NCBI GenBank assembly: GCA_030765685.1
Contig: JAVCCB010000013.1
Coordinates: forward strand, 4,761-68,760
Source of the DNA: Candidatus Tantalella remota
GTDB taxonomy: Bacteria > Omnitrophota > Gorgyraeia > Tantalellales > Tantalellaceae
Direction of reading: 5' to 3'
DNA: 64,000 nucleotides
The notes below the pieces were generated by a model, which was not told where the DNA came from, made no database searches, and saw nothing but the letters and a program-made list of their open reading frames with translations. This document shows positions 1 through 64,000 of the stretch, one piece after another (within the stretch, counting starts at the first letter, position 1; every line of letters begins with the position of its first letter). A program made the translations under genes and the position numbers.

Positions 1-336
1 ATACGATTTCTCAGAGTCGATACTAGCGAGCTTCTCGAGGGCAGATCTGATGACAAGGCCGAGAGGAACAGTTTTCAGCAGAATACCTATGTTATGATGC
101 TTTTGACGAGGCACATTACCAAAGATACAGCCGAAGACTCCGCGGTGTACAGGCTTTTGAAGTTCTTTATCGGGACGCACTTTTCACTTGATGCGTTATC
201 GGTAAAAGCATATATGGACGCCATCGTGAAGAACCGCATACCGGTTCTCATAAGAGGGCTGCTCTCATACAAACCCGCTGAAGCATACCGGATGCCCGAA
301 TATGACAAGGTGGCTGCAACGCTTATTGCCGCGTAA
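1..336 (+). CDS. 3' end of a CDS that begins upstream of the window; hypothetical protein. Frame 1 is open from base 1 to the TAA ending at 336.
   Basis: Frame 1 is open from position 1 and contains the 80-aa track ORF 94..336 (...IRFLRVDTSELLEGRSDDKAERNSFQQNTYVMMLLTRH...). I recognise no motif. Confidence 0.4.
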   Translation: MRFLRVDTSELLEGRSDDKAERNSFQQNTYVMMLLTRHITKDTAEDSAVYRLLKFFIGTHFSLDALSVKAYMDAIVKNRIPVLIRGLLSYKPAEAYRMPEYDKVAATLIAA

Positions 337-346
337 GGGAAAACCC

Positions 347-712
347 TTATTGTGATTCGACCCACTGCCAGGCATCGCTGAGCTGGTCGTCGGAGAAAGT
401 CCTTATTTCCGCGTTCATCATATGTCCGCAAACGCTTGTTGACCATTCGACCCATTTGTTGCCGCCGACAAGAGCGATCTTATTGAATTTTTTGTGATGT
501 CCGCTGGCGTATTTGAGGTCGTCCCACATGGCGCCCAGTTCGAACCCTTCAAACTCATCAGAAAGATAATAGAGGAAGTTACTTTTGTCATACTCGGAAA
601 GGACGCTGTCAAGTTTGGGGATTATTACATCTTTATAATCCGCGTCCGTGACTTTTCCGCTCGCTTTGACGCCTACGATGTTGTCGTGGCTTTCGGGAAG
701 GATATTTATCAT
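347..712 (-). CDS. SpoIIAA-like / STAS-type small protein (DUF3478-like)
   Basis: Track ORF 347..718 reads KMINILPESHDNIVGVKASGKVTDADYKDVIIPKLDSVLSEYDKSNFLYY..WVE, which resembles the SpoIIAA-like STAS fold. AAGGAGG sits 7 nt upstream of the ATG at 712 on the minus strand. The GTG at 718 overlaps the RBS, so I use the ATG at 712. Confidence 0.6.
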   Translation of the reverse strand: MINILPESHDNIVGVKASGKVTDADYKDVIIPKLDSVLSEYDKSNFLYYLSDEFEGFELGAMWDDLKYASGHHKKFNKIALVGGNKWVEWSTSVCGHMMNAEIRTFSDDQLSDAWQWVESQ

Positions 713-985
713 CTTCACACCTCCTTAGGGTTGTACTACTGAAAGGTTTATGTGATTATTATACTCCTTAGAGCGCGGAACAGACAAGTTTTTTGAGGGA
801 GGTGTCAGTTTGGGAGCCATTTAAGGTTAAGATTAAGATTGAGAAAATCGACTTAAATGCCAGAAAATACCTACTACTAAACCTTAACCTCAATCTTAAC
901 CTTCGTTTGTTTTTATCTCTGTTTCCAGTTCACTATTTACAATTCCATTCAAATTTCGGCCAATATCTGTTAATATAAAGCCACT

Positions 986-1771
986 ATGAGAGATCTTACA
1001 AGAACGGGTATCAAGATAAATTCACGTATAGGCAAGGCAATACATGACTACGGCCTGATAGAGGAGGGTGACCGTATCCTCCTGGCTGTTTCTGGGGGGA
1101 AGGATAGCGTAACGCTTCTGCGTTTTCTGAAGATGATACAGGGGTGGTCACCGGTCAAATTTAAATTGTCAGCGGCACATATATGTACCGATTTTCAGTG
1201 CGGCGTGCGTGTCCACAAAACAGCGCTTACGGAGCTCTTTGACGAAGAAGAGCTTGAATACACTTTTCGTGACGTAAAGGTCCTGGACGAGAAAGGGAAA
1301 ACTTCCTGCTTCTGGTGTTCGTGGAACAAGCGTAAAGCCCTTTTTGAGATAGCCCAGGAAACAGGATGCAATAAAGTCGCTCTGGGTCACCACAAAGATG
1401 ATATCGTTGAAACACTTCTTATGAACCTGCTCTATAATGGTGAAATATCCGCGATCAATCCCAGGCAGGAACTTTTTGGCGGGAAGATAACCCTAATAAG
1501 ACCTCTTTGTTACGTAGAGGAGAGGTTGGTGAAGCAGTTTGTTAAGGAAAAGGGTTATCCCGAACAGCTCCGCACATGTCCGTTCGGCAATGAGTCGAGA
1601 AGGAAGTATATAAAGGATTTTATCCGCGAGACCGAAAAGACCACTCCGAAGGTAAATATTAAAGAAAATATTTTCAGAAGTGTCACCCGCATAAAAGAGG
1701 ATTATATAGATCTCAGATCTGGCGGGGAAGACTCTCCTGAAGCGACTCCTAAGGTTCTTCCATCAGAATAA
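986..1771 (+). CDS. ttcA: PP-loop ATPase, TtcA-like tRNA 2-thiocytidine synthetase family
   Basis: It carries the PP-loop motif SGGKDS (LLAVSGGKDSVTLL). CxxC-type cysteines (CTDFQCG, CFWCSW) and a downstream GHHKDD segment are typical of TtcA/TilS-like N-type ATP pyrophosphatases. Length is 261 aa. Confidence 0.7.
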   Translation: MRDLTRTGIKINSRIGKAIHDYGLIEEGDRILLAVSGGKDSVTLLRFLKMIQGWSPVKFKLSAAHICTDFQCGVRVHKTALTELFDEEELEYTFRDVKVLDEKGKTSCFWCSWNKRKALFEIAQETGCNKVALGHHKDDIVETLLMNLLYNGEISAINPRQELFGGKITLIRPLCYVEERLVKQFVKEKGYPEQLRTCPFGNESRRKYIKDFIRETEKTTPKVNIKENIFRSVTRIKEDYIDLRSGGEDSPEATPKVLPSE

Positions 1772-2007
1772 CCACGTAAAAAGAATATTCCCTAATTGAG
1801 GGCATCCGCCTCAATAGTCCATAAAGAACTTAAAAAGTACCCATACAAGAAATAGGGAATAGTCGACGGACCCCAGCCTGTCCGCCGTAGTCTTGACGAA
1901 GGCGGGACGATGGCCCTCCTATCATCCCGAGCGAAGTCGAGGGATCTAACACGTTGTTATTCAGGGAAGGATTCCCCTTAATGAAATATCCATGCCAATT
2001 GCTGAAT

Positions 2008-2185
2008 ACCCCCGCATTTATAACCTAAATTGTAAACTGGAAACTGTGAACAGTGCGAGATCTAGTAGCTTTTAGATCTGTGTTCAACATATGAGTGTTC
2101 TGTTTGCTGTTCACGGTTCACTACTTTTTTCATAAAAATAGGGTTGCCCCCGCAATTTTAACCAGGTTAGGTTCGACCGGGGTTT
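2008..2185. repeat. Conserved ~180 bp upstream element 'L', copy 1, directly 5' of giant ORF 1. It carries nested palindromes and a TAACCAGGTTA motif.
   Basis: Near-identical to 10248..10445. Shared core: tataacctaaattgtaaactg-aaactgtgaac-gtgcgagatctagtagctttt-g-gttcaacatatgagtgttctgttt-ctgtt-acggttcac ... cataaaaataggg..cccc..aat-taaccaggttag-ttcgacc-gg. It contains the inverted pair GTGAACAG/CTGTTCAC, the AGATCT palindromes and a G-rich palindrome before AACCAGGTTA. Confidence 0.6.
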
Positions 2186-2309
2186 GATGTGACGTAACTA
2201 CTTACCGTATAACTATTTACAAATAGTTAAGAAAAAAATAGCTATCAAGCTTTTTGTTGTGTTAACTCTACCTTTTTGTTATAATAATATATTAATAAAA
2301 AGGAGCGTT

Positions 2310-5300
2310 ATGTTTGATCTGTGGGACAAACATAGGAACTTAGTGAAAGTAACGGTAACTCTTGTAGTTTGCCTGTTTCTTTTGAATACATCTGGGGTCG
2401 CTCAGGAAGAAGTCCAATATCTCATAAATTCCAAAAACTCTATAGTAGATACCGATGATCTTTCTCCAGAATTACGTCTTACACAGGACGCTTTCAGGGA
2501 AAGATATCTTGCCTCCGCGACCACACTCGCGCATAGAGCTACCAACGATTATATACACAAACAGATCCCTAAGGATGGTCTCGCCAGTCTTAAGACACGG
2601 GGCGACTTTGTCTGGGTAAATGATAAAGATAAGCAGACGATAACAATAGTTTCCATCCCAGATCTTTTACGTAACACCGGACAGTTCGCCCATGTAGGGC
2701 TTGGCAGAAAGAACGGTATGCCGGTCATCTATGTTGACGACGATTATTTTTATAACGAAGCGGTTGTCGAACATGACAAGGATGAGATCTCAAAATGGGA
2801 AACAAAACGCCGTGAGCTTGGCAAAGATTATGAGGGGATGCGCGAATGGATACGGGGAAGCGATGAAGCCAAAAAGCTTGCCGAAGAATATCACGCTTCT
2901 TCCCGGGATCTTGGCGAACTCTATGGGGACGTGAGAGAGAACTACCGGGATCTTCTCGATTGGGACAATATCTATGCCGCGTATCTCGCTTTCGGTCTCG
3001 ATGAGGACGACAAGGACGTTAATATCGCGGCAAAGAAGGGCAAGACCAAAAGGGCGAGAAGTGAGAGAAGGCAGAAAGAACGCGAGGAAAGGAAGCTGGC
3101 GGAGAAGAAAGCCCGGACAAAAGCTTCGGACCAAAAAAAGAAGATCAAAAAAAGCCCGGAGGCCAGAAAGGTATCCTTTTATCGAAAAGTGAGTGCGGTT
3201 ATCTGGTTGGGGATGGTCGTTTTTGCTGTTGTTATCGTATTTAAAATAGTTGATGTGAAGAAGAAAGAGGCCATGGTCACCCAATGGAGGGAAAACGCCA
3301 GGGTTACTCAGAGTATGGAAGCTCTACATCATCTTAATGAGGATGAGGAGGCATTTGTTCAGAAAATAGTCGAAGTTTCTAAAGATTCGGACCCCAGGGA
3401 TCTAAAGGCTTCTGCCGAGGTATTTCAAAAGCTGCTGCAGTTTGCCGTAGGAAAAAATATTCGGGATCCGGAACTTCTATACAGAAAGGCATCGGGGCGC
3501 AGGGTTTTACGGGAGATGCTGCAGGGCCCGGGACCCTTAAAGGAGGTCGGTGGACACAGGACATTTCCATACGGAGACCTTGTGTACGTCAGTATGGGTG
3601 AATGGGCAGTGACCGATCATCTCGATAAAGGGTTCAAGCTGGCCACGTCGGCACTCGCCACCTGTAAAGGTGTGGTTCTTTATGATCCTGATACAAAAAC
3701 AGGGGCGCTATGCCACAATGATCTGGACTGGATATTGTCGGATACGATTGATGCTATGTTTACAAAAATGGGAACTCCCTCTAATGTTAAAGTCTGGGTG
3801 ACCGACAATGTTACATTAGAGGACCGCAAGGCGATCGCGGCTGTGTTGGGGAGTGATTCGTATGATTTTGCTCCCCTACCTAAAGCCTTTTTATTTAATA
3901 CTCGGACTGGGAAGGTAGAGTGTTTTGAGAATAGTAAAGACATGCTAAACGGGGGACAGAGAGTATTATCGGACCTGAAAAAGAGGATAGATCTGCATAA
4001 GACCCGTACCGCTCTTATGATTGAAAAGTGTTTTATGCGATATGACAGGGGCAATCCTCAGAAACAGGTTCGGGAAGGTGTTGATGGATATGCTGATGGC
4101 AGAATAGCCGGGATCCCGGCTGAAGACTTTAAGGAGATACGGGCAGTAGGGGATAAGCGTATTCGAAGGTTTCGTAAACAATTTATGGATAATTTTATTT
4201 TTGACCCGGTAGATGACAACCAGGGAATCGTATTTTTAAGGGCTCCGGAGGGGTTTAGATACAGGTGGTCTTATCACCCCGGATATGCGCGAACTATTAT
4301 TTTACGAGATGACGCGACAGAGGGGGATATTGCGAATGCCATGCAGGGTATTTTGGCGGATTCCTTCTGGCTCATAGGTATTCCGATAGAAGAATATACA
4401 GGGTTCATTGGCCAGTCAAAAATGGACCGAGGAGAATATGCTTCAAGGGGGGGGCGTACGGCATTTGGTGACGGCGAATTTTCAGAGGAAAGAAAAGTAT
4501 TTATTCTTGGACAGGAACATCTGGATCCCTACATGGTGCATTTGTTCGGGAAGCTTATATGGGAGGACAAGGACGGTCTCGAGAGTGGGCCTGATTCTTG
4601 GAAGAACCGAGAATGGCGGGGAAGTCTTGATATGATACTTGGGCACGAGGATATTCATCCCTATCTAGAAGTATATAGAAATGATGTGAAGTCGATAGAA
4701 CGGCTGGTCAGGGACAAGGGTAACCGGGTTACGGCATTGGGGTCGGAGAACAGTGGTAAATATGTTGCATGGCTGGAAAAAAGAGCTAAAAAGGATGAAC
4801 TGAAAGAGCTTGAGGGAATACTGCGCAAGAGAGGCGTAAAGGATTTCCGAAGTAGAGCGCATGAAATAATGTTGCTAACAGAGGGTCCTGTTGCGTATAT
4901 GCAGCTTACGCGGAATCCCGCGCTTAAGGGTATAAAAATTATAGGGTTAGATGACGAGAACTTAAAAAAACAGACTATGCGTGTCGTTGGCAATATGATG
5001 CGCGCTCTGGAGTTATTAAGTACGCTAACGCGTGCGAAATCCGATTTTGCCGCTTTTCACAAAAAAATTGAAGAAGTAACGGCAGAAAAGTACGGGGTGA
5101 TTTCAAAAAAAGAAAAGATGGAACTTTTAGCCTGGTTCAAGAACCCGGCAGAGAGGAAATTGGTGCAGGAAATACTGGACTCTTTGCAGGAGATGGTTCG
5201 TCTGGGGGAGGAAAGGAGTGTTATTTTCGCGAAGAAAATAGCCGCGGAAAAAGGGGACGTGGTAACATGGATGGGAAAAGCGCATATAGGGGGCACCCGT

Positions 5301-8300
5301 AGAACGCTTACCGCGAATAAGAATCAGAAATTCAAAGTTATATCTTCTCACGGAGCGTTTATACATGCAGGCCCGCGCGGGAAAAGAAAGACTATAGAAA
5401 GGGACGGAAAGTCCCAAAAGTCCGCCCCCAAAGGTTCTCCCGCGCGTCTCTTGATGACTCTGCGTGATAACCCCGAACTTTTGGTTGTTGCATGCTCCGA
5501 CACAGGTTTTACGGCTAAAGATATAACACCTCACAGACAGAAAATAGACGGCACATCATTTTCGAAGACTACCGTAAATAAGGAAATAGAAGTCCTTAAG
5601 GCTCTCGGGATATTGGTTCCCGCGGCCGATCGGTATCATTATCGTCTGTCTAACGGGATACGCGGCCCGGACTCAGGTTTCGTTAAGCGCCTTATCAACG
5701 CCGTTATCGAGATAGAACATCAGGTAGGCGAAAAAGGCGAGAAAAGACCGCTATACCGTTACAATATCCCCAAAGAAAAACGCCCTGCCGTAAAAAAACT
5801 TGTTAATAAGATCATAGATGATGAACTTCTTTTAGAGCTTCTTATCCAAGAAGAGGGTGATCTGCCGTCATGGATCGTGAATTCACTCTCTATGGTATAT
5901 AGGAGCATTGATGACGAAAAACAGAAAGCGCAGCTTCTGAACATTATAAAGGAAGGGTTTGATTATGATCTACTGATGAGTCAGCTCGAGGACCTTCGCG
6001 CGCCTCCGGGTGATGAAAGATATACCGAAGAGTTTGCCAGGGCTTATCGCGCCAGAGAACTCTTTAGCATGGCCTATGATTACAGCCATGGACCCGCGAT
6101 CTTCACCAAACAGGTTTTTCTTGACGCGATAGTAAAATTATTGAACAAACGGCCTTCCGCGATAAGGCTCTCAGACCTCAGCTATGACGACCTTTTGGCG
6201 CTTGCTCCGGACAGGGAAGATAATTATGAAAAGCTGCATATTACCAGAACTCATAAATATGCGCTTCTCATTGCGAAGGAACTGGGGCTGAGAAAAGAGC
6301 TTGTAGAGATGATCGGCCGGACAGCGGCTGTTCATGATATAGGAGGATTGGTAGGACCAATACAGGTAGGTGATATTGAAGCTACCATACGCCGTAGCAC
6401 CGAGGTAATTAAAGAATACGGCCTTCCGACTAAAAGTTCCCCGGAGAAGTCCCTTGCGGCGCTTGACGCTCTTATTAAGGAAAGACCGGAGTTGGCAAAA
6501 TACCGGCTTGGAGACGATAAAAAATTCTATTTGAGTATGGCGTACATGATCGCAGGGGCTTATGCCGCGGACGGCGCGCCAATAACCTGGGACGATCTTG
6601 AGAAGATCGCCATAGAGTTCAGTCATGAACGATTGGGCACGGACAGGCTACGACAAAACGGTATTATCCTGACACCTGCCGAAGAGTTTATTATAAACAA
6701 TCATTTCTTTTACCCGTCGGATATGATGGGTATCGAAGAGAAAGCAGTTGCCGAAGGCATGACAGCCGAAGAGCTTAAACTTTTACTGGATATTCTTATA
6801 TTTTGCGATATCTGGGAGAACGGCAACCACGCTACCCGGCTTAAATTACGGCGCAATATTGCATATCAGCCGTTCGTAAGGACATTCGAACTTTTTGGAC
6901 AGTTTTATGGAAACACCTCTGAGATTGGCCCGGAACCGGAACAGGCTATGATGCGTCTGGTCGCGAAAAAAGATCCCGCTGTGGTCGCTCTTCTAAAAGA
7001 GCAGCGGCCCGACGATTCGACAGACGCGATCAAGGCCGGAGAATACGATGAGGTAGCTGAGCTTTTGCGAGTTTCTGAAAGAAGGAACATACTGAATGTG
7101 CCTTCCGAAGAAATACTGGATATAAGTGACGGCTATGTCAGGGACCATATAGAGAGGGTCTCCAAGATCGCGCTCAGAATGGGGAGGGAAGTCGGAATTT
7201 CAGACCAGGAGATGAACATCCTGAGAGCGGCCGTGTACGGACATGACGCAGGTCCAAGGCATACACCGGAGGATTATGCTATTCTTGAAGGCTATGGGGT
7301 AGATTTTAAAAAGTCTAAGATCATGAAGCGCGAAGAGTTTATAAAATACGCGGAAGCTAAAAAAGGCTCCGCTCTTACCGAAGCACAGTTTTTTGTGCTT
7401 GATGATATATACAGGCACGGCGAGAATTTTGTGGAATATTTAAGCAGAAGGTACGTTGTCCCGCAGGAAGTAGACCTCCTAATACGGCACCATAAGGATT
7501 CTGTGGAATATGTTGAAAAGTTTGGCAGTATGAAAAATGAAATATCCGTTCCGGCGGAGCGGCTTCGCCTTCTTCTCGAGATACTGATAACGGCAGATAT
7601 GTTTGAAAACGCGAATAGCAAGCTTAAGATGCAGATGTCAGGGCAGGGGGATGTTAACTCCTTTATGCAGAGTTTTGAGGATCCGGATGTTTTCAGCATG
7701 TTATATCAAGGCAAGGGTATAACGGATATGACAGCAAGGGATATTCTTATTTCGCTTATAGTGGCAGAAGATGAAGAACTGTTAAAGGTGGTGTTTGAGG
7801 GCAGGGGCAAGAAAGGCCTTATGCCGGATGACCGCGTCTTCATAGAAGGGCAAAGAAGGCGAAAATCCGGGAGAGGCAAAGGCTCTCCCGCGGACCTTCT
7901 TGAGACAATAATGGATGATCCGCGGCTTTTTGACAAGGTGATAGGAGAAACGGGTATAACAGTTGACGGGATGACAGGGGTAAGAGGGTTTTCGCGAGGG
8001 GTTGTTCAGGAAGAGTTCAGGATACTTAAAAAATTAGGAGTTTTAGTTACTGGGCATAAGAGTCCTTTTATGCGATTTAATCATACGCTTAGAGCTATGC
8101 CTCTCGCAGACCTGAAATATACTATTAATGCCATAAAAGAGATCGAATATCAGGTGGGAAGGACTGGTGATAAGAGACCTTTGTACAGGGCGACAATTCC
8201 CAAAAGGGATATGGTGGCGGTACTGGAAATTGTAACGCGTGAGATGGGGTTTCGCCCCGAAAGAGCCGAGAGAGAGGGGGATAAAGACACTCTAGAACGA

Positions 8301-10142
8301 TTAAGGAAAGTTGTGAGGGTGCGCGAACCTTCGGTGCGAGATACAATAACCAGCGAGGAACAGATTATAGAGATCATAAATGAGGCTGTTGTTGCGCACG
8401 GGTCAGAAATTGTGCGGGCAGGAAGCATTGAGTCAATAGTTTCTTATCGGGTGCATGATCACAAGTATATGGAGAATCCTCTGACAATAAAGATGCTCAG
8501 GAGAGCGTTTTTGGCGGTGTCGACGCTTAAGGATGACGACGGGAACCATAAGTTTTTTGGTGGCAGTTGGGTGGAGGCAAGAAAGCGAGCCGGGGTAACA
8601 GACTTGATCTCAATGCCCCCCGGATATAGGGGAGTATGGGGCTGGTCTGAAGAGAGAGTGCTTGATGCTATCAAGGCGGCGTGTACAAAACATGGAGAGA
8701 AAGCAGCCGCGGGGGGCAATGTTCAGAAAATTAAAATAGGATGGAAAAGGCGGGCGACCGGGGTGGATCCGCTATTGAAGGAGCTGAAACAGGCGTACCA
8801 GGCGGTTTTTAATTCACGTACCAAGGAGCCTGGATACAGACTGTTTGATGGTGAATGGTCGATAGCAGTACGGGCAGCTGGTTTTTCGTATACGACTAAG
8901 AAAGATCTTGAGGTTTGGTCGGAGGCCAGTATCATTGAAGTTATTAAAAAAGCTGTAGATATGCACGGGGAGTCGATTTTGTTGGGGGTTCAGGGGATTC
9001 ATAAAAAATATAGTAAGGATTCAATTCCCGCTGAGCTTTCTCTTTTATATCGGGCCTGGGGGGCAAGTACGTATAAGAATTTGGGTGGCAGAGGAACACC
9101 GTCTTATTTTGATGGTACCTGGGCGGGTGCGGTCACCGCTGCGGGATATGACTATTATCGCATTAATTGTCCGAAAGGAAGTGGGGAATATATTTTGAGG
9201 AACATCAGAGATAACGAAGAGCTTTTACAAAAAGCATTGATGCCAAAGGGTATAAGAGTTTCTGCGGCCCCATCTTTTGAGAGGGGAATAAGAATGCTGG
9301 TCTCTGCCGGGATTTTTATCCCGGCCTCGGTACGTGGTAATTACAGGTTGTCCCCGATGATGCGAGGGGAGGATATAAATTATACAAAGACTATGATAAA
9401 TGCCCTGATAGATATGGGGTATAATATCAAGCTCGAGTACGAGGCTCCATATGTAGATTCCAGGTTGCAATGGCGACGGGCATTGAGACAAAAGACTCTT
9501 AACAAAGCACAGCTTAAAACTATAAAACAGCTTGCTAAGACCGTAGTGCTCGAACAAATAGGATATATGCAAAAAGCTGCTATACCGGAGGGTAAGGTGT
9601 TGTGGCATCTGATAGACAAAAGTATATTGTCGGAAGGGCAGGATTATTCTTTTGCCCAAAAAATAAACAATGCTTCCAGGAGTTCCGGTTCTCCGGAACG
9701 GATCTTTATAGTCGATGGGCGTTGGCCGATCAATGAGGTTATAGCGTCCATAAAAGAAGACTGCCCCAACGCGGTTTTTGACATAGCGCTTGGCGATCGG
9801 GAGAAAATATCTGAAGTGCCCGAATTGCAAGGAGTAGAGCAGATCAGGATGCTTGTCTTTGAGACTTCCGACGGTTCCGACTATACCCATTTGGAAGCTG
9901 TTGTGCAGGCCCTTAGAGCTCTTCACCTTTCAAAGAACAGGGTAATACCTCATCTTCTCGAGATATTGTCTGTCTTGAAGGGGAGCGCGTACAAGGGGGA
10001 AGTGCCGGATATGTCGGTTCTTGATGATCCCCGTGAATTTGCGAGACAGTTCATATTTATTTTGCCGCCGGTCAAGGGCTTGCCGATCGATGATATTCCG
10101 AAACTCAACGACCATCTTCTCAAAGTGCTCATAGCCGCGTAA
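2310..10142 (+). CDS. Giant membrane-anchored multidomain protein (~2610 aa). It has an N-terminal signal-like segment, a Lys-rich stretch followed by a TM helix, two HD-type phosphohydrolase domains, duplicated winged-helix-like modules and triplicated GxW..AAG modules.
   Basis: The ORF is continuous from 2259 to 10142. AAGGAG lies 5 nt before the ATG at 2310 (MFDLWDK...).
- Anchor: hydrophobic TVTLVVCLFLLNTSGVAQ; lysine-rich run then VSAVIWLGMVVFAVVIVFKIV.
- HD signatures: ...HKYALLIAKELGL..AAVHDIGG...LDILIFCDIWEN and ...HIERVSKIALRMG..AVYGHDAGP..HHKD..LEILITADMFEN.
- Possible metalloprotease motif: HExxH (ILGHEDIHPY).
- Duplicated ~130-aa winged-helix-like modules: ...SFSKTTVNKEIEVLKALGILV...EIEHQVGEKGEKRPLYRYNIPK and ...GFSRGVVQEEFRILKKLGVLV...EIEYQVGRTGDKRPLYRATIPK. 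Confidence 0.85.
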   Translation: MFDLWDKHRNLVKVTVTLVVCLFLLNTSGVAQEEVQYLINSKNSIVDTDDLSPELRLTQDAFRERYLASATTLAHRATNDYIHKQIPKDGLASLKTRGDFVWVNDKDKQTITIVSIPDLLRNTGQFAHVGLGRKNGMPVIYVDDDYFYNEAVVEHDKDEISKWETKRRELGKDYEGMREWIRGSDEAKKLAEEYHASSRDLGELYGDVRENYRDLLDWDNIYAAYLAFGLDEDDKDVNIAAKKGKTKRARSERRQKEREERKLAEKKARTKASDQKKKIKKSPEARKVSFYRKVSAVIWLGMVVFAVVIVFKIVDVKKKEAMVTQWRENARVTQSMEALHHLNEDEEAFVQKIVEVSKDSDPRDLKASAEVFQKLLQFAVGKNIRDPELLYRKASGRRVLREMLQGPGPLKEVGGHRTFPYGDLVYVSMGEWAVTDHLDKGFKLATSALATCKGVVLYDPDTKTGALCHNDLDWILSDTIDAMFTKMGTPSNVKVWVTDNVTLEDRKAIAAVLGSDSYDFAPLPKAFLFNTRTGKVECFENSKDMLNGGQRVLSDLKKRIDLHKTRTALMIEKCFMRYDRGNPQKQVREGVDGYADGRIAGIPAEDFKEIRAVGDKRIRRFRKQFMDNFIFDPVDDNQGIVFLRAPEGFRYRWSYHPGYARTIILRDDATEGDIANAMQGILADSFWLIGIPIEEYTGFIGQSKMDRGEYASRGGRTAFGDGEFSEERKVFILGQEHLDPYMVHLFGKLIWEDKDGLESGPDSWKNREWRGSLDMILGHEDIHPYLEVYRNDVKSIERLVRDKGNRVTALGSENSGKYVAWLEKRAKKDELKELEGILRKRGVKDFRSRAHEIMLLTEGPVAYMQLTRNPALKGIKIIGLDDENLKKQTMRVVGNMMRALELLSTLTRAKSDFAAFHKKIEEVTAEKYGVISKKEKMELLAWFKNPAERKLVQEILDSLQEMVRLGEERSVIFAKKIAAEKGDVVTWMGKAHIGGTRRTLTANKNQKFKVISSHGAFIHAGPRGKRKTIERDGKSQKSAPKGSPARLLMTLRDNPELLVVACSDTGFTAKDITPHRQKIDGTSFSKTTVNKEIEVLKALGILVPAADRYHYRLSNGIRGPDSGFVKRLINAVIEIEHQVGEKGEKRPLYRYNIPKEKRPAVKKLVNKIIDDELLLELLIQEEGDLPSWIVNSLSMVYRSIDDEKQKAQLLNIIKEGFDYDLLMSQLEDLRAPPGDERYTEEFARAYRARELFSMAYDYSHGPAIFTKQVFLDAIVKLLNKRPSAIRLSDLSYDDLLALAPDREDNYEKLHITRTHKYALLIAKELGLRKELVEMIGRTAAVHDIGGLVGPIQVGDIEATIRRSTEVIKEYGLPTKSSPEKSLAALDALIKERPELAKYRLGDDKKFYLSMAYMIAGAYAADGAPITWDDLEKIAIEFSHERLGTDRLRQNGIILTPAEEFIINNHFFYPSDMMGIEEKAVAEGMTAEELKLLLDILIFCDIWENGNHATRLKLRRNIAYQPFVRTFELFGQFYGNTSEIGPEPEQAMMRLVAKKDPAVVALLKEQRPDDSTDAIKAGEYDEVAELLRVSERRNILNVPSEEILDISDGYVRDHIERVSKIALRMGREVGISDQEMNILRAAVYGHDAGPRHTPEDYAILEGYGVDFKKSKIMKREEFIKYAEAKKGSALTEAQFFVLDDIYRHGENFVEYLSRRYVVPQEVDLLIRHHKDSVEYVEKFGSMKNEISVPAERLRLLLEILITADMFENANSKLKMQMSGQGDVNSFMQSFEDPDVFSMLYQGKGITDMTARDILISLIVAEDEELLKVVFEGRGKKGLMPDDRVFIEGQRRRKSGRGKGSPADLLETIMDDPRLFDKVIGETGITVDGMTGVRGFSRGVVQEEFRILKKLGVLVTGHKSPFMRFNHTLRAMPLADLKYTINAIKEIEYQVGRTGDKRPLYRATIPKRDMVAVLEIVTREMGFRPERAEREGDKDTLERLRKVVRVREPSVRDTITSEEQIIEIINEAVVAHGSEIVRAGSIESIVSYRVHDHKYMENPLTIKMLRRAFLAVSTLKDDDGNHKFFGGSWVEARKRAGVTDLISMPPGYRGVWGWSEERVLDAIKAACTKHGEKAAAGGNVQKIKIGWKRRATGVDPLLKELKQAYQAVFNSRTKEPGYRLFDGEWSIAVRAAGFSYTTKKDLEVWSEASIIEVIKKAVDMHGESILLGVQGIHKKYSKDSIPAELSLLYRAWGASTYKNLGGRGTPSYFDGTWAGAVTAAGYDYYRINCPKGSGEYILRNIRDNEELLQKALMPKGIRVSAAPSFERGIRMLVSAGIFIPASVRGNYRLSPMMRGEDINYTKTMINALIDMGYNIKLEYEAPYVDSRLQWRRALRQKTLNKAQLKTIKQLAKTVVLEQIGYMQKAAIPEGKVLWHLIDKSILSEGQDYSFAQKINNASRSSGSPERIFIVDGRWPINEVIASIKEDCPNAVFDIALGDREKISEVPELQGVEQIRMLVFETSDGSDYTHLEAVVQALRALHLSKNRVIPHLLEILSVLKGSAYKGEVPDMSVLDDPREFARQFIFILPPVKGLPIDDIPKLNDHLLKVLIAA

Positions 10143-10152
10143 AGGATAGCCT

Positions 10153-10243
10153 ATGTAGGACGCGAATTTTGAGAATTGTGAAGAGAGAATAGGAATTGCT
10201 ACACCATTCTCAATTCTCCATTCCCGGACACTCTGTTTTACGC
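10153..10243. repeat. Conserved ~95 bp downstream element 'R', copy 1, immediately 3' of giant ORF 1. It is an imperfect hairpin.
   Basis: tgtaggacgcgaattttgagaattgtgaagagagaataggaattgctacaccattctcaattctccattcccggacactctgtttta matches 15212..15307 over nearly its full length. Inverted arms are GAGAATTG/CAATTCTC. Confidence 0.6.
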
Positions 10244-10247
10244 CAAC

Positions 10248-10445
10248 TACCCCCTCATGTATAACCTAAATTGTAAACTGTAAACTGTGAACGGTGCGAG
10301 ATCTAGTAGCTTTTGGAGCTGTGTTCAACATATGAGTGTTCTGTTTACTGTTTACGGTTCACTGCTCCATTTTTTCACTTTTTTACATAAAAATAGGGGG
10401 TACCCCCGTAAATATAACCAGGTTAGTTTCGACCAGGTTAAAAGC
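10248..10445. repeat. Upstream element 'L', copy 2, directly 5' of giant ORF 2
   Basis: Roughly 90% identical by eye to 2008..2185, over ~180 bp. It includes the GGGGGTACCCCC palindrome and two TAACCAGGTTA-type motifs (ataaccaggttag, gaccaggttaaaag). Confidence 0.6.
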
Positions 10446-10567
10446 TATTCTAAGTCATTATTACAGAAAGACTTATATGAGGTTAAAAATGCAATAGTTA
10501 TAACTATTTATTGACCTAACTACCTTTTTGATGGTATAATGGCGCCATATTAATTTTATTAACGCAC

Positions 10568-13500
10568 ATGTATATAAGTAGCGTATATGGAGGTACGTCG
10601 GGAAAGATGGCATCAAACAAGGTATCACAGCACATTATTACAAATGTAATAACAAATATTATTATTATTACCTTCACCCTTACAAGCATTCCTTGTCTTG
10701 AAGAGGCACACGCTCTTTCGCCGTGGGCCGGTTCACAAAGAGTGGCTGTACGCCGTGCCATGCTCGATCGCGCCATAGATAATGCCAAGGTAAGCTATGC
10801 TGAAGAAGGCGATCCTCTATTGAAGGATACGAACGGTCTTCTTCTTTCGCATGGCAAAATACTTCTTTCACCTGAACTCAAAAACGACTCCCTAAAAAAA
10901 CTTAGAGTTATTTTTCATGAAGAGATCGAAGCAGTGATGCAGATCCTTGCCAGGCAGGATCGCGCCAGATACAGTCATCTTATAAATATGATCCTTTCGG
11001 ACAACGCTATAGTGACTGCCTACAGGAATGCTTTTCCTTCAAAAAACACAGATATTGTTTCCGATGAAATGCTTTGCAACGATATCATCGCCAGCGCTTT
11101 CGAGCTTCTGCTTCTTTTTGAGGAGAGCGCTGTTTCATCCAAAGAAATAACAAAAGAGGAAAGAGCGTTTATCGAAATTATTCGTCCGGCGATCGACGCC
11201 AACAAGCACAGTTACTTTACCGGGATGTTCTGGGACCAGTACGCTCGCGAGCTCCACATACGTGCGGCCATAGCTAATGGCCAGAAGTTCACCCAGGCCC
11301 GGCAGGGCACTGGTGAAGTGGGTCTGGTTGTCGGCCAGGACGATGAGAGCGTGGTGCAGGCCGATGTCGCCGCCTCTTTGGCCGAGGAGGAAGCTTTAAT
11401 TGAAAAGCTGAGGGAGGATCCACTGAGCTCTATCTTCGGACGTGATGCATATTTAGAGAACATGCTATTGGAGTTCCTGAGCCAAAATGGCGGAAGAGCC
11501 GCTTTTGATGAAGTAAGGGCGGCAATGGTAGAGTATCCGGAGAGGATAGTAAGGGTTGTTTTGCACGACCTTGTTAAAAACGGTCGTGTAGAGATAGAGG
11601 CGCGTCCTGGCAGGCCGGGGATATTAAATCTTCTTGCGGGAGGGGGAGGGGGAGATGTAAAAGTATCGCAGGAAAGGGAAAACAAACATCGTGATGAGAT
11701 CAAGAAGAGGTTCGAGGATTATGAAGGAGAAATATACTATCCCACGCCATGCGCTGATTTTGGGTCTTTTGTGATACTCGTCGCTATGTTTCCGAAAGTC
11801 AGCAGATTCGTTTACAGGGACGGATTCTATATGGATGAAGTGTCTTACGATATACCCTCCCCGAAGGACATAAACCAGGTCTCTGCGTTTCTCGGAGAGA
11901 AGCTGGCCAGGCTTGAAAAGGGTCAGGTAGCCACGCACGAGATACTGGTGGTAGACGACAGAACACTTGATATCAAAGTGTCATTTAAAAAAGCTTTGCC
12001 TTACGCGGGTAGAACTGTCCACATCAGGTATGAAGTCGGAGATATTTTTGAGAATGACAACACGTACGGCATGGTATATGTTCGGCAGCCGGGACTTGCC
12101 GGTCAAATAAGCGCGAAACCGGCTTTCTGGGAAAAGATGAAAGCTAACACTTCTAAAAATGGTCTGATCCTTGTCAGCAGTGAGTTGACTCATTTTCCAT
12201 GGTCAAGAGGCCTGGAAAGTCTCCTTGATATAAAATACGCTCCAGGAGACTGGATCACCGTTTACCGGGATCCGGCGGAGCCTTCCACGGACGAACGGGA
12301 CTCCAGGGAAGGCACCTCTTCCCGTCAAGGGGCGGGAGAAGAAGATCCGGGAATTGCGCCACAAAAGGATATGCCGTACAAAAAATGGTATGTTACCGCC
12401 CGGCATCTCTATGATGAGACAGGCAAAAAGGTGGCTGTTGAACTTGCACGACGGTCTCTCGCTGATGTGTTTGCCGTGTATTTCTACATGGAATTGGATT
12501 ATTACGAGGGAACCGGACGGCGTATAGTTGCTCATATTCCCGCGGCACCTTTTTATTTTTTCAGTATAGCATCGAAGAGCAAGTTCAAGCACGTCAATGT
12601 GGTCATAGGTAATGTTTTGTCGAACGCCCTTAAGTATGGAGGAACCGAAGATGTTACAGTCAGGCTCCAGCCGCGAGGAGCGGATCTTCATATAGAGATC
12701 GAAGACCACGGCAGGGGGATACCAGCAGAAGAGATAGGGCATCTGACAGAGCTGGAATATAGAGGGAGCAATGTCGGGGATAAATATGGATGTGGCGACG
12801 GGCTCGCGCTCACAAAAGAGTACTTAGAAAAGTTAAATGCCACAATGGATATCAGGTCTGAAGTCGGGAAAGGGACCATTGTATCCATAGATATTCCGGA
12901 TGCGTTGGAGCGCAGCCTATTGCCGGATGCGGAGACTGTACAGCATCTTATCGCAAGGCAGGCCTCCGCCGCCGGCACTAAAGCTCGACAGGGAAATGGC
13001 GAGAACGATATTTCTTCTGAGGATAAAGGGGCAACGACCGACGGTGTTTCAAATATGGAATTATATTTGTCCGAGGTGCTTTCGGTGCAGAATGGAACGT
13101 TTATGCTGCTTGTGGAACGTTTTTCGAGAGGCGCCAAAATATCGATGAAAGAAGCGAGCTGGTTAGCCGCGTTGCTTGTATGTGATGTGGAAAAACTCAC
13201 ACCGCTAGATCAAATGAAGGTTGGCGAAAGGCTGGAATATCTTGAGTTCACCATTAAAATATTAGAGGATCACTTAAAAGGTAAGCCTACTTCACGAAAC
13301 ATCAGCCTTCAGATGATCAAACGCGCGAAACTCGCGTTTGAAAACAAAGGTGCCTTCGCGCGCCAGGGAGAAGGAGAGGAAGATCCGTCGTTTGCCGCTG
13401 ATCTTTACGAGAGAACCGATGCCCAGCTCGTTTTCCCGGCCGGGTTCCGGGCCGACGATGCCAGGAGAAAAGAGCAGCTCCATGCGACTATCACAGAGCT

Positions 13501-15202
13501 TTATGAACTGCTGAAATATGAAAAAGAAACCGTATCTTTTCCGGGAGAACCTCTCATGCGGATAGATCTGGGATCGGATAGCGTAACTCTTTCGGATGGC
13601 GTAGTGTTGAGGGACATAGATATTTACGACAATCGCTTTTGTCCCGTATTTTTAGTGCCGGGCGAAGGACGGTATGTAAAAGTGGACTTCAATCAGAATC
13701 CGCGTTTTTACGGATTGTACAAGACTCTATTTTATCTTCTGAAGGGGAATGAGCTGGATCTTATTTTTCCTTTTGATTCTGATCCATCTCCAAAGGGCGA
13801 CGGGGCGTGGGATTCGTGGCATACTGATATGGATTGGCAATTTGTTGGCCGGACAAATCCCTATCCAAATGAGATAGACCCGCTTGTGGTCGAAGCGGTA
13901 ACCAAGGCCATTTTCGCCCTCGGCCTGGACGGAGATCCGGAGGGGATAACAGTGCTGGATATATTCGGTGGTTCCGGACGAATGATAGAAAAGTTGGATG
14001 GGAATATTTCAAAGAGGTTTGATGGTCTGGGGGCAGAAAAACCGGATATGAAATATTTCGTAATAGATCGTAATAAAAGCAACATTGATCACGCCCATGC
14101 GCGTTTAAGTGGACTTGATGTAACTATACTTAAGCGTGACATGACAGTTGTTGATAATATAGCCGAGGAGATAGGAAACGTGGCCCATATCGTGGTATGT
14201 GAGGGCGGCCTGACGTATCAGGTTGTAAACCGGGACGAGGCCGAACAGATCGCCGGGAGGGTCTACGACGTTCTTGTTCCCGGTGGAGTTTTTGTGGTAA
14301 CCGGATATAACCCAAGTCTTTTATCCGCCCCTGATTTTGAAAAAATAGGATTCCGTGTTTTGAATAAAAGTATTCCCAAAAATACTTTGAATTATGACAA
14401 AACTGCCCAATTCTATGTTTTGATGAAGCCTTTATCTCAGGTGACGGACAAGAAAAATGCGGATGATGTTGATGAAATAAGAAGTGAGCCTATGCGGATA
14501 AACTCCGTAGAAGATATTCCGTTCGAGGACGCTGTCCAGGCGCTTGCCGCCACTGTGGAAGACGAATGCGCGGGGTATTCCGCTCATTTAAGAGGTAAGT
14601 TGACAAATGATGAGCGGTCAGGACAGAGTCTCATACTTTATGCCGATGATATGCTCGAAGGCGCGGCCATACTTGACTTGAACAGGACTTTAAAAAATAC
14701 CCTCGGGAGCGGCAACATCTTCGCAGGAGGTAAGATAATCATTTTCGCGAGAGAGAAATCTAACGGTATTATACTGGAGAAGATGATCAACGACGCAGCT
14801 CCATCTGTGGAAACTCTGATGATCAGCACGGAAGAGCTTGCCCGTCGTAAGAATATTTGTGAAGGGGAAGAGGATGAGATAAAGGCGCTTGTCCAGTTCG
14901 CTAAAACAAAAGGGGCGAATGATATACTCGCCCTTATAAAGGGTCCGGTAAAAGACCTTGATACTGTTGAAAAACTTGCTCCGCTTGCGAAAAAACTGAA
15001 CGTGCCTGTAGTCATCATGGAGGGAGGAGAACGGGTGGTTTACTCTTTTGCCCAGGCCATAGCGTTGGCGATCACCATGAAGCAGGACGAAGGCGCGAAA
15101 GGGTGGCTTATAGTACTCCCGCCGGTCCGCCGTATTACCGACGACATGGAATTGCAGTACCAGCAGTATCACGCGTCACGCATGGCTCGCGTGGCAGTAT
15201 AA
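10568..15202 (+). CDS. Giant multidomain protein (~1530-1544 aa): N-terminal hydrophobic anchor, four RQGxGE(E/N)D motifs, a GHKL/HATPase_c-type ATPase domain, and a C-terminal Rossmann-fold SAM-dependent methyltransferase-like domain.
   Basis: The ORF is continuous. An alternative start at 10607 gives MASNKVSQHIITNVITNIIIITFTLTSIP.
- HATPase_c boxes: N box VIGNVLSNALKYGG; G1 IEDHGRGIP; G2 GCGDGLALTKEYLEKLNA ... GKGTIVSIDIP.
- MTase motif I: VLDIFGGSGRMIEKL (a DxFxGSG, RsmD-like Rossmann signature), followed by acidic D/E at the end of beta-2 (FVIDRN).
- Repeats: ARQGTGEVG, SRQGAGEEDPG, ARQGNGENDISSED, ARQGEGEEDPSFAAD. Confidence 0.85.
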   Translation: MYISSVYGGTSGKMASNKVSQHIITNVITNIIIITFTLTSIPCLEEAHALSPWAGSQRVAVRRAMLDRAIDNAKVSYAEEGDPLLKDTNGLLLSHGKILLSPELKNDSLKKLRVIFHEEIEAVMQILARQDRARYSHLINMILSDNAIVTAYRNAFPSKNTDIVSDEMLCNDIIASAFELLLLFEESAVSSKEITKEERAFIEIIRPAIDANKHSYFTGMFWDQYARELHIRAAIANGQKFTQARQGTGEVGLVVGQDDESVVQADVAASLAEEEALIEKLREDPLSSIFGRDAYLENMLLEFLSQNGGRAAFDEVRAAMVEYPERIVRVVLHDLVKNGRVEIEARPGRPGILNLLAGGGGGDVKVSQERENKHRDEIKKRFEDYEGEIYYPTPCADFGSFVILVAMFPKVSRFVYRDGFYMDEVSYDIPSPKDINQVSAFLGEKLARLEKGQVATHEILVVDDRTLDIKVSFKKALPYAGRTVHIRYEVGDIFENDNTYGMVYVRQPGLAGQISAKPAFWEKMKANTSKNGLILVSSELTHFPWSRGLESLLDIKYAPGDWITVYRDPAEPSTDERDSREGTSSRQGAGEEDPGIAPQKDMPYKKWYVTARHLYDETGKKVAVELARRSLADVFAVYFYMELDYYEGTGRRIVAHIPAAPFYFFSIASKSKFKHVNVVIGNVLSNALKYGGTEDVTVRLQPRGADLHIEIEDHGRGIPAEEIGHLTELEYRGSNVGDKYGCGDGLALTKEYLEKLNATMDIRSEVGKGTIVSIDIPDALERSLLPDAETVQHLIARQASAAGTKARQGNGENDISSEDKGATTDGVSNMELYLSEVLSVQNGTFMLLVERFSRGAKISMKEASWLAALLVCDVEKLTPLDQMKVGERLEYLEFTIKILEDHLKGKPTSRNISLQMIKRAKLAFENKGAFARQGEGEEDPSFAADLYERTDAQLVFPAGFRADDARRKEQLHATITELYELLKYEKETVSFPGEPLMRIDLGSDSVTLSDGVVLRDIDIYDNRFCPVFLVPGEGRYVKVDFNQNPRFYGLYKTLFYLLKGNELDLIFPFDSDPSPKGDGAWDSWHTDMDWQFVGRTNPYPNEIDPLVVEAVTKAIFALGLDGDPEGITVLDIFGGSGRMIEKLDGNISKRFDGLGAEKPDMKYFVIDRNKSNIDHAHARLSGLDVTILKRDMTVVDNIAEEIGNVAHIVVCEGGLTYQVVNRDEAEQIAGRVYDVLVPGGVFVVTGYNPSLLSAPDFEKIGFRVLNKSIPKNTLNYDKTAQFYVLMKPLSQVTDKKNADDVDEIRSEPMRINSVEDIPFEDAVQALAATVEDECAGYSAHLRGKLTNDERSGQSLILYADDMLEGAAILDLNRTLKNTLGSGNIFAGGKIIIFAREKSNGIILEKMINDAAPSVETLMISTEELARRKNICEGEEDEIKALVQFAKTKGANDILALIKGPVKDLDTVEKLAPLAKKLNVPVVIMEGGERVVYSFAQAIALAITMKQDEGAKGWLIVLPPVRRITDDMELQYQQYHASRMARVAV

Positions 15203-15211
15203 TAGCAGCTA

Positions 15212-15307
15212 ATGTAGGGCGCGAATTTTGGGAATTGTGAACTGGGAATAGGGAATTGCTTACTATTCTCAATTCTCTATTCCCAATTCCCGGACACTCT
15301 GTTTTAC
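15212..15307. repeat. Downstream element 'R', copy 2, immediately 3' of giant ORF 2
   Basis: tgtagggcgcgaattttgggaattgtgaactgggaatagggaattgcttactattctcaattctctattcccaattcccggacactctgtttta, the same element as 10153..10243. Confidence 0.6.
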
Positions 15308-15419
15308 CAGCAGCTAAAGCTTTGTCCATGATCGCCGCTCAAATTCCTTCACAAAACCGTTAATACGGTGTAAAATACGCTACAAACCTGGTAAACATTT
15401 AATTAACAAGGAAATCATA

Positions 15420-15575
15420 GTGATTATTATACAAATAGGTGCTGTCGCGTTGCTTGGTGTCCTGATAGGGCTGTGCTATTATTTTGACAGGCAGGCGATG
15501 ATCCTTCCGGCGAGCCTGACATTTATTGCCATCGTTGCCTATACTTTCGCGCTTACAGTGTTCCTGCAGCCGTAA
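15420..15575 (+). CDS. Small hydrophobic membrane protein (51 aa, GTG start). It is absent from the ORF track because it is short.
   Basis: Hand translation gives VIIIQIGAVALLGVLIGLCYYFDRQAMILPASLTFIAIVAYTFALTVFLQP* with two predicted TM segments. aaGGAaatcatag precedes the GTG. It lies between the R element and the HD-GYP gene. Confidence 0.3.
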   Translation: MIIIQIGAVALLGVLIGLCYYFDRQAMILPASLTFIAIVAYTFALTVFLQP

Positions 15576-15642
15576 ATAAGCCGCATGAAAAAGTGATTTC
15601 GACAGTTTTTTCTGATAACATTTTAACGGGAAGCGAGAAGAT

Positions 15643-17091
15643 TTGGATAACAAAAAACGCTATTTCGTGAGTCTGAAGACAAAAGCGGCGCTCATGGCGC
15701 TTATCGCGGGACTCGTTATTATTTACCTTAGCAACTTTTACTTTTCCGCAAAAGCGGAAAAGATCCTTTACCGATATAGCCTCCAGAGGATGAACGCTTT
15801 AGCGCAGCTCTTTGCCCTTAATGCCAGCCAGGGGAAACTTTTGCAGAACAGGGGAATAGCGGAACGTTTGTGTTACAGCGTCAACGAAGACCCTGATGTG
15901 TTATTCGCGCTTGTTATAGATGAGGACAAAAAAATATTTGCGGGCAATTACGCGGGGATCCCGGGAAGTTATTTTAAGCGCATAACGGAAGTCCTGAGTT
16001 CCAGCGAAAAAGATTTTTCGAAGAAGACGGCTATCCTTGAAGAGGAGACGGGCAACGGCGGAGGACTTATGATCCAGCCGATATATTCCGCGAGTATGAA
16101 AGCCACGGTAGGAAGCGGTTTTATTGAAGACCAGGGGTCTGTGAGGAAGATACTTGGATACAGCGTTATCGCGTTCAGCCTGGAAAATATCAAGACCGAG
16201 ATAAGGGCTATGCGGACCAAAATAGTGGCTCTTTTATCCGTAGCCCTTGTCCTGATAATAATAGTCTTTTACGCCTTGGTAACGCTCCTTACCCGCAACC
16301 TGAGACGTCTCTTGGAAGCTGCCTCCCGCCTTGAGAAGGGCGATCTCACAGCGCGTGTTAATATCCAGTCACATGATGAGATCGAAGAACTCGCTGACGG
16401 GTTTAACAAAATGGCGGGTCAGATGGAGGACTCGAACACCGAACTTAAAGACGCGCTTGTGAAGATACAACAGTCTTCACTTGAAACCATTTACAGGCTT
16501 TCGCTTGCGGCGGAATACCGTGATTGGGATACCGGTCATCATCTTTTGCGGATGAGCCATTATGCGAAAGCTATTGCCAAAGAGATGGACCTTGAGCCAA
16601 AGTATACTGAAGCTATCCTTTATGCGTCACTCATGCACGATGTCGGGAAGATAGGCATTCCTGATAACATCCTGCGAAAACCGGGAAAACTTACGCCTCA
16701 GGAATGGGATGTGATGAAGCAGCACACGGTCATTGGGGCGCAAATATTGGAGAGGTCTGAAGCTGAATTCATAAAGATGGCAGAAGGCATAGCTTTATCA
16801 CATCATGAGCGTTGGGACGGGAGCGGTTATCCGCGGGGGCTTAAAGGGGATGAGATCTCTCTCGCGGCGAGGATAGTAGCTGTTGCCGATGTTTTTGAAG
16901 CAATAACTTCCAAGAGGCCTTACAAAGAGGCTTTTTCTGTAGAGACCGCGTTCAACATAATAAAAGAAGGACGAGGGACGCATTTTGATCCAACGGTCGT
17001 CGATGCTTTCTTCGAGATCAAAGATGAGATCCTTAATATAAAGAATCGGGATTACCATCCGGAAGACCCCCGGATACACGACGAAAAATAA
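15643..17091 (+). CDS. HD-GYP domain c-di-GMP phosphodiesterase with an N-terminal periplasmic sensor and a HAMP linker
   Basis: Two TM helices bracket a ~170 aa extracytoplasmic region. HAMP-like segment: LLEAASRLEKGDLTARVNIQSHDEIEELADGFNKMAGQM. HD-GYP signatures: LMHDVGKIGIPDNILRKPGKLT...HHERWDGSGYPRGL. TTG start at 15643. Confidence 0.8.
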   Translation: MDNKKRYFVSLKTKAALMALIAGLVIIYLSNFYFSAKAEKILYRYSLQRMNALAQLFALNASQGKLLQNRGIAERLCYSVNEDPDVLFALVIDEDKKIFAGNYAGIPGSYFKRITEVLSSSEKDFSKKTAILEEETGNGGGLMIQPIYSASMKATVGSGFIEDQGSVRKILGYSVIAFSLENIKTEIRAMRTKIVALLSVALVLIIIVFYALVTLLTRNLRRLLEAASRLEKGDLTARVNIQSHDEIEELADGFNKMAGQMEDSNTELKDALVKIQQSSLETIYRLSLAAEYRDWDTGHHLLRMSHYAKAIAKEMDLEPKYTEAILYASLMHDVGKIGIPDNILRKPGKLTPQEWDVMKQHTVIGAQILERSEAEFIKMAEGIALSHHERWDGSGYPRGLKGDEISLAARIVAVADVFEAITSKRPYKEAFSVETAFNIIKEGRGTHFDPTVVDAFFEIKDEILNIKNRDYHPEDPRIHDEK

Positions 17092-17105
17092 CAGGGAGCT
17101 GTGAG

Positions 17106-17348
17106 ATGGGATTTGTTATGTCACTTGTTTTTATATTGTTTGCGTCATGCAGCCTTTACCTGGGCCTCTTTCTTTACAGCAAGCCTGAACGGGCCATCGA
17201 GTTGCAGCAGGGTTTTTACAAAAATATAAACTGGCGCATGGAACCCATTTCTATACAGCGAGAGATAAAAAGCACCAGGTTTATGGGCGTGTTCCTTATG
17301 GTGGTAACGGTTCTTATGATCGCATATGTGTTTGTGAACGGAAGATGA
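17106..17348 (+). CDS. Small membrane protein (80 aa, two TM helices)
   Basis: MGFVMSLVFILFASCSLYLGLFLY...FMGVFLMVVTVLMIAYVFVNGR. It immediately follows the HD-GYP gene on the same strand. Confidence 0.4.
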   Translation: MGFVMSLVFILFASCSLYLGLFLYSKPERAIELQQGFYKNINWRMEPISIQREIKSTRFMGVFLMVVTVLMIAYVFVNGR

Positions 17349-17379
17349 CAGGCAGATTTTCGGCCTGCGGGGAGTATCT

Positions 17380-17532
17380 ATGAATAAAGAAGGATCTCTG
17401 AGCGATTGGGGCGTGAAAATGTGCCCCGTACGGAACAAACAGTGCCTGGAAGACGAGTGCGCGTGGTGGCGGGAAGAAGAAAAGGCATGTGCCGTGAAGA
17501 TTATTCCGGGGATGCCGGAACACAAAGGATAA
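17380..17532 (+). CDS. Possible small Cys-containing protein (50 aa)
   Basis: Hand translation: MNKEGSLSDWGVKMCPVRNKQCLEDECAWWREEEKACAVKIIPGMPEHKG*. It is below the track length cut-off and has no clear RBS. Confidence 0.25.
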   Translation: MNKEGSLSDWGVKMCPVRNKQCLEDECAWWREEEKACAVKIIPGMPEHKG

Positions 17533-17536
17533 TGCT

Positions 17537-17680
17537 ATGGATATCTGGAAATACTGCAGTTGCAATGCTGCATCTATATGCCCTTTTTGCAAGATGTTGA
17601 TGGTCGTCACGCTTGCAGTGTTGGCTGCGATATTTGGATACCTGGTAGGAAAAAGGAAGGGTAACAAGCCTGGATGAACC
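17537..17680 (+). CDS. Possible small membrane protein with an N-terminal Cys cluster (47 aa)
   Basis: Hand translation: MDIWKYCSCNAASICPFCKMLMVVTLAVLAAIFGYLVGKRKGNKPG*. A CxC..CPFC motif is followed by a TM helix. Confidence 0.25.
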
Positions 17681-17684
17681 CATC

Positions 17685-18503
17685 ATGAAGATCCTTCTGG
17701 TAATTATACTGGTTTTTTCGTTCTCAATAGCCTGTTCCGCTCAGCAGGATGATGTGCAAATGCGTATTTTTAACGTTAAACACGGGGATACGGATTCAGT
17801 ATATCAGGTGCTCGACCATATGAAGAGTCCCGATGGAAAAGTCACGGCGCATACTGCTACGGGAAATATAATCGTTATTGATCATCCCGCGAATCTTCAG
17901 CAGATGACCGTTGTGATGGCGAAGGTCGATGTTCGTAAAGAACAGGTGATGATAACCGTAGTCATCGCCGATGTGGGGCGGATCTTTATCGAAAAGGGCG
18001 GCCTCACTTTAGGTCAGTCCGTTCTGACTCCGGAAAATTTTGGAAAAATCCAATATCTTCTTGAGCAAGGGGAAGATTCCCTCGTTAAGACGGAGATGTC
18101 AGTAAGGACATTGAGCGGAAAACCCGCTAGAATACAGACGGGAACCAACAAAGAGTTCGTTAATACATGGTCAGTCAAGGGCGGAGTGCTTGTGATCGTT
18201 GCCGCCGCTGAAAGATTTGCCGGAGACATGCTTGAGGTCATTCCCCGAGTCAATAGCGATGGGACAATAGAAGTAGCGATGCGGCCTGAGGTGAGCGAAT
18301 TCCGAACAGACAGCGTAAAACATGAGCGATCCGCTTTTACGCGGGTTAGCGTCAAAAATGGAGAAACGATAGTCGTCGGAAGCATAGACAGTTCCGGGGA
18401 ATATCGCCGCCAGTCAAAGCTTCTGCACGCGGAACCCACGATCGCGGAGAGAACGACGGTGGACAATATTGTTATGATGTTTCTTACAGTGGATATATTA
18501 TAG
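17685..18503 (+). CDS. Short secretin-like outer-membrane protein (GspD/PilQ secretin C-terminal-domain-like) with a signal peptide
   Basis: Signal peptide MKILLVIILVFSFSIACSAQ. The N-terminal segment (VQMRIFNVKHGDTDSVYQVL) resembles secretin N domains. The central segment (LVKTEMSVRTLSGKPARIQTGTNKEFV) and C-terminal pattern (RVSVKNGETIVVGS...TVDNIVMMFLTVDIL) resemble the secretin domain (RxxDGETxVIGG...ELLIFITP). At 272 aa it is much shorter than canonical secretins. Confidence 0.5.
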   Translation: MKILLVIILVFSFSIACSAQQDDVQMRIFNVKHGDTDSVYQVLDHMKSPDGKVTAHTATGNIIVIDHPANLQQMTVVMAKVDVRKEQVMITVVIADVGRIFIEKGGLTLGQSVLTPENFGKIQYLLEQGEDSLVKTEMSVRTLSGKPARIQTGTNKEFVNTWSVKGGVLVIVAAAERFAGDMLEVIPRVNSDGTIEVAMRPEVSEFRTDSVKHERSAFTRVSVKNGETIVVGSIDSSGEYRRQSKLLHAEPTIAERTTVDNIVMMFLTVDIL

Positions 18504-18523
18504 GCACGGGTTTAGGTGAAAAA

Positions 18524-19171
18524 ATGAAAATAAAGATTCTTGTATTTTTGAGTCTCTGTATTATGCTCACGGGGTGTTCGAGTCCGCGCGCAGGACAGAG
18601 CTATATGGTTGAAAACATCAAGGAAACTCATTTGAAGGGCCTTACGGACGCGCAGGCTCTGGAGATGTTCCGTCGCATATATGAAACGCCTGTGGATGAT
18701 CCGATAGACCAGTCTGCCAAAGATATAACAATAACTGCTTTTCTGAACGCTTTTCGATCCATGCGCTCGCCAGAAATACGTTCATCGGACGTCTTAAAGA
18801 TAAAGCACAAGAGGGTAGATCTGCGCAAATGGAATGAGCAGGATCTTACGAATACCTACCAGGGTCTTGACGCGCGATTGCGCCGGGTAAAGAAAAAAGT
18901 ATCTGATCCCGGAGCTGACGACGAAAAAAGCCTTTACTGGTCCGTCCAGGACTTCTCCAGCGCGCCCGCGCTTCCGGAAGATGTTTCTGAAAAAGAAAAA
19001 GAGAATACTCCATTGACCATTATCCGGCTGACCGCTATGTATTCGGTAGGTGATGAGCTCAGTCAGAGGGGCGAGACGGCTAAAGGGTGGTCTGTATTTA
19101 AAAGTTCGCTGGGGTTGGCAACAAGCATAGCGGCGAGAGCGGCCATGCTCCTGGCGGGTTTTATTCTATAG
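18524..19171 (+). CDS. Lipoprotein, hypothetical
   Basis: Lipobox LTGCSS after a hydrophobic h-region (MKIKILVFLSLCIMLTGCSS). 215 aa. Confidence 0.6.
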   Translation: MKIKILVFLSLCIMLTGCSSPRAGQSYMVENIKETHLKGLTDAQALEMFRRIYETPVDDPIDQSAKDITITAFLNAFRSMRSPEIRSSDVLKIKHKRVDLRKWNEQDLTNTYQGLDARLRRVKKKVSDPGADDEKSLYWSVQDFSSAPALPEDVSEKEKENTPLTIIRLTAMYSVGDELSQRGETAKGWSVFKSSLGLATSIAARAAMLLAGFIL

Positions 19172-19173
19172 GG

Positions 19174-19446
19174 CTAATCCTCCCGGAGATTCCGGTACAT
19201 GAACTCGTCTTCCATCGGATCTTCAGGATACCACGGATCATCATCGAAAAAGGGCGGAGGAACAGACTCTTCGAAAAGCTGGTTCTGGGTTTTTGGCGGA
19301 ACGGTGTTGACCAGCGCGTTTCCGCCGTCCACATCGTTGTCGAACTGCTTGAGTGCCGCTTCTCTCTCTACATCCTCATCCGAGTGAACGTTTCCGCAAA
19401 AGAACATCAAGCTGAAGATAAAAATAAAAATTTTACACTTAGTCAT
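19174..19446 (-). CDS. Small secreted acidic protein (90 aa)
   Basis: An internal Met of track ORF 19174..19653 gives MTKCKIFIFIFSLMFFCGNVHS|DEDVEREAALK...PPPFFDDDPWYPEDPMEDEF. That is a signal peptide followed by a very acidic, Pro-rich mature region. The longer version overlaps glmM and is rejected. Confidence 0.4.
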   Translation of the reverse strand: MTKCKIFIFIFSLMFFCGNVHSDEDVEREAALKQFDNDVDGGNALVNTVPPKTQNQLFEESVPPPFFDDDPWYPEDPMEDEFMYRNLRED

Positions 19447-19462
19447 ATTTATTATGTGCGGG

Positions 19463-20812
19463 TTATTTGAGTTTCTCGCTGACCAGGTCGGCGATTTTTT
19501 GAGCCAGCGCTTTCGTCTCGTTTTCTGTCGGCCCTTCCACCATGACACGGCACATGTTCTGAGTCCCTGAGTAGCGGACCAGTATGCGCCCTTTGTCGGC
19601 GAGTTCTTTTTCCGCGGCCAGAATGGCGTTTTTGATCTCAGGAATTCCGTCAAGTTCGGGTTTTTCTTTCACGTCCACGTTTACTATTATCTGCGGATAG
19701 GTCTCCATGCAGCTCCCCAGAGATGAGAGTGATCTACCCTCATCTTTCATTACAGCCAATATCTGAAGCGCCGTAAGCATCCCGTCTCCGGAATTATGTT
19801 TATCAAGAAAAATGATATGACCGGAATCTTCTCCGCCAAGCACCGCGCCGTTCTTTACCATCTCTTCACGCACGTATCTGTCACCGACTTTTGCCTGTAT
19901 GTTAGTTATTCCCATTTGATTAAAAGCCTTCGATAATCCAAGATTGCTCATCACAGTTGAAACGACCAGGTCGTTATCCAGCTCGCCTTTTTTCTTCATA
20001 TGATTCGCGCAGATCGCCAGCATCTTATCGCCTGTCAGCACCATTCCTATTTCATCGACGGCTATAAGCCTGTCTCCGTCTCCGTCAAAAGCGAAGCCGA
20101 CGTCCGCTTTTTCTCTTACGACCGTCTCAGCCAGTTCTTCGGGGTGGAGAGCGCCGCAATTATGATTGATGTTCATTCCGTCGGGGGAAGTGTTTATGGC
20201 TATGGTTTTAGCCCGCATCTCAGTAAAAAGGGTGGGTGCTACGCGATATGTAGCTCCATTAGCGCAGTCGAGGACTACCTTGAGGCCTTCCAGGTTCTCG
20301 TGCCTTGGGAAGGTATGTTTTAAAAATACTATATACCTCCCGCGGGCGTCTTCTTCTTTCAGGACTTTTCCTATTTTTTCCGGAGGGCATAAGAGATCCT
20401 TCAGTTTTCCCGAAAAGACAAGGTCCTCGATCTCTTCTTCTTTTTTATCGGTAAGTTTGCCTTCCTCGGCAAAAAAGATCTTGATGCCGTTATCCTCGAA
20501 AGGGTTGTGGGAAGCCGAGATGACTATCCCGCATTCGGCGTCCATGTTCTCTGTGATAAAATCTATTCCGGGAGTGGGCATAGGGCCTACAAGGATAACG
20601 TCAGCTCCCATAGAAGTAAGACCCGAAACGAGCGCGCTTTCGAGCATGTACCCGGAAAGTCTGGTATCTTTGCCAACTACTACTCGGGTGTGCCTGCCGG
20701 GCTTCCGCGCGAGGTGGGCAACGGCCTGTCCGACCTTAAGCGCTATCTCGGAAGTCATGGGTTCCTGATTAGTAATACCTCTAACACCGTCGGTCCCGAA
20801 CAACTTACCCAT
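19463..20812 (-). CDS. glmM: Phosphoglucosamine mutase
   Basis: N-terminus MGKLFGTDGVRG. The active-site serine region SASHNPFEDNGIKIF and the metal-binding GDGDGDR segment are present. Length 449 aa. Confidence 0.9.
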   Translation of the reverse strand: MGKLFGTDGVRGITNQEPMTSEIALKVGQAVAHLARKPGRHTRVVVGKDTRLSGYMLESALVSGLTSMGADVILVGPMPTPGIDFITENMDAECGIVISASHNPFEDNGIKIFFAEEGKLTDKKEEEIEDLVFSGKLKDLLCPPEKIGKVLKEEDARGRYIVFLKHTFPRHENLEGLKVVLDCANGATYRVAPTLFTEMRAKTIAINTSPDGMNINHNCGALHPEELAETVVREKADVGFAFDGDGDRLIAVDEIGMVLTGDKMLAICANHMKKKGELDNDLVVSTVMSNLGLSKAFNQMGITNIQAKVGDRYVREEMVKNGAVLGGEDSGHIIFLDKHNSGDGMLTALQILAVMKDEGRSLSSLGSCMETYPQIIVNVDVKEKPELDGIPEIKNAILAAEKELADKGRILVRYSGTQNMCRVMVEGPTENETKALAQKIADLVSEKLK

Positions 20813-20815
20813 TTA

Positions 20816-21634
20816 TCAGCTCCTTTTTTGCAGATCCTGTTGCTGTCTTAATTTTATTATTGTGTTCGCCGGGTGATATCCGCCAACCGTAGAATTCGGA
20901 TATACAAGTACATTCCGTGAAAGAAGAGTCCCCGGACTTGTTACGGAATTGCAGCCCATCTCAACACCATCGCCAAGAATAGCGCCAAACTTTTTCAAAC
21001 CCGTTTCGTATCTTTTTCCGTCCACCTTCAAAACTACCTGTTCATTTAATATTTTCAGATTGGCGAGCTTTGTTCCGGCGCCCAGATTCACTTTTCCGAG
21101 GATGCTGTCACCTATGTACGCGAAATGTCCCGCCTTGCTTCCGGCGAGCAGGACAGAGGACTTTACTTCTGTAGCGTGCCCTATGACACAACCCGGCCCT
21201 GTAATGACATCACCGCGGATATACGCTCCCTGGCGCACCTCGGTATTGTCTCCTATTATCGCGGGGCCCTTGATCATGGCTCCCGACTCTATTATGGATC
21301 CTCTGCCGAGCTGGATGCCCTCATCCATAAGAACGGCGCCGGCATATATTACTGACGCTCCGTCAAGCTCTTTATCATTCACCGTCACTCGCAGTTGTCC
21401 CTTTGAAGCCGCTCCGCTTGCGGTAAATTTACCTTCGACCAGGGCGCCTTTATGAATCACCGCTGTGGTCACAAGGGGAGAACCGCAGGTAAGAATAGGG
21501 GGAATATTAGGAACGATAACCTTGCCTATATAGGATTTAAGTAAGGAAAGAGCCTCCCATACGTTCTCTACTCCATCGAAAAGCTTGTTGAATGGTGTTT
21601 TATCGAGATCAAAAAAATCTTCTGGGCTTAACAT
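20816..21634 (-). CDS. Left-handed beta-helix (hexapeptide-repeat) acetyltransferase, GlmU C-terminal-domain-like
   Basis: Hexapeptide repeats throughout. The segment SKAGHFAYIGDSILGKVNLGAGTKLAN...FGAILGDGVEMGCNSVTSPGTLLSRNVLV parallels the GlmU acetyltransferase domain (SKAGHLTYLGDAEIG..VNIGAGTITCNYDG...IGDDVFVGSDTQLVAPV). Its stop is 3 nt from the glmM start, which suggests an operon. Confidence 0.65.
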   Translation of the reverse strand: MLSPEDFFDLDKTPFNKLFDGVENVWEALSLLKSYIGKVIVPNIPPILTCGSPLVTTAVIHKGALVEGKFTASGAASKGQLRVTVNDKELDGASVIYAGAVLMDEGIQLGRGSIIESGAMIKGPAIIGDNTEVRQGAYIRGDVITGPGCVIGHATEVKSSVLLAGSKAGHFAYIGDSILGKVNLGAGTKLANLKILNEQVVLKVDGKRYETGLKKFGAILGDGVEMGCNSVTSPGTLLSRNVLVYPNSTVGGYHPANTIIKLRQQQDLQKRS

Positions 21635-21817
21635 AATCTCCTCTTGGTAGTTTTGTTACCGAAGTATATTAAAACACAACTTTGGGTTTGTTGCAATGAG
21701 TTCTGCGCCCGGCGGCATGGAATAAAGGTTTTTTGTATTTATTGTTGCTCTTAGACGCGTTAAAGGGGTATAATATCACTAATCGGTGATAATTATCTTT
21801 TTAAACAAGGGGGAAAC

Positions 21818-22039
21818 ATGAAAAAAGCATTAACTATCCTTATCGTCTTTGCGCTGGTAATGAGCTGCGCGATAGCCTTCGCGGCTGAAGACACATCCAC
21901 CACTACCACAGGTCAAGGTGGCTTTTTCAACGACGCGGCAGATCTGTTCAGAGTACAGATAGCGGACACGCCGAACCAGAAATCCAAGACCAACAGGATC
22001 TTTGAACAGACTCCTGGTCGCGGAAACAAAACAAAATAA
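21818..22039 (+). CDS. Small secreted protein (73 aa)
   Basis: Signal peptide MKKALTILIVFALVMSCAIAFAAED. Thr-rich. Followed by tandem hairpins and a terminator. Confidence 0.45.
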   Translation: MKKALTILIVFALVMSCAIAFAAEDTSTTTTGQGGFFNDAADLFRVQIADTPNQKSKTNRIFEQTPGRGNKTK

Positions 22040-22075
22040 GTCAAAATAGCGGGAACAAGCAGTTCCCGCGAAAAG

Positions 22076-22105
22076 GCCTGTCCCCGAAAGGGGCAGGCTT
22101 TTTTT
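22076..22105 (+). terminator. Intrinsic terminator. It is preceded by a second hairpin at 22049..22069.
   Basis: gcctgtccccgaaaggggcaggc followed by ttttttt. The upstream hairpin is gcgggaac-aagca-gttcccgc. Confidence 0.6.
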
Positions 22106-22203
22106 GTATCCTTCAGCGGCTTGAATTCTGTAAGATGTAGTGTATATTTACTGTTGGTCTATCTATATGCTTTGAAGGTTGTGGTTTACATAAGGGAGAA
22201 ACA

Positions 22204-22551
22204 ATGAAGAGAACAACAGCTATTATTTTGACGATGTGCATCATGGCCGCTTTTGTTACCGCCGGTTGTGGCGCCCAAAAAGCCGGCTCAAGTACGGCCG
22301 CCATTGATTATTCCAAAACACTGGCGACAGTTCAGGAAAAGACAACATACTTGGTAGGGCAGGCTAAATCATTCTACAATTCAAAAGATTTTCAGGGATC
22401 AGTCGATATCGCGCAGTACGTTCTTAGGTATCTTGATAAGGATTCAGCTGCGGCCAAATCACTTCTCCAGAAAGCTCAGGAAGGATTGACGGCACAGCTT
22501 AAGCAAAAAGCGGAAGAAGTGAAAAAAGGTTTTGCGGGATTCGGACAGTAA
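22204..22551 (+). CDS. Lipoprotein, hypothetical (115 aa)
   Basis: MKRTTAIILTMCIMAAFVTAGCGAQ (lipobox TAGC). GGAGAAAC RBS region. Confidence 0.55.
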   Translation: MKRTTAIILTMCIMAAFVTAGCGAQKAGSSTAAIDYSKTLATVQEKTTYLVGQAKSFYNSKDFQGSVDIAQYVLRYLDKDSAAAKSLLQKAQEGLTAQLKQKAEEVKKGFAGFGQ

Positions 22552-22587
22552 ATAGATAGAGCAGGTTCATGAAATAAGGAGGGTCAT

Positions 22588-22908
22588 ATGAAAAAGGTTT
22601 TAGCAATTATTCTGGTTCTGGCTATCGCACTTAGCTGTACGCCCGCGTTCGCCGCTTCAAAAGGGATGAAGGGCCCCAGCGCATCCGCGCTCGCTAATGC
22701 CAGCGACAGATCGGCAGTAGATAAAGTGGGTGACTGGATCGCCACAAGGGGAAAAACGTCTAACGAGGCACAGAAGGTGATAGCTGAAAGACAGACCAAG
22801 AGAATGGCGAAAAAAGCGGAAAAAGAAGCCAGAAAAAAAGCCAAACAGGCTGAGAAGCAGGCAAAGAAAACTTCTAAGGACATGAAGGGCAAGTTCGGCA
22901 AGAAATAG
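22588..22908 (+). CDS. Small secreted Lys-rich protein (106 aa)
   Basis: Signal peptide MKKVLAIILVLAIALSCTPAFAAS. The C-terminus is highly basic (KKAEKEARKKAKQAEKQAKK). AAGGAGGG RBS. Confidence 0.5.
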   Translation: MKKVLAIILVLAIALSCTPAFAASKGMKGPSASALANASDRSAVDKVGDWIATRGKTSNEAQKVIAERQTKRMAKKAEKEARKKAKQAEKQAKKTSKDMKGKFGKK

Positions 22909-22951
22909 TTATTATTTTTACAAATCGCAGTAAAAACGAAAGGAGCTCAGA

Positions 22952-23119
22952 ATGGGGACAATTTTAGGTCTTTTAATTCTCGTGCTTGACATCATCGCGA
23001 TAGTGGATTGTGTAAAGAGTGACTGGGAAACAGGGAAAAAGGTTCTCTGGATAGTCCTGATCCTCGTACTGCCGCTCGTCGGTATGATACTGTATTTTCT
23101 CCTGGGAAAAAAGAAGTAA
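22952..23119 (+). CDS. PLDc_N-type small membrane protein (55 aa)
   Basis: Hand translation MGTILGLLILVLDIIAIVDCVKSDWETGKKVLWIVLILVLPLVGMILYFLLGKKK* matches the phospholipase-D N-terminal domain family pattern (LDIIAI ... KxLW..LI..LPxxGxxxYF). AAAGGAG RBS at 22938. A probable terminator hairpin lies at 23148..23180 (gggcgttc-tcgaaagg-gaacgtcc-tttcttt). Confidence 0.55.
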   Translation: MGTILGLLILVLDIIAIVDCVKSDWETGKKVLWIVLILVLPLVGMILYFLLGKKK

Positions 23120-23220
23120 GCAATTTCCGGCAGAAAAACGATATAAAAGGGCGTTCTCGAAAGGGAACGTCCTTTCTTTGTCTCCCCACGATACCAGCGA
23201 AGAAGTTTAAGGTTCAGGTT

Positions 23221-23310
23221 AAATCGTCATCCCCGAATGCGACCGAGGGGCATAGGTCCCCGAGGAAGTGCCGAATGCCACAGGGCTTCGGCCTCTGAGC
23301 GGGGATCCAA
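23221..23310. repeat. ~90 bp intergenic repeat, copy A (aatcgtcatccccg...cggggatccaa), with 8-bp terminal inverted ends
   Basis: aaatcgtcatccccgaatgcgaccgaggggcataggtccccgaggaagtgccgaatgccacagggcttcggcctctgagcggggatccaa matches 30950..31039 by eye, in the same orientation. Inverted ends are ATCCCCG/CGGGGAT. Confidence 0.6.
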
Positions 23311-23427
23311 CAAAAACATTATTTATATTTCATTCCCGCTTCCGCGGGAATGACGTCTTTCCATCATCCATTCCCAATTCGCTATTCCCACCTTTACCTT
23401 AACCTGTATTACATGTAAAATGCATGT

Positions 23428-24321
23428 ATGGACAGGAAGATCATAAGCGTTAGCAGGAGAACCGATATTCCCGCGTTCTATTCCGAATGGTTCATGAACC
23501 GTGTGAGGGAAGGGTATTGCACGGTCGTTAACCCCTATAATGCCGCTCAGATCTCACGTGTAAGTCTTGCTCCCGAAGATGTGGAGATCTTTGTGTTCTG
23601 GACAAGAAATGCCGCTCCGCTGATGGAAAACCTGGAAGAGCTCGACAAGAGAGGTTATAAGTACTATTTCCTCTATACTGTCCTTGGGTACCCGAAAGAG
23701 ATCGACCCCTTTTGTCCCACGCTTTCTGAGGTAACAGAGACATTCATTGCACTCAGCAGGATGATCGGAAAAGAAAAAATGGTATGGCGGTACGATCCTG
23801 TGTTGCTTTCCAACAGGACCACACTCAAATGGCATAAAGAACAGTTTTCCCGTATCTCTGAACTTCTTTTAGGTACATTTGAAAAATGCGTATTCAGCAT
23901 TATTGATCCTTATCGCAAAACGACGTCGAGGATCAGCAGAGAAACATCGCGGTCCTTTGAACTTCAGGAAGACGTGTTCGAACCCGAGGCATACCTGCCG
24001 CTTGTCTCATTCATGTCAGAAACAGCAAAGAGGGTGGGTTTTCAACTTTCATCCTGCGCCGAAGATATGGATCTCTCGGAATATGGCGTCTCCCACGGTA
24101 AATGCATAGACGGTGATCTCATCTCCCGGATCACGGGACATCCTGTCTTCGGAAAAAAGGACCCGAACCAGCGTAAAAACTGTAATTGTGTCGTTTCCAA
24201 GGACATCGGTGTGAACAATACATGCATTTACGGCTGCAAATACTGTTACGCGACCAGATCTCAGGAAAAGGCTGGAGAGAACTTCAAAAAACATGATCCC
24301 GAATCGATATCTCTGCTCTAA
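23428..24321 (+). CDS. DUF1848-family protein with a C-terminal Cys cluster
   Basis: N-terminus MDRKIISVSRRTDIPAFYSEWFMNRVREGYC. C-terminal cysteines CNCVVSKDIGVNNTCIYGCKYCYA. The family assignment is from memory of DUF1848 and is not certain. Confidence 0.5.
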   Translation: MDRKIISVSRRTDIPAFYSEWFMNRVREGYCTVVNPYNAAQISRVSLAPEDVEIFVFWTRNAAPLMENLEELDKRGYKYYFLYTVLGYPKEIDPFCPTLSEVTETFIALSRMIGKEKMVWRYDPVLLSNRTTLKWHKEQFSRISELLLGTFEKCVFSIIDPYRKTTSRISRETSRSFELQEDVFEPEAYLPLVSFMSETAKRVGFQLSSCAEDMDLSEYGVSHGKCIDGDLISRITGHPVFGKKDPNQRKNCNCVVSKDIGVNNTCIYGCKYCYATRSQEKAGENFKKHDPESISLL

Positions 24322-24623
24322 CGCGACACGATGTTGTCGCTTGTTTATGATAAGATGGAAAATAGAAGTGTGTTGATAGTTCGTAGTTTATAGTTTGTTG
24401 ATCCAGACAATGAACTATAAACAAAAAATAATGAACACGTTATTCAGATCCAACCTGGCAGAAACTAACCTGGTTAAGGCTTTATGAAAGAGTTAGGGTT
24501 AGTTCCTGGTATGCGCCCGGTAACCGTGTAGAAACTAACCAGGTTATAAATGCGGGGGTAGTGAATTTCACAATAGCCTGAATTCTTGCGCTATTGACCA
24601 GCAAAGGGTTATAATACCTATCA

Positions 24624-27600
24624 ATGAAAAAAATTAAAAGCATACAAAGTATCAATCCTATATTATTCCAACTGAAGAATATATGCGCGAAATATCCCCG
24701 CGATGAGAAGATTTTGATAACACCTGATTACCGCGTAGCCCAGCAGGTCCTACAGGCGCTTGCCAGAAGCGGAACACCCTGGATGAATTTTCAACTCGCC
24801 GCGGCTTCTGCTCTGGCGCATGACGCGGCAGAAGAAGCGATAATCTCAGGCAACCTGCAACAAATATCCGGTCCGGGAATACTTACCGTAATTGATGATA
24901 TTTTCAACGATCTGGCAGATAAGGGAAAACTTAAATATTTCGAAAAACACCAGACCAATATAGGGATAATACATGCTCTTACCAGCGTTGTTATGGAACT
25001 CCGAACAAAGGGAATACATCCAATAAATATAAAGGGTAAAGACCTGACAAATAAGGATAAAGCATATGATGTAAAGCTTATTTTGTCGGAGTATGAGCGT
25101 GTACTGAAGGCGAAGGGGCTTATAGACAAGGCGGAGCTTACCGCTCTGGCCATAGGTGCACTTGAAAAATCTCCGCCCGCGCGAGGGAAGAAGTATGTTA
25201 TTTTCTCCCGCTACTACATGAGCGGTCTTGAGCGGGACTTTATAGAAAAACTAACAGGCAAAGATCTTTTGATCATAGATGACGGGCCCGTGTTCGGTCT
25301 GCCGGCACCTAAGGGATTTTGGGAGACCGGAACGTCCGCTAAAAAGATAAATAGTTCATCCGATATCGAACGGTTGAGCTGGGCATATGCCTGTGGTGAA
25401 GCTCCAAAGATAAGGAAAGACGGTACTCTTGATCTTTTTTCTGCCATAGGTTTTCGTAATGAGATACGGGAAATATTCAGGCGGGTAGCCCAAGATGACA
25501 CCCCTGTGGATAAAGTAGAGATAGTGTATACCGATCCGGCGACATATATAAGGGAGATCTTTTCTTTCTGCGAAAAACTAGGGATACCGGCTACTTTTGC
25601 CGAAGGTATTCCCGGCAACACAAGAAGTCCCTTCAGGGCAATATCAGGTTTTCTTCTTTGGATCAAACACGATTTCGCGGAATGTTATCTGCGCAGGATA
25701 TTTGAGTCTGAGGACATGGATCTTTCGTCTTTGGGTGGAAAAAATATCCCGGACAGTCCGACTCTGGGACACATGTTGAGGATATCCGGTGTTGGCTGGG
25801 GAAGGGAAAGATATTCCTACATACTGGCAAAAAAACAACAGGAGTACGCGAAGAGAGCCAAAAAACCTTCTTATGATGACAAGGCCGAACTGGCAGACGC
25901 TAACGCGAAAAAAGCTGACAATTTTGATCTGTTAAAAACCCTTTGCGCGGATATCATAGAAATGGTCCCAAAAATAGATTCTTCCGGCAAAATAGATCTT
26001 TTGGGTCTCACTAGAGGGTGTATACGATTTCTTAATAACTATGCTCAGGGCTCTCTGGGGTTGGATGCGTCTTTTATAAAAGACGCCGTAGTTCGTCTCG
26101 AAATGATAGGACGATTCGCCTCGGGGTCGATGGATGTAGAAGAGGCCACTGAAAAACTTCTGGGTACTATTGCGACTATAAAGGTCGGAGCTTCCGGCCC
26201 CCGCCCTGGAAGCGTACATGTCTCTTACTACAAACAGGGCGGCCGGTCCGGCCGGCAGCACACATTTGTCACCGGACTTGATGAAAGTCGTTTTCCAGGG
26301 AGAGGGCTGCAGGACCCGGTTCTTCTTGACTCTGAAAGAGTCGTTATCAGCGGCGATATGGAGGTGTCCGCGGATAAAGTGAGAAAAAACGTTTACGACA
26401 TGGCAAGCATGTTATCCGGTCTCAGGGGCGCTGTCACAGCAAGCTTTTCATGTTTCAACGTAAGTGAAGAGCGTAACGTATTTCCATCATCTGTCATGCT
26501 TCAGCTTTATCGGATCAAGGAGGGAAACCCCGCTTCCGATTATGAGGACCTGCTTAAGTCACTTGAACCTGCCGCCGCTACCGTATCGCCTGATGAAGGA
26601 TCCATTCCTCTGGATGTTACTGAATGGTGGGTAGACAGGCTTTCTGATAATGGCGTTTTAAGTGACGGAACTGAAAGCATCTGTGGTATCTATCCGGGGG
26701 TAAAACACGGTCTTGCGGCGGAGAGGGCCAGGGACAGTGAAGAATTTACCGAATATGACGGAAAGGTCTCACCTCAGGGGGAAGAACTCGATCCGCGTGA
26801 CGATAAAGAAAAGGTTCTTTCCTGCTCAAGGCTCGAAGCCGCGGCGACATGTCCGTACAAGTATTTTCTCGCCAACGTGCTCGGGGTGGCTAAGCCCGAA
26901 GAAACGGTCAAGGACCCCGCTTTATGGCTGAATGCGAAGGAGAAGGGAAGCCTTCTCCATGAGGTATTCGAAAATTTTACTAAAGAAATACGTACTGCCA
27001 AGGGGGTGCCGACTCTCTCACAGCAGAGAAAGGTACTTGGAAAAATACTAAAAAATGTCATAGAAAAATATAAAAAGATGGTGCCTCCTCCGAGCGATGT
27101 TGTTTTTGAGGGTGAGTGTGTACAGCTTGAGAGGGATACCGATATATTCCTCAGGCTTAATGAACAGCTTAAGACAAAAGCAGTCCATGAAGAACTTGCC
27201 TTCGGCACAGGGGACGCGGACCCGGTAAAAGTATCACTTGGTAACGGGAAAAACATCTATCTTAGAGGGTTTATTGACCGGGTAGACCGCGCAGGCAAAC
27301 ATGAATATCATGTGTGGGATTACAAGACCGGCAGTGCGGGGAAGTATGAACGACGGCAGTATGTAGATAAAGGCAAACAGCTGCAGCATGCTCTTTACGC
27401 GGACGCCGCCGAGACCATGCTGATCAGAAGTGGCGAGGACCCGTTGCCAAAAGTAACGCGTTCTGGATATCTTCTGCCTTCGGAAAAAGGGGCGGGAGAT
27501 GGAAAGGGCGGTGTGTTCAGCCACGACCCGTCAAAAAAGAAAGAGTGGCAGGGCGCTCTTAACACGCTACTTGAAATATTGTCTTCCGGAGGATTTCTTA

Positions 27601-27740
27601 TGCCCGCTAAAGTCAACTGTTCATTTTGCGATTATGCGGTTATTTGCGGTGATAAAAAGACCCATGAAAGATCGAAGACAAAGGAAAAAAGCGATAATAT
27701 CTGCATAAAGCTATGGGGGGAGCTTCAAAATTATGCCTAA
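24624..27740 (+). CDS. addB: AddB/RexB-like PD-(D/E)XK nuclease subunit with a C-terminal Fe-S cysteine cluster
   Basis: C-terminal RecB-family nuclease motifs: ...CSRLEAAATCPYKYFLANVLG...GFIDRVDRAGKHEYHVWDYKTGS...CSFCDYAVICG. That is four Cys, as in the AddB Fe-S domain. No convincing Walker A. It overlaps the addA start by 8 bp. Confidence 0.7.
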   Translation: MKKIKSIQSINPILFQLKNICAKYPRDEKILITPDYRVAQQVLQALARSGTPWMNFQLAAASALAHDAAEEAIISGNLQQISGPGILTVIDDIFNDLADKGKLKYFEKHQTNIGIIHALTSVVMELRTKGIHPINIKGKDLTNKDKAYDVKLILSEYERVLKAKGLIDKAELTALAIGALEKSPPARGKKYVIFSRYYMSGLERDFIEKLTGKDLLIIDDGPVFGLPAPKGFWETGTSAKKINSSSDIERLSWAYACGEAPKIRKDGTLDLFSAIGFRNEIREIFRRVAQDDTPVDKVEIVYTDPATYIREIFSFCEKLGIPATFAEGIPGNTRSPFRAISGFLLWIKHDFAECYLRRIFESEDMDLSSLGGKNIPDSPTLGHMLRISGVGWGRERYSYILAKKQQEYAKRAKKPSYDDKAELADANAKKADNFDLLKTLCADIIEMVPKIDSSGKIDLLGLTRGCIRFLNNYAQGSLGLDASFIKDAVVRLEMIGRFASGSMDVEEATEKLLGTIATIKVGASGPRPGSVHVSYYKQGGRSGRQHTFVTGLDESRFPGRGLQDPVLLDSERVVISGDMEVSADKVRKNVYDMASMLSGLRGAVTASFSCFNVSEERNVFPSSVMLQLYRIKEGNPASDYEDLLKSLEPAAATVSPDEGSIPLDVTEWWVDRLSDNGVLSDGTESICGIYPGVKHGLAAERARDSEEFTEYDGKVSPQGEELDPRDDKEKVLSCSRLEAAATCPYKYFLANVLGVAKPEETVKDPALWLNAKEKGSLLHEVFENFTKEIRTAKGVPTLSQQRKVLGKILKNVIEKYKKMVPPPSDVVFEGECVQLERDTDIFLRLNEQLKTKAVHEELAFGTGDADPVKVSLGNGKNIYLRGFIDRVDRAGKHEYHVWDYKTGSAGKYERRQYVDKGKQLQHALYADAAETMLIRSGEDPLPKVTRSGYLLPSEKGAGDGKGGVFSHDPSKKKEWQGALNTLLEILSSGGFLMPAKVNCSFCDYAVICGDKKTHERSKTKEKSDNICIKLWGELQNYA

Positions 27741-30700
27741 AGTGAAGCCGCCGGACCAGAAAAACAGGGAAAGAATAGCAAAAAAGCTTAATAAAAGCTT
27801 TTTTGTCGAAGCCGGTGCCGGATCTGGAAAAACGCGCAGTCTTATCGATCGCATGGCGGGCCTTATTTCTGAAGGAGAAGCGAAGGTAGATAACATCGCG
27901 GCCGTTACTTTTACACGCAAGGCCGCCGCGGAACTGCGCGAAAGGTTCCAGATACGTCTTGAAAACATTTTCTCAGGAACAGATGTTTCTTCCATGGGAA
28001 AAGATAGGGTGAACGAAGCGCTTGCTCACCTTGACAGGGCATTTATCGGTACGATCCATGCTTTCTGCGCGAAACTCCTCCGAGAAAGATCGGTCGAAGC
28101 GAGTATTGACCCCGGATTCCAGGAAATACAGGAACAGGATAACATCGTTTACGCGCTCCGGGTGTGGAACGAATATTTGGAAAACGAGAGTATAAAGGGT
28201 AATAAAATGATATCCTGGATGAGGGAGAACGGGGTAGACACGCAAGAGCTTCATAGCGTTTTTCTCAAGAGGTCCGAGTATACCGATGTCATTCCGGTAG
28301 TTGACGATGTTTCTAAACCCGATCTAAAAAAGGATAAGGAAACCATAAAGAGATTCCTTACTTCCCTCAGAAAACACATGCCTACAGATGAACCGGCGGT
28401 CGGATGGGATGAGACACAGTCCGTTGTGGTCAGGTCCCTGCGGCTTATAGATATTGGGTACTTGAAGGAGGACCGTAAATTTATCCACCTACTGCGGTTT
28501 CTTTTAAAAAAACACGGGTTCACACAACGCAAGTGGAAAGACTACACAACAAGAGACCCGAAAGACATTAAGGCTGATTTTATAGAGTTCCAGGAAACTG
28601 CAGTCGCTGGCGCACTGAGAAAATGGGGAGAATATCTCCATAAACCGCTGATGGAATTCGTAGAGGGCGGTGTTGGTGAGTACAAAAAGTGGCGCGAAGA
28701 ACGGTCTCTACTGAATTTTCAGGACCTCCTTACTCTTACAGCAGGTCTTCTACGCAAGAGCCGTGAAGCCCGAAAATATTTTAAAGCAAATATCACGCAT
28801 CTTCTTGTAGATGAGTTTCAGGATACCGATCCGATACAGGCTGAGATCATACTCCTTCTTACAGGAAAGAGCGACACCGAGGATGATTGGCGTAAGGTCA
28901 GCCCCCGGCCGGGGTCACTTTTTGTGGTAGGAGACCCGAAACAGAGTATTTACAGGTTTAGGAGAGCCGATATAGATATCTACAACCTTGTGAAGAATAT
29001 CTTCAAAAAGAACGGTGACGGTATCCTTGAGCTTACGGCAAACTTTCGGTCGCTGCAGCAGATAGGAGACATCACGGATTCCTCATTTAAGAGTATCTTC
29101 CCCGAAGAGGACAGCAAGCACCAGGCAAAATTCGCGCCTCTTAACACCGCAAGAGACGTGGATAAAAAATTCGACAGCGGTATCTACAAAAACCCTATAC
29201 ATAAGATAACACGCAACAAGATAGATCTTATTGCCGTACAGGACGCGCACGACATCGCTCAATGGATCAATGCGGCTCTTCAAGGGGATATAAAATTACA
29301 GCGCACAGAAGATGAGCTCAGGGCAGGGCTTACCCCCAGGCCTGTTCCCGAAGATTTTATGATAATAACAAAAACAAAAAAACGCCTGCCGTGTTATGCC
29401 GCGGCTCTGGAGAAACTTGGCATCCCATATGAGGTCACCGGCGGCGAGAGTTTCAACGTATCCGAAGAGCTTAAAGAAATACACAAGCTCCTGAAATGTG
29501 TTAGTGAACCCTGTGATCCGGTGATCCTTATCGCTGTATTGCGCGGGCCGCTTTTTGGGGTAAGTGACGACGAACTATATAAGTTCATGCTCTCCGGCGG
29601 GGAGTTCTCTTACATCAAGGACCTGCCTGACGGATGTAAGGCAATTTGTAACGCATACAAGCTTCTCAGAGAGATGCGCGTTATTTCCCTGTCTGGATCA
29701 GCGTTTATCGCTGTGGAAAAAATAGTCGAGTTGGTAGGGATAGTACCACTGGCGGCGTCCAAAGAGATGGGATCCACTAAAGCGGGGAATATACTCAAAG
29801 CTCTCGAACTCTTGCGGGAGCCGCAGCCGGGACAGGCTGGGAGCTTTGCGGATCTTGCCGATACTCTTGGAACGTTCCTTGAAACAAAAGGCAAAGAAGA
29901 AATGAGCCTGTTTCCCGGCGCTACTAATGCCGTAAGGATAATGAACCTTCATAAGGCAAAAGGGCTTGAAGCACCCGTTGTTTTTCTGGCGGATCCTACG
30001 GGAGAACCCAATGAGCATGATCCGGTGATCCATATAAGCCGTACGGGCAGGGATTCCAAGGGGTATTTCGCTATCGCGTGTCCAAAAAGTCCCTTTTCTT
30101 CAGTGTTGAGATCGTTCGCGATCCCCCTGGAATGGAAAAAACAGGTAGAGGAAGAAAAAAAATATGAAAGAGCCGAAAGAAAACGCCTTGAATATGTGGC
30201 AGTTACCCGCGCCAGGAACATCCTTTGCATAAGTGAGTATTTCCCGGATAAAACAAGAGCCTCTCAAGCCTGGGACTGTGTCAACGGTTTTGCCGAAAGC
30301 GTTACGAATATTACCAGTGACCCGGTTCCCTCGAAGAAAAAAAACACTTTTGCTATAAAGAAAAATGACTGGGAAAAGGAAAATCTTAAGATCAAAGAGA
30401 TGGTCGACCGTATTAACGAAAGTTCCTATGTGCTCACTAGTGTTACCCGTCAGGCAAAAGGTAACGCGACTTTTGAAGGGGGGGGCGGCGGAAGCGGCAG
30501 AGGCTGGGGCAATGTGGTCCATAAAGCTCTCGAAGCCTGCGGTCGCGGTAAACGCGACAAGCTGGAACTCCTCGCCGTGAACTGGATGGAAGAGGAAGAC
30601 ATCCGGGAAAAGGATATATTCCGGCTCCTGCGTCTTGTGGACAGTATAATGGAAAGTGATCTCTGGAAACGTCTTCTTGATTCAAAAGAAAAATACTTTG

Positions 30701-30927
30701 AAATGCCGTTCTCTCTCGCGGAAGGTGACACGGTACTCGCGGGTGCGATCGACCTCGTATTTAAAGAAGACGGGGGGTGGGTCATAGTAGATTACAAGAC
30801 AGACAATTATGAAAAAGACCCCGGTCGCAAAAAAGCCTATGAAAAACAGCTCGCCATCTATGCCGAACATTGGGAAAACATAACCGGCGAACCTGTCAAA
30901 GATAAATTACTCCGCCACGTAACCTGA
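27733..30927 (+). CDS. addA: AddA/UvrD-like ATP-dependent helicase-nuclease subunit A
   Basis: Walker A EAGAGSGKTRSL. DEAD-like box VDEFQDTDPIQ. Helicase motif VI region VAVTRARNIL. C-terminal PD-(D/E)XK nuclease motif GAIDLVFKEDGGWVIVDYKTD. Confidence 0.85.
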   Translation: MPKVKPPDQKNRERIAKKLNKSFFVEAGAGSGKTRSLIDRMAGLISEGEAKVDNIAAVTFTRKAAAELRERFQIRLENIFSGTDVSSMGKDRVNEALAHLDRAFIGTIHAFCAKLLRERSVEASIDPGFQEIQEQDNIVYALRVWNEYLENESIKGNKMISWMRENGVDTQELHSVFLKRSEYTDVIPVVDDVSKPDLKKDKETIKRFLTSLRKHMPTDEPAVGWDETQSVVVRSLRLIDIGYLKEDRKFIHLLRFLLKKHGFTQRKWKDYTTRDPKDIKADFIEFQETAVAGALRKWGEYLHKPLMEFVEGGVGEYKKWREERSLLNFQDLLTLTAGLLRKSREARKYFKANITHLLVDEFQDTDPIQAEIILLLTGKSDTEDDWRKVSPRPGSLFVVGDPKQSIYRFRRADIDIYNLVKNIFKKNGDGILELTANFRSLQQIGDITDSSFKSIFPEEDSKHQAKFAPLNTARDVDKKFDSGIYKNPIHKITRNKIDLIAVQDAHDIAQWINAALQGDIKLQRTEDELRAGLTPRPVPEDFMIITKTKKRLPCYAAALEKLGIPYEVTGGESFNVSEELKEIHKLLKCVSEPCDPVILIAVLRGPLFGVSDDELYKFMLSGGEFSYIKDLPDGCKAICNAYKLLREMRVISLSGSAFIAVEKIVELVGIVPLAASKEMGSTKAGNILKALELLREPQPGQAGSFADLADTLGTFLETKGKEEMSLFPGATNAVRIMNLHKAKGLEAPVVFLADPTGEPNEHDPVIHISRTGRDSKGYFAIACPKSPFSSVLRSFAIPLEWKKQVEEEKKYERAERKRLEYVAVTRARNILCISEYFPDKTRASQAWDCVNGFAESVTNITSDPVPSKKKNTFAIKKNDWEKENLKIKEMVDRINESSYVLTSVTRQAKGNATFEGGGGGSGRGWGNVVHKALEACGRGKRDKLELLAVNWMEEEDIREKDIFRLLRLVDSIMESDLWKRLLDSKEKYFEMPFSLAEGDTVLAGAIDLVFKEDGGWVIVDYKTDNYEKDPGRKKAYEKQLAIYAEHWENITGEPVKDKLLRHVT

Positions 30928-30949
30928 CCACGTTGAAAATAAAAAATCA

Positions 30950-31039
30950 AAATCGTCATCCCCGCATGCGACCGAGGGGCAAAGGCCCCGAGGAAGTGTC
31001 GAATGCCAGAGGGCTTCGACCTCTTAGCGGGGATCCAAT
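30950..31039. repeat. ~90 bp intergenic repeat, copy B, in direct orientation with 23221..23310. Together they bracket DUF1848-addB-addA.
   Basis: aatcgtcatccccgcatgcgaccgaggggcaaaggccccgaggaagtgtcgaatgccagagggcttcgacctcttagcggggatccaat. Confidence 0.6.
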
Positions 31040-31630
31040 GATAATATGACTTTTATGTGATCCCGGATATTCGCCTTCCTCCTTCCTCCTTCGCCAAGCT
31101 GTTCAGGTTTTATCTGGCTACGGCGGACTTTGTCGCTAAAGCTATAGCGGACAGGGCGACGAATTCCGAGATGACGTTCGTTCTGTCCCAATATCCCGAT
31201 AACCCAGTCCCTGATGTCCAGATAACCTGGTTTCCTGGTTTAGTCAGTTGTTTTGGGTGTAGCAGCTGGTATGGTCTGTAGTTAAAGGGGCTGGTCTAGA
31301 CCAAAAAAACAAACTGGAGCTCATACCAGTTTTCAAAACTAACCCAATAACTGCACTGTTTTCGTTAATTGTTGATCGGTTGCGTCTTTGGAATCGTCAA
31401 AGGGGTTGCGGTGGCGGAAACCGCCACCCTTTAACGCCAGACGATTCGATAGCCGTAACCCTACAACGTAATCCGAGTTCGTCCCTGATATCCCGATATC
31501 CTAGTCCCTGATTCCCAGATCTCCGGATGTCCTGTTCCTACGAGCATCTCTTGTCCGCCGTAGCCTTGGCGAAGGAGGAAGAATTCAGCATCTAGAATCT
31601 AGATCTGACCACAGACGACAGATCACTTGT

Positions 31631-31740
31631 CAGGTTAAGATTGAGATTAAGAGCGTTTGGAACTTGCCCGATACTGGTACCGAGTATCGAGTACCGGGTA
31701 TCGGGTTTCTCTGTACCCGGTACTATTCTCGATTCTCTGA
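31631..31740. repeat. Intergenic mosaic repeat (GGTTAAGATTGAG + GCGTTTGGAACTTGCCCGATACTGGTACC...). An inverted copy lies at 57481..57556.
   Basis: The reverse complement of 57481..57556 (caggttaagattgagagcgtttggaacttgcccgatactggtacccaggacccggtactattcccgattccctga) aligns with caggttaagattgagattaagagcgtttggaacttgcccgatactggtaccgagtatcgagtaccgggtatcggg...ccggtactattctcgattctctga. Confidence 0.55.
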
Positions 31741-31862
31741 TCCGTTCCCAGTTCACTGTTTACAGTTCACTGTTTCCCACTTCTTATTGACATTTTCCCC
31801 GTCATGTATAAGAATAACCATAATAGTATAAATATGCATCCCTACAAAAGACGAGGTGCCCA

Positions 31863-32594
31863 ATGAAAAAGACCGTTCTGATCGTTTTAACTCTCGCATC
31901 AACAAGCCTCCTATTAACAGGCTGTCAACAAATAACCAACTACAGCAGTATTGAGAACAGTGTACCCACGCTTAGCGCGCAGGGCACTGGCAAAATAGAG
32001 ACCACTCCTGATGAGGCAATAGCTCAGTTTGGCGTAACAAGTGATAGCAAAAGCCTTTCTAAAGCATACAAAGACAATACCGAAAAGATGAACGCTGTTA
32101 TCTCCGCGGTCAAGACTATGGGTGTAGAGGCAAGAGATATCCAGACCTCTTCATATCAGGTGATGCCGCTTTATCCTAGAGATGAGAACGGCCGGCAGAT
32201 ACCCGGGAAACCGTCAGGGTTCAAGGTTCGCCAGCAGCTTACCGTGAAAATACGTGATATCGGGAAAACCGGTGATGTTATCGACAAGGTCATTGCCAGC
32301 GGTTCGAATACGTTTAATAACCTGAGTTTCGATTCAAGTAAGATAGAAGACCTTAAAAAAGAGGCTAAATCCAAAGCGGCGAAAGACGCGAGGGAGCAGG
32401 CTGAGTTCCTGGCAAAAAACATTGGCGTGAAGATCGGCAAAGTGCTTAAGGTAAATGCTTCTTCCATTCAACCGTATTATGCCAGGAATGTTATGGCTTT
32501 TGAGTCGGCAAAGGCAAGGTCTCCTCAGATAGAAGCCGGGTCGATGGAAGTGTCAGCTAATTGTAACGTTGTTTTTGAAATAATACAGGATTAA
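31863..32594 (+). CDS. Lipoprotein, SIMPL (DUF541)-like periplasmic protein
   Basis: Lipobox LLTGCQQ. The size (243 aa) and overall pattern fit SIMPL/26-kDa periplasmic immunogenic protein family members. The assignment is from memory and tentative. Confidence 0.45.
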   Translation: MKKTVLIVLTLASTSLLLTGCQQITNYSSIENSVPTLSAQGTGKIETTPDEAIAQFGVTSDSKSLSKAYKDNTEKMNAVISAVKTMGVEARDIQTSSYQVMPLYPRDENGRQIPGKPSGFKVRQQLTVKIRDIGKTGDVIDKVIASGSNTFNNLSFDSSKIEDLKKEAKSKAAKDAREQAEFLAKNIGVKIGKVLKVNASSIQPYYARNVMAFESAKARSPQIEAGSMEVSANCNVVFEIIQD

Positions 32595-32616
32595 CGTTAA
32601 GATACGGGAGGTTCTA

Positions 32617-33570
32617 ATGCGTATTTGTCCGCAATGCGGTGAAATGTCCGATAAATGGAGGCTCTGTGGAAAATGTGGTATACGGCTTGAAGATTACAGG
32701 CCTGATCGCAAGAGCGGAAAAGCGTCGCCGCCGAAAACAGAGGTGAAACCAGCGCCGGCGCCCGAACCGATGGATGACAGGCTGTCCTTGGTAGACAAGC
32801 CTCATCTTGCAAAAATATCGGCAGAGGATCCCCCTGTGCAAGAAGAACCATTTTCCGAACAACCTGCTCCCGAGGCTCCACTCGCTCCTCCGGCACCAGA
32901 GATGCCGAAGGAAAAACCATATATAAAGGAAAGAACTTTTCACCAGCCCCCGACGGGTACCCCGTTTGCAGGGGAAAGAAGTTTTGCGAGTTCCCCGGCA
33001 CCGGGCGAGAAGGAGACGTCCATCCGGGGAAGTTCCGAGGGAACGATAAAAGTGCACATGCAGCTCAGCCTGGGAACACTTATCAAGACCATAGCGGTTG
33101 TCCTGATGGCTATAGGCGCATTTTTTATTTTACTTTCCCTGGCTATGCTGATCCAGCAGAAAATATACCAGGTAAGTGGGACACATCACCTGGGAGCATT
33201 CTTTAAAAATCACCACGGACTTGCCGGCATAAATGATATGCTCGCTCTTTTGATGCGAGGGCACTTATCGGCAGCCGTCTGGTGGGGCATAGTCCTTGCC
33301 GGAGGCGGATATATGCTTTTTGGCCTTAAACAAGCCGCACGGTGGCTCTTTATAATGTGTTCTGTTCTAAGGCTGGTACATCTGGCCGCGTATTTCTATC
33401 TGCCTGTGTTTTTCAGTACAGTCTTATATGGCTACGCGAAGCATCCCTATTTTGACGCCGGTGCCAAGATCTCGGCGATAGTGTTCACGTTCATCTACTC
33501 GGGGTTTATTTATTTGTTGACCCGACCCGCGATAGTCGCGCAGTTTGAGGGGGCTAATGATACTGATTAA
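32617..33570 (+). CDS. Zinc-ribbon membrane protein: N-terminal CxxC..CxxC, Pro-rich linker, C-terminal multi-TM domain
   Basis: MRICPQCGEMSDKWRLCGKCG. Pro/Ala/Glu-rich linker (PAPEPM...PAPEAPLAPPAPEMP). Four hydrophobic helices at the C-terminus. Confidence 0.6.
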   Translation: MRICPQCGEMSDKWRLCGKCGIRLEDYRPDRKSGKASPPKTEVKPAPAPEPMDDRLSLVDKPHLAKISAEDPPVQEEPFSEQPAPEAPLAPPAPEMPKEKPYIKERTFHQPPTGTPFAGERSFASSPAPGEKETSIRGSSEGTIKVHMQLSLGTLIKTIAVVLMAIGAFFILLSLAMLIQQKIYQVSGTHHLGAFFKNHHGLAGINDMLALLMRGHLSAAVWWGIVLAGGGYMLFGLKQAARWLFIMCSVLRLVHLAAYFYLPVFFSTVLYGYAKHPYFDAGAKISAIVFTFIYSGFIYLLTRPAIVAQFEGANDTD

Positions 33571-33582
33571 TGTGGGGGCGAA

Positions 33583-34185
33583 ATGTCTGAGATGATAAAA
33601 ATAGAAAAAATGGTTCTGGACCCGGTCTTGCCATTGTCTGTAATAGGCAGCAAAACGGACGGGCAGGTCAATTTTATGGCGGCATCCTGGTTTACCCGGC
33701 TGGAAGTCGATCCATACCTTTTCGGCGTATCCGTACAGCAAAAACATTTCACCTACAAGGCCATAATGAACACCCGGGCGTTCTCCATCAATATTCCCGC
33801 GGATACAATGGTACAGCAGGCGGACGCCGTAGGACAGTTGTCAGGGAACGACTACGACAAGAGCGAGACTTTTGAAGCGTTCTATGGCGACAATGAGAAC
33901 GCGCCTATGGCAAAAGGTAGTGTGGTCTCGATGGAATGTGAACTGGTCAATATAGTAGATATCACTAAACGTGACGCAGAGCATCCCAACGCGCACACTT
34001 TGTTTATAGGGGAAGTTAAGAACGTATGGGCAAATGAAGAAGCCCTCGATGAAAACGGATTAAACACCGGGAAGATCTCACCGGTCCTGTGGACCTGGTC
34101 TCCGATGAACTACTGGACACTAGGAGAGAAGACAGGACGAGCATGGGATCCGGAAAACCAGAAACTTATCAAAAAAAAGAAATAG
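33583..34185 (+). CDS. Flavin reductase-like FMN-binding split-barrel protein
   Basis: PVLPLSVIGSKTDGQVNFMAASWFTRLEVDPYLFGVSV matches the flavin reductase domain pattern (..NxMTASWxxxxSxDPPLxxVsV). Confidence 0.7.
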   Translation: MSEMIKIEKMVLDPVLPLSVIGSKTDGQVNFMAASWFTRLEVDPYLFGVSVQQKHFTYKAIMNTRAFSINIPADTMVQQADAVGQLSGNDYDKSETFEAFYGDNENAPMAKGSVVSMECELVNIVDITKRDAEHPNAHTLFIGEVKNVWANEEALDENGLNTGKISPVLWTWSPMNYWTLGEKTGRAWDPENQKLIKKKK

Positions 34186-34196
34186 CAGGAGGGGAA

Positions 34197-34649
34197 ATGG
34201 GAAATAAGAGGGAGGAGCTTCTTAACGAGGCCATTAAGGCGGAATCAAATATGGCACAGCTTTACAGGGTTTACCAGGAGATCTTTACCGAGGACGCTGA
34301 GTTCTGGGGGCAGCTTGTGGAGGAAGAAAAACAGCATGCTTCGATCATCGATATCGGCAGGAATGTCCTCACTGAAGATGACCTGTCGAAGACCTTTCTC
34401 TATAACAACCTTGAAGAGTTGAAAGCGGCCAATAAACTCGTAACTGACATGTCCGTTATGTACAAGGAAGATCCTCCTTCGAGGGAAGACGCGTATCATC
34501 GGGCGATAGAACTTGAGGAAAGGTTTTTCGAGTCCTTCTACCAGGACGCGATAACAGGCGAACCCGGGTCTGAAGAGAAAAAGATCATACAAAAACTTAA
34601 CAGTGACAGCAAAGATCACGCGGCAAGAATAAGGGCGCTGCTGGGATAA
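34197..34649 (+). CDS. Ferritin-like / rubrerythrin-family diiron-type helical protein (150 aa)
   Basis: The start is reassigned to the ATG at 34197 (AGGAGGGGAA RBS). The track ORF 34089 start overlaps the flavin reductase 3' end. E..ExxH-type motifs: EAIKAESNMAQLYRVYQEI...EEEKQHASI. Confidence 0.45.
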   Translation: MGNKREELLNEAIKAESNMAQLYRVYQEIFTEDAEFWGQLVEEEKQHASIIDIGRNVLTEDDLSKTFLYNNLEELKAANKLVTDMSVMYKEDPPSREDAYHRAIELEERFFESFYQDAITGEPGSEEKKIIQKLNSDSKDHAARIRALLG

Positions 34650-34686
34650 CAACAAGCCCTACAGGATCTTTAAGAAAGGAGCTATT

Positions 34687-36279
34687 ATGAAACATTCAAC
34701 AGAAGAAAAAAAGTATGAAGCACTAAGTCCGTTCGAACTCAAGAACAAGCTTATAGCTATGTCCCAAACGCATCACGAGAAAATGATGCTTAACGCGGGT
34801 AGGGGAAACCCCAACTGGGTAGCTATCGCGCCGCGTGAAGGATTTTTTCAGCTGGGGTTTTTCGCTCTCGAAGAATCGCAGCGAACCCCGCACAGGCCGG
34901 GCCTCGGCGGCCCTGCGATAAACGAAGGTATCGCCGACAGATTTAAGGAGTTTCTGGGAGCAAACGCGGGCAAGCCCGGAGTGGATTTTCTTGGCGACAT
35001 CTTTAAATACGTATGTGACGACCTTAAGATAGACGGAGCGGCGTTCCTTAACGAGATGGTCGACGCTATTTTGGGAGATCATTATCCCACGCCCGACAGG
35101 ATGCTCTCTATTTCTGAGCAGATCTCCCACAAATATCTTGAGCAGGAGATGTTCGCCGGCGACAGTTCTGTCGGAAAATTCGATCTTTTTGCCACAGAGG
35201 GCGGCACAGCGGCAATGGATTATATCTTCACCAGCCTTATGGAGAATAAACTTCTCCATAAAGGGGACAAGATCGCGCTCGGCACTCCGATATTCACTCC
35301 GTATCTTGAGATACCGAAACTGAACGATTATGAGTTCATCGAAGTAGAAGTAGCGCAGGATGAAAATTCTGACTGGCAATATCTCGACACTGAGCTAAAA
35401 AAGCTGGAAGACCCGGCGGTCAAAGCCTTTTTTCTGGTAAACCCGTCCAATCCGACTTCCGTCAGTGTAGCCAGCGAGTCGCTGGATAAGATAGCGAAGC
35501 TTGTGAAAGAAAAAAGGCCTGATATCATACTGCTTACCGATGATGTCTACGGTACTTTTGTTAATGGTTTCAGGTCTCTTGCCGCGATCGCGCCGTACAA
35601 TACGATACTGGTCTATTCGTATTCTAAATATTTTGGCGCGACAGGCTGGAGACTGGGTATTATAGGTCTCAGTGAAAACAACATCTTTGACAAGGCCATC
35701 GCGGCCCTGCCCGAAGCGGACAGAAAAGCGCTTCACGAGAGATACAGCTCAGTGACCCTGTACCCTGATAACATGAAACTCATCGACAGGATGGTAGCTG
35801 ACAGCCGGTCCGTGGCGCTCAATCATACCGCGGGATTATCAACGCCGCAGCAGGTACAAATGGTGCTTTTTTCACTGCTTTGCCTGCTCGATGAAAAGAA
35901 CGAATATAAGGCACAGGCTCAGTCTATAGTGAAAAAACGCTTCGAGACGCTGTACAGCGCGATAGGAATGGACGGTCCAAACAATGACTGGGATGCCCGT
36001 TACTACACAACGATCGATGTCCCGAAACTGGCAAAAGAAAGATACGGAGAGGATTTCGCCTCACATATGGTCAAAGACCATGAACCCATAGATTTTGTAT
36101 GGCGTTTGGCGGATGAGAAATCCATTGTTCTTATGGACGGAGGCGGGTTCGACGCGCCGAACATGTCCGTAAGGGTGTCTTTGGCAAACCTGGACGACAG
36201 CGCGTACGACGCGATCGGTAAGGGGATAAGCGATCTTTTAGCGGAGTATCATGCCAGCTGGGAAGAAGAAAAAAAATAA
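34687..36279 (+). CDS. asdA: Aspartate 4-decarboxylase (L-aspartate beta-decarboxylase), PLP-dependent class-I aminotransferase fold
   Basis: 530 aa. N-terminal NAGRGNPNW motif. PLP-lysine region YSYSKYFGATGWRLG. The size and motif set are typical of AsdA. It lies immediately upstream of an AspT-type antiporter. Confidence 0.8.
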   Translation: MKHSTEEKKYEALSPFELKNKLIAMSQTHHEKMMLNAGRGNPNWVAIAPREGFFQLGFFALEESQRTPHRPGLGGPAINEGIADRFKEFLGANAGKPGVDFLGDIFKYVCDDLKIDGAAFLNEMVDAILGDHYPTPDRMLSISEQISHKYLEQEMFAGDSSVGKFDLFATEGGTAAMDYIFTSLMENKLLHKGDKIALGTPIFTPYLEIPKLNDYEFIEVEVAQDENSDWQYLDTELKKLEDPAVKAFFLVNPSNPTSVSVASESLDKIAKLVKEKRPDIILLTDDVYGTFVNGFRSLAAIAPYNTILVYSYSKYFGATGWRLGIIGLSENNIFDKAIAALPEADRKALHERYSSVTLYPDNMKLIDRMVADSRSVALNHTAGLSTPQQVQMVLFSLLCLLDEKNEYKAQAQSIVKKRFETLYSAIGMDGPNNDWDARYYTTIDVPKLAKERYGEDFASHMVKDHEPIDFVWRLADEKSIVLMDGGGFDAPNMSVRVSLANLDDSAYDAIGKGISDLLAEYHASWEEEKK

Positions 36280-36313
36280 TTACCTGAGACTAAAATAATA
36301 TTGGGAGGTGTCT

Positions 36314-37999
36314 ATGTTACACAGTATTGTTGAACTCTGTCGTGAATACCCGCAGGTAGTTCTTTTTCTTGCGCTCGCGATCGGCTATTCTATCGGCAAG
36401 ATCAAGATATTCGGGTTCACCCTGGGGTCTACGGCAGGGTGTCTTTTGGCCGCGCTTGTTCTGGGGCAGATGAATGTTTCAGTCCCGCCGCTTGTGAAAA
36501 CCATAGCATTCGCTCTTTTTATTTTTGCTATAGGATATAAGGTCGGCCCCCAGTTCTTTGGCGCTCTAAAAAAAGACGGCCTTAATTACATATGGATATC
36601 TCTGGTGGTAGCTTTAGTCGGCCTGGCGAGCGCGATAATCTTCGGAAAGATCTTCGGGTTAGGAAGGGGGCTGACGGCGGGCCTTCTTTCAGGAGCCATG
36701 ACGCAATCGTCGGTTATCGGTACCGCTGAAGGAGCGATCTCCCACCTGACAGTGTCGTCCGCGGCTAAGGCGACCATGACAAGCAATGTAGCCGTAGCAT
36801 ATGCTATAACTTACATCTTCGGCACAGCTGGCCTGGTTCTTTTCATGAAGATCGTTCCAAAAATGATGAGGATAGACCTTAAAGCCGAGTCCCGGAAACT
36901 GGAAGCTGAACTTTCCGGAGGAAAAGTCGACCCAACAGAAGAAAACCCGGATCTCTTTAACTGGCACAAGCGGCTTGGTCTTCGGGCGTACAGGGTCGAG
37001 AACGCGAACGTAGCCGGCAAAACCGTGCAGGAACTGAAGGGCATGTTCTCTGTCAATGTCGCGGTAGACAGGATAAAGCGCGGAACGGAGATAATCGAAC
37101 CCAAGCTTGATACCGTCCTGCAGTCAGGCGACATAGTCGGGATCGTGGGCCGGCGTTCTGAAATAATAACCGGAGAGAAGATCCTAGGCCCTGAGATCTC
37201 AGACAAAGACATTGAAGCTCTTGTTGGAGAGATCCTCAGGATAGTGGTTCTAAAAAAAGAAGCTGTTGGAAAAACTCTGGGAGAGGTCAGCGACACCGTG
37301 GGTCACGGCTGTTTCTTAAGAAAATTCACCAGGCAGGGGCATGAGCTGCCTATCTCAAAAAACATCCATCTTAGCAAGTGTGATGTCCTGGAAGTCGCCG
37401 GGTCAAAAACGGATGTTGAGAACTTTACCAAAGCTGTCGGGTACCCCGAACGGACTACCATTACCACGGATCTCGCGATGGTAGGTCTTGGATGCATGCT
37501 GGGGACTCTTCTGGGGATCGTTTCAGTACCCATTTTTGGTATACCGATAACACTTGGTGTCGGTGGCGGGGTTCTTGTCTCGGGGCTCGTTTTCGGTTGG
37601 CTAAGAGCCGTTCATCCCACCTTCGGACAGGTTCCCACCGAGACCCAATGGGTATTCACGGATCTGGGATTGAACCTTTTTATCGCTTGTGTAGGGCTTA
37701 TCGCTGGGCCAAGGGCTCTCCATGCCCTCCAGACGACAGGCGGGACGCTGTTCTTTCTGGGAGTTGCCGTAACGCTTATCCCTGCAGTAGCGGGTCTTTT
37801 ATTCGGCAAATACATCCTCAGGTTAAATCCTGTTCTTCTTTTCGGGGCGATAACGGGGGCTGAAACATGTACGGCATCTCTTAACGCTTTGAAAGAAGAG
37901 TGTGACAGCGCGGCACCGGCACTTGGATATACGGTCTGCTACGCGTTCGGCAATGTTATCCTGACAATATGGGGAACTGTAATAGTTTTTGCAATGTAG
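36314..37999 (+). CDS. aspT: Aspartate:alanine antiporter (AAE family, YidE/YbjL duplicated transporter with two central TrkA_C/RCK_C-like domains)
   Basis: N-terminus MLHSIVELCREYPQVVLFLALAIGYSIGKIKIFGFTLGSTAGCLLAALVLGQ is characteristic of the AAE family. There is an internal soluble region (~aa 200-380) with two RCK_C-like repeats, and a second TM bundle at the C-terminus. GGAGG lies 5 nt before the ATG at 36314 (the track start 36308 is a GTG). Confidence 0.8.
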   Translation: MLHSIVELCREYPQVVLFLALAIGYSIGKIKIFGFTLGSTAGCLLAALVLGQMNVSVPPLVKTIAFALFIFAIGYKVGPQFFGALKKDGLNYIWISLVVALVGLASAIIFGKIFGLGRGLTAGLLSGAMTQSSVIGTAEGAISHLTVSSAAKATMTSNVAVAYAITYIFGTAGLVLFMKIVPKMMRIDLKAESRKLEAELSGGKVDPTEENPDLFNWHKRLGLRAYRVENANVAGKTVQELKGMFSVNVAVDRIKRGTEIIEPKLDTVLQSGDIVGIVGRRSEIITGEKILGPEISDKDIEALVGEILRIVVLKKEAVGKTLGEVSDTVGHGCFLRKFTRQGHELPISKNIHLSKCDVLEVAGSKTDVENFTKAVGYPERTTITTDLAMVGLGCMLGTLLGIVSVPIFGIPITLGVGGGVLVSGLVFGWLRAVHPTFGQVPTETQWVFTDLGLNLFIACVGLIAGPRALHALQTTGGTLFFLGVAVTLIPAVAGLLFGKYILRLNPVLLFGAITGAETCTASLNALKEECDSAAPALGYTVCYAFGNVILTIWGTVIVFAM

Positions 38000-38025
38000 C
38001 AAAAGTTACTTCGAAAGGATGAGCT

Positions 38026-39084
38026 ATGAAATTTATTAAATTTTTTGTTGTAGCCGTGGGGTTCCTTATGGCTTTCGGTATTATTGCATCAGTCGCGCAG
38101 GCGGAACTGCCGACTGTAGCAATTGTATCCACAGGCGGAACTATAGCCGAAAAAGTTGATCCAAAGACCGGGGGAGCTGTTCCCGCGCTTTCGGGAAAAG
38201 ATCTTACAGAAGCCGTACCGGGCCTGGGAAAATTGGCGAATATCGAAGTTACGAGTTTTTGCAACATAGACAGTTCTCAGATGTCTCCGGGGATATGGGC
38301 AAACCTGTCAAAAAAAGTCGATGAAGTCCTCGCCGATCCAAAGGTGAGAGGCGCGGTCATAACTCACGGTACGGACACCATGGCCGAAGGAGCTTATTTC
38401 CTGGATCTTACGCTTAAAAGCAATAAGCCTGTCGTTTTTGTCGGAGCCATGCGTGACGCGTCAGATCTTTCACCGGACGGACCCGCGAATATCTACAATG
38501 CCGTACTCCAGGTACTTTCGGATAAGGCGAAAGACTGGGGCGTAACGGTGACCCTAAACAACTATATAAACTCCGCACGTGACGTAAGAAAGACTAATTC
38601 CGTGAACGTCCAGACTTTTCTTTCAGGGGAAAAGGGATATCTGGGATATATCTCAATGGGAAAGGTGCTTCGTTATAACGACCGTCTTGACCGTCAGAAG
38701 TTTCCGGTTCCGAAAAAACTCCCTAAGGTCGTACTCCTCTCGACTTATTCCGGCGCCAACGGCAGTCTTCTGCGTTACGCGGCAGACCAGGGCGCGGAGG
38801 GCATAGTCATAGAAGGTGTGGGCGCGGGTAACGTAAACGCCGAAGTATTCAAGGCAGTTCAGTACGCGCTAGCGAAAAATATTGCTATTGTTCTTACTAC
38901 ACGGGTATACCATGGCGGCGCTTTTCCCATTTATGGAGATAAGGGCGGCGGAAGGACCTTGCAGGAATCCGGTGTTATCATGGGCGGTAATCTCACCGGC
39001 CCCAAAGCGAGGATCCTCCTGATAATGGCACTGCCCGAGGTTGAAGGCGACAACGCCAAGCTTCAGAAATACTTCAAATATTGA
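38026..39084 (+). CDS. Periplasmic L-asparaginase (type II) with a signal peptide
   Basis: Signal peptide MKFIKFFVVAVGFLMAFGIIASVAQA. Asparaginase signature TGGTIAEK plus GAVITHGTDTMAE and the C-terminal motif IVIEGVGAGN. Confidence 0.85.
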   Translation: MKFIKFFVVAVGFLMAFGIIASVAQAELPTVAIVSTGGTIAEKVDPKTGGAVPALSGKDLTEAVPGLGKLANIEVTSFCNIDSSQMSPGIWANLSKKVDEVLADPKVRGAVITHGTDTMAEGAYFLDLTLKSNKPVVFVGAMRDASDLSPDGPANIYNAVLQVLSDKAKDWGVTVTLNNYINSARDVRKTNSVNVQTFLSGEKGYLGYISMGKVLRYNDRLDRQKFPVPKKLPKVVLLSTYSGANGSLLRYAADQGAEGIVIEGVGAGNVNAEVFKAVQYALAKNIAIVLTTRVYHGGAFPIYGDKGGGRTLQESGVIMGGNLTGPKARILLIMALPEVEGDNAKLQKYFKY

Positions 39085-39111
39085 TGTTGAGTAACAAGCC
39101 AACACATAAAA

Positions 39112-39141
39112 GCGGCCTGGTTTAATACCAGGCCGCTTTTT
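39112..39141 (+). terminator. Intrinsic terminator after the asparaginase gene
   Basis: gcggcctggt-ttaata-accaggccgc followed by ttttt. Confidence 0.7.
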
Positions 39142-39268
39142 GCTAGCCTTCATGCGCATAGAAGATTAAGACTGAGGTTAAGGTTGAGTTGCAATTCTTC
39201 TTCTGGGCTTTGCCTAAATCTCAACCTTAGCCTTAACCTGTTTATTCATTTGTGATTTTTAGCCAAAC

Positions 39269-39862
39269 ATGATAAAATTTTATCTGATAAATATGAAAAA
39301 AACATTATACATACTGGTAATAGGGGTTATTCTCATCTGTTTTTCGACGATTACGTACGCGCAAAGCATAAAACCCGAGCTTTCCTTTGATAATGAGACC
39401 TATTATCTCAAGTATTCGGAGATCTCCCCGATGTCCGATGGGTATATGAACGAATACCTTCGCAATGATGAGACGCTGGACTCCTGGAAACAGCGGGTGG
39501 CTGTGTACCATTTTCCGAATCTCGACTCACCGCTACAGGCAGCTAAAGACCTGGCAATATCTCTTAAACAAGCGAATCCGGACACAAAGTTCCAACTTCT
39601 GGAGAACAAGAAGACGGGCGAGACCATTCTCGACTTCTTCGTAGTATCAAAAGAAGAACCTGTGATGCACGAATACAATGTCTTTCGGTATTCTACGGAA
39701 AAAGGTATGGACGGCCTGGTCGCTTACCAGTTCGCTTACAGAACGTACGGACAGGAGTCTTTCAACACTTTCAAAAAAGCATTCAAGAAAAACCGGCCTA
39801 AATGGGTCAATCTTATCGCTAAAGTCAAAATACCCCCGGTAATAGAAAAACCGATCAACTAA
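39269..39862 (+). CDS. Secreted hypothetical protein (197 aa)
   Basis: Signal peptide MKKTLYILVIGVILICFSTITYAQS. No recognisable motif. Confidence 0.55.
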   Translation: MIKFYLINMKKTLYILVIGVILICFSTITYAQSIKPELSFDNETYYLKYSEISPMSDGYMNEYLRNDETLDSWKQRVAVYHFPNLDSPLQAAKDLAISLKQANPDTKFQLLENKKTGETILDFFVVSKEEPVMHEYNVFRYSTEKGMDGLVAYQFAYRTYGQESFNTFKKAFKKNRPKWVNLIAKVKIPPVIEKPIN

Positions 39863-39889
39863 CTCTTTCACAACACTAAGACAGGCATT

Positions 39890-40714
39890 ATGAAGATAAA
39901 CATAGCATACTTCACGTCGACGGGTAATACCTTATGGCTTGGGATGAAAGCTAAAGAATTAATGGAACAAGAGGGGCACGAAGTATCTTTATTCGAGATA
40001 ATCAAAGACGCCGCCTTTTTTGATATTCAAAATTGTGATATGATCGGATTTTTGTATCCTGTATGGGGGTCAAATCCGCCCGACCCCATGGTGGATTATC
40101 TTGAGAAAATGCCGGAAGGGAAAGGGAAAAAAATGTTCTTTGTCGGTAACTGTTGCTCCTTTACCGGAGACACCGGTCTCAGATGGAAGAAAATTCTTGA
40201 GAAAAAAGGCTATGACGTCTTTTATCTGGATCATATTATAATGCCTACCAATATGAATATTCCATGGCTTCCAGAAAACGCGATAAAAAAGGTTCCGGTT
40301 GGGGTAGAGTTACGAAAGATACTCTCTGAAGCTGAAATAAAACTGCGGGAAGTATGTGATTCTATCCTGAAAGGCAAAAATAAGGTTGAAGGAAGAGGGC
40401 CCATATCCAGATTGGGCGGTTTTATGCAACGAAATTTCTACTGGACAGCCGATTGGTACAAATCCCGGTACATGGTAAACAAAGAACGTTGCGTAAAATG
40501 CGGCTTGTGCTATAGGGTCTGCCCGACAGGAAACATCAAAAGGAGTGAAGATGGAGAGATAAGTTTCGATGGAAAGTGTATTTTATGTATGAAATGCTAT
40601 AACCTGTGTCCTGTAGACGCCGTTCTTGTTTGCGCGCGAAGTATTGATGATAAAGGATACAGAAGATATAAAGGCCCCGACAAGAACATAAGACCGGTAG
40701 AATACAGAAAATAG
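39890..40714 (+). CDS. Flavodoxin-like domain fused to a 2x[4Fe-4S] ferredoxin domain (EFR1-type)
   Basis: N-terminal flavodoxin motif INIAYFTSTGNT. C-terminal CVKCGLCYRVCP and CILCMKCYNLCP. Confidence 0.7.
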   Translation: MKINIAYFTSTGNTLWLGMKAKELMEQEGHEVSLFEIIKDAAFFDIQNCDMIGFLYPVWGSNPPDPMVDYLEKMPEGKGKKMFFVGNCCSFTGDTGLRWKKILEKKGYDVFYLDHIIMPTNMNIPWLPENAIKKVPVGVELRKILSEAEIKLREVCDSILKGKNKVEGRGPISRLGGFMQRNFYWTADWYKSRYMVNKERCVKCGLCYRVCPTGNIKRSEDGEISFDGKCILCMKCYNLCPVDAVLVCARSIDDKGYRRYKGPDKNIRPVEYRK

Positions 40715-40857
40715 TAAGCGCGGTATTTGCTCATTCTGAGGATAGGTCCGCAAATAACACCCCACCCGGCAGAGTAAGGTTAAGATTTAGGTTAAGGTTT
40801 AGTTTTATGTGTTTTCTTAATCTCAACCTCAAACTCAACCTTTCTTACACCTGTTTA

Positions 40858-41838
40858 CTATATTCCTTCCTTTATTCTCGTGATTTGTTTTGCGAGGTCG
40901 TTTATTTCTGTTTGCCAGTAATCGTTCGTGCCCCAGCCGGGGGCGAGGGCACTGAACCCGCCGTCGGCTACCTGATGGGCGCACCATGCTGTGAAATGGA
41001 TGTAGCGCATCGCTCGTAGCGGCTCTATGAGTTTAAGGCTCGTGCGGTCAAAATCTCTGAACGTTTCATATCCTTCAATAAACAGGTTCAGTTCATGCCT
41101 TGAATCCTTAAGATATCCCGGAAGCAGCATCCATACGTCATGTATCGGCGTCCCCATGGCCATGTCATCAAAATCTATGATATAGAACGATTCATCAGAA
41201 CGGTAGATGATATTTGCCGAATAACAGTCACCGTGTATCCTGATTAGAGGTTTACCTTCAAAAAGAGGGCCTATCAGACCCAGAAGTTCTTCTGTTATAT
41301 CCGTAAACTGCCCGGAGAAACCCGAGGGAACCAGGCCGCGGTTCTTGATGAAATCTATATGGTCGCGTGTGACGCTATTTGGGGTGAGGGTGATGCGGTC
41401 TTTTGGTGTTCGTTTAGCTCCCACGTTATGTACCCTTGCCATGAGTCGTCCAAGCTCAAGCCATTGTTCCTCTGAGAATTCATCACAGTTACGGCCGCTT
41501 TTTTTGGGAAAGACAGCGAACATGATATCCCCGGCTTTACCAATAGTCTTTGAATCCTTCAGTAGTAGGGGAGCAATGACTGGTATTTCGTCTTGCTCGA
41601 GTTCCAGGAGAAAATCGTGCTCGTCCTGAAGCGCTTCTTTTGACCATCTACTCGGGCGATAAAATTTAATGACAACACCGGCCCCATCTTCCGAGGCAAG
41701 CTCGAAAATACGGTTAATATAGCTCTTATAAGGACGGCACAATCCGGTCATGCGCGTTCCAAGCTCTTCTTCGGCAAAAGCGATGATCGTCTCATGCGTC
41801 AGCGAAGCAAAATGTGGTGTCTGGTCTGTTGTGTTCAT
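40858..41838 (-). CDS. APH-fold protein kinase, SrkA/YihE (stress response kinase A)-like
   Basis: 326 aa. Catalytic loop IHGDCYSANIIY and DFDDMAMG (Brenner motif HGDxxxxN ... D(F/L)DD). Confidence 0.7.
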   Translation of the reverse strand: MNTTDQTPHFASLTHETIIAFAEEELGTRMTGLCRPYKSYINRIFELASEDGAGVVIKFYRPSRWSKEALQDEHDFLLELEQDEIPVIAPLLLKDSKTIGKAGDIMFAVFPKKSGRNCDEFSEEQWLELGRLMARVHNVGAKRTPKDRITLTPNSVTRDHIDFIKNRGLVPSGFSGQFTDITEELLGLIGPLFEGKPLIRIHGDCYSANIIYRSDESFYIIDFDDMAMGTPIHDVWMLLPGYLKDSRHELNLFIEGYETFRDFDRTSLKLIEPLRAMRYIHFTAWCAHQVADGGFSALAPGWGTNDYWQTEINDLAKQITRIKEGI

Positions 41839-42139
41839 GTGTCACAGTATATCGTATATTGCGGGTAAAGGGAACGCTAAACAGTCATCAGTGACCAGTC
41901 ATCAGGGATCAGTCCCGGGTATCGGGCAATCAGGTAATTGGGGACTGGGGTATCAGGGAAAGGTTAGCAAACTGCTTTTGTCCCTAATGTCCCAATATCC
42001 TGATAGCCTAGTCCCCAATATACTAATAACCTGATATCCTTATTTTCTGCATCCGAATAACGACCCCCAAACACTGGGATGACAAGATCGACTAAATACT
42101 ATATACTACATACTAAATAGCGACCACAATAAGGATATT

Positions 42140-43366
42140 ATGACTATAATTATCGGCGGTGGACCGGCCGGGATGATGGCTGCGATAAGTGCCGGGTCTC
42201 ATGAAACGGAAGTCACGCTTATAGAGAAAAATGAATATCTCGGAAGAAAACTCCTGATAACGGGCGGAGGGCGGTGCAATCTGACTAATGCCTGCTCTGG
42301 AGAAGCCTTTATATCCCGTTATTCTAAAACGGGAAATTTTTTAAGGAACGCTTTTCGGGGTTTTGACAATACTGACCTTATATCATTCTTTTCCGAGAGA
42401 GGATTAGGGATAAGAGCCGAAGATGACGGAAGGATCTTTCCCGTAACAGATAAGGCGTCGAGCGTCCTGGATATTCTTATAGAAGAATTGGAAAAGCTTA
42501 AAATAAACGTTCTCAGCAAGACAAGCGTTAAGGAAGTACTTCTTTCAGGAAATACCATAAAAGGTGTCTTATGCGCGGATGGCACAAGGCTCGAGGCAGA
42601 TAAGGTCATTATCGCTACCGGAGGGGTCTCATACAAGGCAACAGGATCTACCGGTGACGGGATCAAAATGGCGGAGAAACTGGGGCACAAAATAATCCCG
42701 CTTAAACCGGCACTCGTGGCTTTGACTTTAGAAAGCACTGTTCCCAAAAGGCTAGAAGGGGTCTCCCTCGATGATGTAAAACTCATATATAGATCTGAAA
42801 AGAAAAAAGTCGTATCTCAAAAAGGGAGTATAATTTTCACAAAAGATGGCTTGTCCGGCCCCGTAACGCTTTCTTCAAGTTCTAAGGTGGTGGATTGGCT
42901 GGAGGACGGTAAAAAGGTATCTCTCGGGATAGACATACTGCCTGATCTTTCTTCCGAAGGCTCAGAAAAAATGCTTATAAAGATATTTTCAGAGGCTTCT
43001 GGAAAAGGGATAAAAAATATACTGAAAGAGTTTGTGCCTGTACGGGTCGGCGAGATCCTGCTGGAGCTTTCAGGGATCCCGCAGGATAAACAGGCCAGTC
43101 AAATAACATCGAAGGAAAGAAAAAGTCTTTTAATGCTTTTAAAGAGTTTAAAATTCGAGATTGCTAATACCGTATTATTTGAAAGGGCACGAATAACGCG
43201 CGGAGGTGTCTCGACTAAAGAGATAGACCCCAGGACAATGGAGTCAAAGAAGATAAAGGGTCTTTTTTTTGCCGGAGAGATGATAGATGTAGACGGTGAT
43301 TGCGGCGGTTTTAACCTCCAAGCGGCGTTTTCGACGGGATATTTGGCGGGGAGTTCCGGAATCTAA
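42140..43366 (+). CDS. HI0933/YhiN-family NAD(P)/FAD-dependent flavoprotein (BaiN/aminoacetone-oxidase-like)
   Basis: IIGGGPAGMMAA dinucleotide motif and the family signature TGGGRCNLTN. 408 aa. Confidence 0.8.
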   Translation: MTIIIGGGPAGMMAAISAGSHETEVTLIEKNEYLGRKLLITGGGRCNLTNACSGEAFISRYSKTGNFLRNAFRGFDNTDLISFFSERGLGIRAEDDGRIFPVTDKASSVLDILIEELEKLKINVLSKTSVKEVLLSGNTIKGVLCADGTRLEADKVIIATGGVSYKATGSTGDGIKMAEKLGHKIIPLKPALVALTLESTVPKRLEGVSLDDVKLIYRSEKKKVVSQKGSIIFTKDGLSGPVTLSSSSKVVDWLEDGKKVSLGIDILPDLSSEGSEKMLIKIFSEASGKGIKNILKEFVPVRVGEILLELSGIPQDKQASQITSKERKSLLMLLKSLKFEIANTVLFERARITRGGVSTKEIDPRTMESKKIKGLFFAGEMIDVDGDCGGFNLQAAFSTGYLAGSSGI

Positions 43367-43474
43367 ATGGTACGGGTTAAATAGCGGAAGACTACGTCAT
43401 TTAAGCCGCCTTTTTTCTTTTATGGATAAAACGCTTGTGCTAAAATACTTTAACCAAAATAAGGAGGTAAAGAT

Positions 43475-44287
43475 ATGCAGGAAGTAATGAACAAGATCTA
43501 TGAGTATATTGCAACATACGGACTTAATGTACTCGCCGCGGCACTAATATTTTTTATAGGTAGATGGCTGGCAGGAGTTGTAGCGAATCTTCTGGAAAAG
43601 ATGATGAATAAAACAAATCTGGACGCGACCCTGGCAACCTTTGTTAAGAACATCGCATACGTCGCTTTGCTTATTTTTGTCTTCATCGCGGCTTTGGGGA
43701 AACTTGGGGTGCAGACGACTTCATTTATAGCCGTCATCGGTGCCGCCGGTTTGGCCGTAGGCCTCGCGCTGCAGGGTTCTCTGGCAAACTTCGCGGCAGG
43801 AGTGCTTCTCATAATGTTCAAGCCTTTTAAAACAGGTGATTTTATTGAAGGCGCGGGCACGATGGGGACCGTTAAAGAAGTACATATTTTCAATACGATC
43901 ATAAGCACCCCAGATAACAAGAAAGTGATAATACCGAACGCCAAGATAACGAACGATAATATCACAAATTTCAGCGCTATAGACCAGAGACGTATTGACC
44001 TTGTATTCGGCATCTCATATGACGATGATATCAGAAAAGCAAAAGAGGTCCTTCTGGGCATTATCAGCAGCGACGACAGAGTGCTGAAAGATCCGGAACC
44101 TGTGGTAGCCGTCTCCGAGCTCGGCGACAGCAGCGTAAACATGGTATGCCGTCCATGGGTAAAGCCCGAAAATTACTGGGCTGTGCGTTTTGACACGCTT
44201 GAAAAAGGAAAAATAGAACTCGAAGCGGCCGGTATTACCATACCGTTCCCGCAAAGTGATGTCCATCTCTTTGAGAAAGAAAAGTAA
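43475..44287 (+). CDS. mscS: Small-conductance mechanosensitive channel
   Basis: Three N-terminal TM helices. Pore helix region GLAVGLALQGSLANFAAGVLLIMFKPFKTGDFIE. C-terminal beta domain. Strong RBS AAGGAGG. Confidence 0.85.
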   Translation: MQEVMNKIYEYIATYGLNVLAAALIFFIGRWLAGVVANLLEKMMNKTNLDATLATFVKNIAYVALLIFVFIAALGKLGVQTTSFIAVIGAAGLAVGLALQGSLANFAAGVLLIMFKPFKTGDFIEGAGTMGTVKEVHIFNTIISTPDNKKVIIPNAKITNDNITNFSAIDQRRIDLVFGISYDDDIRKAKEVLLGIISSDDRVLKDPEPVVAVSELGDSSVNMVCRPWVKPENYWAVRFDTLEKGKIELEAAGITIPFPQSDVHLFEKEK

Positions 44288-44349
44288 ATCAACACTCGCG
44301 AATATCTCCCGCCTTGCAAAAACAAGGCGGGAGACGCACCTCACCTCAT

Positions 44350-44450
44350 AAATCCAAAACCCAAAGCCCAAAATCCTAAGTAGCTATTTGGGTTTTGCCA
44401 TTTGGATTTCATTTGATATTTGGATTTAATAATTTGGATTTCCCAAATAG
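44350..44450. repeat. AAATCCAAA / TTTGGATTT hairpin repeat family, copy 1. Other copies are at 45012..45135 and 50311..50400.
   Basis: aaatccaaaacccaaagcccaaaatcc...atttggatttcatttg-tcatttggattt is shared by all three loci. Each sits 3' of a gene or between convergent genes. Confidence 0.55.
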
Positions 44451-44522
44451 CATAAATGCTACTTTGGGGGAACTTTTTTCGCGCTTTCTTCGTCAAAGAT
44501 AGTAGAAGGAGGGAGGTACGCT

Positions 44523-44996
44523 ATGAGAAAAGTTTTTATTATCAGTTTTATCGTGTTATTCAGTATATCTTTCGTGCTCCCTGCCGGGGCACAATCCAAG
44601 TATTCTTATATAGATATTATAAAATCGGGGCTTCTGGGAGCCGGAGCGGGTGCTCTTGGAGGTGCAGCTTCCGGAGCCAAAGGCTCGGACGTCTGGAAAG
44701 GCGCTCTCGCGGGTGCCGGGGTGAACATCATAGGAGGCGCGCTTCTTGATTCGATTACCCGGCAGAACACCAACACATATACTCAAGGCTATTCAAGCCC
44801 CCAGCCTCAGGTATATGTGCAGGCCCCACAGCCCCGATACACACAGCAGCAGGCAGTCTACGCACAACCACAGCCTGTATATGCCCAGCAACCCTCATAC
44901 GATACACCAAGATCGCAATATGAACTGGGTTTCGAGGCAGGGTACTTCAAAGGGTATAAAGAGGGCTACGCCCAGGCGTTAAGAGACGCGGAGTAG
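44523..44996 (+). CDS. Secreted glycine-zipper protein with a Gln/Pro/Tyr-rich C-terminus
   Basis: Signal peptide. GAGAGALGGAASGAKG...GALAGAGVNIIGGALL glycine zipper. Then PQPQVYVQAPQPRYTQQQAVYAQPQPVYAQQPSY. Confidence 0.55.
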   Translation: MRKVFIISFIVLFSISFVLPAGAQSKYSYIDIIKSGLLGAGAGALGGAASGAKGSDVWKGALAGAGVNIIGGALLDSITRQNTNTYTQGYSSPQPQVYVQAPQPRYTQQQAVYAQPQPVYAQQPSYDTPRSQYELGFEAGYFKGYKEGYAQALRDAE

Positions 44997-45230
44997 GTGA
45001 CAAGATGTATATAAATCCAAAAACCAAAGCCCAAAATCCAAAAGAATCTCTAAATCCAAAATCCCAAGTAGCTTTTTTTGTTTTTGTCATTTGGATTTCA
45101 TTTGTCATTTGGATTTAGTTATTTGGATTTTAATTGCGTTTTAGTTCTAACCCAATTTGTCTTTCCTTAAAATAACCGTATATTTATAGTATTAGTATTA
45201 TATCTGTTCCGAGTACAACAAGGCAGGGGA

Positions 45231-46043
45231 ATGATACGAACCGATAAAAATACGGGGATAATATACAGGCAGTGGGATCGCCCTGATCCGGAAGCTGCTT
45301 TCCTGCTCGTTCACGGTCTTGGAGCTCATGCTGGCAGGTGGAGATTTCTCGCGGATTTTTTTCTTAAGAACGGTATCTCTTCATACGCGCTGGAACTGCG
45401 AGGTTTCGGCGAAACCGAGGGTATCAAAGGCCATATAGACTATTTCGACACATATTTTGAAGATATACGGGCTCTGCGAAGCATTATCGCGCGGGAGAAT
45501 CCGGGCAAGAAGATATATCTCGTCGGTGAGAGTCTCGGGGCTCTTATCTCTTTCCTTACTGTCGCTGAAGAGGATAATATATTCAACGGTCTCATTTGCC
45601 TTGCCCCGGCATTTAAAGCCCGTCCGGCAGTTTCTGCGATAAAGTATCTTAAAATAGCCTGGTCGGTAGCATTTGATCCTAAAAAGCATTTCAAGATGCC
45701 GTTCAATTCCGCTATGTGCACACGTGACGAAGAGTACCGCAAGATAATGGATGCCGACGACCGGGAACATCGAGTGGCTACGGCAAGGTTTCTTTTTAAA
45801 ATGATCACCGCGCAGACAATAGCGTCTTTTGAAAAAGGAAAGATCGACATTCCCTCGCTTTTTCTGCTGGCCGGCAAAGACAAACTGGTCGTAAACTCCG
45901 TAACGAAGCGTATGTTCAATGGCCTTCAAGCCGAAGACAAAACAATAATCGAATACCCTGAGATGTTTCACGCTCTTTCTATAGACCTGGGAAAAGAGCA
46001 GGTATTTAAAGATATTCTTAAGTGGGTACAAGGAAAGAGCTGA
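45231..46043 (+). CDS. Alpha/beta-hydrolase (lysophospholipase/monoacylglycerol-lipase-like)
   Basis: HGLGAHAGR oxyanion region. Nucleophile elbow GESLGA (GxSxG). C-terminal His region. Confidence 0.75.
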   Translation: MIRTDKNTGIIYRQWDRPDPEAAFLLVHGLGAHAGRWRFLADFFLKNGISSYALELRGFGETEGIKGHIDYFDTYFEDIRALRSIIARENPGKKIYLVGESLGALISFLTVAEEDNIFNGLICLAPAFKARPAVSAIKYLKIAWSVAFDPKKHFKMPFNSAMCTRDEEYRKIMDADDREHRVATARFLFKMITAQTIASFEKGKIDIPSLFLLAGKDKLVVNSVTKRMFNGLQAEDKTIIEYPEMFHALSIDLGKEQVFKDILKWVQGKS

Positions 46044-46054
46044 GGAGGCACCTG

Positions 46055-47533
46055 GTGAAATACATTTTAGCTATAGATCAGGGGACAACGGGTAGCCGCG
46101 CGGTGGTATATGATAAAAAAGGCTGCAATATCGCCAGTGCTTATCAGGAGTTTCCTCAATATTTCCCCAAACCGGGATGGGTGGAACACGACCCCGAAGA
46201 GATCTGGAAAAGTGTAAACAGTTCTGTGCAGAAAGTGTTGCGCATAGTCTCGCCTTTGTCTATAGCCGCCATAGGTATTACAAATCAGCGAGAGACTACC
46301 GTAATATGGGACAGGAAGACCGGGAAACCTGTACATAACGCGATAGTCTGGCAATGCAGACGCACGGCGGCGCGATGCGACAAGTTGAAGGCAAACGGCG
46401 GCGTAAAATTTTTTGAAAAACGGACCGGATTGCCTGTTGACGCGTACTTTTCAGCCACGAAGATAGAGTGGATACTTAAGAACGTGAAAGGGGCCTTATC
46501 CCGGGCGAAAAAAGGCAGGTTATGTTTCGGGACCACCGATTCGTGGGTATTATGGAAACTTACCGGCGGAAAAACGCATGCCACCGATTACACCAACGCG
46601 TCACGCACTATGATCTTCAACATAGAAAAGCTTAAATGGGATAAGGATATCCTTAAAAAGCTGAATATCCCCGAAAGTATACTTCCGGAAGTAAAGAAGT
46701 CTTCAGGAAAATTCGGAGAAACCGTAAAAACAGGCAAACTTCCCGCGGGTATCCCGATATCGGGAATTGCCGGAGACCAGCAAGCGGCTCTTTTCGGCCA
46801 AACATGTTTCTCCCCGGGAACGATGAAAAATACTTACGGTACAGGATCGTTTATACTCCTCAATATAGGCAAAAAAAGACCCATCTCAAAGTACGGACTT
46901 ATAACGACGCTTGGTTGCGGCACGAAAGGAGAACCTGTTTATGTTCTTGAAGGAGCTATTTTTATTACCGGCGCGGCAATACAGTGGCTGCGTGACGGCC
47001 TGAAATTGTTCCCTCACGCTTCTCATTCGGAAAAATGGGCTGAATCTGTCCCCGACAACGGCGGTGTATATTTTGTCCCGGCACTTGTGGGGCTTGGTAC
47101 TCCTTATTGGGACCAGAACGCGCGAGGCAGTATTTACGGAATAACACGGGGCACGACAAAAGGCCATTTTGCCAGGGCCGCCCTGGAAGCAATGTGTTAC
47201 CAGACAAAAGACGTTCTCGAAGCTATGAAAAAAGATTCGGGTCTACGGATCATGGACCTGAAGGTGGACGGTGGCGCGGTGGCAAATAATTTTCTCTGCC
47301 AGTTCCAGGCGAATGTTCTTGGCGTCAGCGTTATCAGGCCAAAAATGATCGAAACGACGTCATGCGGAGCGGCATATCTTGCGGGACTCGCGATCGGATA
47401 TTGGAAAAATACGGGGGAGATAAAAAAGAACTGGGGCAAAGACAGGGTATTCAAACCCCGCATCTCCAGAAAAAAAGCTGAGAGACTTTATTCCGAATGG
47501 CTTGAGGCCATAGACAGGACTCTTACGAAATAA
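46055..47533 (+). CDS. glpK: Glycerol kinase
   Basis: ILAIDQGTTGSRAVVYD N-terminal ATPase motif. FGTTDSWVLWKLTGG. 490-503 aa. GTG start at 46055 with AGGAGG 5 nt upstream (the track start 46022 has no RBS). Confidence 0.9.
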   Translation: MKYILAIDQGTTGSRAVVYDKKGCNIASAYQEFPQYFPKPGWVEHDPEEIWKSVNSSVQKVLRIVSPLSIAAIGITNQRETTVIWDRKTGKPVHNAIVWQCRRTAARCDKLKANGGVKFFEKRTGLPVDAYFSATKIEWILKNVKGALSRAKKGRLCFGTTDSWVLWKLTGGKTHATDYTNASRTMIFNIEKLKWDKDILKKLNIPESILPEVKKSSGKFGETVKTGKLPAGIPISGIAGDQQAALFGQTCFSPGTMKNTYGTGSFILLNIGKKRPISKYGLITTLGCGTKGEPVYVLEGAIFITGAAIQWLRDGLKLFPHASHSEKWAESVPDNGGVYFVPALVGLGTPYWDQNARGSIYGITRGTTKGHFARAALEAMCYQTKDVLEAMKKDSGLRIMDLKVDGGAVANNFLCQFQANVLGVSVIRPKMIETTSCGAAYLAGLAIGYWKNTGEIKKNWGKDRVFKPRISRKKAERLYSEWLEAIDRTLTK

Positions 47534-47534
47534 A

Positions 47535-48977
47535 ATGATTAAATACGACGTTCTGATAATAGGAGGCGGTGTTACCGGTGCTGCTATCGCACGCGAACTC
47601 TCGCAGTATAAGCTTACCGTCGGACTTCTTGAGAAAGAAGAAGAACTGGCCTTCGGCGTATCCAAATCCAATAGCGGTATAATCCATCCAGGAACGCAGA
47701 ATCCTCCTGATTCTTTAAAAGGCAGATTATGTGTCGAAGGGAACCGGCTCGTGCGGGAAATATGCAAAGAGCTGGGCGTCCATTTCAAGGAAGTAGGCGA
47801 GCTTATCGTAGCCTTTAATGACGAAGAGACCTCGAGGCTTCTGAAACTCAAAGAAGAAGGCGAACTCCTTGGCGTTCCGGATCTTAAAATAGTCGACTCC
47901 CACTGGCTGAGAAAGAATGAGCCAAACCTCAACGATAAGGCGGTTGCCGCTCTTTACGCGCCGACGGCGGGCATAATAAGCCCTTATCGTCTTGTATATG
48001 ATCTTGCCGAGAACGCCGCTAAGAACGGCGTAGAGTTCCATATAAGCGCCAAAGCGGAAACTATCGCGTATTCACCTGACGAGGAACACCGTTTTATCGT
48101 CAACACGCCGAAAGGCGCGTTCAACGCGCGATATATTATCAATGCCGCGGGGCTTTTTGCGGATAATGTCTCCAAAATGGTCGGTGTGGACGACTTCACC
48201 ATACATCCCCGGAAAGGCGAAGAGTTCCTTCTGGACAAAAAAAGAGAGCATATAACAAAACATCTTCTTTTTCCGCTGCCGACAAAGACTTCAAAAGGTA
48301 TTTTGGTCATAAAGACTGCCGACGGGAATCCCATGATAGGCCCGACCGCTGAGGACGTGGACGATAAAGACGACCTTTCGACGTCTAATGAGGGGCTCGC
48401 CAAAGTACTTGAAGGTGTCAAAAAGATGCTTCCCACCGTCAATGAGAACGATATTATCGCTTATTTCGCGGGGCTACGGCCCGCGTCGGGACATGATTTT
48501 ATCATAAGACATGAAGATAAAGTCCCGGGGTTCGTGAATGTAGTGGGCATACAGTCGCCGGGCCTCACGTCCGCGCCGGCTATAGCGCTTATGGTTCTCG
48601 ATATCCTTAAAAATAACGGCCTCCCTCTGAAAAAGAAGTTTGTTTTTCATAAACATCGCAGAAGATCGGAGCACCTTTTCGAGGATCCGGTATCGCGGAT
48701 AAAAAACCTTATAGATATGGATGCCGCGTATGGCGATATAATATGCCGCTGCGAGATGGTATCCGAGAAAGAAGTCTCCGATGCTATAGACCGCGGTGCT
48801 ACGACTCTTGACGGGATAAAATTCAGGACTCGCGCGCAGGCCGGGCGCTGCCATGGTGGTTTCTGCACAACACGTCTTATGAAAATACTTGCAGAGAAAA
48901 CCGGCAAGCCGCTTACTTCCGTGACAAAAAGAGGTTGCGGGTCGGAAATTGTAAAAAAGGACAGGGTTGATGGTTGA
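47535..48977 (+). CDS. FAD-dependent glycerol-3-phosphate dehydrogenase, GlpA-like, with a C-terminal BFD-like [2Fe-2S] domain
   Basis: DVLIIGGGVTGAAIAREL FAD motif. C-terminal CRCEMVSEKEV...CHGGFC. Confidence 0.75.
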   Translation: MIKYDVLIIGGGVTGAAIARELSQYKLTVGLLEKEEELAFGVSKSNSGIIHPGTQNPPDSLKGRLCVEGNRLVREICKELGVHFKEVGELIVAFNDEETSRLLKLKEEGELLGVPDLKIVDSHWLRKNEPNLNDKAVAALYAPTAGIISPYRLVYDLAENAAKNGVEFHISAKAETIAYSPDEEHRFIVNTPKGAFNARYIINAAGLFADNVSKMVGVDDFTIHPRKGEEFLLDKKREHITKHLLFPLPTKTSKGILVIKTADGNPMIGPTAEDVDDKDDLSTSNEGLAKVLEGVKKMLPTVNENDIIAYFAGLRPASGHDFIIRHEDKVPGFVNVVGIQSPGLTSAPAIALMVLDILKNNGLPLKKKFVFHKHRRRSEHLFEDPVSRIKNLIDMDAAYGDIICRCEMVSEKEVSDAIDRGATTLDGIKFRTRAQAGRCHGGFCTTRLMKILAEKTGKPLTSVTKRGCGSEIVKKDRVDG

Positions 48978-49947
48978 ACGTGATCTGGTCATAGTAGGAG
49001 GAGGCCCCGCCGGGATGGCGGCTGCCGTTTCAGCGTATGAGAACGGGGTGAAAGATATACTCCTTCTCGAACGTGACCAGCATCTCGGCGGCATACTCAA
49101 CCAGTGCATACATCCAGGGTTTGGCATAGATTATTTTAACGAGATACTTACCGGCCCCGAATATGCCGACAGATTCATCAAAAAGACCGAAAGTATCCCG
49201 CAGATAGATGTTAGCCTGCAATCTTTCGCGGTACATCTTGAAAACGATAAAACTCTCACCTACATAAAACCGGGGAAGCTGGAGATAGTCAGGCCTAAAA
49301 CTATTATTATGGCTACGGGTTGCCGTGAACGTACCCGTGAGATGATACATATTCCGGGCACAAGGCCTTCGGGAGTATTTCCGGCGGGACTCGCGCAGAA
49401 ACTTATCAACATAGAAGGGCTATTGCCCGGGAAAGACGCAGTTATCGTGGGTTCCGGAGATATAGGCCTTATTATGGCCCGGAGATTCCTTCTGGAAGGC
49501 GCCAGAGTAAAAGCAGTTATCGAGATACAGAAAGAAACACGCGGACTTAAACGTAATGTCGTCCAATGCGTCGAAGATTTTGGTACACCGCTGTATTATG
49601 GCCATAAAGTGTCCGATATATACGGGAAAGACCGGGTAGAAAAGATACGCGTAGTCAAAGTTGACGAAAATTTCGCGGATGTTCCCGGATCTGAGTTTGA
49701 GATAGAATGCGATACTGTCCTTATTTCTGTAGGTCTTATACCGGAAAACGAGCTCATAGAGATGGCGGGTGTCGCTGTAGACAAGAGCACTAACTCCCCG
49801 GTATCTGAAGAGCTCAACAAAACGTCCATCCCAGGACTTTTCGTATGTGGAAATTCTTATAAAGTCTACGATATAGTCGATTCGGTATCGCGCGACAGCG
49901 TAATAGCCGGCAGGCTTGCGGCGGAGTATTTGAAAGGCCTTAAATGA
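48967..49947 (+). CDS. FAD/NAD(P)-binding oxidoreductase, partner of the GlpA-like enzyme
   Basis: LVIVGGGPAGMAAA and a second Rossmann motif IVGSGDIGLIMA. It overlaps the upstream gene by 11 bp. Confidence 0.65.
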   Translation: MMVERDLVIVGGGPAGMAAAVSAYENGVKDILLLERDQHLGGILNQCIHPGFGIDYFNEILTGPEYADRFIKKTESIPQIDVSLQSFAVHLENDKTLTYIKPGKLEIVRPKTIIMATGCRERTREMIHIPGTRPSGVFPAGLAQKLINIEGLLPGKDAVIVGSGDIGLIMARRFLLEGARVKAVIEIQKETRGLKRNVVQCVEDFGTPLYYGHKVSDIYGKDRVEKIRVVKVDENFADVPGSEFEIECDTVLISVGLIPENELIEMAGVAVDKSTNSPVSEELNKTSIPGLFVCGNSYKVYDIVDSVSRDSVIAGRLAAEYLKGLK

Positions 49948-50306
49948 AGAACCAGCTCACATGTATAGAATGTCCCGCGGGATGCGCGATATCGGTGACC
50001 ATCGAGAACGGAAAAGTCGTCAAAGTCGAAGGAAATAAATGCGCAAAGGGCGAGGCTTATGCTATAACTGAGATTGAAAATCCCGTCAGAATACTTACCT
50101 CCACGGTACTCACAAAAGATATGCCGCTTAAAATGGTCCCCGTCAAGACCTCCGCGCCGATACCTAAAGGACGGATGTTCGAAGCGATGGAAGAGGTAAA
50201 GAGGGTGCGTGTTAGCGGCCCCCTGAAGGTGGGAGAGACCATCATCCCTGATATCGCGGGAACAGGGGTGGCGCTGGTAGCGACAAGGGAACTCACAAAA
50301 AGTTAA
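49944..50306 (+). CDS. DUF1667-like small Cys-motif protein
   Basis: CIECPAGCAISV motif. 120 aa. It co-occurs with the two FAD enzymes as in known glpK-linked three-gene sets (recalled, not searched). Confidence 0.55.
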   Translation: MKNQLTCIECPAGCAISVTIENGKVVKVEGNKCAKGEAYAITEIENPVRILTSTVLTKDMPLKMVPVKTSAPIPKGRMFEAMEEVKRVRVSGPLKVGETIIPDIAGTGVALVATRELTKS

Positions 50307-50425
50307 ACTTTAAATCCAGAATTCAAAGTCCAAAATCCAAAATATCTATTTTGGATTTTTTTGTTTGGATTTCATTTGTCCTTTGGATTTTGTCATTTGT
50401 GTTTCCCCGCGCGAGATACGAGATA

Positions 50426-51586
50426 CTAACTCCTCGACCATTTCTCCAAATTCTCCAATATCTCTTTCTTAACGCTTTGAGGGATGACGAGATTTTCGTC
50501 AAGTTCAGCGTGGATCTTTGCAACTATTTCTTTTTCCTCCACATCGGGAAGGGGTTTAGGTTCTAGGGCTTCTTCGGGCCTGTTTTTATACCAGTCCACC
50601 GCGACGCGCAGTATATCTTTAATAGAACTGTCTTTCAGCTCCCATCCGGAAGCTTCGATAAAAGCGTGAGATGAAGCGAGCAGCTTGTCCGGGTCTCCGG
50701 GCCTTCTGGCAACATGTTCGGGGACTGCTTCAACGCCAAGAGCTCTTCCGACTTCTTTCACGACCGCGTCTACGGTAAATCCGCTTCCCGAACCGAGATT
50801 ATACGCCCGGTTGATAGTCTCATCGGGCATCTCAAGCGCTATTCGATGGGCCCGGGCCAGGTCAACTATGCTTATATAGTCACGCAGGCACGTCCCGTCT
50901 TCGGTATCATAGTCGTTACCGAAGACTTTCACTTTCTGGCCTTTTACGGTCCAGTCTATAGCATTAGGTATAAGATGTGACTCAGGATAATGCGATTCTC
51001 CGAGTTCTCCGTCCAGAGAAGCGCCGGCGGCATTAAAATACCGGAGGGCCACCCATTCGATACCGTACATATCCTTGTAAGAGCCAATCATGCGTTCCAT
51101 AGCCAGTTTTGTGTAACCGTAAGGATTAATGGGGTGGGTGAGGCAATCTTCTTTTATAGGAACACTGGCAGGCCTGCCATAAACAGCGCATGAAGAAGAA
51201 AAAACTATACGTTTCACCCCCGCAGCGGCCATCGAGTCGAGAAGATGAACAGTATTGATGATATTGTTATAGAAATACAGCCCCGGATGCTTAACGGATT
51301 CTCCGACTTCCGCGAAAGCGGCAAAATGTATAACGGCCTCGATATCATTGTTAGTAAATGCTTCTCTTAGGAACTCGATATCGCCAAGATCACCTTCTTC
51401 AAGAATAAACTTCCTGCCTTGTTTTTCTGCAAATGCCGCGTTGCGCTCCACTGTGAATCTGCGGCCTTTAATAAAACTGTCCAGGACCACGACATCATAG
51501 CCGTTGGCCAAGAGTTCCCGCGCCATTACACTACCTATATAGCCCGCGCCACCCGTCACAAGTATAGTCTTTTTCATGTCTGTCAT
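50426..51586 (-). CDS. galE: UDP-glucose 4-epimerase with a ~50 aa C-terminal extension
   Basis: ILVTGGAGYIGS NAD motif. The Yxxx K catalytic region is present (YGYTKLAME). Confidence 0.85.
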   Translation of the reverse strand: MTDMKKTILVTGGAGYIGSVMARELLANGYDVVVLDSFIKGRRFTVERNAAFAEKQGRKFILEEGDLGDIEFLREAFTNNDIEAVIHFAAFAEVGESVKHPGLYFYNNIINTVHLLDSMAAAGVKRIVFSSSCAVYGRPASVPIKEDCLTHPINPYGYTKLAMERMIGSYKDMYGIEWVALRYFNAAGASLDGELGESHYPESHLIPNAIDWTVKGQKVKVFGNDYDTEDGTCLRDYISIVDLARAHRIALEMPDETINRAYNLGSGSGFTVDAVVKEVGRALGVEAVPEHVARRPGDPDKLLASSHAFIEASGWELKDSSIKDILRVAVDWYKNRPEEALEPKPLPDVEEKEIVAKIHAELDENLVIPQSVKKEILENLEKWSRS

Positions 51587-51711
51587 TTAGCTCCTCAATA
51601 AAGGGTATCAGGTTATCAGGATATTTGGGACTAGGATATCTGGATATCAGGGACAAGCCGCCCCTCGTATATTTTCCCCGATCCCCTGATCTCCCGATAC
51701 CCTGAGTCAAT

Positions 51712-52872
51712 TCACCGGTCACTGGTTATTTCATGCGCCCCCTGAGAGGGGACTGAGACATATACTTCCGGCTGTATACCGGTTGATTCTTCATATCGGT
51801 CAAATATATCTTTGGTAAAGGCGTCTGCAGCGCTTTTTTCTACAAGATTTACCGTACATCCTCCGAATCCGCCGCCTGTCATGCGCGCGCCAAGACAGCC
51901 CTTAAGGCCTCGGGCGATATCCACCATACGGTCAAGTTCCGGGCAGCTTACTTCATAATCATCTCTGAGACTGTCATGTGAAGCGTTCATCAGCTGTCCA
52001 AAACGGACAAGGTCGTTCTCAGACAGGGCTTTTATCGAAGCAAGAACACGTTCGTTTTCGGAAATAACGTGATGGCAGCGTTTGAGGATCATTTCCGGCA
52101 TATCTTCCGACATTTTTTCAAGATCCGAGGAAGTCACGTCGCGGAGAGTCTTGATAGACGAAAGATCTTTTTTCAACACTTCCACGCCTTGTTCACATTC
52201 GGCACGTCTTTCATTATACGCAGACGCCCCAAGCTCGTGTTTTACCATGGTGTTACATATGACGATCTTCACTTTGTCTGAGGGCAGGGGAACCTGGCTG
52301 TATTCCAGCGACCTGCAGTCCAGAAAAAGGGCATGGCCTTTCTCTCCGCAGACTGAGATAAACTGGTCCATTATGCCGCAGTTCATCATGACAAAGGTGT
52401 TTTCGGCACGCTGTCCAAGGAGAGCCAGGTCTTTGGAGGAGATCTCTTTATTAACGGTACTCAAAAAGGCGAGGGCGGATGATATCTCTATTGCTGCCGA
52501 CGAACTCAAACCGGCACCGACGGGAACCGAACTCGATATAAGCATATCGGCTCCCGGAAGTTTCATGCCGTCCTCCTCAAGAACACAGGCTACACCCGCG
52601 ACATAATCGCTCCAGTGATCCCTTTTTTCACTGTTTTTATCTAGAGAGAAGGTTACCGGATCGGACATATCTTCTGAACGGATGGTTACGTTACGGTCCT
52701 GGCGCGAAGTTATGGCGACAACAGCGTTATACTCAAGTGCCATTGGAAAGACAAATCCGTCATTATAGTCGGTATGTTCGCCGATGAGGTTGACCCGCCC
52801 CGGCGCAGAGAAGAGGCGGGGAGAACCGTAAAAATGGCGGCTGAATTCCGCCTTTATCTCATTGATATCCAT
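51712..52872 (-). CDS. galK: Galactokinase
   Basis: Galactokinase signature APGRVNLIGEHTDYNDG. GHMP motif PVGAGLSSSAA. Confidence 0.9.
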   Translation of the reverse strand: MDINEIKAEFSRHFYGSPRLFSAPGRVNLIGEHTDYNDGFVFPMALEYNAVVAITSRQDRNVTIRSEDMSDPVTFSLDKNSEKRDHWSDYVAGVACVLEEDGMKLPGADMLISSSVPVGAGLSSSAAIEISSALAFLSTVNKEISSKDLALLGQRAENTFVMMNCGIMDQFISVCGEKGHALFLDCRSLEYSQVPLPSDKVKIVICNTMVKHELGASAYNERRAECEQGVEVLKKDLSSIKTLRDVTSSDLEKMSEDMPEMILKRCHHVISENERVLASIKALSENDLVRFGQLMNASHDSLRDDYEVSCPELDRMVDIARGLKGCLGARMTGGGFGGCTVNLVEKSAADAFTKDIFDRYEESTGIQPEVYVSVPSQGAHEITSDR

Positions 52873-52884
52873 CTCTATCCTTTT

Positions 52885-53895
52885 TTATTCATTACCGACA
52901 ACAACAAAAACACCCGAGCCTACCCAGTATTGTTTGCCGTCAGGACCCGTGACGATCTTGTCATACGATACTTTCCTGTACAGTTTCCCATCATCACTCG
53001 GATCCGTCATTTTGTATGCCGACCAGGCATACCCGTTCTTTATAAGCGTCTGTTTGCGCTGTGCGACATAATCTTTTACCGTCTTCGGGTGTTCTCCCGA
53101 TGCCGCCTTAGCTAGAGCATCACCGAAAGTGGAGCTGTAAACGGGATAAACGTAACCGGGAAACTTCGCGGGAAAATTGCTTATATTCGAACCCAGAAAA
53201 TCAGGGTGTTCTGGATCTGAAAGCATCTTTCCATCAACTGAGAAAACGTATATATACGAATCGTTAAGTCGGAAGACCGAATCTTTGTCTTCCAGTATCT
53301 GGAAAGCTTTTTCGCCGTCCTGCTTGATGATGTCGCATGCCGCGTTGACAAGGCTGACCAGAAAATGTTTTTCCTGCTCAAGATTAGTGCTGCCCGCGCC
53401 TATCGCGTAATGCTTCCCGTCGGGGGAGATCGCTATCGTGCTGGCATGGGGCGCTGTGCCAGCTTCTCCGGTGATAAAACCAAACCAAACTTTGTTTTCT
53501 TTCGCCTGGTCGTGTTTTTCCTTTGCGTCTTTTACAAAATGTCTGCCGTTGACCCTGCGCATGTCTATCGCGTCCTTGCCGACAGTCGTCACGTCAGGAT
53601 AAAGTACGAACACACCTTTTTCCTTACTGCCATCAGTAGCTTCAGCCACAAAGATCGCGGCTTCGTTGCCAAGCCATTTTTTGTTCGCATTGCGGAATTG
53701 CTGAAAAGCCTTGTCGCCATGTTTTTCGATAACGTCTTTGGCGTCCTTGACTTTCCTTTTCACTTCAATGATCTCGATACTGCGCACCCTGTCTTCGACG
53801 GGCAGGGACTGCGTGATATACTGGGCGAAGGCGGAGGAAGCCGTCATTTGAAGGCTTATCACCGCCGCGATAAAAATAAAGACTGTTTTTTTCAT
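52885..53895 (-). CDS. Periplasmic protein with two Cache-like repeats
   Basis: Signal peptide. Repeated HGDKAFQQFRN...GVFVLYPD and DGEKAFQILED...YIYVFSVDGKMLSDPEHPDFLGSN segments, which are single-Cache-like. Confidence 0.5.
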   Translation of the reverse strand: MKKTVFIFIAAVISLQMTASSAFAQYITQSLPVEDRVRSIEIIEVKRKVKDAKDVIEKHGDKAFQQFRNANKKWLGNEAAIFVAEATDGSKEKGVFVLYPDVTTVGKDAIDMRRVNGRHFVKDAKEKHDQAKENKVWFGFITGEAGTAPHASTIAISPDGKHYAIGAGSTNLEQEKHFLVSLVNAACDIIKQDGEKAFQILEDKDSVFRLNDSYIYVFSVDGKMLSDPEHPDFLGSNISNFPAKFPGYVYPVYSSTFGDALAKAASGEHPKTVKDYVAQRKQTLIKNGYAWSAYKMTDPSDDGKLYRKVSYDKIVTGPDGKQYWVGSGVFVVVGNE

Positions 53896-53908
53896 GACTA
53901 CTCCTTTT

Positions 53909-55333
53909 TTATTGGCGGCCTATCTTGATCAGCCGTTTACCAGACATAAGATTTTCTTCTATCTTTTCCAGCGGTACGCCCTTGGTCTCCGGCACAAAAA
54001 TGAAGAGGACGATTATAAAAATAACGTTAAGTCCTCCATAAAGCCAGAAGGTATGTGCCGGGCCGAGCACATTGAGCAGGGTAAGGAACGTGGCTCCCAC
54101 TATAGCGTTGCACAGCCAGTTCGTCGCCGTACTCACGGTAATACCCAGGTCTCTTCCACTAAGCGGAAATATTTCCGCGCAGATGACCCATATTATGGGC
54201 CCGGCACTCATCGCGAAACCTATTATGAACATAAGAAGCGACCCTACCGCGGCGTACTGAATAAGGTGAGACCCTTGTATCCCAAGGTGGAACATAAGCC
54301 CCAGAGAACCCATGCTGCATCCCATCACGACAAACCCGGCAAACAATATAGGTTTACGTCCAAGTTTATCAACGAGAGCTATGGCTATGAATGTAGCAAG
54401 TACGTTGATAAGCCCAACAAGAACGGTTCCCCACATGGCCTGCGAGGTAGTGGAAAACCCTGCCAGTTTGAATATCCTTGGAGCGTAATACATAACGACG
54501 TTCATCCCGGTGAACTGTTGTATGGCCTGAAGACCGATTCCAAGAAAAATGACTTTACGAAACTGTTTATTCGAGACCAACAGCTGCCATCCGCTTTGTT
54601 TTGACTCGAGAGCCTGTTCTATATCCTTGAGTTCCTCTTCGACCTCGTCTTCATGACGCAGTTTTGCCAAAACTTCTCTGGCTTTTTTTCTGTTACCGTT
54701 TAGGACCAGCCATCGCGGGCTTTTGGGCAATATCATGACCCCAAAGAACATGATAGCAGAGGGGATTACCAGCACACCAAGCATAAGGCGCCAGTGACCG
54801 CCGTAACTCAGGAACGTATCACTGAGATACGCGCTTAAAATACCTATAGTTATCATCAGCTGATACATCGATATCTACGCTCCTCTTACTCTCGGACACG
54901 CCATCTCCGATAGATAGAGTGGGGCGGTGAACGACGCGATACCGACAGCAAGACCAAGAAACAGCCTGACGCCTATCAAAACGGGCGTGTTGGGCGCGAT
55001 CGCGGAAAAGAACGCGCCAATGGCAAAGACTACCGCGCTCACGATCAAAGCGTTTTTCCTGCCGTATTTGCGGGAAAGAGCGCCGCTTATGATCGTACCT
55101 ATCAGAGCTCCTACCAGCAGTGAGCTCACGATGATCTCCTGAGATACGGTACCCGCGTTGAAGTGCTTAGCAATGAAAGGTAATGCTCCTGAAATAACAC
55201 CGATATCGAGGCCGAACAGGAGTCCAGCCAACGCGGCCATGAGACCTACAATATAGACCAGTACCTTACATTTTCGGACCTCCTTAAACTCTTCGGCAAT
55301 TACAGCGTCTGATTGAACAAAGTTGTTGTCCAT
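53909..55333 (-). pseudogene. MFS sugar-porter family transporter (GalP/AraE-like) interrupted by a single in-frame TAG
   Basis: Track ORFs 54875..55333 (N-terminal part, ...PLYLSEMACPRVRGA*) and 53909..54868 (MYQLMITIGIL...PETKG) are in the same frame. They are separated only by a TAG (plus strand CTA at 54875..54877) and then ATA TCG. The sugar-porter signatures run continuously across the stop. Confidence 0.7.
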
Positions 55334-55387
55334 GCACGTTTCTCCTTTCGTTTATTGAAAAGCTTTACTTTTTATCAGTATATCACA

Positions 55388-56341
55388 TCATTTCAGTTTG
55401 ATTCCGTACTTGGCGTCAAAGCCCTGAGCTTTTTCCAAGACTATCAATCCGTCATGGTTGTTAAAAGCGTTAATGCTGCACGTCATCGGCTCTATCGCCA
55501 CCGACATCCGGTCCGGCGGGGTATAGATCTGCAGGTAATTATATTTATTCTCACCGGTATCCTGCCACAAGACAAGTTTGAGGTCCTGACCTGGATCATA
55601 AAGTTCAGTTATGTGCCTATTGTCATCGCCGGGGCGTATCTTTAAGCACGTATCAAGGTCAAGACTGCCGATGGACCTCTGCTCGTTAAAAAGGACGTAC
55701 GGTTCAGTGAACCCCATGGGGACGTGCCGGTCGTCGACTTTTACCCGGTGTTCGGCATCGAGCCGGAGCAGAAGACCGTCTATCTTTCTGTGAAGAGTAA
55801 GGAAAGGATGCCACCCATCTCCCAAAGGCATCTCTTTATCCCCCAGATTCTCGACGCGTGTACGGCACATGAACCCCTCCGTCGCGTGAAGCGTATAATC
55901 CAGAAAGACTTTGAATGGGAAGGGATATCCGGGGAGAGAACCGTCATATAAAAAGAAAAAATTTACCCGCGCGTGATCATCGTACTCTTCCGGATCTTCG
56001 GCAATAAATTCCATCTTGTAAATAAACCCGTGACAGGCATTATGCTCTTCCGGGTAATTAATATCCATAAAATAAGTTTCCTCCCCGAAAATGTATTTGC
56101 CGCCCTTAAGGCGGTTAGGAAAGGGAAGTAGATGTGCACCCTTAAAGACATTTCTGTCGATAAATTCCTCCAGAGTGTTATTGCCCTCGAGTACAGAATA
56201 AAGGGTGCCATTCTTTTGAAGGACGAGTTCATCGACGTTAGCGCCGAAATGAGGGATAATAGAAACATATTCGCCGGTATCAGGGTTTGTTATTCTAACG
56301 CTTTCTAACCCATCGAAAATGTCTTCTTTCACACTAAACAT
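55388..56341 (-). CDS. galM: Aldose 1-epimerase (galactose mutarotase-like)
   Basis: 317 aa. Pattern N..G..FH.G..GF....W is characteristic of aldose epimerases. It sits in the Leloir operon context. Confidence 0.7.
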   Translation of the reverse strand: MFSVKEDIFDGLESVRITNPDTGEYVSIIPHFGANVDELVLQKNGTLYSVLEGNNTLEEFIDRNVFKGAHLLPFPNRLKGGKYIFGEETYFMDINYPEEHNACHGFIYKMEFIAEDPEEYDDHARVNFFFLYDGSLPGYPFPFKVFLDYTLHATEGFMCRTRVENLGDKEMPLGDGWHPFLTLHRKIDGLLLRLDAEHRVKVDDRHVPMGFTEPYVLFNEQRSIGSLDLDTCLKIRPGDDNRHITELYDPGQDLKLVLWQDTGENKYNYLQIYTPPDRMSVAIEPMTCSINAFNNHDGLIVLEKAQGFDAKYGIKLK

Positions 56342-56369
56342 ATCTGTAAGATCGATAGCCTTTCTCTTT

Positions 56370-57392
56370 TTAGTTTCCTATGACCTTCCTTAATCTCTCG
56401 GCTGCCTGTTCGGCGGTTATATCACGCTGGGGTTCTCCGAGCATCTCATATCCGACCATGAATTTTTTAACTGTCGCCGAGCGAAGAAGCGGGGGATAAT
56501 AATGTGCGTGTAGCTGCCAATACGGATGATCATATTCAATGAAAGGGGCGCCGTGCCAGCCCATGGTGTACGGGAAGGATGTCCCGAAAAGTTTATCGTA
56601 ACCTGTCAGATGTATCTTCAATATCTTCGCAAGCAGATCCCGCTCATCGTCCGAAAGGTCTATGATCCTTGAAACACGCCTTTTTGGCAGGAGTATGGTC
56701 TCAAAGGGCCATACCGCCCAGAAGGGGACAAGAACAGCCCAGCGTTCGTTCTCGAGGACCACACGTTCGCCTGAATCCAGTTCTTTTTCCAGATAATCCG
56801 TCAGAAGAACGGTTCCATTTTTCTCGAAATATTTCGCCTGCGTCCGGTCTTCTTTATTTGGCTCGTCCGGTAAAGCGCTGCCGGCCCAGATCTGGCTGTG
56901 CGGGTGGGGATTAGAACAGCCCATTATGGCGCCTTTGTTCTCAAAAACCTGTACCCATTTATATGTTTTGCCGAGTTCCATTGTTTGTTCGGCCCATGTA
57001 TCGACTACTTTTCTGATCTCTCCGGTTGACATACCAGCAAGCGTAAGGTCGTGTCGGGGAGAAAAACAGATGACCCTGCAGGTTCCGTTTACCCATTCGG
57101 TCCTGAAGAGCGGGTCTGAGACATCTATGGAAACTTCTTTCTCGGGGAGGAGAGCCGCGTAATCGTTCGTGAATACATAAGTGCTGTCGTATTTGGGGTT
57201 CTTCTCACCACCGGCTCTGGTATTGCCTGGACAAAGATAACATTTTTCGTCATATTCGGGACGTGTATCGGGGGGGAGAGCTTCTTTCTCGCCAAGCCAT
57301 GGGCGCTCAGCACGATGAGGGGAGACCAGGATCCATTCCCCGGTCAGAATGTTATATCTGCGATGCGGACTGTCTTTCGGTCCTGTTGCCAT
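56370..57392 (-). CDS. galT: Galactose-1-phosphate uridylyltransferase
   Basis: Zinc-site [12 protein letters not shown]. Active-site HPHSQIWA (HPH motif). 340 aa. Confidence 0.9.
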
Positions 57393-57744
57393 CTTCCTCC
57401 GTTAGAAATAATCTTATTAAATATAAGTATACTGTTATCGGGGGGAAAAGCAAAGACTGTAACAGTAAACTGGGAACGGATCAGGGAATCGGGAATAGTA
57501 CCGGGTCCTGGGTACCAGTATCGGGCAAGTTCCAAACGCTCTCAATCTTAACCTGCCAGAACTAACCAGGTTAAAACCGTAGCGCCTAATATCCCCTTAA
57601 CCTGGTTAAGATCTGTGCAGGTTAAGTTCGGCTATTCCTGTATCATGAGTATGGCAGGGTTTACCCTTGCCAAAACAGGCCATTAGAGTAATAATATTTA
57701 TAATTATATACAGGATTTGACACAAAACAAGAAAAGAGTACGTT

Positions 57745-59064
57745 ATGATGAATAAATCAAGAAGACCCCTGATCATAGGAATACCTCAAGAAGCGAGGGA
57801 CTCAGAGCGAAGAGCGCCCCTTACGCCTTCTAATGTAAAATGGCTCATCGACCAAGGCCTTAAGGTAGAGGTCGTATCCTGCCCGAAACGCATTTTTGAA
57901 GACAAAGAATACAGGGATGCCGGAGCCACGGTAGTCAAAAAGACCAAAAAAGCGAACTTTATGGTCGGAATTAAAGCTCCCGAACCGGAAAACCTGCTCC
58001 CGGGTAAGGTCTACATGATCTTTTCGCATACAATGAAAGGTCAAAGGGACAACATCTCTCTCTTAAAGGAAATGTTGAAAAAAGGGGTCACGCTGATCGA
58101 TTACGAGAAGATCCGCGATAACAGGGGTAAGCGAATAGTGTTTTTCGGGAGGTTTGCCGGTATCTGCGGACTTGTAGACAGCCTTCATTATTATGGCAAA
58201 AAAATGGCCCTCAAGGGCATAAAGACACCTTTCCTACAGATCAAACCCAGCTGGAAGTACCGCGATCTGGAACATCTTAAAGAAGGTGTCTCAAAAGTGG
58301 GAGAGATCATCGCGACAAAGGGGCTTAGCAAGCGCATAACGCCGTTCATCATAGGGATGATCGGCAGAGGCAACGTCTCTAGCGGAGCGCAGGAAGTCCT
58401 TGCTCTGATGAACTCTATCGAGGTGCATCCCCAGGACATGCGAAAATTCATAAGAAGCAAAAACGATGACGGGAAGCATATTTACTCCATCGTCTTTTAT
58501 CGGGAAGAGAAGCTGCGCCACAAAGCCAAGAAGAAGTTCTATTTTGAGGAGTATCTCGATCATCCCGGAGTTTTCGAATCAAATATGGACAAATATATCT
58601 CCGAGCTGAACATGCTCGTGAACACCAGCTACTGGGATGACCATTACCCGCGATTGATAACGAAAAAAATGATACAAACATGTTCTAAAAGAAAGAACTT
58701 TCGCCTGCAGTTCATCTCCGACATATCCTGTGATGTGGAAGGAGCCGTAGAGTTGACGTACAAGACGACGACCCAGAAAAAACCGGTTTACACATATGAC
58801 CCCGTGACTAACAGCTTTAAAGATGGCGTTAACTCCCGCGGAATATCTATCCTCGCGATAGATAATCTGCCCACTGAACTCCCCGCGGATTCGTCAGAAA
58901 ATTTCAGCGACATAATAAGGGAATATGTATATCAGGTGGCCGCGCATGGGTCCAAAGATATAGTTGATCACATCGCCTTGCCTCGGGAGATACGGGAGGC
59001 TACGATAACCCAGAGAAACAGCCTGACGGACAGCTACCAGTATTTAAAATGGCACCTGCAATGA
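57745..59064 (+). CDS. Alanine-dehydrogenase/PNT N-terminal-domain protein, saccharopine-dehydrogenase / LOR-like
   Basis: N-terminus RRAPLTPSNVKWLIDQGLKVEVV matches the AlaDh_PNT_N pattern. 439 aa. Confidence 0.55.
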   Translation: MMNKSRRPLIIGIPQEARDSERRAPLTPSNVKWLIDQGLKVEVVSCPKRIFEDKEYRDAGATVVKKTKKANFMVGIKAPEPENLLPGKVYMIFSHTMKGQRDNISLLKEMLKKGVTLIDYEKIRDNRGKRIVFFGRFAGICGLVDSLHYYGKKMALKGIKTPFLQIKPSWKYRDLEHLKEGVSKVGEIIATKGLSKRITPFIIGMIGRGNVSSGAQEVLALMNSIEVHPQDMRKFIRSKNDDGKHIYSIVFYREEKLRHKAKKKFYFEEYLDHPGVFESNMDKYISELNMLVNTSYWDDHYPRLITKKMIQTCSKRKNFRLQFISDISCDVEGAVELTYKTTTQKKPVYTYDPVTNSFKDGVNSRGISILAIDNLPTELPADSSENFSDIIREYVYQVAAHGSKDIVDHIALPREIREATITQRNSLTDSYQYLKWHLQ

Positions 59065-60134
59065 CAAAAAACACTAGAAAAAAAAGTTCCCTGACAATAC
59101 TTGCCATAGGCGATATCGCCGATTTTGATTCTTTCTGCAAACTCGACAAGGAAAAACGATACATCAATAAATGCGGGATAGAATACAAAGCTATCGACTA
59201 CGACCACATACTCAAAAAAGGGGAACTGGACATACTCACAAAAAACACCGTTATTTTTCCTTTCTTTCCGTTCAAATACTGGGACAAGAACATCGAACAC
59301 AAAAAGTACCGCGGTCTTTACGGAAACATTTCTTTCAGTAAAAAGTTTCTTACTTTCTGTAAACTCGTTGACCGCAATATCGACATGATGTTCGCCGGCA
59401 AAAAATATATTTTCATGAACGACCTCCAGAAATGCGCTCTTTATCGTGACAAAAAGACGGTAATGACACTTCTCAAGAAGAAAGGGGTAAAAGTTCCCGC
59501 GACCTTCTACACGAAAAGTGCGAAGAGGATAAAAGACCTGCTTTTTCGCGGAAAGAAGATCTTCATCAAACCGAGATGCGGATCTATGGGGAAGGGGATA
59601 ACGTATCTGGAAGAGGGTTCCTGGAAAACCAATTTTAAGGTAAGGAAAAACAAAATAAGTAACCGGCATTCCGATTACGGCTGGAAGTTCAGGAACGTGA
59701 CGGGCAATTCCTCGTTCCTAAGAGACCTACTTCGAAGGGATCTGCAGATAGAAGAAGCAGTAGATACCCTCGTTATAGGTGACCATAAAGTGGATTTCAG
59801 GGTTTACGTGTTCTCCGGGAAAGCCCTCTACGTATATCCGCGGCTCAACTCCAGGGATTCCGTTACAACAAACATATCCCAGGGTGGTAAAGGCCGTCCG
59901 GGTATCCTAAAAAAGATCCCCAAAAAAGTGGTGGCCATGATAGAGAAAGAAAGCGTTAAGGCCGCAAAAGCGCTCGGCCTCGGTCTAGCGGGCGTAGACG
60001 TCGTGGTCGACCAGGACATGAAGAACGCTTACATCGTAGACATAAACATGTTTCCGGGATTACCTAAAAGACGTACTATCAACTTAGCCCGGGTTATGGT
60101 AGACGAAATAGCGAGCAAACGAACTAAATACTGA
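59049..60134 (+). CDS. ATP-grasp fold protein (YheC/YheD- or RimK-like)
   Basis: KIFIKPRCGSMGKGI...DFRVYVFSGKALYVYPR...QGGKG...VVDQDMKNAYIVDINMFPG. It overlaps the upstream gene by 16 bp. Confidence 0.55.
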   Translation: MAPAMTKNTRKKSSLTILAIGDIADFDSFCKLDKEKRYINKCGIEYKAIDYDHILKKGELDILTKNTVIFPFFPFKYWDKNIEHKKYRGLYGNISFSKKFLTFCKLVDRNIDMMFAGKKYIFMNDLQKCALYRDKKTVMTLLKKKGVKVPATFYTKSAKRIKDLLFRGKKIFIKPRCGSMGKGITYLEEGSWKTNFKVRKNKISNRHSDYGWKFRNVTGNSSFLRDLLRRDLQIEEAVDTLVIGDHKVDFRVYVFSGKALYVYPRLNSRDSVTTNISQGGKGRPGILKKIPKKVVAMIEKESVKAAKALGLGLAGVDVVVDQDMKNAYIVDINMFPGLPKRRTINLARVMVDEIASKRTKY

Positions 60135-60154
60135 ATACTATATACTAAATACAA

Positions 60155-60580
60155 ATGGAGGACATGATCATTCAACGAGCCGCCGAAACCGACTGGCCTT
60201 ATATAAAAGAAAAGCTGGTAAAATATATGCTGGACTCTGACGATGCAGACTGGCCTCAGTTCTTTGTCGCGAAAGAAAACGACAAGACAATAGCTTTCGC
60301 CAGGCTGAAAGATCACGGCAGCTATTTTGAACCCGCTTCTGTGGGGGTGGACTACTATCACAGAAAGTCTGGTATCGGAACAGAAATTCTCACGTTCCTT
60401 GTCGGAGAGGCTAGAAGGCTGGCTCCTGAAAAAGAAATTTACGCGGTTACACACCGTCCGGAATTTCTGAAGAAAAGCGGCTTTGAAGAAATCTCCGATG
60501 GTCCGAAAGAGATGGAATGGAAACGGCAGAATAAATGCATCCATCCGGAGGATGCCGCTATATTGAGATATGCAGGGTAA
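60155..60580 (+). CDS. GNAT-family N-acetyltransferase
   Basis: 141 aa. HRKSGIGTEILTFLVGEARRLA (motif A, Q/RxxGxG/A). The alternative start at 60164 sits directly after GGAGG. Confidence 0.7.
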   Translation: MEDMIIQRAAETDWPYIKEKLVKYMLDSDDADWPQFFVAKENDKTIAFARLKDHGSYFEPASVGVDYYHRKSGIGTEILTFLVGEARRLAPEKEIYAVTHRPEFLKKSGFEEISDGPKEMEWKRQNKCIHPEDAAILRYAG

Positions 60581-60702
60581 ATTGTGAACAGTAAACAGAA
60601 TTTGGGAAGAGGGAATGGAGAATGGAGAATGGGGAATAGTGGCACAATTCCCTGTTCCCTATTCACGATTCCCAAAAATTGTGCCCAGGATTATCTATAA
60701 CT

Positions 60703-60990
60703 ATGAAATGTACTAAGTGCAAAAAAGGACTGATGATCGAAACCTCTATGCGGAAACTGGACATCTCTGTAAAGTGGCTTCTCATTTTTATTTTAGTAAT
60801 TATCATCTATTTTGTGGTTTACGGAATGTTATCTCGCAAATCCGGATCAGACAGCGCAATGCCCATCTTTGTGGGATTATCGCCATTGGTATTCGGCCCG
60901 CTTGTCATGCAATTCAGGCGAAGAAAAAACGTCCACGGCTGGAAATGCCCTGTTTGCGGAAATTTCATACGGGAAAAGGACGTTGGCTGA
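60703..60990 (+). CDS. Small zinc-ribbon membrane protein
   Basis: MKCTKCKKG...TM helix...WKCPVCGN. Two CxxC pairs flank one TM segment. Confidence 0.45.
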   Translation: MKCTKCKKGLMIETSMRKLDISVKWLLIFILVIIIYFVVYGMLSRKSGSDSAMPIFVGLSPLVFGPLVMQFRRRKNVHGWKCPVCGNFIREKDVG

Positions 60991-61117
60991 GAAGTCATAG
61001 CTTACGAGTCACTTCTAAGTCACCTGTGCGCGATACCCCATAAGCAAGATATCTCTGGACAAAAAACGTTTCGTAAATACCTTTCAATAGCTTATAATGA
61101 TAGAAAAGGGAGAGCTG

Positions 61118-61417
61118 ATGAAGAAGAAACAGGTAAAAAAGATTCTTGCCGGCATGGGGATTGTGAGCCTTATCTCAAGTGTAGGGTTCCTGACTTCCGC
61201 GCAAGCGGGACAAAGCGGGTCCTCCGATTCAGGATCTTGCGGGAAGGGTTCTTGCGGCTCAAAAAACGCCACTACCGAAGCGTCAGCAAAGTCTTCCTGC
61301 GGGAAGGGTTCCTGTGGTAAAGGTGCTGCCGGGGCAAACGCGAAAGGCTCATGCGGGAAAGGCGCCGCCAACACAGCCGGCGCTACTGAATTTTCCGGAG
61401 AAGACATTCCGTATTGA
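61118..61417 (+). CDS. Small repeat peptide: an N-terminal hydrophobic signal- or leader-like segment followed by a Gly/Ser/Lys/Cys-rich region with three SCGKGSCGKG repeats. It is a candidate precursor for the adjacent radical SAM enzyme.
   Basis: MKKKQVKKILAGMGIVSLISSVGFLTSAQA|GQSGSSDSGSCGKGSCGSKNATTEASAKSSCGKGSCGKGAAGANAKGSCGKGAANTAGATEFSGEDIPY. AAGGGAGAG lies before the ATG at 61118. Confidence 0.55.
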   Translation: MKKKQVKKILAGMGIVSLISSVGFLTSAQAGQSGSSDSGSCGKGSCGSKNATTEASAKSSCGKGSCGKGAAGANAKGSCGKGAANTAGATEFSGEDIPY

Positions 61418-61458
61418 TCAAGAGCCGATCAGCTCTATAGTTACAATGGGGGGATGGG

Positions 61459-63078
61459 ATGATCATCCCGCCCCCCATTCAGCATTACCTCAAAACGGTT
61501 CTTATGCACACTACTCATAAAGAACAGCTCGAAGATCTCTATCCTGTATCCTGCTCGATACTCGAACATGATCTTATAGAAAGGTTAGCTTCCAAAACAA
61601 ATGAACCTTTCGACCCCGAGGATCTGGCAGATATTTTAGAATTCTTCTGCAGCGATGACAATATTCCGGACTTCATCCCTGAACTCGCCCGTCTGGAATG
61701 GACTTTCAATAAAGTAAAAACTTCAGATGTCGATCTGCTCGCAGACTCGGACGCAACAGAAATAAACCCATCTCTTGAGGTGGTCGATCTTTCATGGAAA
61801 CTTTCCTCATTTCTCACTGGTAGCCCGACTGCAAGTCCCGAAAAAAACAACGAATGGGCGCTCATCTGGAAAGACCCCACAACCGGTGAGGTCAGGGTCA
61901 AGGCGGCCTCAAGCGAAGATTTACTCGCCCTTAAGATGATCGCGGAAGACCTTGCTCTGGACAAAGCCGCAGAACAAGGGAATGTTCCAGTAGAATGTAT
62001 ATGGATAATATTCTCTAACGCGACTAAAGAAGGAATACTTATCGAACCACGCTCATGCATTAGAAGGCGTGTCGGCTCATCTGACGACCCCGAGGAATTT
62101 CAGAGCGCGGATACTTTTACTCTGCAATGGCACATAACAAATACCTGTGACCTTCATTGTAAACATTGTTACGACCGCAGTGAAAGATCACCGCTCACGC
62201 TTAACCAGGCGCTGGGTATCCTCAACGATATGCGTTTCTTCTGTAAAAAAAGGCATGTCCAGGGGCACGTATGTTTCACCGGCGGCAACCCCTTCATGCA
62301 CGTAGATTTTTTTGACATCTATGCTGAGACCGTCAAACGGGGGTTTTCCACATCTATCCTGGGAAATCCCGTCCCCCGTGAGAAGATCCAGAAACTTATA
62401 AATATACGTAAACCCTTTTATTTCCAAGTAAGCCTTGAAGGGCTTGAAGAACATAATGATCACATCCGTGGTAAAGGGCATTTCCTGAGTATTATCGAAT
62501 TTTTAGAGGTTTTGCGTGACTTAAACGTGTCCACTGCCGTAATGCTTACTCTTACAAAAGATAATATAGACCAGGTTATACCTCTGGCAGAAAAACTGCG
62601 TGGCCATACTGAATATTTCACCTTTAACCGTCTTTCAAGAGTGGGAGAGGGCGCCAACCTTTTTCTCCCTACGCCTAAAAAATATGAGGCTTTTCTGGAA
62701 CTTTATGTAAAAGCTTCTGAAAACAATCACATTATAGGATTCAAGGACAACCTTATAAACATAACCCTGCATAATCAAGGAAGTCCGACCTTTGACGGCT
62801 GCACGGGTTACGGTTGTGGCGCGGCGTTCAACTTTCTTACAGTCCTGCCTGACGGAGAAACTCACGCGTGCCGTAAATTTCCTTCACCGGTAGGCAATGT
62901 GGTAACGCACACCATCGCTGATGTCTACGATTCCCGGAAAGCCGCACTTTACCGAAAAGGACCCAGTGAGTGCACGGGCTGCGCTCTTGTAAGATCCTGC
63001 AAAGGATGTATGGCTATCTCGCACAGCCAGGGGCTTGATGTTTTTAAGAATAAAGACCCATATTGTTTTATACGTTGA
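61459..63078 (+). CDS. Radical SAM enzyme with a C-terminal SPASM/twitch auxiliary Fe-S domain (peptide-modifying maturase-like) and a ~200 aa N-terminal extension
   Basis: Radical SAM motif CDLHCKHC (Cx3Cx2C) near aa 225. Gly-rich SAM motif GGNPF. C-terminal Cys-rich region CTGYGCGAAFNF...HACRKF...CTGCALVRSCKGC (Cx2Cx5Cx2C), typical of SPASM domains. Confidence 0.8.
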   Translation: MIIPPPIQHYLKTVLMHTTHKEQLEDLYPVSCSILEHDLIERLASKTNEPFDPEDLADILEFFCSDDNIPDFIPELARLEWTFNKVKTSDVDLLADSDATEINPSLEVVDLSWKLSSFLTGSPTASPEKNNEWALIWKDPTTGEVRVKAASSEDLLALKMIAEDLALDKAAEQGNVPVECIWIIFSNATKEGILIEPRSCIRRRVGSSDDPEEFQSADTFTLQWHITNTCDLHCKHCYDRSERSPLTLNQALGILNDMRFFCKKRHVQGHVCFTGGNPFMHVDFFDIYAETVKRGFSTSILGNPVPREKIQKLINIRKPFYFQVSLEGLEEHNDHIRGKGHFLSIIEFLEVLRDLNVSTAVMLTLTKDNIDQVIPLAEKLRGHTEYFTFNRLSRVGEGANLFLPTPKKYEAFLELYVKASENNHIIGFKDNLINITLHNQGSPTFDGCTGYGCGAAFNFLTVLPDGETHACRKFPSPVGNVVTHTIADVYDSRKAALYRKGPSECTGCALVRSCKGCMAISHSQGLDVFKNKDPYCFIR

Positions 63079-63169
63079 CAAAATACTATACCAGCAACTA
63101 AAACCAAAACTATTGACTAAAACGAGATAGGTTTTACTATATACTAAATACTAACCTACGGGAGCTTTC

Positions 63170-63754
63170 TTGAATTTCGGTTTCTTGCTATTTAACGGAA
63201 TGGAAGAGCTTGACCTTGTCGGGCCCTGGGAAATGATCACCACATGGGGTGCCTATGCCGGGGGACCGGACAACTGTCTTATGATAGCCGAGACACCGGA
63301 ACCTGTTAGATGTTACAACGGAATGAACGTTATACCTCATGCTACTATAGATATCGCGGCAAAACTCGATTATCTGCTTGTCCCGGGCGGAATGGGAACA
63401 CGAAAAGAAGTCAACTACGCGGCGCTTGTGGATTACGTCACCGCTCAGGAAAAGACCTGTAAAGCGATCCTTTCTGTTTGTACGGGGGCATTTATCCTGC
63501 ATGCCGCGGGCCTCCTGCATGGTAAAAGAGCTACTACACACTGGATGTCATTAAATCGATTAAAAGACCTGGGCGATGTTGAAGTCGTGGAAGAACGTGT
63601 AGTCAAAGACGGAAAAATATGGACCTCCTCAGGCGTTTCCGCCGGCATAGATCTGGCCCTGGCTTTCATAAAGCATGAATCCGGGGAAGACGCGGCCGGG
63701 AAAGTGCAGGCCCTCACCGAATATTATCCCTCAGGCAAGAAATACGGGAAATAG
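63170..63754 (+). CDS. DJ-1/PfpI-family (class I glutamine amidotransferase-like) protein
   Basis: TTG start with GGGAG RBS. Nucleophile elbow ILSVCTGAFILHAAGLL and the downstream His (ATTHW). Confidence 0.8.
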   Translation: MNFGFLLFNGMEELDLVGPWEMITTWGAYAGGPDNCLMIAETPEPVRCYNGMNVIPHATIDIAAKLDYLLVPGGMGTRKEVNYAALVDYVTAQEKTCKAILSVCTGAFILHAAGLLHGKRATTHWMSLNRLKDLGDVEVVEERVVKDGKIWTSSGVSAGIDLALAFIKHESGEDAAGKVQALTEYYPSGKKYGK

Positions 63755-63851
63755 CCTCCATTATCCAAAGACCTTTCCTTAACCCTAAATTAACACTCAG
63801 GGGGTATACTTAAAGTAGTTGAGTACGGGTATTCTTAGGAAGGAGGAGAAG

Positions 63852-64000
63852 ATGGAAACCAGGGATCTTACCAGCTGCTGGGACTTTTTCAAATGTGAGC
63901 ATACCGATTGCCCCGCTTATGGTAAAAAAAGCCACTCATGCAGATGCTGGATCATCGCCTCTAAATATGTCGATTGTCCCGCCGGAGTTGGCATCACCGA
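63852..64000 (+). CDS. 5' end of a Cys-rich small protein; it continues past the window
   Basis: GGAAGGAGGAG RBS. METRDLTSCWDFFKCEHTDCPAYGKKSHSCRCWIIASKYVDCPAGVGIT... has 8 Cys in 50 aa. Confidence 0.4.
   Translation, partial: METRDLTSCWDFFKCEHTDCPAYGKKSHSCRCWIIASKYVDCPAGVGIT

Follow-up and report, generated by a model that had tools for sequence, protein, structure and literature searches.

Hairpin repeats and a predicted promoter box around two giant genes of Candidatus Tantalella remota (Omnitrophota)

In E. coli, REP sequences stabilise the mRNA upstream of them and bind proteins, and elements of the BOX and Correia/MITE types sit between the end of one gene and the promoter of the next, where they can affect expression. 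For the phylum Omnitrophota, a preprint (West-Roberts et al. 2023, doi 10.1101/2023.11.21.568195) describes giant proteins called Archaeovorins, which have at least 30,000 amino acids, many transmembrane segments and arrays of HEAT, TPR and GT domains; promoters and flanking repeats are not mentioned in it, and the Omnitrophota literature that we searched mentions neither intergenic repeats nor promoters. We analysed 64 kb of DNA (the window) from one metagenome-assembled genome (MAG), that of the omnitrophote Candidatus Tantalella remota, in which two giant genes are each preceded by a repeat element, L, and followed by another, R, and compared it with 40 loci of relatives. We read L and R as mosaic hairpin repeats of a REP/BIME- or BOX-like kind that lie in the gap between terminator and promoter. 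We put at roughly 60% the probability of the fuller account in which they are young, lineage-specific intergenic repeats and the giant genes are separate units, each driven by a promoter box of its own.

The giant genes and the repeats that flank them

The features follow one another in the order L1-ORF1-R1-L2-ORF2-R2, all on the (+) strand (Table 1). This confirms the alternating L-gene-R-L-gene-R arrangement described in an earlier note on this DNA; each R sets in 4-5 nt past the stop codon of a giant ORF, and only 4 nt separate the end of R1 from L2. P0026 ("hypothetical protein, Candidatus Tantalella remota") matches the ORF1 protein with 100% identity, as P0001 does the ORF2 protein. The two proteins are unrelated to each other, as had been proposed: BLASTP finds no similarity between them (best E 0.37), and a profile-profile comparison of the conserved C-termini of their families is negative (probability 0.4%, E 0.17). 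The accompanying view that conservation lies at the DNA level of the flanks, around unrelated cargo, is correct.

The domain content of both proteins is sparse. The ORF1 family conserves about 250 N-terminal and about 330 C-terminal amino acids around a variable middle that carries enzymes, and the ORF2 family conserves about 230 amino acids at each end; these conserved terminal regions have no Pfam match. An N-terminal signal-anchor is present in ORF1, in agreement with the earlier note; of the tandem HD domains also claimed there, one is found (residues about 1612-1732, at 22.4 bits right at the Pfam threshold) and the second is undetected. The GHKL ATPase and methyltransferase-like regions that had been seen in ORF2 both hold up, the former as a histidine-kinase-type HATPase_c domain (residues 676-778 of the 1544-aa form; Pfam, E 1.8e-18) and the latter at about residues 1106-1240. 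A reading of this pair as a defence system was rejected, PADLOC having given only a methyltransferase-level match (mad2, 7e-9) and nothing system-specific. The HD-GYP gene reported downstream is indeed there, with a HAMP domain, and a small membrane ORF stands between it and the array. The 34 ORFs scanned in the window include no integrase, transposase (of the RAYT, IS200/IS605-like, type or any other) or other recombinase, and we found no tRNA or tmRNA as a possible marker of an integration site.

Table 1. Features of the window, by position
Feature	Position	Strand	Remarks
PP-loop ATPase gene	986..1771	+	Pfam ATP_bind_3, E 1.2e-17; synteny anchor upstream of the array
L1	2007..2185	+	89.9% identical to L2
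Box P1	2226..2285	+	GTTAAG 2226-2231; extended -35 TTGTGTTAAC 2257-2266; -10 TATAAT 2280-2285
ORF1	2310..10142	+	2610 aa; ORF opens 2259; ATG 2310, Shine-Dalgarno 2301-2305
R1	10148..10243	+	post-stop hairpin repeat of GAGAAT/GGGAAT-type words
L2	10248..10441	+	palindrome 10415-10425; 17-nt word 10403-10419
Box P2	10482..10540	+	GTTAAA 10482-10487; -35 TTGACCTAAC 10511-10520; -10 TATAAT 10535-10540
ORF2	10607..15202	+	1531 aa from ATG 10607; ORF opens 10568 (1544-aa form)
R2	15207..15308	+	hairpin -44.4 kcal/mol, z -5.7
51-codon membrane ORF	15420-15575		between R2 and the HD-GYP gene
HAMP + HD-GYP gene	15643..17091		next substantial gene downstream of the array (domain search)
L sub-modules outside L	24466..24560	-	TACCCCCGCATTTATAACC and two TAACCWGGTTAGTTTC units; just upstream of an addB-like gene (24624)
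R3	about 60590..60690	-	more diverged; about 10 nt past the stop of a 141-aa GNAT gene (60155-60580)

The similarity of the paired flanks, put earlier at about 90% for L with R similar, is borne out by alignment. L1 and L2 give 161 matches, 18 mismatches and 15 gap columns (83% identity with gaps, the value in Table 1 being without them), with a self-BLAST E of 6e-54 within the window and a longest exact common stretch of about 28 nt; the R cores at 10154-10243 and 15213-15308 give 81 matches, 7 mismatches and 10 gap columns, or 92% without and 82.7% with gaps (E 3.5e-19). Substitution divergence is 8-10% for the L pair and the R pair. Such similar divergence, together with R1 abutting L2, also fits a single recombination event that moved a whole unit.

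L1 carries a 17-nt word at 2009-2025 that appears again at 2147-2163, a long imperfect hairpin (about 2039-2118) made of GTAAACW/GTGAACW heptads with a T-run behind it, and the palindrome TAACCAGGTTA at 2159-2169; a 14-nt indel separates L1 from L2, and substitutions in L2 disrupt the inner hairpin of L1. The hairpins fold at -28.9 kcal/mol in L1 (z -2.6) and -27.1 kcal/mol in L2 (z -1.95), and L folded as a whole does no better than shuffled sequence (z -0.85 and -1.7). The termini of L are direct words, not inverted ones, and neither terminal inverted repeats nor target-site duplications were found for it. L has no conserved ORF, as the frame from the ATG at 2092 is 14 codons long in L1 and about 60 in L2. 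Most of R is palindromic, but its outer ends pair only via G-U. Its third copy matches R2 at 78.9% over 76 nt (BLASTN, E 9.6e-13), and R1, R2 and R3 all preserve one common hairpin; in R1 and R3 the gain in stability over shuffled sequence is only modest (z -1.2 and -1.9). The sequence AGCAGCTAA stands as a perfect 9-bp direct repeat on either side of R2 (15204-15212 and 15309-15317), and direct reading of the sequence finds no clean flanking duplication at R1, R3, L1 or L2. A classical U-tract directly at the stem is absent from all L and R hairpins: the T6 of the L hairpin comes only several bases beyond its stem, R ends in CTGTTTTAC, and a scan for the intrinsic-terminator consensus flags neither.

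L and R are not the only repeats of the window, in which self-BLAST returned 17 significant repeat pairs, all intergenic and of at least seven families, the L pair being the longest. There are two full-length copies of L, three of R and four to six of L modules. Further sites with the heptad and GGGAAT themes are 900-960, 31680-31790, 57440-57520 and 60580-60690, and L modules stand in other combinations at 24466-24560, 31680-31790, 57440-57610 and 60580-60690. The palindrome TAACCWGGTTA occurs six times in the window as against 0.01 expected, always between genes (in L1, in L2, at two sites upstream of addB and at two within 57563-57608, an unrelated divergent intergenic region), and CCCCCGYAWWTWTAACC occurs four times. 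The earlier note had allowed that L and R might prove to be ordinary REP-like repeats, and within the 64-kb window this is largely how they behave; both intact copies of L in these 64 kb do lie near a giant-gene promoter box, however, so L may yet be specifically associated with these genes. Along the paired flanks identity is 90-92% inside L and R, 67-77% in the box and random beyond. The sharp drop at the edges of L and R therefore marks them as discrete units and not as parts of a segmental duplication, and local alignments for a remnant of R before L1 or of L after R2 stay at chance level.

BLASTN finds no copy of L or R in the 40 loci of relatives, and exact-word scans gave no match to the L core in GTDB genomes or JGI metagenomes and none to L or R in IMG/VR. 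Rfam 15 gives no match in the window at the gathering score and only chance-level matches over L and R at E up to 5, in keeping with the earlier impression that no described system is recognisable; a weak match to IS605-orfB-II (E 0.18) is not significant. Relatives have repeats of their own in comparable places: in relative locus L009 a different element, X, directly follows three stop codons, and heptad hairpins follow the giant gene of locus L005. In locus L003 inverted repeats of 385-450 nt tightly bracket an ORF2-family gene. The idea of a universal hairpin behind the stop codons of giant genes was tried and rejected. When 130 nt were folded behind 12 relatives' genes, strong hairpins were seen at only some of them, and R therefore does not belong to a conserved package.

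A predicted promoter box common to giant genes

Just downstream of each L lies a box of about 60 nt with the general form GTTAAGAA..CTTTTTnTTGACCTAAC-N17-TATAAT, the GTTAAR block of which starts 40-42 nt after the end of L in both copies. No other site in the region is as close to a sigma-70-like promoter as P2 (11 of 12 positions match), and the motif CTWTTTNTTGNNNTAAC is found in the 64 kb only at 2250-2266 and 10504-10520 (expected 0.01). The window contains two such boxes and each relative locus one, in every case immediately before a giant gene of one family or the other. P1 shares 74-84% identity with its counterparts in loci L006, L008, L009 and L013, and P2 shares 80% with that of L001/L002. 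The distance from the -10 box to the ATG is only 6-10 nt in many relatives. Where relatives carry this box, neither L nor the TAACCWGGTTA palindrome is nearby, which indicates that L is dispensable for box function. A scan of metagenomes for the box gave 26 matches; among the 16 that are informative, 11 stand before ORFs whose lengths run from 765 to more than 2764 aa, and the giant ORFs behind the matches belong to at least nine mutually unrelated families of large proteins. We conclude that the box marks genes for large or giant membrane proteins of many unrelated families across Omnitrophota. The sharing of a regulatory element by both giant genes is in our judgement real and, as far as sequence can tell, that element is the predicted promoter box and not L. 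The "paralogous regulatory packaging" suggested in the earlier note thus describes the box some 40 nt downstream of each L well, but not L and R themselves.

The surroundings of the giant genes vary among the relatives. In relative locus L001 the PP-loop orthologue (63% amino acid identity) is followed after 164 nt by an ORF2-family gene, and in L001 and L002 alike this 164-nt gap holds the box and no L, with ORF1 absent between the two genes. Locus L009 has an ORF1-family gene and then an ORF2-family gene, flanked by repeats unrelated to L and R; the adjacency of the two families is therefore older than L and R. Members of the giant families occupy different neighbourhoods in different genomes; in L001 and L006 the giant genes have ECF sigma and anti-sigma pairs as neighbours.

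We regard the box as a more useful by-product of this work than L and R. It offers a sequence handle on the true starts of giant genes in fragmented assemblies, helps to delimit a possible giant-protein regulon and aids the search for a regulator behind these genes; a promoter common to giant genes makes their expression in Omnitrophota experimentally approachable.

Possible origins of the tandem arrangement

In the account that we favour, each giant gene would be its own transcription unit, driven by the conserved sigma-70-like box, and its coding region would end a few bases before a long hairpin. L proper and R would lie outside the conserved gene package and belong to the mosaic repeats that fill the intergenic regions. 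We infer that R, placed directly past the stop codons, is probably a terminator or a hairpin that protects the 3' end, and that L proper, placed between the end of the upstream gene and the box, may insulate the giant-gene promoter from read-through. As for the mode of spread, two neighbouring genes would each have received the same two repeat units, or exchanged them by conversion, at a similar time; the L-gene-R-L-gene-R pattern would then have arisen because adjacent genes with the same type of promoter and gap each gained both repeats.

It seems to us rather unlikely that local homogenisation by duplication or gene conversion copied an L and an R that carry putative sites (TAACCWGGTTA, for example) for a co-regulator, with L being functional and not selfish. 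The equal distance from the end of L to GTTAAR at both boxes would suit such an origin, as would the similar divergence of the L and R pairs and a palindrome that is strongly over-represented, always intergenic and upstream of promoters. However, the boxes of relatives stand without L and without the palindrome, the palindrome is also found before addB and in an unrelated divergent intergenic region, and L1 and L2 are separated by the 14-nt indel and the hairpin-breaking substitutions. We hold it quite improbable that L and R are the recombination sites of a cassette-like system, at which L-gene-R units are excised and inserted and giant genes shuffled as modules. The tandem order with R1 so close to L2, the matching divergence of the two pairs, the lack of ORF1 between the PP-loop gene and the ORF2 homologue in L001/L002, the different neighbourhoods of family members, the 9-bp direct repeat around R2 and the long inverted repeats around the ORF2-family gene of L003 are all what such shuffling might leave behind, but the window ORFs include no recombinase of any kind, R3 adjoins a small GNAT gene and has no L in its vicinity, and single L modules are found elsewhere. 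Nor do the several repeat families of the window, the same gene adjacency amid unrelated repeats in L009 or the 40 loci without L or R bear out the earlier proposal of modular cassettes specific to giant or surface proteins; units of 5-8 kb with their own promoters are, to our knowledge, also unlike known cassette systems. A broader version, which we consider distinctly unlikely, has the box and the N-terminal signal-anchor that follows it as a portable "head" of unrelated giant multi-enzyme membrane proteins throughout the phylum, forming one regulon under some regulator or sigma factor, with promoter-gene units moved or exchanged via lineage-specific repeats that flank them. The repeats cited for such exchange are L and R here, X in L009 and the 400-nt inverted repeats in L003; were this version true, the "cassettes" of the earlier note would be real, as expression units mobilised by recombination.

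That L is instead a transcribed structured RNA (either a small RNA gene or part of the giant mRNAs, as their leader or riboswitch), with R as its 3' counterpart, is very improbable. L and R do contain long hairpins, and the T-run after the L hairpin is terminator-like; against this, the conserved promoter lies downstream of L, the short distance from -10 to ATG in many relatives leaves no space for a leader, Rfam offers nothing even at its most permissive E, folding of the whole of L does not rise above shuffles, and L has no conserved ORF and is not kept in relatives. Mis-joining at the repeats during assembly, a chimera that the earlier note had raised as an alternative, is extremely unlikely. 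This is a short-read MAG, and assemblers can be misled by repeats, but the copies here differ by about 10% and share no exact run longer than about 28 nt, ORF1 and ORF2 are complete from family N-terminus to family C-terminus, and both junctions are seen independently, that of the PP-loop gene with ORF2 in L001 and that of the ORF1 and ORF2 families in L009.

Comparison with described systems

The box resembles a regulon-type promoter in being a motif of about 60 nt, comprising an extended -35 and, upstream of it, a GTTAAG block, that heads many genes for large proteins anchored by an N-terminal helix. It differs in that its nucleotide identity is 74-84% between genomes that share only about 40-65% identity in their orthologous proteins, and in that the genes behind it belong to unrelated protein families. 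The giant proteins share with the Archaeovorins their phylum, an N-terminal membrane or signal region and bodies that string together HATPase_c, NUDIX, PPDK-like and glycosyltransferase domains; however, at 2610 aa (ORF1) and 1531 aa (ORF2) they are far shorter than 30,000 aa and fall outside the length that defines that group.

As in integron (attC) cassette arrays, genes of the same orientation are here parted by structured, imperfectly palindromic DNA. The units of this locus are 4.6-7.8 kb long and have a promoter box each, whereas attC cassettes are mostly short and promoterless; moreover, IntI is absent from the window, RYYYAAC/GTTRRRY core sites are not evident, and R is also found behind an ordinary small gene. 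BOX elements of Streptococcus pneumoniae and Correia/MITE-type elements of Neisseria are likewise modular intergenic repeats of about 100-200 nt with stable hairpins, but they belong to other phyla and have no sequence similarity to L or R, and in L neither terminal inverted repeats nor target-site duplications were seen, R2 alone having its 9-bp direct repeat.

The REP/BIME sequences of enterobacteria are extragenic imperfect palindromes, often just past stop codons, that form mosaics with other short motifs and occur as several families per genome. Within the window L and R likewise lie outside coding regions, form stem-loops and are mosaics of palindromic units and motifs, a likeness that is drawn from 64 kb with two copies of L and three of R. 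They differ from REP in having longer units (95-195 nt) with heptad- or hexamer-themed arms and no sequence relation to it, and in the absence of a RAYT transposase from their window. We found no such repeats described in Omnitrophota, and L and R would add a further example of mosaic intergenic hairpin repeats from this phylum.

Two promoter-gene units in tandem

The two giant genes form two independent promoter-gene units in tandem, and each promoter belongs to a box conserved across the phylum. A hairpin repeat (R, ~95 bp) follows the end of each gene, and a second, mosaic repeat (L, ~180 bp) fills the gap from hairpin to box; the repeat units and their modules lie between genes without exception, scattered in this genome and missing from its relatives. 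The box, about 40 nt past each L, is a sigma-70-like promoter whose extended layout, GTTAAGAAnAAAATAGnTA..CTTTTTnTTGACCTAAC-N17-TATAAT, is highly conserved. This ~60-nt motif, also written GTTAAGAA..CTTTTTnTTGACCTAAC-N17-TATAAT, heads large or giant membrane-protein genes across the Omnitrophota. Its sub-motif CTWTTTNTTGNNNTAAC has exactly two matches in the window (0.01 expected) and a single match in each of nine of the first 14 relatives' loci, always immediately upstream of a giant gene of either family. A scan of JGI metagenomes for the box with a stricter two-gap pattern returned 26 loci, about four of them chance-like, two ended at once by the contig end and 16 informative; in four of the 26 the ORF is cut within its first 92-308 codons, with a membrane-anchor N-terminus already visible. 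Eleven of the 16 informative matches precede ORFs of 765 to >2764 aa, and by BLASTP the large proteins behind the metagenome boxes make up at least nine mutually unrelated families. At their N-termini these proteins share a style, in which basic residues lead into a hydrophobic helix (often ..VCLFLxN..) and then a TLxP-like motif; as evidence this is weak, since signal-anchors are much alike anyway. In many relatives just 6-10 nt separate the -10 box from the ATG, a spacing suggestive of leaderless mRNAs. Promoters and intergenic repeats go unmentioned in the Omnitrophota papers and preprints searched. It is the box, which the earlier note had not delimited, that connects giant genes belonging to unrelated families, and it merits follow-up.

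The ORF1 and ORF2 proteins are as unrelated as the earlier note had held (BLASTP between them, E 0.37), and profile-profile comparison of the C-termini of their families was negative (probability 0.4%). The domains it had assigned to ORF2, a histidine-kinase-type ATPase and a methyltransferase-like region, were found again; the tandem HD domains of ORF1 reduced to one, exactly at the Pfam threshold and with no other domain. Both families (P0026-P0034 for ORF1, P0001-P0006 for ORF2) follow a common plan, in which conserved N- and C-terminal regions without a Pfam match enclose middles that differ wholly between members and carry enzyme domains (deaminase, PHP, methyltransferase, metallophosphatase, GHKL, amylase/glycosyltransferase, NUDIX/PEP-utilising). 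AlphaFold models of the C-terminal regions (pLDDT 84 and 76) have generic Rossmann-like folds and no informative structural neighbours. Among the ORF1 homologues P0026-P0034, a short 'GSPADLLETIRDN...' module occurs up to three times, and P0031 has the N-terminal module twice.

Coordinates of genes, promoter boxes and repeats (window positions unless a relative's locus is named)
Feature	Position	Remarks
ORF1	2310..10142	same strand as ORF2; 2610 aa, counted from the ATG after the Shine-Dalgarno
ORF2	10607..15202	same strand as ORF1; 1531 aa; ORF opens at 10568
L1, L2 (upstream of ORF1, ORF2)	2007-2185, 10248-10441	
R1, R2 (core, after ORF1, ORF2)	10154-10243, 15213-15308	
R3 (third R copy)	~60590-60690	minus strand; 79% identity to R2, E 9.6e-13
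P1, P2 (boxes past L1, L2)	2226-2285, 10482-10540	
Box, L001	5828-5887	
Box, L003	471-528	
Box, L006	1-60	
Box, L008	~4984-5045	
Box, L009	~476-536, ~6360-6420	
Box, L015-L040		metagenome loci
Repeat family	23221-23336 / 30950-31064	
Repeat family	44350-44441 / 45034-45130 / 50312-50399	trio
Repeat family	31628-31766 / 57558-57456	inverted orientation
Repeat family	824-904 / 39161-39239 / 40776-40817	
Repeat family	41988-42041 / 51601-51655 / 31184-31236	
TAACCWGGTTA	2159, 10415	in L1, in L2
TAACCWGGTTA	24466, 24536	before addB
TAACCWGGTTA	57563, 57598	divergent intergenic region

L and R among the intergenic repeats

Repeat finding and alignment bore out both flanking pairs. The L pair aligns with 161 matches, 18 mismatches and 15 gap columns (89.9% identity without gaps; E 6e-54 in self-comparison of the 64 kb), and the R core with 81, 7 and 10 (92% identity; E 3.5e-19). 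R starts 4-5 nt past each stop codon, R1 ends 4 nt from L2, and at the outer edges of L and R similarity ends sharply, with nothing R-like before L1 and nothing L-like after R2. The earlier reader was correct that the flanks, not the cargo, are conserved.

Three lines of evidence, a repeat-rich genome, the occurrence of R beyond giant genes and the mosaic make-up of L, place both in a general intergenic repeat population. Window self-BLAST gave 17 significant repeat pairs, all intergenic and in at least seven families, the L pair being the longest; the at least five families besides L and R are all hairpin-rich and made of short repeated words. Giant genes are not the only ones that R follows: its third copy lies ~10 nt past the stop codon of a gene for a 141-aa GNAT protein. 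All three R copies have a long hairpin in common (R2 folds at -44.4 kcal/mol, z -5.7). L contains two copies of the word CCCCCGYAWWTWTAACC, another of which stands upstream of the addB-like gene, and, ahead of a T-run, a hairpin of 80-90 nt with arms made up of repeated GTAAACW/GTGAACW heptads. The window has six copies of its palindrome TAACCWGGTTA (0.01 expected), which is often lengthened to TAACCWGGTTAGTTTC. All six are intergenic and precede promoters: those of both giant genes, of the addB-like gene, and of a divergent pair (57.4-57.7 kb). A protein may bind this palindrome, which in relatives has no linkage to the box. Recombined forms of the L and R themes (heptads, GGGAAT/GAGAAT) recur at 900-960, 31680-31790, 57440-57520 and 60580-60690.

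The remaining window is ordinary chromosome (AddAB-like helicase-nuclease, phosphoglucomutase, galactokinase, glycerol kinase, asparaginase, secretin, radical-SAM enzyme), with no transposase or integrase among the 34 ORFs scanned, no tRNA gene and no Rfam match at either threshold. A 51-codon ORF for a two-helix membrane peptide (15420-15575) lies between R2 and a HAMP/HD-GYP gene (15643-17091). Directly ahead of a radical-SAM/SPASM gene (61459-63078) is the coding sequence (61118-61417) of a 99-aa peptide that looks secreted and in which SCGKGSCG motifs recur; the two look like a RiPP precursor and its maturase. The genus Tantalella was described from Ace Lake, Antarctica (PMC8542988).

Loci of relatives

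Homologues of ORF1 and ORF2 were located on contigs of other Omnitrophota, and 40 loci were collected. In L001 and L002 the orthologue of the PP-loop gene (window 986..1771) is followed by a 164-nt gap and an ORF2-family gene, with no ORF1, L or R between; identity to window 10482-10541 is 80% over the 60 nt ahead of that gene. L009, too, has the tandem pairing, which is thus not confined to the Tantalella remota genome: there an ORF1-family gene, known by its '...KTAA*' C-terminus, stands immediately before an ORF2-family gene. Immediately behind three stop codons of L009 stands a different repeat, X (153-327, 9439-9626, 11171-11287); X includes CCCTATGTAGGGCC, similar to the R 5' end (AGCYTAWTGTAGGRCGCG), and a 180-nt piece of a downstream gene is copied into the gap after the giant gene (6097-6275 against 10450-10648). 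L011 has two ORF2-family genes arranged in tandem (593-1210 and 6221-6475). In L001 (13675-14714) and L006 (10679-11711) the giant gene is closely followed by genes for an ECF sigma factor and a zf-HC2 anti-sigma, a pair that is a candidate regulator of the box.

L-proper and R have no BLASTN match in any of the 40 loci, and strong post-stop hairpins follow giant genes in only some relatives; L and R are therefore young, lineage-specific and dispensable for the giant genes. Exact searches for their core words in GTDB genomes, JGI metagenomes and IMG/VR found nothing.

Origin of the repeats and known systems

We put at roughly 0.6 the probability that L and R are intergenic hairpin repeats that spread recently beside box-driven promoter-gene units and serve, L as an insulator or protein-binding site, R as a terminator or 3'-end protecting hairpin. 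REP elements act as terminators or as hairpins that protect 3' ends, and R would play such a part; L-proper, with its hairpin, T-run and palindrome, might insulate the promoter from upstream read-through or bind a protein. Both would have entered equivalent gaps by transposition-like copying or gene conversion, and the 8-10% divergence of the pairs supports a recent spread.

L stands before both boxes, as would a functional upstream region homogenised locally, and it is missing from relatives that keep the box; we regard such homogenisation as unlikely. More doubtful still is that L-gene-R units were truly mobilised through recombination at the repeats: R3 follows a gene that is not giant. In L003 (= L026) inverted repeats of 385-450 nt (104-488 and 5148-5553; 85-91% identity) tightly bracket an ORF2-family gene and its promoter; this may be a unit that inverts or moves, or else a local repeat present in two copies. 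That L, with its hairpin, is a transcribed leader or small RNA is very improbable, the box lying downstream of it and Rfam giving no match; an assembly artefact, which repeats might invite, is hardly credible beside the same gene pairing in L009.

In domain repertoire the ORF1 and ORF2 proteins recall the 'Archaeovorins', a class of far larger proteins from this phylum, but the two genes fall short of the size that defines it. The earlier note had read L-gene-R-L-gene-R as modular gene cassettes; given their dispersal, the R copy after the GNAT gene and the mosaic L, L and R are best filed not as a new cassette system but as mosaic intergenic hairpin repeats, a known kind of element.

Follow-up and report, generated by a model that had tools for sequence, protein, structure and literature searches.

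Sequence comparisons place a giant Omnitrophota protein in a large unnamed family with common ends and interchangeable enzyme cassettes

Sequence comparisons indicate that the giant protein encoded near the start of the window (here, the whole 64-kb stretch of DNA that was analysed) is a member of a large unnamed family, whose proteins appear to have common ends and interchangeable enzyme cassettes. The canonical family plan comprises a Sec-type signal peptide, an N-terminal domain (NTD) of ~190 aa with a conserved His/His/Asp/His-Glu cluster, variable cargo of cytoplasmic type, a winged-helix (WH) module of ~130 aa, and a C-terminal domain (CTD) of ~185 aa. The giant protein has a predicted signal peptide followed by the NTD, a WH module directly before the CTD, and a CTD that ends at the last residue. 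Its complete order is signal peptide, NTD, Lys/Arg-rich linker, transmembrane helix, a possible CheD-like deamidase with a second domain of ~280 aa, WH, two HD domains, WH, three 90-aa repeats, WH, and CTD, with a WH module at the close of each block of cargo.

Results

The gene occupies 2310..10142 (+; all features of the protein given below lie on this strand) and comprises 2610 codons plus stop. The open reading frame was listed as 2259..10142 (2627 aa if a GTG start is used), and the ATG at 2310 is preferred over the GTG at 2259 because a Shine-Dalgarno sequence (AGGAG) can be read at 2301..2305, 4 nt upstream of the ATG; the N-terminus of the resulting 2610-aa product aligns with those of its homologues. 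Along its entire length the protein shows 100% identity with the NCBI hypothetical protein P9L88_01115 of Ca. Tantalella remota, and the ORF is a real Omnitrophota gene. The next gene downstream, which has its own promoter, encodes a 1,544-aa HATPase/methyltransferase protein, and no immunity-like small gene was found downstream. A canonical HAMP-HD-GYP gene lies nearby (15643-17091). A local HMM search detected no second member of the NTD-WH-CTD family in the window, and Rfam and tRNA scans of the whole window gave no matches. A phage or defence origin was considered and set aside: the giant protein had no PHROG match, PADLOC returned only a marginal Cas3g HD match, and the surroundings are those of a bacterial chromosome.

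Signal peptides were judged by hydropathy and motif inspection. The predicted Sec-type signal peptide (aa 1-33; 2310..2408) has a K/H/R n-region, the h-region VTVTLVVCLFLL, and the c-region SGVA↓QEE; a positive n-region, a hydrophobic core of 10-15 residues, and small residues at -3/-1 can be recognised by inspection. Most full-length family members have a CLFL-type h-region followed by AxA↓L(A/S)P, in the pattern ...CLFL.N....A.A↓L(A/S)P. The family NTD (aa 50-241; 2457..3032) extends from LSPELRL to DVNIAA and was delimited by family alignments and an AlphaFold2 (AF2) model, which has a sheet-plus-helix fold (pLDDT 88.9, pTM 0.82). In alignments H75, H128-x-GLG, D143, and H155-(E/D)156 are conserved, and the three His residues are lost together in one subclade. 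The match to the local family HMM is strong (E 2e-92), and no Pfam or NCBIfam family, no PDB match by sequence profile or Foldseek, and no BFVD structural neighbour was found; among the non-significant fold matches (E 0.4-1) are the minimal metallopeptidases EryP, DPP III, IrrE-N-like, and SprT-like.

The NTD is followed by a linker (aa 242-295; 3033..3194) with 16 Lys and 9 Arg residues (net charge +18), and then by a hydrophobic, predicted transmembrane helix (aa 296-316; 3195..3257; Kyte-Doolittle 2.77) that is followed by KKK. The first-pass annotation had described a cleavable-looking N-terminal signal, a Lys-rich patch, and one transmembrane helix ~300 aa into the protein, and these correspond to aa 12-30 (Kyte-Doolittle 1.84), 242-295, and 296-314/316. 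Similar K/R-rich linkers follow the NTD in P0002 (the closest relative) and P0003, and among the fetched NTD-bearing members only the giant protein and P0002 have a helix directly after the linker; the majority have an N-terminal signal peptide and no second transmembrane helix. The topology had been called ambiguous, and it is indeed frustrated, because by the positive-inside rule the +18 patch ahead of the helix favours the opposite orientation (NTD inside) to that of the export-type N-terminus. The accompanying remark that HD domains are normally cytoplasmic correctly states a paradox, which holds for the whole family and not for this protein alone.

At the other end, the CTD (aa 2425-2610; 9582..10139; delimited by profile and AF2) is predicted to be a five-stranded alpha/beta domain of ~185 aa (pLDDT 90.5), in which an amphipathic helix precedes the terminal alanine (...LLKVLIAA-COOH). 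It matches the local family HMM with E 2e-81, and an exhaustive CTD profile search returned about 370 clusters (50% identity) at E<=1e-3. The domain lies at the extreme C-terminus in all 150 matches listed, 147 of 153 members have Ala as their final residue (ending (Ala/Ser)-Ala-COOH), and the stop codon follows immediately in 15 of 17 DNA loci; in the other two (L016 and L017) the matches stop short of the domain end and are uninformative. No Pfam or NCBIfam family and no significant PDB match, by sequence profile or Foldseek, was found for the CTD. The models thus predict the NTD and CTD to be two confidently folding domains (pLDDT 89-90.5) without a described match. A single sequence cannot reveal that the ~190 aa at either end are conserved and mark out a large family.

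An NTD is detectable in 34-37 of 156 fetched members (the remainder includes fragments, and the HMMs are narrow), the signal peptide-NTD plus WH-CTD layout in 33-34 of 156, and the canonical plan in about a fifth. The fetched proteins are ~190-4,500 aa long (the longest, 4,485 aa), and the genomes seen are Omnitrophota MAGs together with three MAGs labelled 'uncultured Planctomycetia'. A cargo census found glycogen synthase in 7 of 36 members, as well as phosphorylase, methyltransferases, PanB, patatin, deaminase, PHP, metallophosphatase, and Fis/LysR/ArsR HTH domains, while P0006 and P0007 carry sigma-70 region 2, NUDIX, and PPDK. No conserved secretion, chaperone, or immunity genes neighbour the family genes, whose loci hold core or housekeeping genes, and no secretion genes of type V, VI, VII, or I are conserved near them. 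P0006 has a CTD-like tail (...QQAA) with a second NTD immediately after it that starts LSPELRL, a junction identical to that of the signal peptide AxA↓L(A/S)P. End-to-end fusion of units was considered as a general rule and rejected, as it was seen in P0006 only and with a CTD tail of only 33 aa (hhalign E 0.006, probability 6%).

The first-pass annotation held that the protein is built from internally duplicated modules. The duplications, all recovered in place, are real: the WH blocks, the HD pair, and a triple repeat are each significant in self-comparison (E 1.6e-23 to 6e-4). However, the ~130-aa block described as present twice occurs three times, a third copy having been missed. Copy 1 (aa 1026-1173; 5385..5828) starts KGSPARLL, was also detected by the family HMM and by weak BirA/IclR HTH matches, and is 38% identical to copy 2 (aa 1842-1979; 7833..8246; KGSPADLL; family HMM) over 142 aa (aa 1026-1167 vs 1842-1977, E 1.6e-23). 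Copy 3 (aa 2286-2417; 9165..9560), a degenerate terminal copy starting KGSGEYIL that was found by self-comparison (26% identity, E 6e-12), was also modelled. All three modules match the local family HMM (E 1e-41 to 2e-51). Moreover, each copy is ~48% identical to WH modules of other proteins, compared to 40% and 26% for its sister copies; the copies thus represent a family-wide spacer, as opposed to a private duplication.

The suggestion that these blocks are winged-helix-like is supported by the AF2 model of copy 3 with the CTD (pLDDT 90.5), in which three helices (10-19, 21-28, and 39-50) are followed by a beta-hairpin (strands 54-56 and 62-65; pLDDT mostly 85-96), i.e. the three-helix core and wing of a winged HTH, and by weak but recurrent profile matches to HTH_11 (6 of 34 members), DeoR, Rrf2, MarR, BirA-N (E 0.0027), and the IclR HTH. 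The blocks are thus supported as winged-helix modules, for which DNA binding is only predicted. They resemble the HTH_11/BirA-N, DeoR, MarR, and Rrf2 types in having a modelled helix-turn-helix and beta-hairpin wing, although every match is below the family threshold; their own features are the N-terminal KGSPA(D)LL motif, a helical extension of ~50 aa (INAINDI..Q.G..G..RPL.R), and repeated use as a spacer behind cargo blocks.

Since each WH module ends a block, and P0002 carries the same cassettes (the ~280-aa domain with WH, and HD-HD with WH) in a different context, the internal duplications resolve into three copies of the spacer used across the family, a tandem-HD cassette that is conserved, and a triple repeat private to this protein. 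Most of them are accordingly family-wide building blocks and not private intragenic duplications.

Two HD phosphohydrolase domains had been proposed, and the H..HD..H..D metal-ligand pattern is kept in both. HD1 (aa ~1301-1510; 6210..6839; self-comparison and alignment) contains H1315, H1342-D1343, H1439, H1465, and D1500, and HD2 (aa ~1604-1775; 7119..7634; near-threshold Pfam match and profile) contains H1613, H1645-D1646, H1703, H1727-H1728, and D1763. The two are 27% identical (aa 1301-1414 vs 1604-1717, E 6e-4), and the near-identical motifs with which they had been said to end lie at aa 1493 and 1756. P0002 also has a tandem HD pair with intact ligands, and the pattern is invariant in all four aligned copies (HD1 and HD2 of each protein). 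HD2 matches Pfam HD (PF01966) with E 2.2e-4 and 21.9 bits, 0.1 bit short of the gathering threshold of 22, while HD1 alone has no Pfam match. Against the PDB, the best matches of a four-copy profile were the HD-GYP phosphodiesterases PmGH (4mcw, E 9e-6) and V-cGAP3 (5z7c, E 5e-4), with only the H..HD stretch aligned. The H, HD, H, HH, D series of HD2 is in the order of HD-GYP metal ligands; HD1 has Asn for one His of the HH pair (NNH). The HD-GYP signature is HHExxDGxGYP, following the HH pair. In contrast to these phosphodiesterases, the present domains lack the GYP motif (HD2 reads IRHHKDSVEYVEKFG and HD1 reads INNHFFYPSDMMG), have no receiver or sensor domain, and are in tandem inside a giant carrier, with NH for HH in HD1.

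Residues ~415-500 (3552..3809; ...ATCKGVVLYDP..GALCHNDL) are tentatively assigned by sequence as a CheD/NTAN1-like deamidase core: aa 422-489 match Pfam N_Asn_amidohyd (PF14736) with E 4.5e-4 and 19.9 bits, under the cut-off of 24, NCBIfam CheD models give E 0.14-0.19, and PDB sequences give no match. The Cys..His motif of this region (ATCKG...LCHN) presumably resembles that of CheD/NTAN1 deamidases. The ~280-aa domain (aa 725-1000; 4482..5309) is common to P0002 only (aa 324-596; phmmer E 7e-18, BLASTP E 1e-19) and has no Pfam or PDB match. A TIKI/ChaN/erythromycin-esterase-like identity was considered from its two G.(E/A)H motifs, and neither Pfam nor a two-sequence PDB profile supported it. 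It also contains the single HExxH of the protein (HEDIH; aa 779-783; nt 4644-4658; one observed vs ~0.08 expected from composition), which had been singled out as a motif (GHEDIHPY). This is not conserved, since HEDIH aligns with DRDFF in P0002, and with no peptidase profile match a metalloprotease or zincin site was rejected; the HExxH is a chance match.

The three GxW..A..AAG strings noted previously (aa 2084, 2180, and 2268) belong to three genuine tandem repeats of ~90 aa (aa 2013-2097, 2113-2193, and 2202-2282; 8346..9155; joint E 3e-14 in self-comparison), with the consensus WSEE.II..IK.A..HGE ... FDG.W..AV.AAG and without a homologue in the other 155 family proteins. We take the repeat to resemble the homing-endonuclease-associated repeat ending FGSW..A...AG, as a lead only. 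Assignment to HNH_repeat (PF18780, ~54 aa) was rejected, given an E of 0.35 with no accepted stretch and no match for single repeats.

Discussion

The nearest known counterparts are long proteins of the same phylum. Long proteins of the 'multi-enzyme metabolic cluster' kind have been described in Omnitrophota (Nielsen & Lui 2026, bioRxiv 10.64898/2026.06.07.730766; West-Roberts et al. 2023, bioRxiv 10.1101/2023.11.21.568195), and for proteins of at least 10,000 aa Nielsen & Lui report similar cargo behind signal peptides or transmembrane helices, with the same topology paradox. Like those proteins, the giant protein and its family join several enzyme domains of unrelated kinds in a single Omnitrophota chain that has a signal peptide and/or transmembrane helices, and cargo kinds common to both are starch synthase (PF08323), HATPase_c, methyltransferases, HD, NUDIX, and PPDK. 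However, the proteins covered there are at least 10,000 aa long or encoded by genes above 20-30 kb, compared to 2,610 aa here. The passages cited from those two studies describe no conserved terminal domains, whereas the present family is defined by its NTD, WH spacers, and a strictly terminal CTD without a Pfam model.

Among other systems, MARTX and multi-effector toxins have conserved ends that flank an interchangeable enzyme array differing between paralogues, as here, a likeness of architecture only: the present ends are small globular domains and not repeat regions, the signal is of Sec and not type I kind, searches detected no cysteine protease domain, and most of the cargo is of metabolic or regulatory type. 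Type IX CTDs and sortase/exosortase-type signals likewise pair an N-terminal Sec signal with a conserved domain that invariably comes last. Sortase-type C-terminal signals end in a transmembrane helix, while the CTD is modelled as ending in an amphipathic helix and Ala-COOH. The type IX CTD is a beta-sandwich of 70-100 aa, according to the passage cited (PMC11285876), whereas the model here is a five-stranded alpha/beta domain of ~185 aa.

The reading put forward here, which has about an even chance of being correct, is that of an exported or membrane-anchored modular enzyme carrier with predicted location and function. The signal peptide would send the NTD across the cytoplasmic membrane, the conserved NTD and CTD would be common handles for targeting, processing, or assembly, and paralogues may swap cargo cassettes through recombination at their WH modules. 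For the giant protein (and P0002), a further tie to a membrane would come from the hydrophobic helix at aa 296-316. HD2, with its complete HD-GYP-type ligand set, and HD1, with a nearly complete one, may hydrolyse a phosphoester or phosphodiester, e.g. a cyclic or linear (di)nucleotide. With nucleotide-dependent enzymes and DNA-binding domains apparently carried behind an export signal, the most coherent reading would be that a host-dependent bacterium exports such proteins as effector-like carriers of enzymes; for the phylum, a lifestyle of host dependence or predation has been proposed (PMC10066038). Several observations count against parts of this reading. PanB, 6-phosphogluconolactonase-type domains, and glycogen synthase look like housekeeping and not effector functions, and the family genes have no conserved secretion, chaperone, or immunity gene beside them; the +18 patch counts against export of the NTD in this protein, as do the missing Pfam match of HD1 and the 0.1-bit shortfall of HD2 against the HD part. 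The small share of fetched members with a detectable NTD (34-37 of 156) also weighs against it.

An alternative is a membrane-anchored scaffold of enzymes and regulators in the bacterium's own cytoplasm. The N-terminal segment, the helix at aa 296-316, or both would then do no more than tether the protein to the inner membrane, the cargo (deamidase-like domain, HD phosphodiesterases, and DNA-binding WH modules) would work in the producer (e.g. in second-messenger turnover coupled to DNA binding), and the NTD would serve as a small sensor or anchor in the periplasm. This possible, if rather doubtful, arrangement suits the recognisable cargo, all of which is cytoplasmic in type and needs nucleotides, SAM, or sugar nucleotides, and the location of family genes inside core housekeeping arrays. 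A cleaved signal peptide with aa 296-316 as a stop-transfer anchor before KKK would leave aa 317-2610 in the cytoplasm, the HAMP-HD-GYP gene at 15643-17091 implies that cyclic-nucleotide signalling exists in the organism, and the passages cited from bioRxiv 10.64898/2026.06.07.730766 favour such a reading for long proteins with transmembrane helices only. However, most NTD-bearing members have a signal peptide only, and their cargo and CTD would therefore be outside, so that the CTD would work in different compartments in different paralogues; moreover, the n-region-positive, AxA-ended segments look like cleavable signal peptides and not N-out anchors.

It is improbable that the protein is instead a self-processing polyprotein, with the NTD a derived metalloprotease that cuts the chain (e.g. 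after the conserved ...NIAA and at unit junctions) to free the enzymes. The H..H..D..HE cluster on a sheet-plus-helix fold, the joint loss of its His residues in one subclade, and the minimal metallopeptidases among the non-significant fold matches would agree with this, yet no structure or sequence match to peptidases is significant and the motif is HE..E/K, not HExxH. Similarly, both NTD and CTD end in (A/S)-A, and the ...QQAA tail of P0006 abuts LSPELRL, but no (A/S)-A site recurs ahead of the WH modules in the giant protein, and an internal CTD ahead of an NTD occurs in P0006 alone, where it spans just 33 aa of tail. N-terminal-peptidase processing is raised for other Omnitrophota giants in the passage cited from West-Roberts et al. 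(10.1101/2023.11.21.568195). Finally, a polymorphic toxin of contact-dependent or MARTX kind, in which conserved ends deliver a variable middle of effectors against competitors, would account for the conserved termini, variable middle, and cassette shuffling, and deaminase (including MafB19-like), patatin, HD, and possible deamidase domains occur in toxins too. This is very improbable, given that the giant gene has no small immunity-like gene downstream, that no type V, VI, VII, or I secretion genes are conserved nearby, that neither an autoprocessing cysteine protease domain nor repeats of the RTX, Rhs, or filamentous haemagglutinin kind are present, that a large part of the cargo has anabolic or regulatory roles (glycogen synthase, PanB, HTH regulators), and that PADLOC and PHROG gave no notable match.

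A broader version of the exported carrier, regarded as unlikely, is that the conserved ends form a phylum-specific carrier that exports, docks, or links head-to-tail arbitrary enzymes of cytoplasmic type and DNA-binding domains. It would combine a Sec signal and metal-binding NTD with a WH module and an alpha/beta CTD that is recognised through its free (Ala/Ser)-Ala carboxy-terminus. Shuffling of 'cargo + winged-helix' cassettes would generate new combinations, and these host-dependent nanobacteria could deliver the cargo into the cells of their hosts or prey. On this view, the much larger giants of the phylum could consist of such units joined covalently in series, a possibility hinted at by P0006.

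Omnitrophota are widespread, uncultured, and probably host-dependent nanobacteria, and their long multi-enzyme proteins, with metabolic and regulatory domains behind export signals, are a recognised puzzle. The family offers a tractable handle on it, as it comprises hundreds of clusters with members of 1-4.5 thousand residues, small enough to express, and combines two unmatched terminal domains and a strictly conserved free C-terminus with cassette-like cargo. Should the termini prove to be handles for targeting or assembly, they would represent a novel means by which enzymes are moved or organised, and perhaps also a novel route of effector delivery; otherwise, the family would still provide two new domain families and a tandem HD cassette with a directly testable substrate.

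A modular family with conserved termini

One unbroken reading frame runs on the + strand from 2259 to 10142 of the window in the ORF listing. Read from the sequence, an ATG at 2310 has AGGAG just upstream (2301-2305) and starts a 2,610-aa product (the query) whose N-terminus is alignable with those of its homologues. This product is 100% identical to the NCBI hypothetical protein P9L88_01115 of Candidatus Tantalella remota, phylum Omnitrophota. A whole-protein search returned eight homologues, all of them large (1,438-4,322 aa), in which similarity to the query is confined to three parts: an N-terminal stretch of ~240 aa that includes the N-terminal domain (NTD), winged-helix (WH) modules, and a final stretch of ~190 aa (the C-terminal domain, CTD). 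Their middles differ, with Pfam domains that include methyltransferase, cytidine deaminase, PHP, metallophosphatase and HATPase_c, as well as alpha-amylase with glycosyltransferases and sigma-70 region 2, and NUDIX with PPDK.

An exhaustive HMMER search of 1.84 billion representatives with a CTD profile gave 370 clusters at E<=1e-3, of which 327 also reached E<=1e-10. The CTD proteins among the matches listed are about 190 to 4,485 aa long, and among the 150 listed the match stops within a few residues of the protein end, bar a few fragment entries. A stop codon immediately follows the CTD in 15 of the 17 DNA loci recovered; the matches in loci L016 and L017 ended before the CTD did and are uninformative on this point. 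The final residue is Ala in 147/153 CTD proteins, and the penultimate one is Ala or Ser in 145/153. Local HMMs applied to 156 fetched proteins detected the NTD in 36-37 and the WH module, mostly directly N-terminal of the CTD, in 63-70; the full NTD+WH+CTD layout was found in 33-34, many of the proteins outside it being fragments and the local HMMs being narrow.

Family carriers are Omnitrophota MAGs and three MAGs labelled 'uncultured Planctomycetia'. The gene neighbours are housekeeping genes (DnaG, RpoD, MsrAB, DinB, IlvD, RNase HII and FTHFS), and no conserved partner gene was found beside the family genes in the homologue loci. A Pfam census of cargo in 36 members identified starch/glycogen synthase in seven, glycogen phosphorylase in two and several methyltransferases, together with PanB, patatin, histidine phosphatase, a 6-phosphogluconolactonase-type domain, CofD, deaminase, PHP and metallophosphatase among the enzymes, and Fis, LysR, ArsR and PucR among the helix-turn-helix (HTH) domains. 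The gene for family protein P0005 (locus L018, contig JBGGHK010000100.1, 10001-17923) lies in a co-directional core-gene array in the order PolA, stand-alone glycogen synthase, CoaE, Rho, L31, RF1, S16, TrmD, RNase HII, family gene, FTHFS and Wood-Ljungdahl genes. Since that genome has a stand-alone GlgA, the glycogen-synthase cargo of family members may represent extra copies.

The largest of the eight homologues, P0006 (4,322 aa), is a two-unit protein: at aa ~3400-3640 a 33-aa CTD-like tail, ...LPKPAPIPIDIIEHNNRLILQKLQQAA (ending ...QQAA), is directly joined to the LSPELRLTQ... of a second NTD. End-to-end fusion of family units is evidently possible, as judged from a single instance with a weak CTD-like match (hhalign E 0.006, probability 6%). 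The junction is similar to AxA|L(A/S)P, where signal peptide and NTD meet in single-unit members.

Structure and novelty of the terminal domains

The NTD and CTD are two new domain families: neither has a family in Pfam or NCBIfam, and a PDB sequence search returned a relative of neither. An AlphaFold2 model of aa 2283-2610 from a 34-sequence alignment (pLDDT 90.5, pTM 0.89) has a helix-helix-helix-beta-hairpin unit joined by a long helix to a five-stranded alpha/beta domain. The NTD model (pLDDT 88.9, pTM 0.82) comprises two helices, a four-stranded sheet, a long helix and then a helical bundle. Foldseek against PDB gave nothing at E<=0.001 for either WH+CTD, whose best matches were generic flavodoxin-like folds (ArsH, PurE, TIR and SIS; E 0.016), or the NTD (best E 0.49), and a BFVD structure search gave no significant match. 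The non-significant fold matches include minimal metallopeptidases (IrrE-N-like and SprT-like in BFVD, E 0.4-1; EryP and DPP III in the PDB list), a resemblance between modelled and known folds that can be taken as a hint only.

Conserved positions in about 26 of 31 NTD sequences are H75, H128 (AHVGLG), D143 (VIYVD) and H155-(E/D)156, the last of which starts the long helix of the model. The last three rows of the trimmed NTD alignment (P0031, P0079 and P0023), which form one subclade, have lost both H128 and H155, to K/Q and F; H75 is also lost in two of the three, and D143 is retained. Joint loss of H128 and H155 is the pattern expected if pseudo-enzyme members have lost a metal or catalytic site, and the subclade resembles such a branch of the NTD.

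Internal repeats and cargo of the query

The first-pass annotation had described the giant ORF as built from internally duplicated modules, and self-comparison bears out each of the duplications claimed, with the quoted motifs lying where it had placed them. The ~130-aa block at aa 1026-1167 (WH1) matches aa 1842-1977 (WH2) with 38% identity (E 1.6e-23), and a third, overlooked copy is present at aa 2286-2417 (WH3; 26% identity, E 6e-12). The HD phosphohydrolase regions at aa 1301-1414 (HD1) and 1604-1717 (HD2) match each other (E 6e-4), and three ~90-aa repeats span aa 2013-2282 (E 3e-14); the latter have no homologue among 155 family proteins, and none has a significant Pfam match. The description of the ~130-aa blocks as winged-helix-like is supported by the modelled helix-helix-helix-beta-hairpin unit and by weak but recurrent matches of alignment members to HTH_11 (6/34), DeoR, Rrf2, MarR and TrmB; WH1 also weakly matches BirA and IclR HTH models.

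Each WH copy of the query has higher identity to WH modules of other proteins (~48% to the terminal WH of P0002, the closest relative) than to the other copies in the query itself (40% and 26%). Therefore, although the duplications are real, the modules are family-wide rather than private to the giant ORF: by these identities the WH repeats are copies of an old family-wide spacer and not a recent duplication within the gene. The query is laid out as putative signal peptide, NTD, K/R linker, TM helix, [deamidase-like + unknown], WH1, [HD1 + HD2], WH2, [three repeats], WH3 and CTD, such that a WH module terminates every cargo block. In P0002, an [unknown domain]-WH unit is followed by a long methyltransferase/deaminase/PHP block, a WH module and then [HD+HD]-WH-CTD; the two proteins thus have two 'cargo + WH' cassettes in common, in different contexts. 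The WH modules may also act as recombination joints.

Both HD domains genuinely belong to the HD superfamily. Pfam HD detected HD2 alone, at 21.9 bits against a threshold of 22 (E 2.2e-4). When HD1, HD2 and both copies of P0002 were aligned, H, HD, H, D and an EN pair were invariant in all four, and the four-copy profile matched solved HD-GYP phosphodiesterases (4mcw, E 9e-6; V-cGAP3 5z7c, E 5e-4). HD2 has the complete H/HD/H/HH/D set and HD1 has NH in place of HH; the GYP motif is absent from both. Sequence comparison thus places them nearest to the HD-GYP subfamily, yet not within it. Most likely the pair would hydrolyse a nucleotide phosphoester or phosphodiester; the HD-GYP-like ligand set makes a cyclic dinucleotide one possible substrate. 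Two genes downstream of the giant ORF (15643-17091, + strand) lies the gene for a stand-alone HAMP + HD_5 (HD-GYP-type) protein (E 6e-39), which gives the organism canonical HD-GYP signalling beside the divergent tandem pair.

Within the first cargo block, aa 422-489 give a weak, below-threshold match to N-terminal asparagine amidohydrolase (E 4.5e-4), also weakly match CheD deamidase models, and hold a Cys...His motif of CheD type; the region is tentatively a deamidase-like domain. The segment at aa 725-1000 is common to the query and P0002 only and matched no known family or structure in Pfam or PDB profile searches. An HExxH motif had been flagged here (HEDIH, aa 779-783), of which ~0.08 would be expected from the query composition. 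It aligns to DRDFF of P0002 inside an otherwise clear alignment (E 1e-19), and peptidase profiles gave zero matches for the region; it was rejected as a metalloprotease motif and is treated as a chance match.

Genomic surroundings

The genes around the giant ORF are those of an ordinary bacterial chromosome (PP-loop ATPase, GlmM, hexapeptide transferase, AddAB-like nucleases, glycerol kinase, asparaginase and others). tRNA and Rfam scans of the window returned zero matches, and the local NTD, WH and CTD HMMs identified the query as the sole family member there. The 538 bp gap upstream of the gene contains a nested inverted repeat (2036-2124, + strand), with arms GTGAACAG...CTGTTCAC around AGATCT...AGATCT, ~190 nt ahead of the start codon. 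Its folding energy is -28.9 kcal/mol (z = -3.2; 0/200 shuffles equally stable), it has zero Rfam matches, and its possible roles are those of an operator, a 5' leader element or a terminator for the gene upstream.

The next gene (10568-15202, + strand) is preceded at 10511-10540 by a near-consensus promoter, TTGACC-18-TATAAT plus a TG extension. The 1,544-aa product of this gene contains HATPase_c (aa 676-778) and methyltransferase (aa 1130-1240) domains and matches the PADLOC model 'mad2' (E 7e-9). Having no NTD, WH module or CTD, it is a large multi-domain neighbour from a different family. A short ORF at 17685-18503 (+ strand; 272 aa), ~7.5 kb downstream of the giant gene, carries Secretin_N and Secretin domains. 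A DUF1848 gene (23428-24321, + strand; E 4e-98) and an AddB/AddA-like nuclease-helicase pair (24624-30927, + strand) follow as ordinary genes. GC skew is strongly positive across 2000-18000 (0.12-0.25, except 0.08 at 10,001-12,000) and AT skew is positive over the giant ORF and its + strand neighbours, indicating a purine-rich coding strand that fits a K/E/R/G/D-rich protein. On the P0002 contig (locus L019, 10679-11711), an ECF-type sigma factor and a zf-HC2 anti-sigma-like gene come after the tandem-HD relative; no counterpart of this pair is present downstream of the query gene.

Export, topology and possible function

In most full-length members the N-terminus is a signal-peptide-like segment: K/R residues, a hydrophobic core, often ..CLFL.N.., and an AxA-type site, after which L(A/S)P opens the NTD. 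All three topological features proposed for the query were found: a hydrophobic N-terminal segment (aa 12-30), a Lys/Arg-rich patch of net +18 (aa 242-295) and a strongly hydrophobic helix (aa 296-316). A Lys/Arg/Glu-rich linker right after the NTD end ...DVNIAA is seen in three members, namely the query, P0002 and P0003, and in P0003 no TM helix comes after it.

The family-wide N-terminal signal would send at least the NTD out of the cytoplasm by a Sec-dependent route. For its activity the cargo would depend on nucleotides, SAM, sugar nucleotides or DNA, none of which is present outside cells. The family proteins may be exported as carriers, their cargo then acting in a different cell, a reading judged to have not quite an even chance of being right; a host-dependent or predatory lifestyle has been proposed for Omnitrophota (PMC10066038). 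The exported-carrier reading is favoured by the lack of a second TM helix after the putative signal peptide in most NTD-bearing members, an observation that equally argues against the doubtful alternative that the hydrophobic segments serve only as a membrane tether for a cytoplasmic enzyme scaffold. Such a tether would suit the query and P0002, in which the extra helix (aa 296-316) followed by KKK is laid out as a type-I anchor that would leave aa 317-2610 cytoplasmic, but the +18 patch ahead of the same helix predicts the opposite orientation by the positive-inside rule. Because these cues oppose each other, the topology of the query is indeed ambiguous, as the first-pass annotation had held; its account stands for the duplications, winged helices and HD domains as well, and fails for the HExxH motif; the duplications are modules of the family, not of this gene alone. 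Besides export of carriers and membrane tethering, a self-processing polyprotein is considered improbable, and a polymorphic toxin more improbable still.

Two preprints and one paper (bioRxiv 10.64898/2026.06.07.730766; bioRxiv 10.1101/2023.11.21.568195; PMC10066038) describe long proteins of Omnitrophota in which many enzyme domains are fused behind signal peptides or TM helices, and the phenomenon is already known in general terms. The same paradox of topology is raised there for Omnitrophota proteins of at least 10,000 aa (bioRxiv 10.64898/2026.06.07.730766). A literature search on Omnitrophota effectors and signal peptides gave nothing further. The accessible parts of these publications make no mention of conserved terminal domains, of a terminal alpha/beta domain ending in Ala or of WH-delimited cassettes. 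Overall, the 'giant hypothetical protein' of Candidatus Tantalella remota belongs, as a well-defined member, to an uncharacterised modular family of considerable size.

Follow-up and report, generated by a model that had tools for sequence, protein, structure and literature searches.

ORF2 is the second of two giant open reading frames in the window (the whole 64-kb stretch of DNA that was analysed), and its product is 100% identical to the NCBI protein MDP8298495.1, annotated as "ATP-binding protein [Candidatus Tantalella remota]" (Omnitrophota). The NCBI protein begins at Met14 of the mechanically called frame, which corresponds to nucleotide 10607; amino acid positions given here are counted from the mechanical start at 10568. 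A GGAGG sequence is present at 10589, 13 nt upstream of Met14, and since the N-termini of homologs agree with this start and NCBI uses the same one, 10607 is the likelier site of translation initiation. A near-consensus sigma-70-like promoter is situated about 66 nt upstream of this ATG, and the features of the locus are collected in Table 1.

Table 1. Features of the ORF2 locus, with nucleotide positions in the window and amino acid positions counted from the mechanical start.
Feature	Position (nt)	Strand	Remarks
5′ intergenic element	10248–10437		Counterpart upstream of ORF1 (2007–2181); lies 5′ of the ORF2 promoter
Sigma-70-like promoter of ORF2	10511–10540	+	TTGACC, 18 nt, TG-TATAAT; 11/12 consensus matches, extended -10
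ORF2, probable coding region	10607–15202	+	1531 aa plus stop; mechanical ORF 10568–15202
Putative Sec-type signal peptide	10607–10714	+	Short basic n-region, hydrophobic h-region, c-region IPCLEEAHA/LSPWAG (slash, putative cleavage site)
N-module (aa 50–244)	10715–11299	+	Alpha+beta domain without known family
Boundary motif 1, ARQGTGE (aa 244–250)	11297–11317	+	Directly after the N-module end
Cargo module 2 (aa 252–584)	11321–12319	+	Winged-helix-like stretch (~aa 292–356) and uncharacterised region
Boundary motif 2, SRQGAGE (aa 585–591)	12320–12340	+	Acidic flanks rich in Pro, Ser, Gly
Cargo module 3 (aa 592–805)	12341–12982	+	Stand-alone histidine-kinase-type ATPase; HATPase_c aa 676–778 (12593–12901)
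Boundary motif 3, ARQGNGE (aa 806–812)	12983–13003	+	
Cargo module 4 (aa 813–930)	13004–13357	+	Small uncharacterised domain
Boundary motif 4, ARQGEGE (aa 931–937)	13358–13378	+	
Cargo module 5 (aa 938–1300)	13379–14467	+	Uncharacterised ~170 aa, then probable class I SAM-methyltransferase-like domain (~aa 1113–1300)
C-module (aa 1319–1544)	14522–15199	+	Rossmann-like alpha/beta/alpha domain without known family
3′ element	15207–15284		Directly after the ORF2 stop; shared with the region after ORF1 (10148–10225)

The intergenic sequences on either side of ORF2 have counterparts around ORF1. The 5′ element matches its ORF1 copy over 119 nt at 92% identity and over a further 48 nt at 79%, and contains arrays of the heptamer TGTAAAC/GTTTACA in inverted orientation; its hairpin is thermodynamically ordinary (z = -1.08), and a partial copy occurs at 24452–24560. 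The 3′ element is 79% identical to the ORF1 copy across 78 nt and, because a third copy is present in the window on the other strand (~60611–60686), is a dispersed intergenic repeat. No Rfam match was found in the whole window. The original prediction had assigned both giant genes to a single unit on account of their common flanks. The flanks are indeed shared at the DNA level, but the unit itself is not supported, as comparison of ORF1 with the ORF2 caps (the terminal modules described below) by BLAST, hhalign and HMM found no shared module, ORF2 has a promoter of its own, and parts of both elements also occur elsewhere in the window. A tail containing ILPPV, considered as a feature common to both proteins, was rejected when the same three methods proved negative. 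An ORF1-like giant gene does adjoin a gene of the ORF2 family in one other genome, an observation that counts in favour of a common unit. The Pfam-annotated neighbours (TtcA, HD-GYP, secretin-like, PGM and AddAB) are housekeeping or signalling genes.

At its N-terminus the ORF2 protein has a single hydrophobic segment (aa 23–41, by hydropathy), which had been taken for a membrane anchor. Its hydrophobic character is evident, but a Sec-type signal peptide conserved across the family reads better, in that both the layout of the signal and an xEEAxA-L(S/A)PWAG junction are kept among members sharing the end modules of ORF2. This assignment was made from hydropathy and from reading the sequence, and the cleavage site is putative.

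The two ends of ORF2 define a family of proteins whose interiors differ. The relatives P0002–P0007 match ORF2 only at aa 14–245 (41–60% identity, as for the N-module itself) and aa 1299–1544 (37–43%), and their middles are unrelated. HMMs built for the two end modules recover ORF2 with E=1.4e-119 (N) and E=3e-103 (C), and match no other ORF of the window. When 1.84 billion representative proteins were searched, the C-module profile retrieved 223 clusters (at 50% identity) with E<=1e-3, 195 of these with E<=1e-10, the longest protein reaching 5903 aa. Of 150 such proteins, 144 have the C-module at their very C-terminus, and 113 of 121 end in Ala; an HMM detected the N-module in 48 of the same 150, with few exceptions at the N-terminus. 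All 13 genome loci that were recovered come from Omnitrophota or PVC-labelled MAGs, in which large ORFs often stand in tandem, and there are several paralogs of the family per genome.

Both caps are modelled with confidence by AF2 (N-module, pLDDT 89.8 and pTM 0.86; C-module, pLDDT 90.4 and pTM 0.89), and neither has a match in Pfam, NCBIfam or PHROG or a significant fold relative in the PDB. For the C-module the best PDB match (E=4e-4, TM 0.35) is to generic Rossmann folds, and for the N-module the best has E=0.4. Anthrax lethal factor, ZMPSTE24 and an M1 peptidase head the list for the latter, but a zincin protease is kept only as a lead, as all have E>=0.4 and TM<0.3 and the resemblance is not significant; the His of an HExxE sequence on the long helix of the N-module is present in 22 of 34 members, or about two thirds. 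The resulting layout consists of a Sec-type signal peptide, an N-module of ~195 aa, variable cargo and a C-module of ~210 aa, and the family of at least 223 clusters in which interchangeable enzyme modules are held between these two caps is apparently undescribed.

The most readily classified cargo of ORF2 is its ATPase. Pfam HATPase_c (PF02518) is matched with E=1.8e-18 (67 bits; cut-off, 26.4), and the N (NALKYG, aa 686), G1 (DHGRGI, aa 713) and G2 boxes (GCGDGL, aa 741; GKGT, aa 767) are all in place, in agreement with the GHKL ATPase first proposed here. The absence of an upstream H-box, also part of that proposal, is consistent with the lack of any HisKA-type Pfam match in ORF2 at E<=0.1 and with NCBIfam and PDB alignments that begin at the catalytic (CA) part; the His of the sequence ARHLYDE is not conserved in the P0140 homolog. 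The suggestion of a MORC or anti-sigma type fared less well. The best matches all come from classical histidine kinases, in their CA domains, and include solved structures, with PhoR, WalK and BceS foremost in NCBIfam and the PDB; the anti-sigma-type HATPase_c_2 (PF13581) is a far weaker, secondary match (23.8 bits against a cut-off of 27.4), no STAS partner is found among the annotated neighbouring genes, and a MORC-type model (HATPase_c_3 with an S5-fold transducer) has no Pfam match in ORF2. Like the CA domain of two-component histidine kinases (PF02518), module 3 possesses N, G1, F-like and G2 boxes, whereas it has no DHp/HisKA domain, conserved phospho-acceptor His, sensor domain or cognate response regulator, and the ATPase domain stands alone as a module of ~215 aa.

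Beyond the ATPase, the second recognisable enzyme is a probable class I SAM-methyltransferase-like domain at aa ~1113–1300. Motif I (VLDIFGGSG) is located at aa 1129, 351 aa past the end of the HATPase domain, so that a Rossmann domain probably does lie where it was predicted, some 350 aa downstream of the ATPase. The Pfam match covers aa 1130–1240 (13955–14287); on the methyltransferase segment alone Methyltransf_25 scores 23.8 bits (E=7.6e-5), below its cut-off of 27, and Methyltransf_12 (3e-3) and Ubie (0.02) are weaker still. The same assignment emerges from three other libraries, namely NCBIfam (UbiG, 0.039), PHROG (4752, "tRNA methyltransferase", E=1.3e-6) and PADLOC (mad2 model, E=7e-9), and there is no PDB sequence match for the region. 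As in class I SAM methyltransferases (Methyltransf_25/11/12, UbiE/UbiG-like), motif I is followed in the correct order by an acidic post-I segment (YFVIDRN), motif II (IVVCEGGLTY) and VLVPGG, all read by eye, and ORF2 differs from these enzymes by an insertion between strand 1 and strand 2. The DxFxGSG form of motif I suggested an amino-methyltransferase. This is not supported by the profiles, which point to Methyltransf_25/12, UbiE/UbiG and tRNA methyltransferases, or by a regular-expression search of the whole protein, which found no [DNS]PP[YFW]; because the DPPY/NPPY sequence is absent, the domain is unlikely to be an amino-methyltransferase of the N6-adenine, N4-cytosine or HemK type.

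The remaining interior modules are less easily named. Module 2 has weak matches to GMT-wHTH and to the ADAR Z-alpha domain (E=0.15 for each) and no relatives among 150 family proteins, and module 4 has no match in the Pfam, NCBIfam or PHROG libraries. Two segments of ORF2 do recur inside other family members: the ATPase module (aa 594–786) at aa 954–1148 of P0140, and the module 4 stretch (aa 824–930) at aa 1743–1852 of P0044, each with E=1e-26. The limits of both spans agree with those set by the boundary motifs, and cargo modules move as units between members of the family. When the cargo of 30 members was surveyed, the most frequent domain was HATPase_c (6), followed by PPDK_N (4), methyltransferase families (3–4) and pentapeptide (3), with single occurrences of PGK, radical SAM, GH77, DHQ synthase and PAS; P0002, like ORF2, carries both HATPase_c and a methyltransferase. 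The pairing of a GHKL ATPase with a methyltransferase, originally thought unusual, is thus drawn from the ordinary repertoire of the family, and in ORF2 the two are probably independent cargo modules and not a dedicated fusion or a new bifunctional enzyme.

The interior modules are demarcated by a short repeated sequence. RQGxGE occurs at aa 245, 586, 807 and 932, so that (A/S)RQGxGE is found at each of the first four module boundaries of ORF2, and no copy lies between the methyltransferase domain and the C-module. The four spaced motifs pointed out in the original prediction are therefore real: 20,000 shuffles gave a mean of 0.0012 copies and a maximum of 1, and a six-frame translation of the window contains no further copies. 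The motifs reside in linker-like, acidic sequence rich in Gly, Ser and Pro. The QGTGE of motif 1 has a pLDDT below 50 in the AF2 model of the N-module, a value to be expected in any case because the motif is at the end of the modelled construct. Since the Arg codon is different in all four copies, the repeat is conserved at the level of protein and not of DNA, and a DNA recombination site was rejected on the same grounds.

Comparable repeats are present in some relatives. P0021, a protein of the same family and the same species with different cargo, contains eight copies of AxQGTGE; P0077 has two of KQGTGE and a third, degenerate copy (LKTGENDPT); P0141 has R.SASGA six times; and SLGAAARGFT[KD]E is found in P0004-6. 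The mapped motifs of these other lineages fall between Pfam domains, and one copy in P0141 precedes the first profile position of a 5-FTHF cyclo-ligase domain by 13 aa. Among 88 large members, 6 have a motif in at least four copies (0 in shuffles) and 29 have at least three copies of something (5.8 in shuffles), several of the latter being folded repeats; a clear repeated linker motif is absent from most family members. A metagenome scan with back-translated ARQGxGE[ED]D returned at least 120 single matches, mostly in unrelated ORFs and some of them probably spurious, and neither the N- nor the C-module was present among the matches listed. Literature searches for QGTGE and RQGxGE returned nothing relevant, and of the known cleavage rules considered (C39 double-glycine, LapG di-alanine, dibasic, 3C-like Q/G) none fits all copies.

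Taken together, these features lead us to favour, with somewhat better than even confidence, the view that ORF2 is a modular "carrier" protein of Omnitrophota and not a dedicated ATPase-methyltransferase enzyme. Such a protein would leave the cell via Sec, and its end caps would perform a function common to all members, for example export, anchoring or assembly. The boundary motifs would be recognised by a lineage-specific factor, most likely a protease that would release the modules from one another as in a polyprotein, with a docking or modifying partner as the main alternative. Given its need for ATP and SAM, the cargo would work in a cytoplasm, and this may be the cytoplasm of a host or prey cell, in keeping with the lifestyle proposed for the phylum. 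For domains that depend on ATP and SAM, export is a paradox unless another cell is reached.

A more specific version of the carrier reading, which we advance only tentatively, holds that AxQGxGE marks proteolytic sites common so far to two paralogs, ORF2 and P0021, and that both are secreted polyproteins cut by a putative dedicated protease into effector modules for a host or prey cell. The pieces from ORF2 would then be the N-cap, the winged-helix module, the kinase-type ATPase, the small domain, and the methyltransferase joined to the C-cap. If so, AxQGxGE would be the first cleavage code for long Omnitrophota proteins.

The acidic, Gly/Ser/Pro-rich setting of the motifs would also suit a protein that is never cut and serves as a multi-enzyme scaffold, exposed on the surface or anchored in the envelope, in which the motifs are flexible-linker sites of docking or modification instead of cleavage; this we consider rather unlikely, yet the most serious of the alternatives. 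A kinase could be the modifying enzyme, the RRSASGA of P0141 being similar, as we read it, to the consensus of basophilic kinases; a transglutaminase-type enzyme that targets Gln is another candidate. Motif sequence varies between lineages, as it often does in short docking motifs, and the literature on long Omnitrophota proteins views them as membrane-associated multi-domain assemblies. Sequence by itself does not separate docking from cleavage, and a scaffold offers no reason for tethering unrelated cytoplasmic-type enzymes outside the cell.

The conservation of both caps, far above that of the cargo, could conceivably mean that the N- and C-modules dock head to tail, like the docking domains of PKS/NRPS subunits, and link paralogs into a non-covalent super-assembly that corresponds to the covalent giant proteins of the phylum. 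The number of paralogs per genome, the tandem arrangement of large ORFs and a conserved extreme C-terminus ending in Ala-Ala are all compatible with such an arrangement, which nevertheless seems improbable: it leaves the internal motifs unexplained, and in P0004–P0006 and P0027 the N-module lies ~200 aa in from the N-terminus. Least credible by far is the reading in which ORF2 is dedicated to signalling or defence as a bifunctional enzyme, combining an anti-sigma or MORC-like GHKL ATPase with a methyltransferase in, for example, methylation-based defence, since, for all that both domains retain intact nucleotide- and SAM-binding motifs and the mad2 match speaks in its favour, the two stand 350 aa apart with two boundary motifs and a module recurring elsewhere between them, relatives retain the caps and exchange the cargo, the ATPase is of histidine-kinase CA type, the PADLOC mad2 match is confined to the methyltransferase domain and is the only sign of a defence system among co-located genes (ORF1 has no PADLOC match and the annotated neighbours are those listed above), and a signal peptide is unexpected in a DNA-directed defence enzyme.

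Returning to the carrier reading, ORF2 can be compared with the long and giant multi-enzyme proteins of Omnitrophota, including those of "Archaeovorin" type (West-Roberts et al., 2023, bioRxiv 10.1101/2023.11.21.568195; Nielsen and Lui, 2026, bioRxiv 10.64898/2026.06.07.730766). According to these preprints, the giants share with the ORF2 family the phylum, a signal peptide and/or transmembrane helices, the clustering of large genes, and the same mosaic of cytoplasmic-type enzymes, with HATPase_c, methyltransferases, PPDK_N and radical SAM among its frequent domains; in the 2026 preprint, PF08241 and PF02518 head one co-occurrence module of the long proteins. ORF2 is smaller, at 1.5 kaa in a family extending to 5.9 kaa, as against thresholds of 30 kaa, or at least 10 kaa in the 2026 catalogue, in the published surveys. 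Archaeovorin-type proteins are there described as having a C39/S8 peptidase towards the N-terminus and SecA-like domains towards the C-terminus, whereas ORF2 contains none of these and no HEAT or dockerin domain. The same sources suspect that exported multi-enzyme long proteins are cleaved after translation and state that the cut points are unknown; term searches of the two papers found no passage on the N- or C-cap modules or the boundary motifs. The ORF2 family has its own points of likeness to toxins as well.

MARTX toxins have conserved N- and C-terminal regions around exchangeable effector modules, which are freed by cleavage of the inter-module linkers. ORF2 follows the same architectural logic of conserved ends and variable modules, with cleavage only proposed, and differs in having no RTX/glycine-rich repeats and no C80 cysteine protease (no Pfam match at E<=0.1), a signal of N-terminal Sec type in place of a type I C-terminal signal, and cargo that resembles housekeeping enzymes. 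In polymorphic toxins, VENN in CdiA and PxxxxDPxGL in Rhs demarcate the junction of conserved and variable parts. Short junction motifs and the exchange of modules between paralogs are common to these toxins and the ORF2 family, but in ORF2 the variable part is central and not C-terminal, there is no immunity gene, several motif copies occur per protein, and the differing codons make a role of the motif in DNA recombination unlikely.

ORF2 offers a tractable, small-scale case for asking whether long Omnitrophota proteins work uncut or in pieces. Its two structurally confident caps, having no known relatives, are usable as markers of the family, the boundary motif gives exact peptide ends to seek in metaproteomes, and the protein is small enough for expression.

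The reading frame at 10568..15202 on the plus strand (ORF2; residues are numbered from the mechanical start at 10568) is real, and its product is 100% identical to NCBI MDP8298495.1, an 'ATP-binding protein [Candidatus Tantalella remota]' recorded on a 94.7-kb contig; the genus is placed in the phylum Candidatus Omnitrophota of the PVC group. We take Met14 (10607) as the start because it is used in the NCBI model, has a GGAGG 13 nt 5′ of its ATG, and coincides with the N-termini of homologs. ORF2 also has a putative promoter of its own (Table), from which it can be transcribed, on this prediction, independently of the neighbouring giant ORF, ORF1.

The six closest homologs of ORF2 (1514-2526 aa) align with it only at its ends, over aa 14-245 (containing the N-module; 41-60% identity) and aa 1299-1544 (containing the C-module; 37-43%). 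The sequence in between is unrelated, with pentapeptide repeats, sigma-70 regions, kinases, methyltransferases and HATPase domains among its contents, giving the family a layout of two conserved caps enclosing variable cargo. An exhaustive search of 1.84 billion representative proteins with a C-module profile yielded 223 clusters at E<=1e-3, of which 195 reach E<=1e-10; the proteins measure up to 5903 aa. The C-module ends at most 12 residues from the protein C-terminus in 144/150 proteins, and full C-modules finish in Ala in 113/121 and in Ala-Ala in 71/121, the ORF2 terminus being Ala-Val. An apolar ...AA C-terminus resembles the determinants recognised by tail-specific (Prc/Ctp) proteases and ClpX, and is a possible lead toward a processing enzyme. 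The N-module is present in 48 of the 150 proteins, nearly always N-terminally; truncation probably explains its absence from many of the rest. Ahead of the module stands a conserved signal-like sequence made up of a basic n-region, then a hydrophobic core, then xEEAxA|L(S/A)PWAG, beyond which ORF2 contains no hydrophobic segment; about half of the family members have internal transmembrane (TM) pairs.

Neither cap has a match in Pfam, NCBIfam or PHROGs. The AlphaFold model of the C-module (pLDDT 90.4, pTM 0.89) is a Rossmann-like alpha/beta/alpha fold whose top PDB matches are generic dehydrogenase folds (E=4e-4, TM 0.35), and the N-module, likewise modelled with confidence (pLDDT 89.8, pTM 0.86), is predicted to be an alpha+beta domain to which no PDB entry is significantly similar. 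Thirteen family loci came out of a genome scan, all in Omnitrophota MAGs or MAGs labelled 'uncultured Planctomycetia', at which large ORFs frequently adjoin each other. Cap-family genes often lie head-to-tail with other very large ORFs, as at loci L013, L009 (which may include a frameshifted family gene) and L003. ORF2 is the single cap-family member in the window.

Within the cargo of ORF2, aa 676-778 match HATPase_c (Pfam, E=1.8e-18) with the N, G1 and G2 boxes all in position, and profile libraries detect no HisKA domain, as the original prediction held. Its preference for a MORC or anti-sigma type of GHKL ATPase is not supported: all top NCBIfam matches are sensor histidine kinases aligned over the catalytic domain only, the closest solved structures are CA domains of WalK-, PhoR- and BceS-type kinases (E ~1e-8), and HATPase_c_2 is a weak secondary Pfam match. 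On the strength of these matches and the boxes, the domain is assigned to the histidine-kinase type and not to that of MORC.

The proposed methyltransferase is probably a class I fold, indicated by four libraries and by motif order, but not of the amino-methyltransferase type that the DxFxGSG reading suggested. Methyltransf_25 matches the isolated segment at E=7.6e-5 over the full profile, although its 23.8 bits fall short of the cut-off of 27; UbiG (NCBIfam, 0.039), PHROG 4752 'tRNA methyltransferase' (1.3e-6) and the PADLOC mad2 model (7e-9) match as well, and motif I VLDIFGGSG, post-I YFVIDRN, motif II IVVCEGGLTY and VLVPGG keep the canonical order. The ORF2 protein contains no (D/N/S)PP(Y/F/W) motif, the DPPY/NPPY type originally proposed as a check, and a single-sequence PDB search with the domain gave no match. 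A class I SAM methyltransferase of other than the amino-methyltransferase type is the probable identity.

The pairing of these two domains, at first thought unusual, does not stand out within the family. In a Pfam census of 30 members with both caps, HATPase_c is the top cargo domain (6/30), followed by PPDK_N (4), methyltransferase families (3-4) and pentapeptide repeats (3), with PGK, radical SAM, GH77, DHQ synthase and PAS occurring once each; in the homolog P0002, too, HATPase and methyltransferase domains occur together. ORF2 modules recur in other members, the ATPase module (aa 594-786) in P0140 and module 4 (aa 824-930) in P0044, each at E=1e-26, and both spans agree with the motif-delimited boundaries. 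The cargo thus reads as modular, with the ATPase and methyltransferase forming no special pair. Surveys in the literature of Omnitrophota proteins measuring 10 kaa or more describe the same domain vocabulary and assign PF08241 and PF02518 to a single co-occurrence module (10.64898/2026.06.07.730766); TM helices or a signal peptide occur in 94% of those catalogued.

Of more interest than that pairing are the family architecture and the motif at module boundaries; term searches of West-Roberts et al. 2023 (10.1101/2023.11.21.568195) and Nielsen & Lui 2026 (10.64898/2026.06.07.730766) found no description of either. The four RQGxGE copies originally reported lie at aa 245, 586, 807 and 932, an enrichment over a shuffled mean of 0.0012, and neither RQGxGE nor the looser QGxGE has a further copy across the window. 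Each copy uses a different Arg codon, and the constraint is therefore on the protein. The 2849-aa homolog P0021, annotated as Candidatus Tantalella remota and in the same accession series as ORF2, carries eight A-x-Q-G-T/D-G-E copies amid cargo including GNAT and methyltransferase domains; the motif is thus common to two paralogs of one species with different cargo. Several P0021 linkers after AxQGTGE run on with near-identical SLEHPPSPSAFAKA(S/L)ADKRLRRTGGAG and VSLELGASAFAKATADK. These stretches look like GC-rich palindromic repeat DNA translated in frame, so insertion at module boundaries may have been mediated by repeats.

Elsewhere the motif differs: KQGTGE in P0077 (two copies and a degenerate third, LKTGENDPT), R.SASGA in P0141 (six copies) and SLGAAARGFT[KD]E in P0004-6. 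Of 88 members with 1000 aa or more, at least four spaced copies of a motif occur in 6 (0 in shuffles) and at least three in 29 (5.8 in shuffles), several of the latter being folded repeats, not linker motifs. Wherever domains can be mapped the motifs fall between them; they are seven to twelve residues long, rich in small residues and set in disordered acidic linkers. The QGTGE tail is disordered in the N-module model, where it is also the construct end.

We favour the reading that these motifs are sites of proteolytic processing, because they are short, small-residue-rich, in disordered acidic linkers and lineage-variable, the last being the pattern expected of cleavage sites co-evolving with a protease, and because cleavage, without known sites, has been proposed for Omnitrophota giant proteins in the literature. 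Family proteins would be exported through Sec, the caps would share a role in export, anchoring or assembly, and a lineage-specific factor would recognise the boundary motif. ORF2 itself shows no evident protease; certain relatives may carry protease-like cargo modules, namely a GxC...HxW...D pattern directly after the N-module in P0002 and P0003 (weak Transglut_core3 match, E=0.035) and an HxHP...SxxD pattern in P0002, P0003, P0007 and P0022 (DUF4329 in P0002, E=1e-3). The alternative, that the motifs are docking or modification sites, was the original suggestion; it is the less likely reading, though compatible with the sequence. Overall, the observation is confirmed and its interpretation right in part.

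ORF2 had also been placed in one unit with ORF1 on account of shared flanks. The flanks are indeed shared, but the two proteins have no module in common and copies of both elements lie elsewhere. The 5′ element, upstream of the ORF2 promoter, opposes three TGTAAAC-like to three GTTTACA-like heptamers that could be transcription-factor sites; the 3′ element, not called by a simple terminator scan, probably belongs to a dispersed intergenic repeat or acts in a terminator-like way. ORF1 lacks both caps and shows weak HD-domain matches and three winged-helix-like repeat units, each beginning KGSPA/KGSGE. Over aa 30-235 it resembles the beginning of the giant ORF adjoining the family gene at L009 (E=1.7e-10), an adjacency suggesting that ORF1-type and ORF2-type genes may recur together.

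Coordinates of features in the window, at family loci and in homologs
Feature	Position	Strand	Details
ORF1	2259-10142	+	2627 aa; signal-like N-terminus; second TM helix ~aa 313
ORF2 promoter, near-consensus	10511-10540		TTGACC, 18 nt, TG-TATAAT; 11/12 matches
5′ shared element	2007-2181 (before ORF1), 10248-10437 (before ORF2)		119 nt at 92% + 48 nt at 79% identity
5′ element, partial copy	24452-24560		
3′ shared element	10148-10225, 15207-15284		~78 nt, hairpin-like; 79% identity; directly after ORF1, ORF2 stop codons
3′ element, third copy	about 60611-60686	-	
Small ORF	15420-15575	+	~51 codons, very hydrophobic; just downstream of ORF2
HAMP + HD-GYP gene	15643-17091	+	c-di-GMP phosphodiesterase-type; after small ORF
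Short secretin-like ORF	17685-18503		after HAMP + HD-GYP gene
Intergenic direct repeats	44360-44441, 45049-45130, 50323-50404		
Intergenic direct repeats	31184-31241, 31481-31538, 41988-42045		
Intergenic direct repeats	23221-23336 vs 30950-31064		
L013	3-4073 / 4057-10341		C-module gene, then directly a new gene beginning with an N-module
L009	3310-9868 / 10027-16494		very large ORFs head-to-tail with cap-family gene
L003	3-5318 / 5098-9651		very large ORFs head-to-tail with cap-family gene
P0021 post-motif linkers	aa 513-545, 1402-1430, 1566-1600, 2558-2600		
P0002 protease-like patterns	aa 270-330, aa 1335-1352		

Giant Omnitrophota genes are described by West-Roberts et al. (10.1101/2023.11.21.568195) as neighboured by c-di-GMP-binding PilZ and type II-like secretion genes. 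The window holds three more families of intergenic direct repeats: D1, rich in TTTGGATTT; D3, rich in CCCGATA/CCTGAT; and D4/D7, whose copies are 82-93% identical and lie on both sides of an AddAB-like gene pair.
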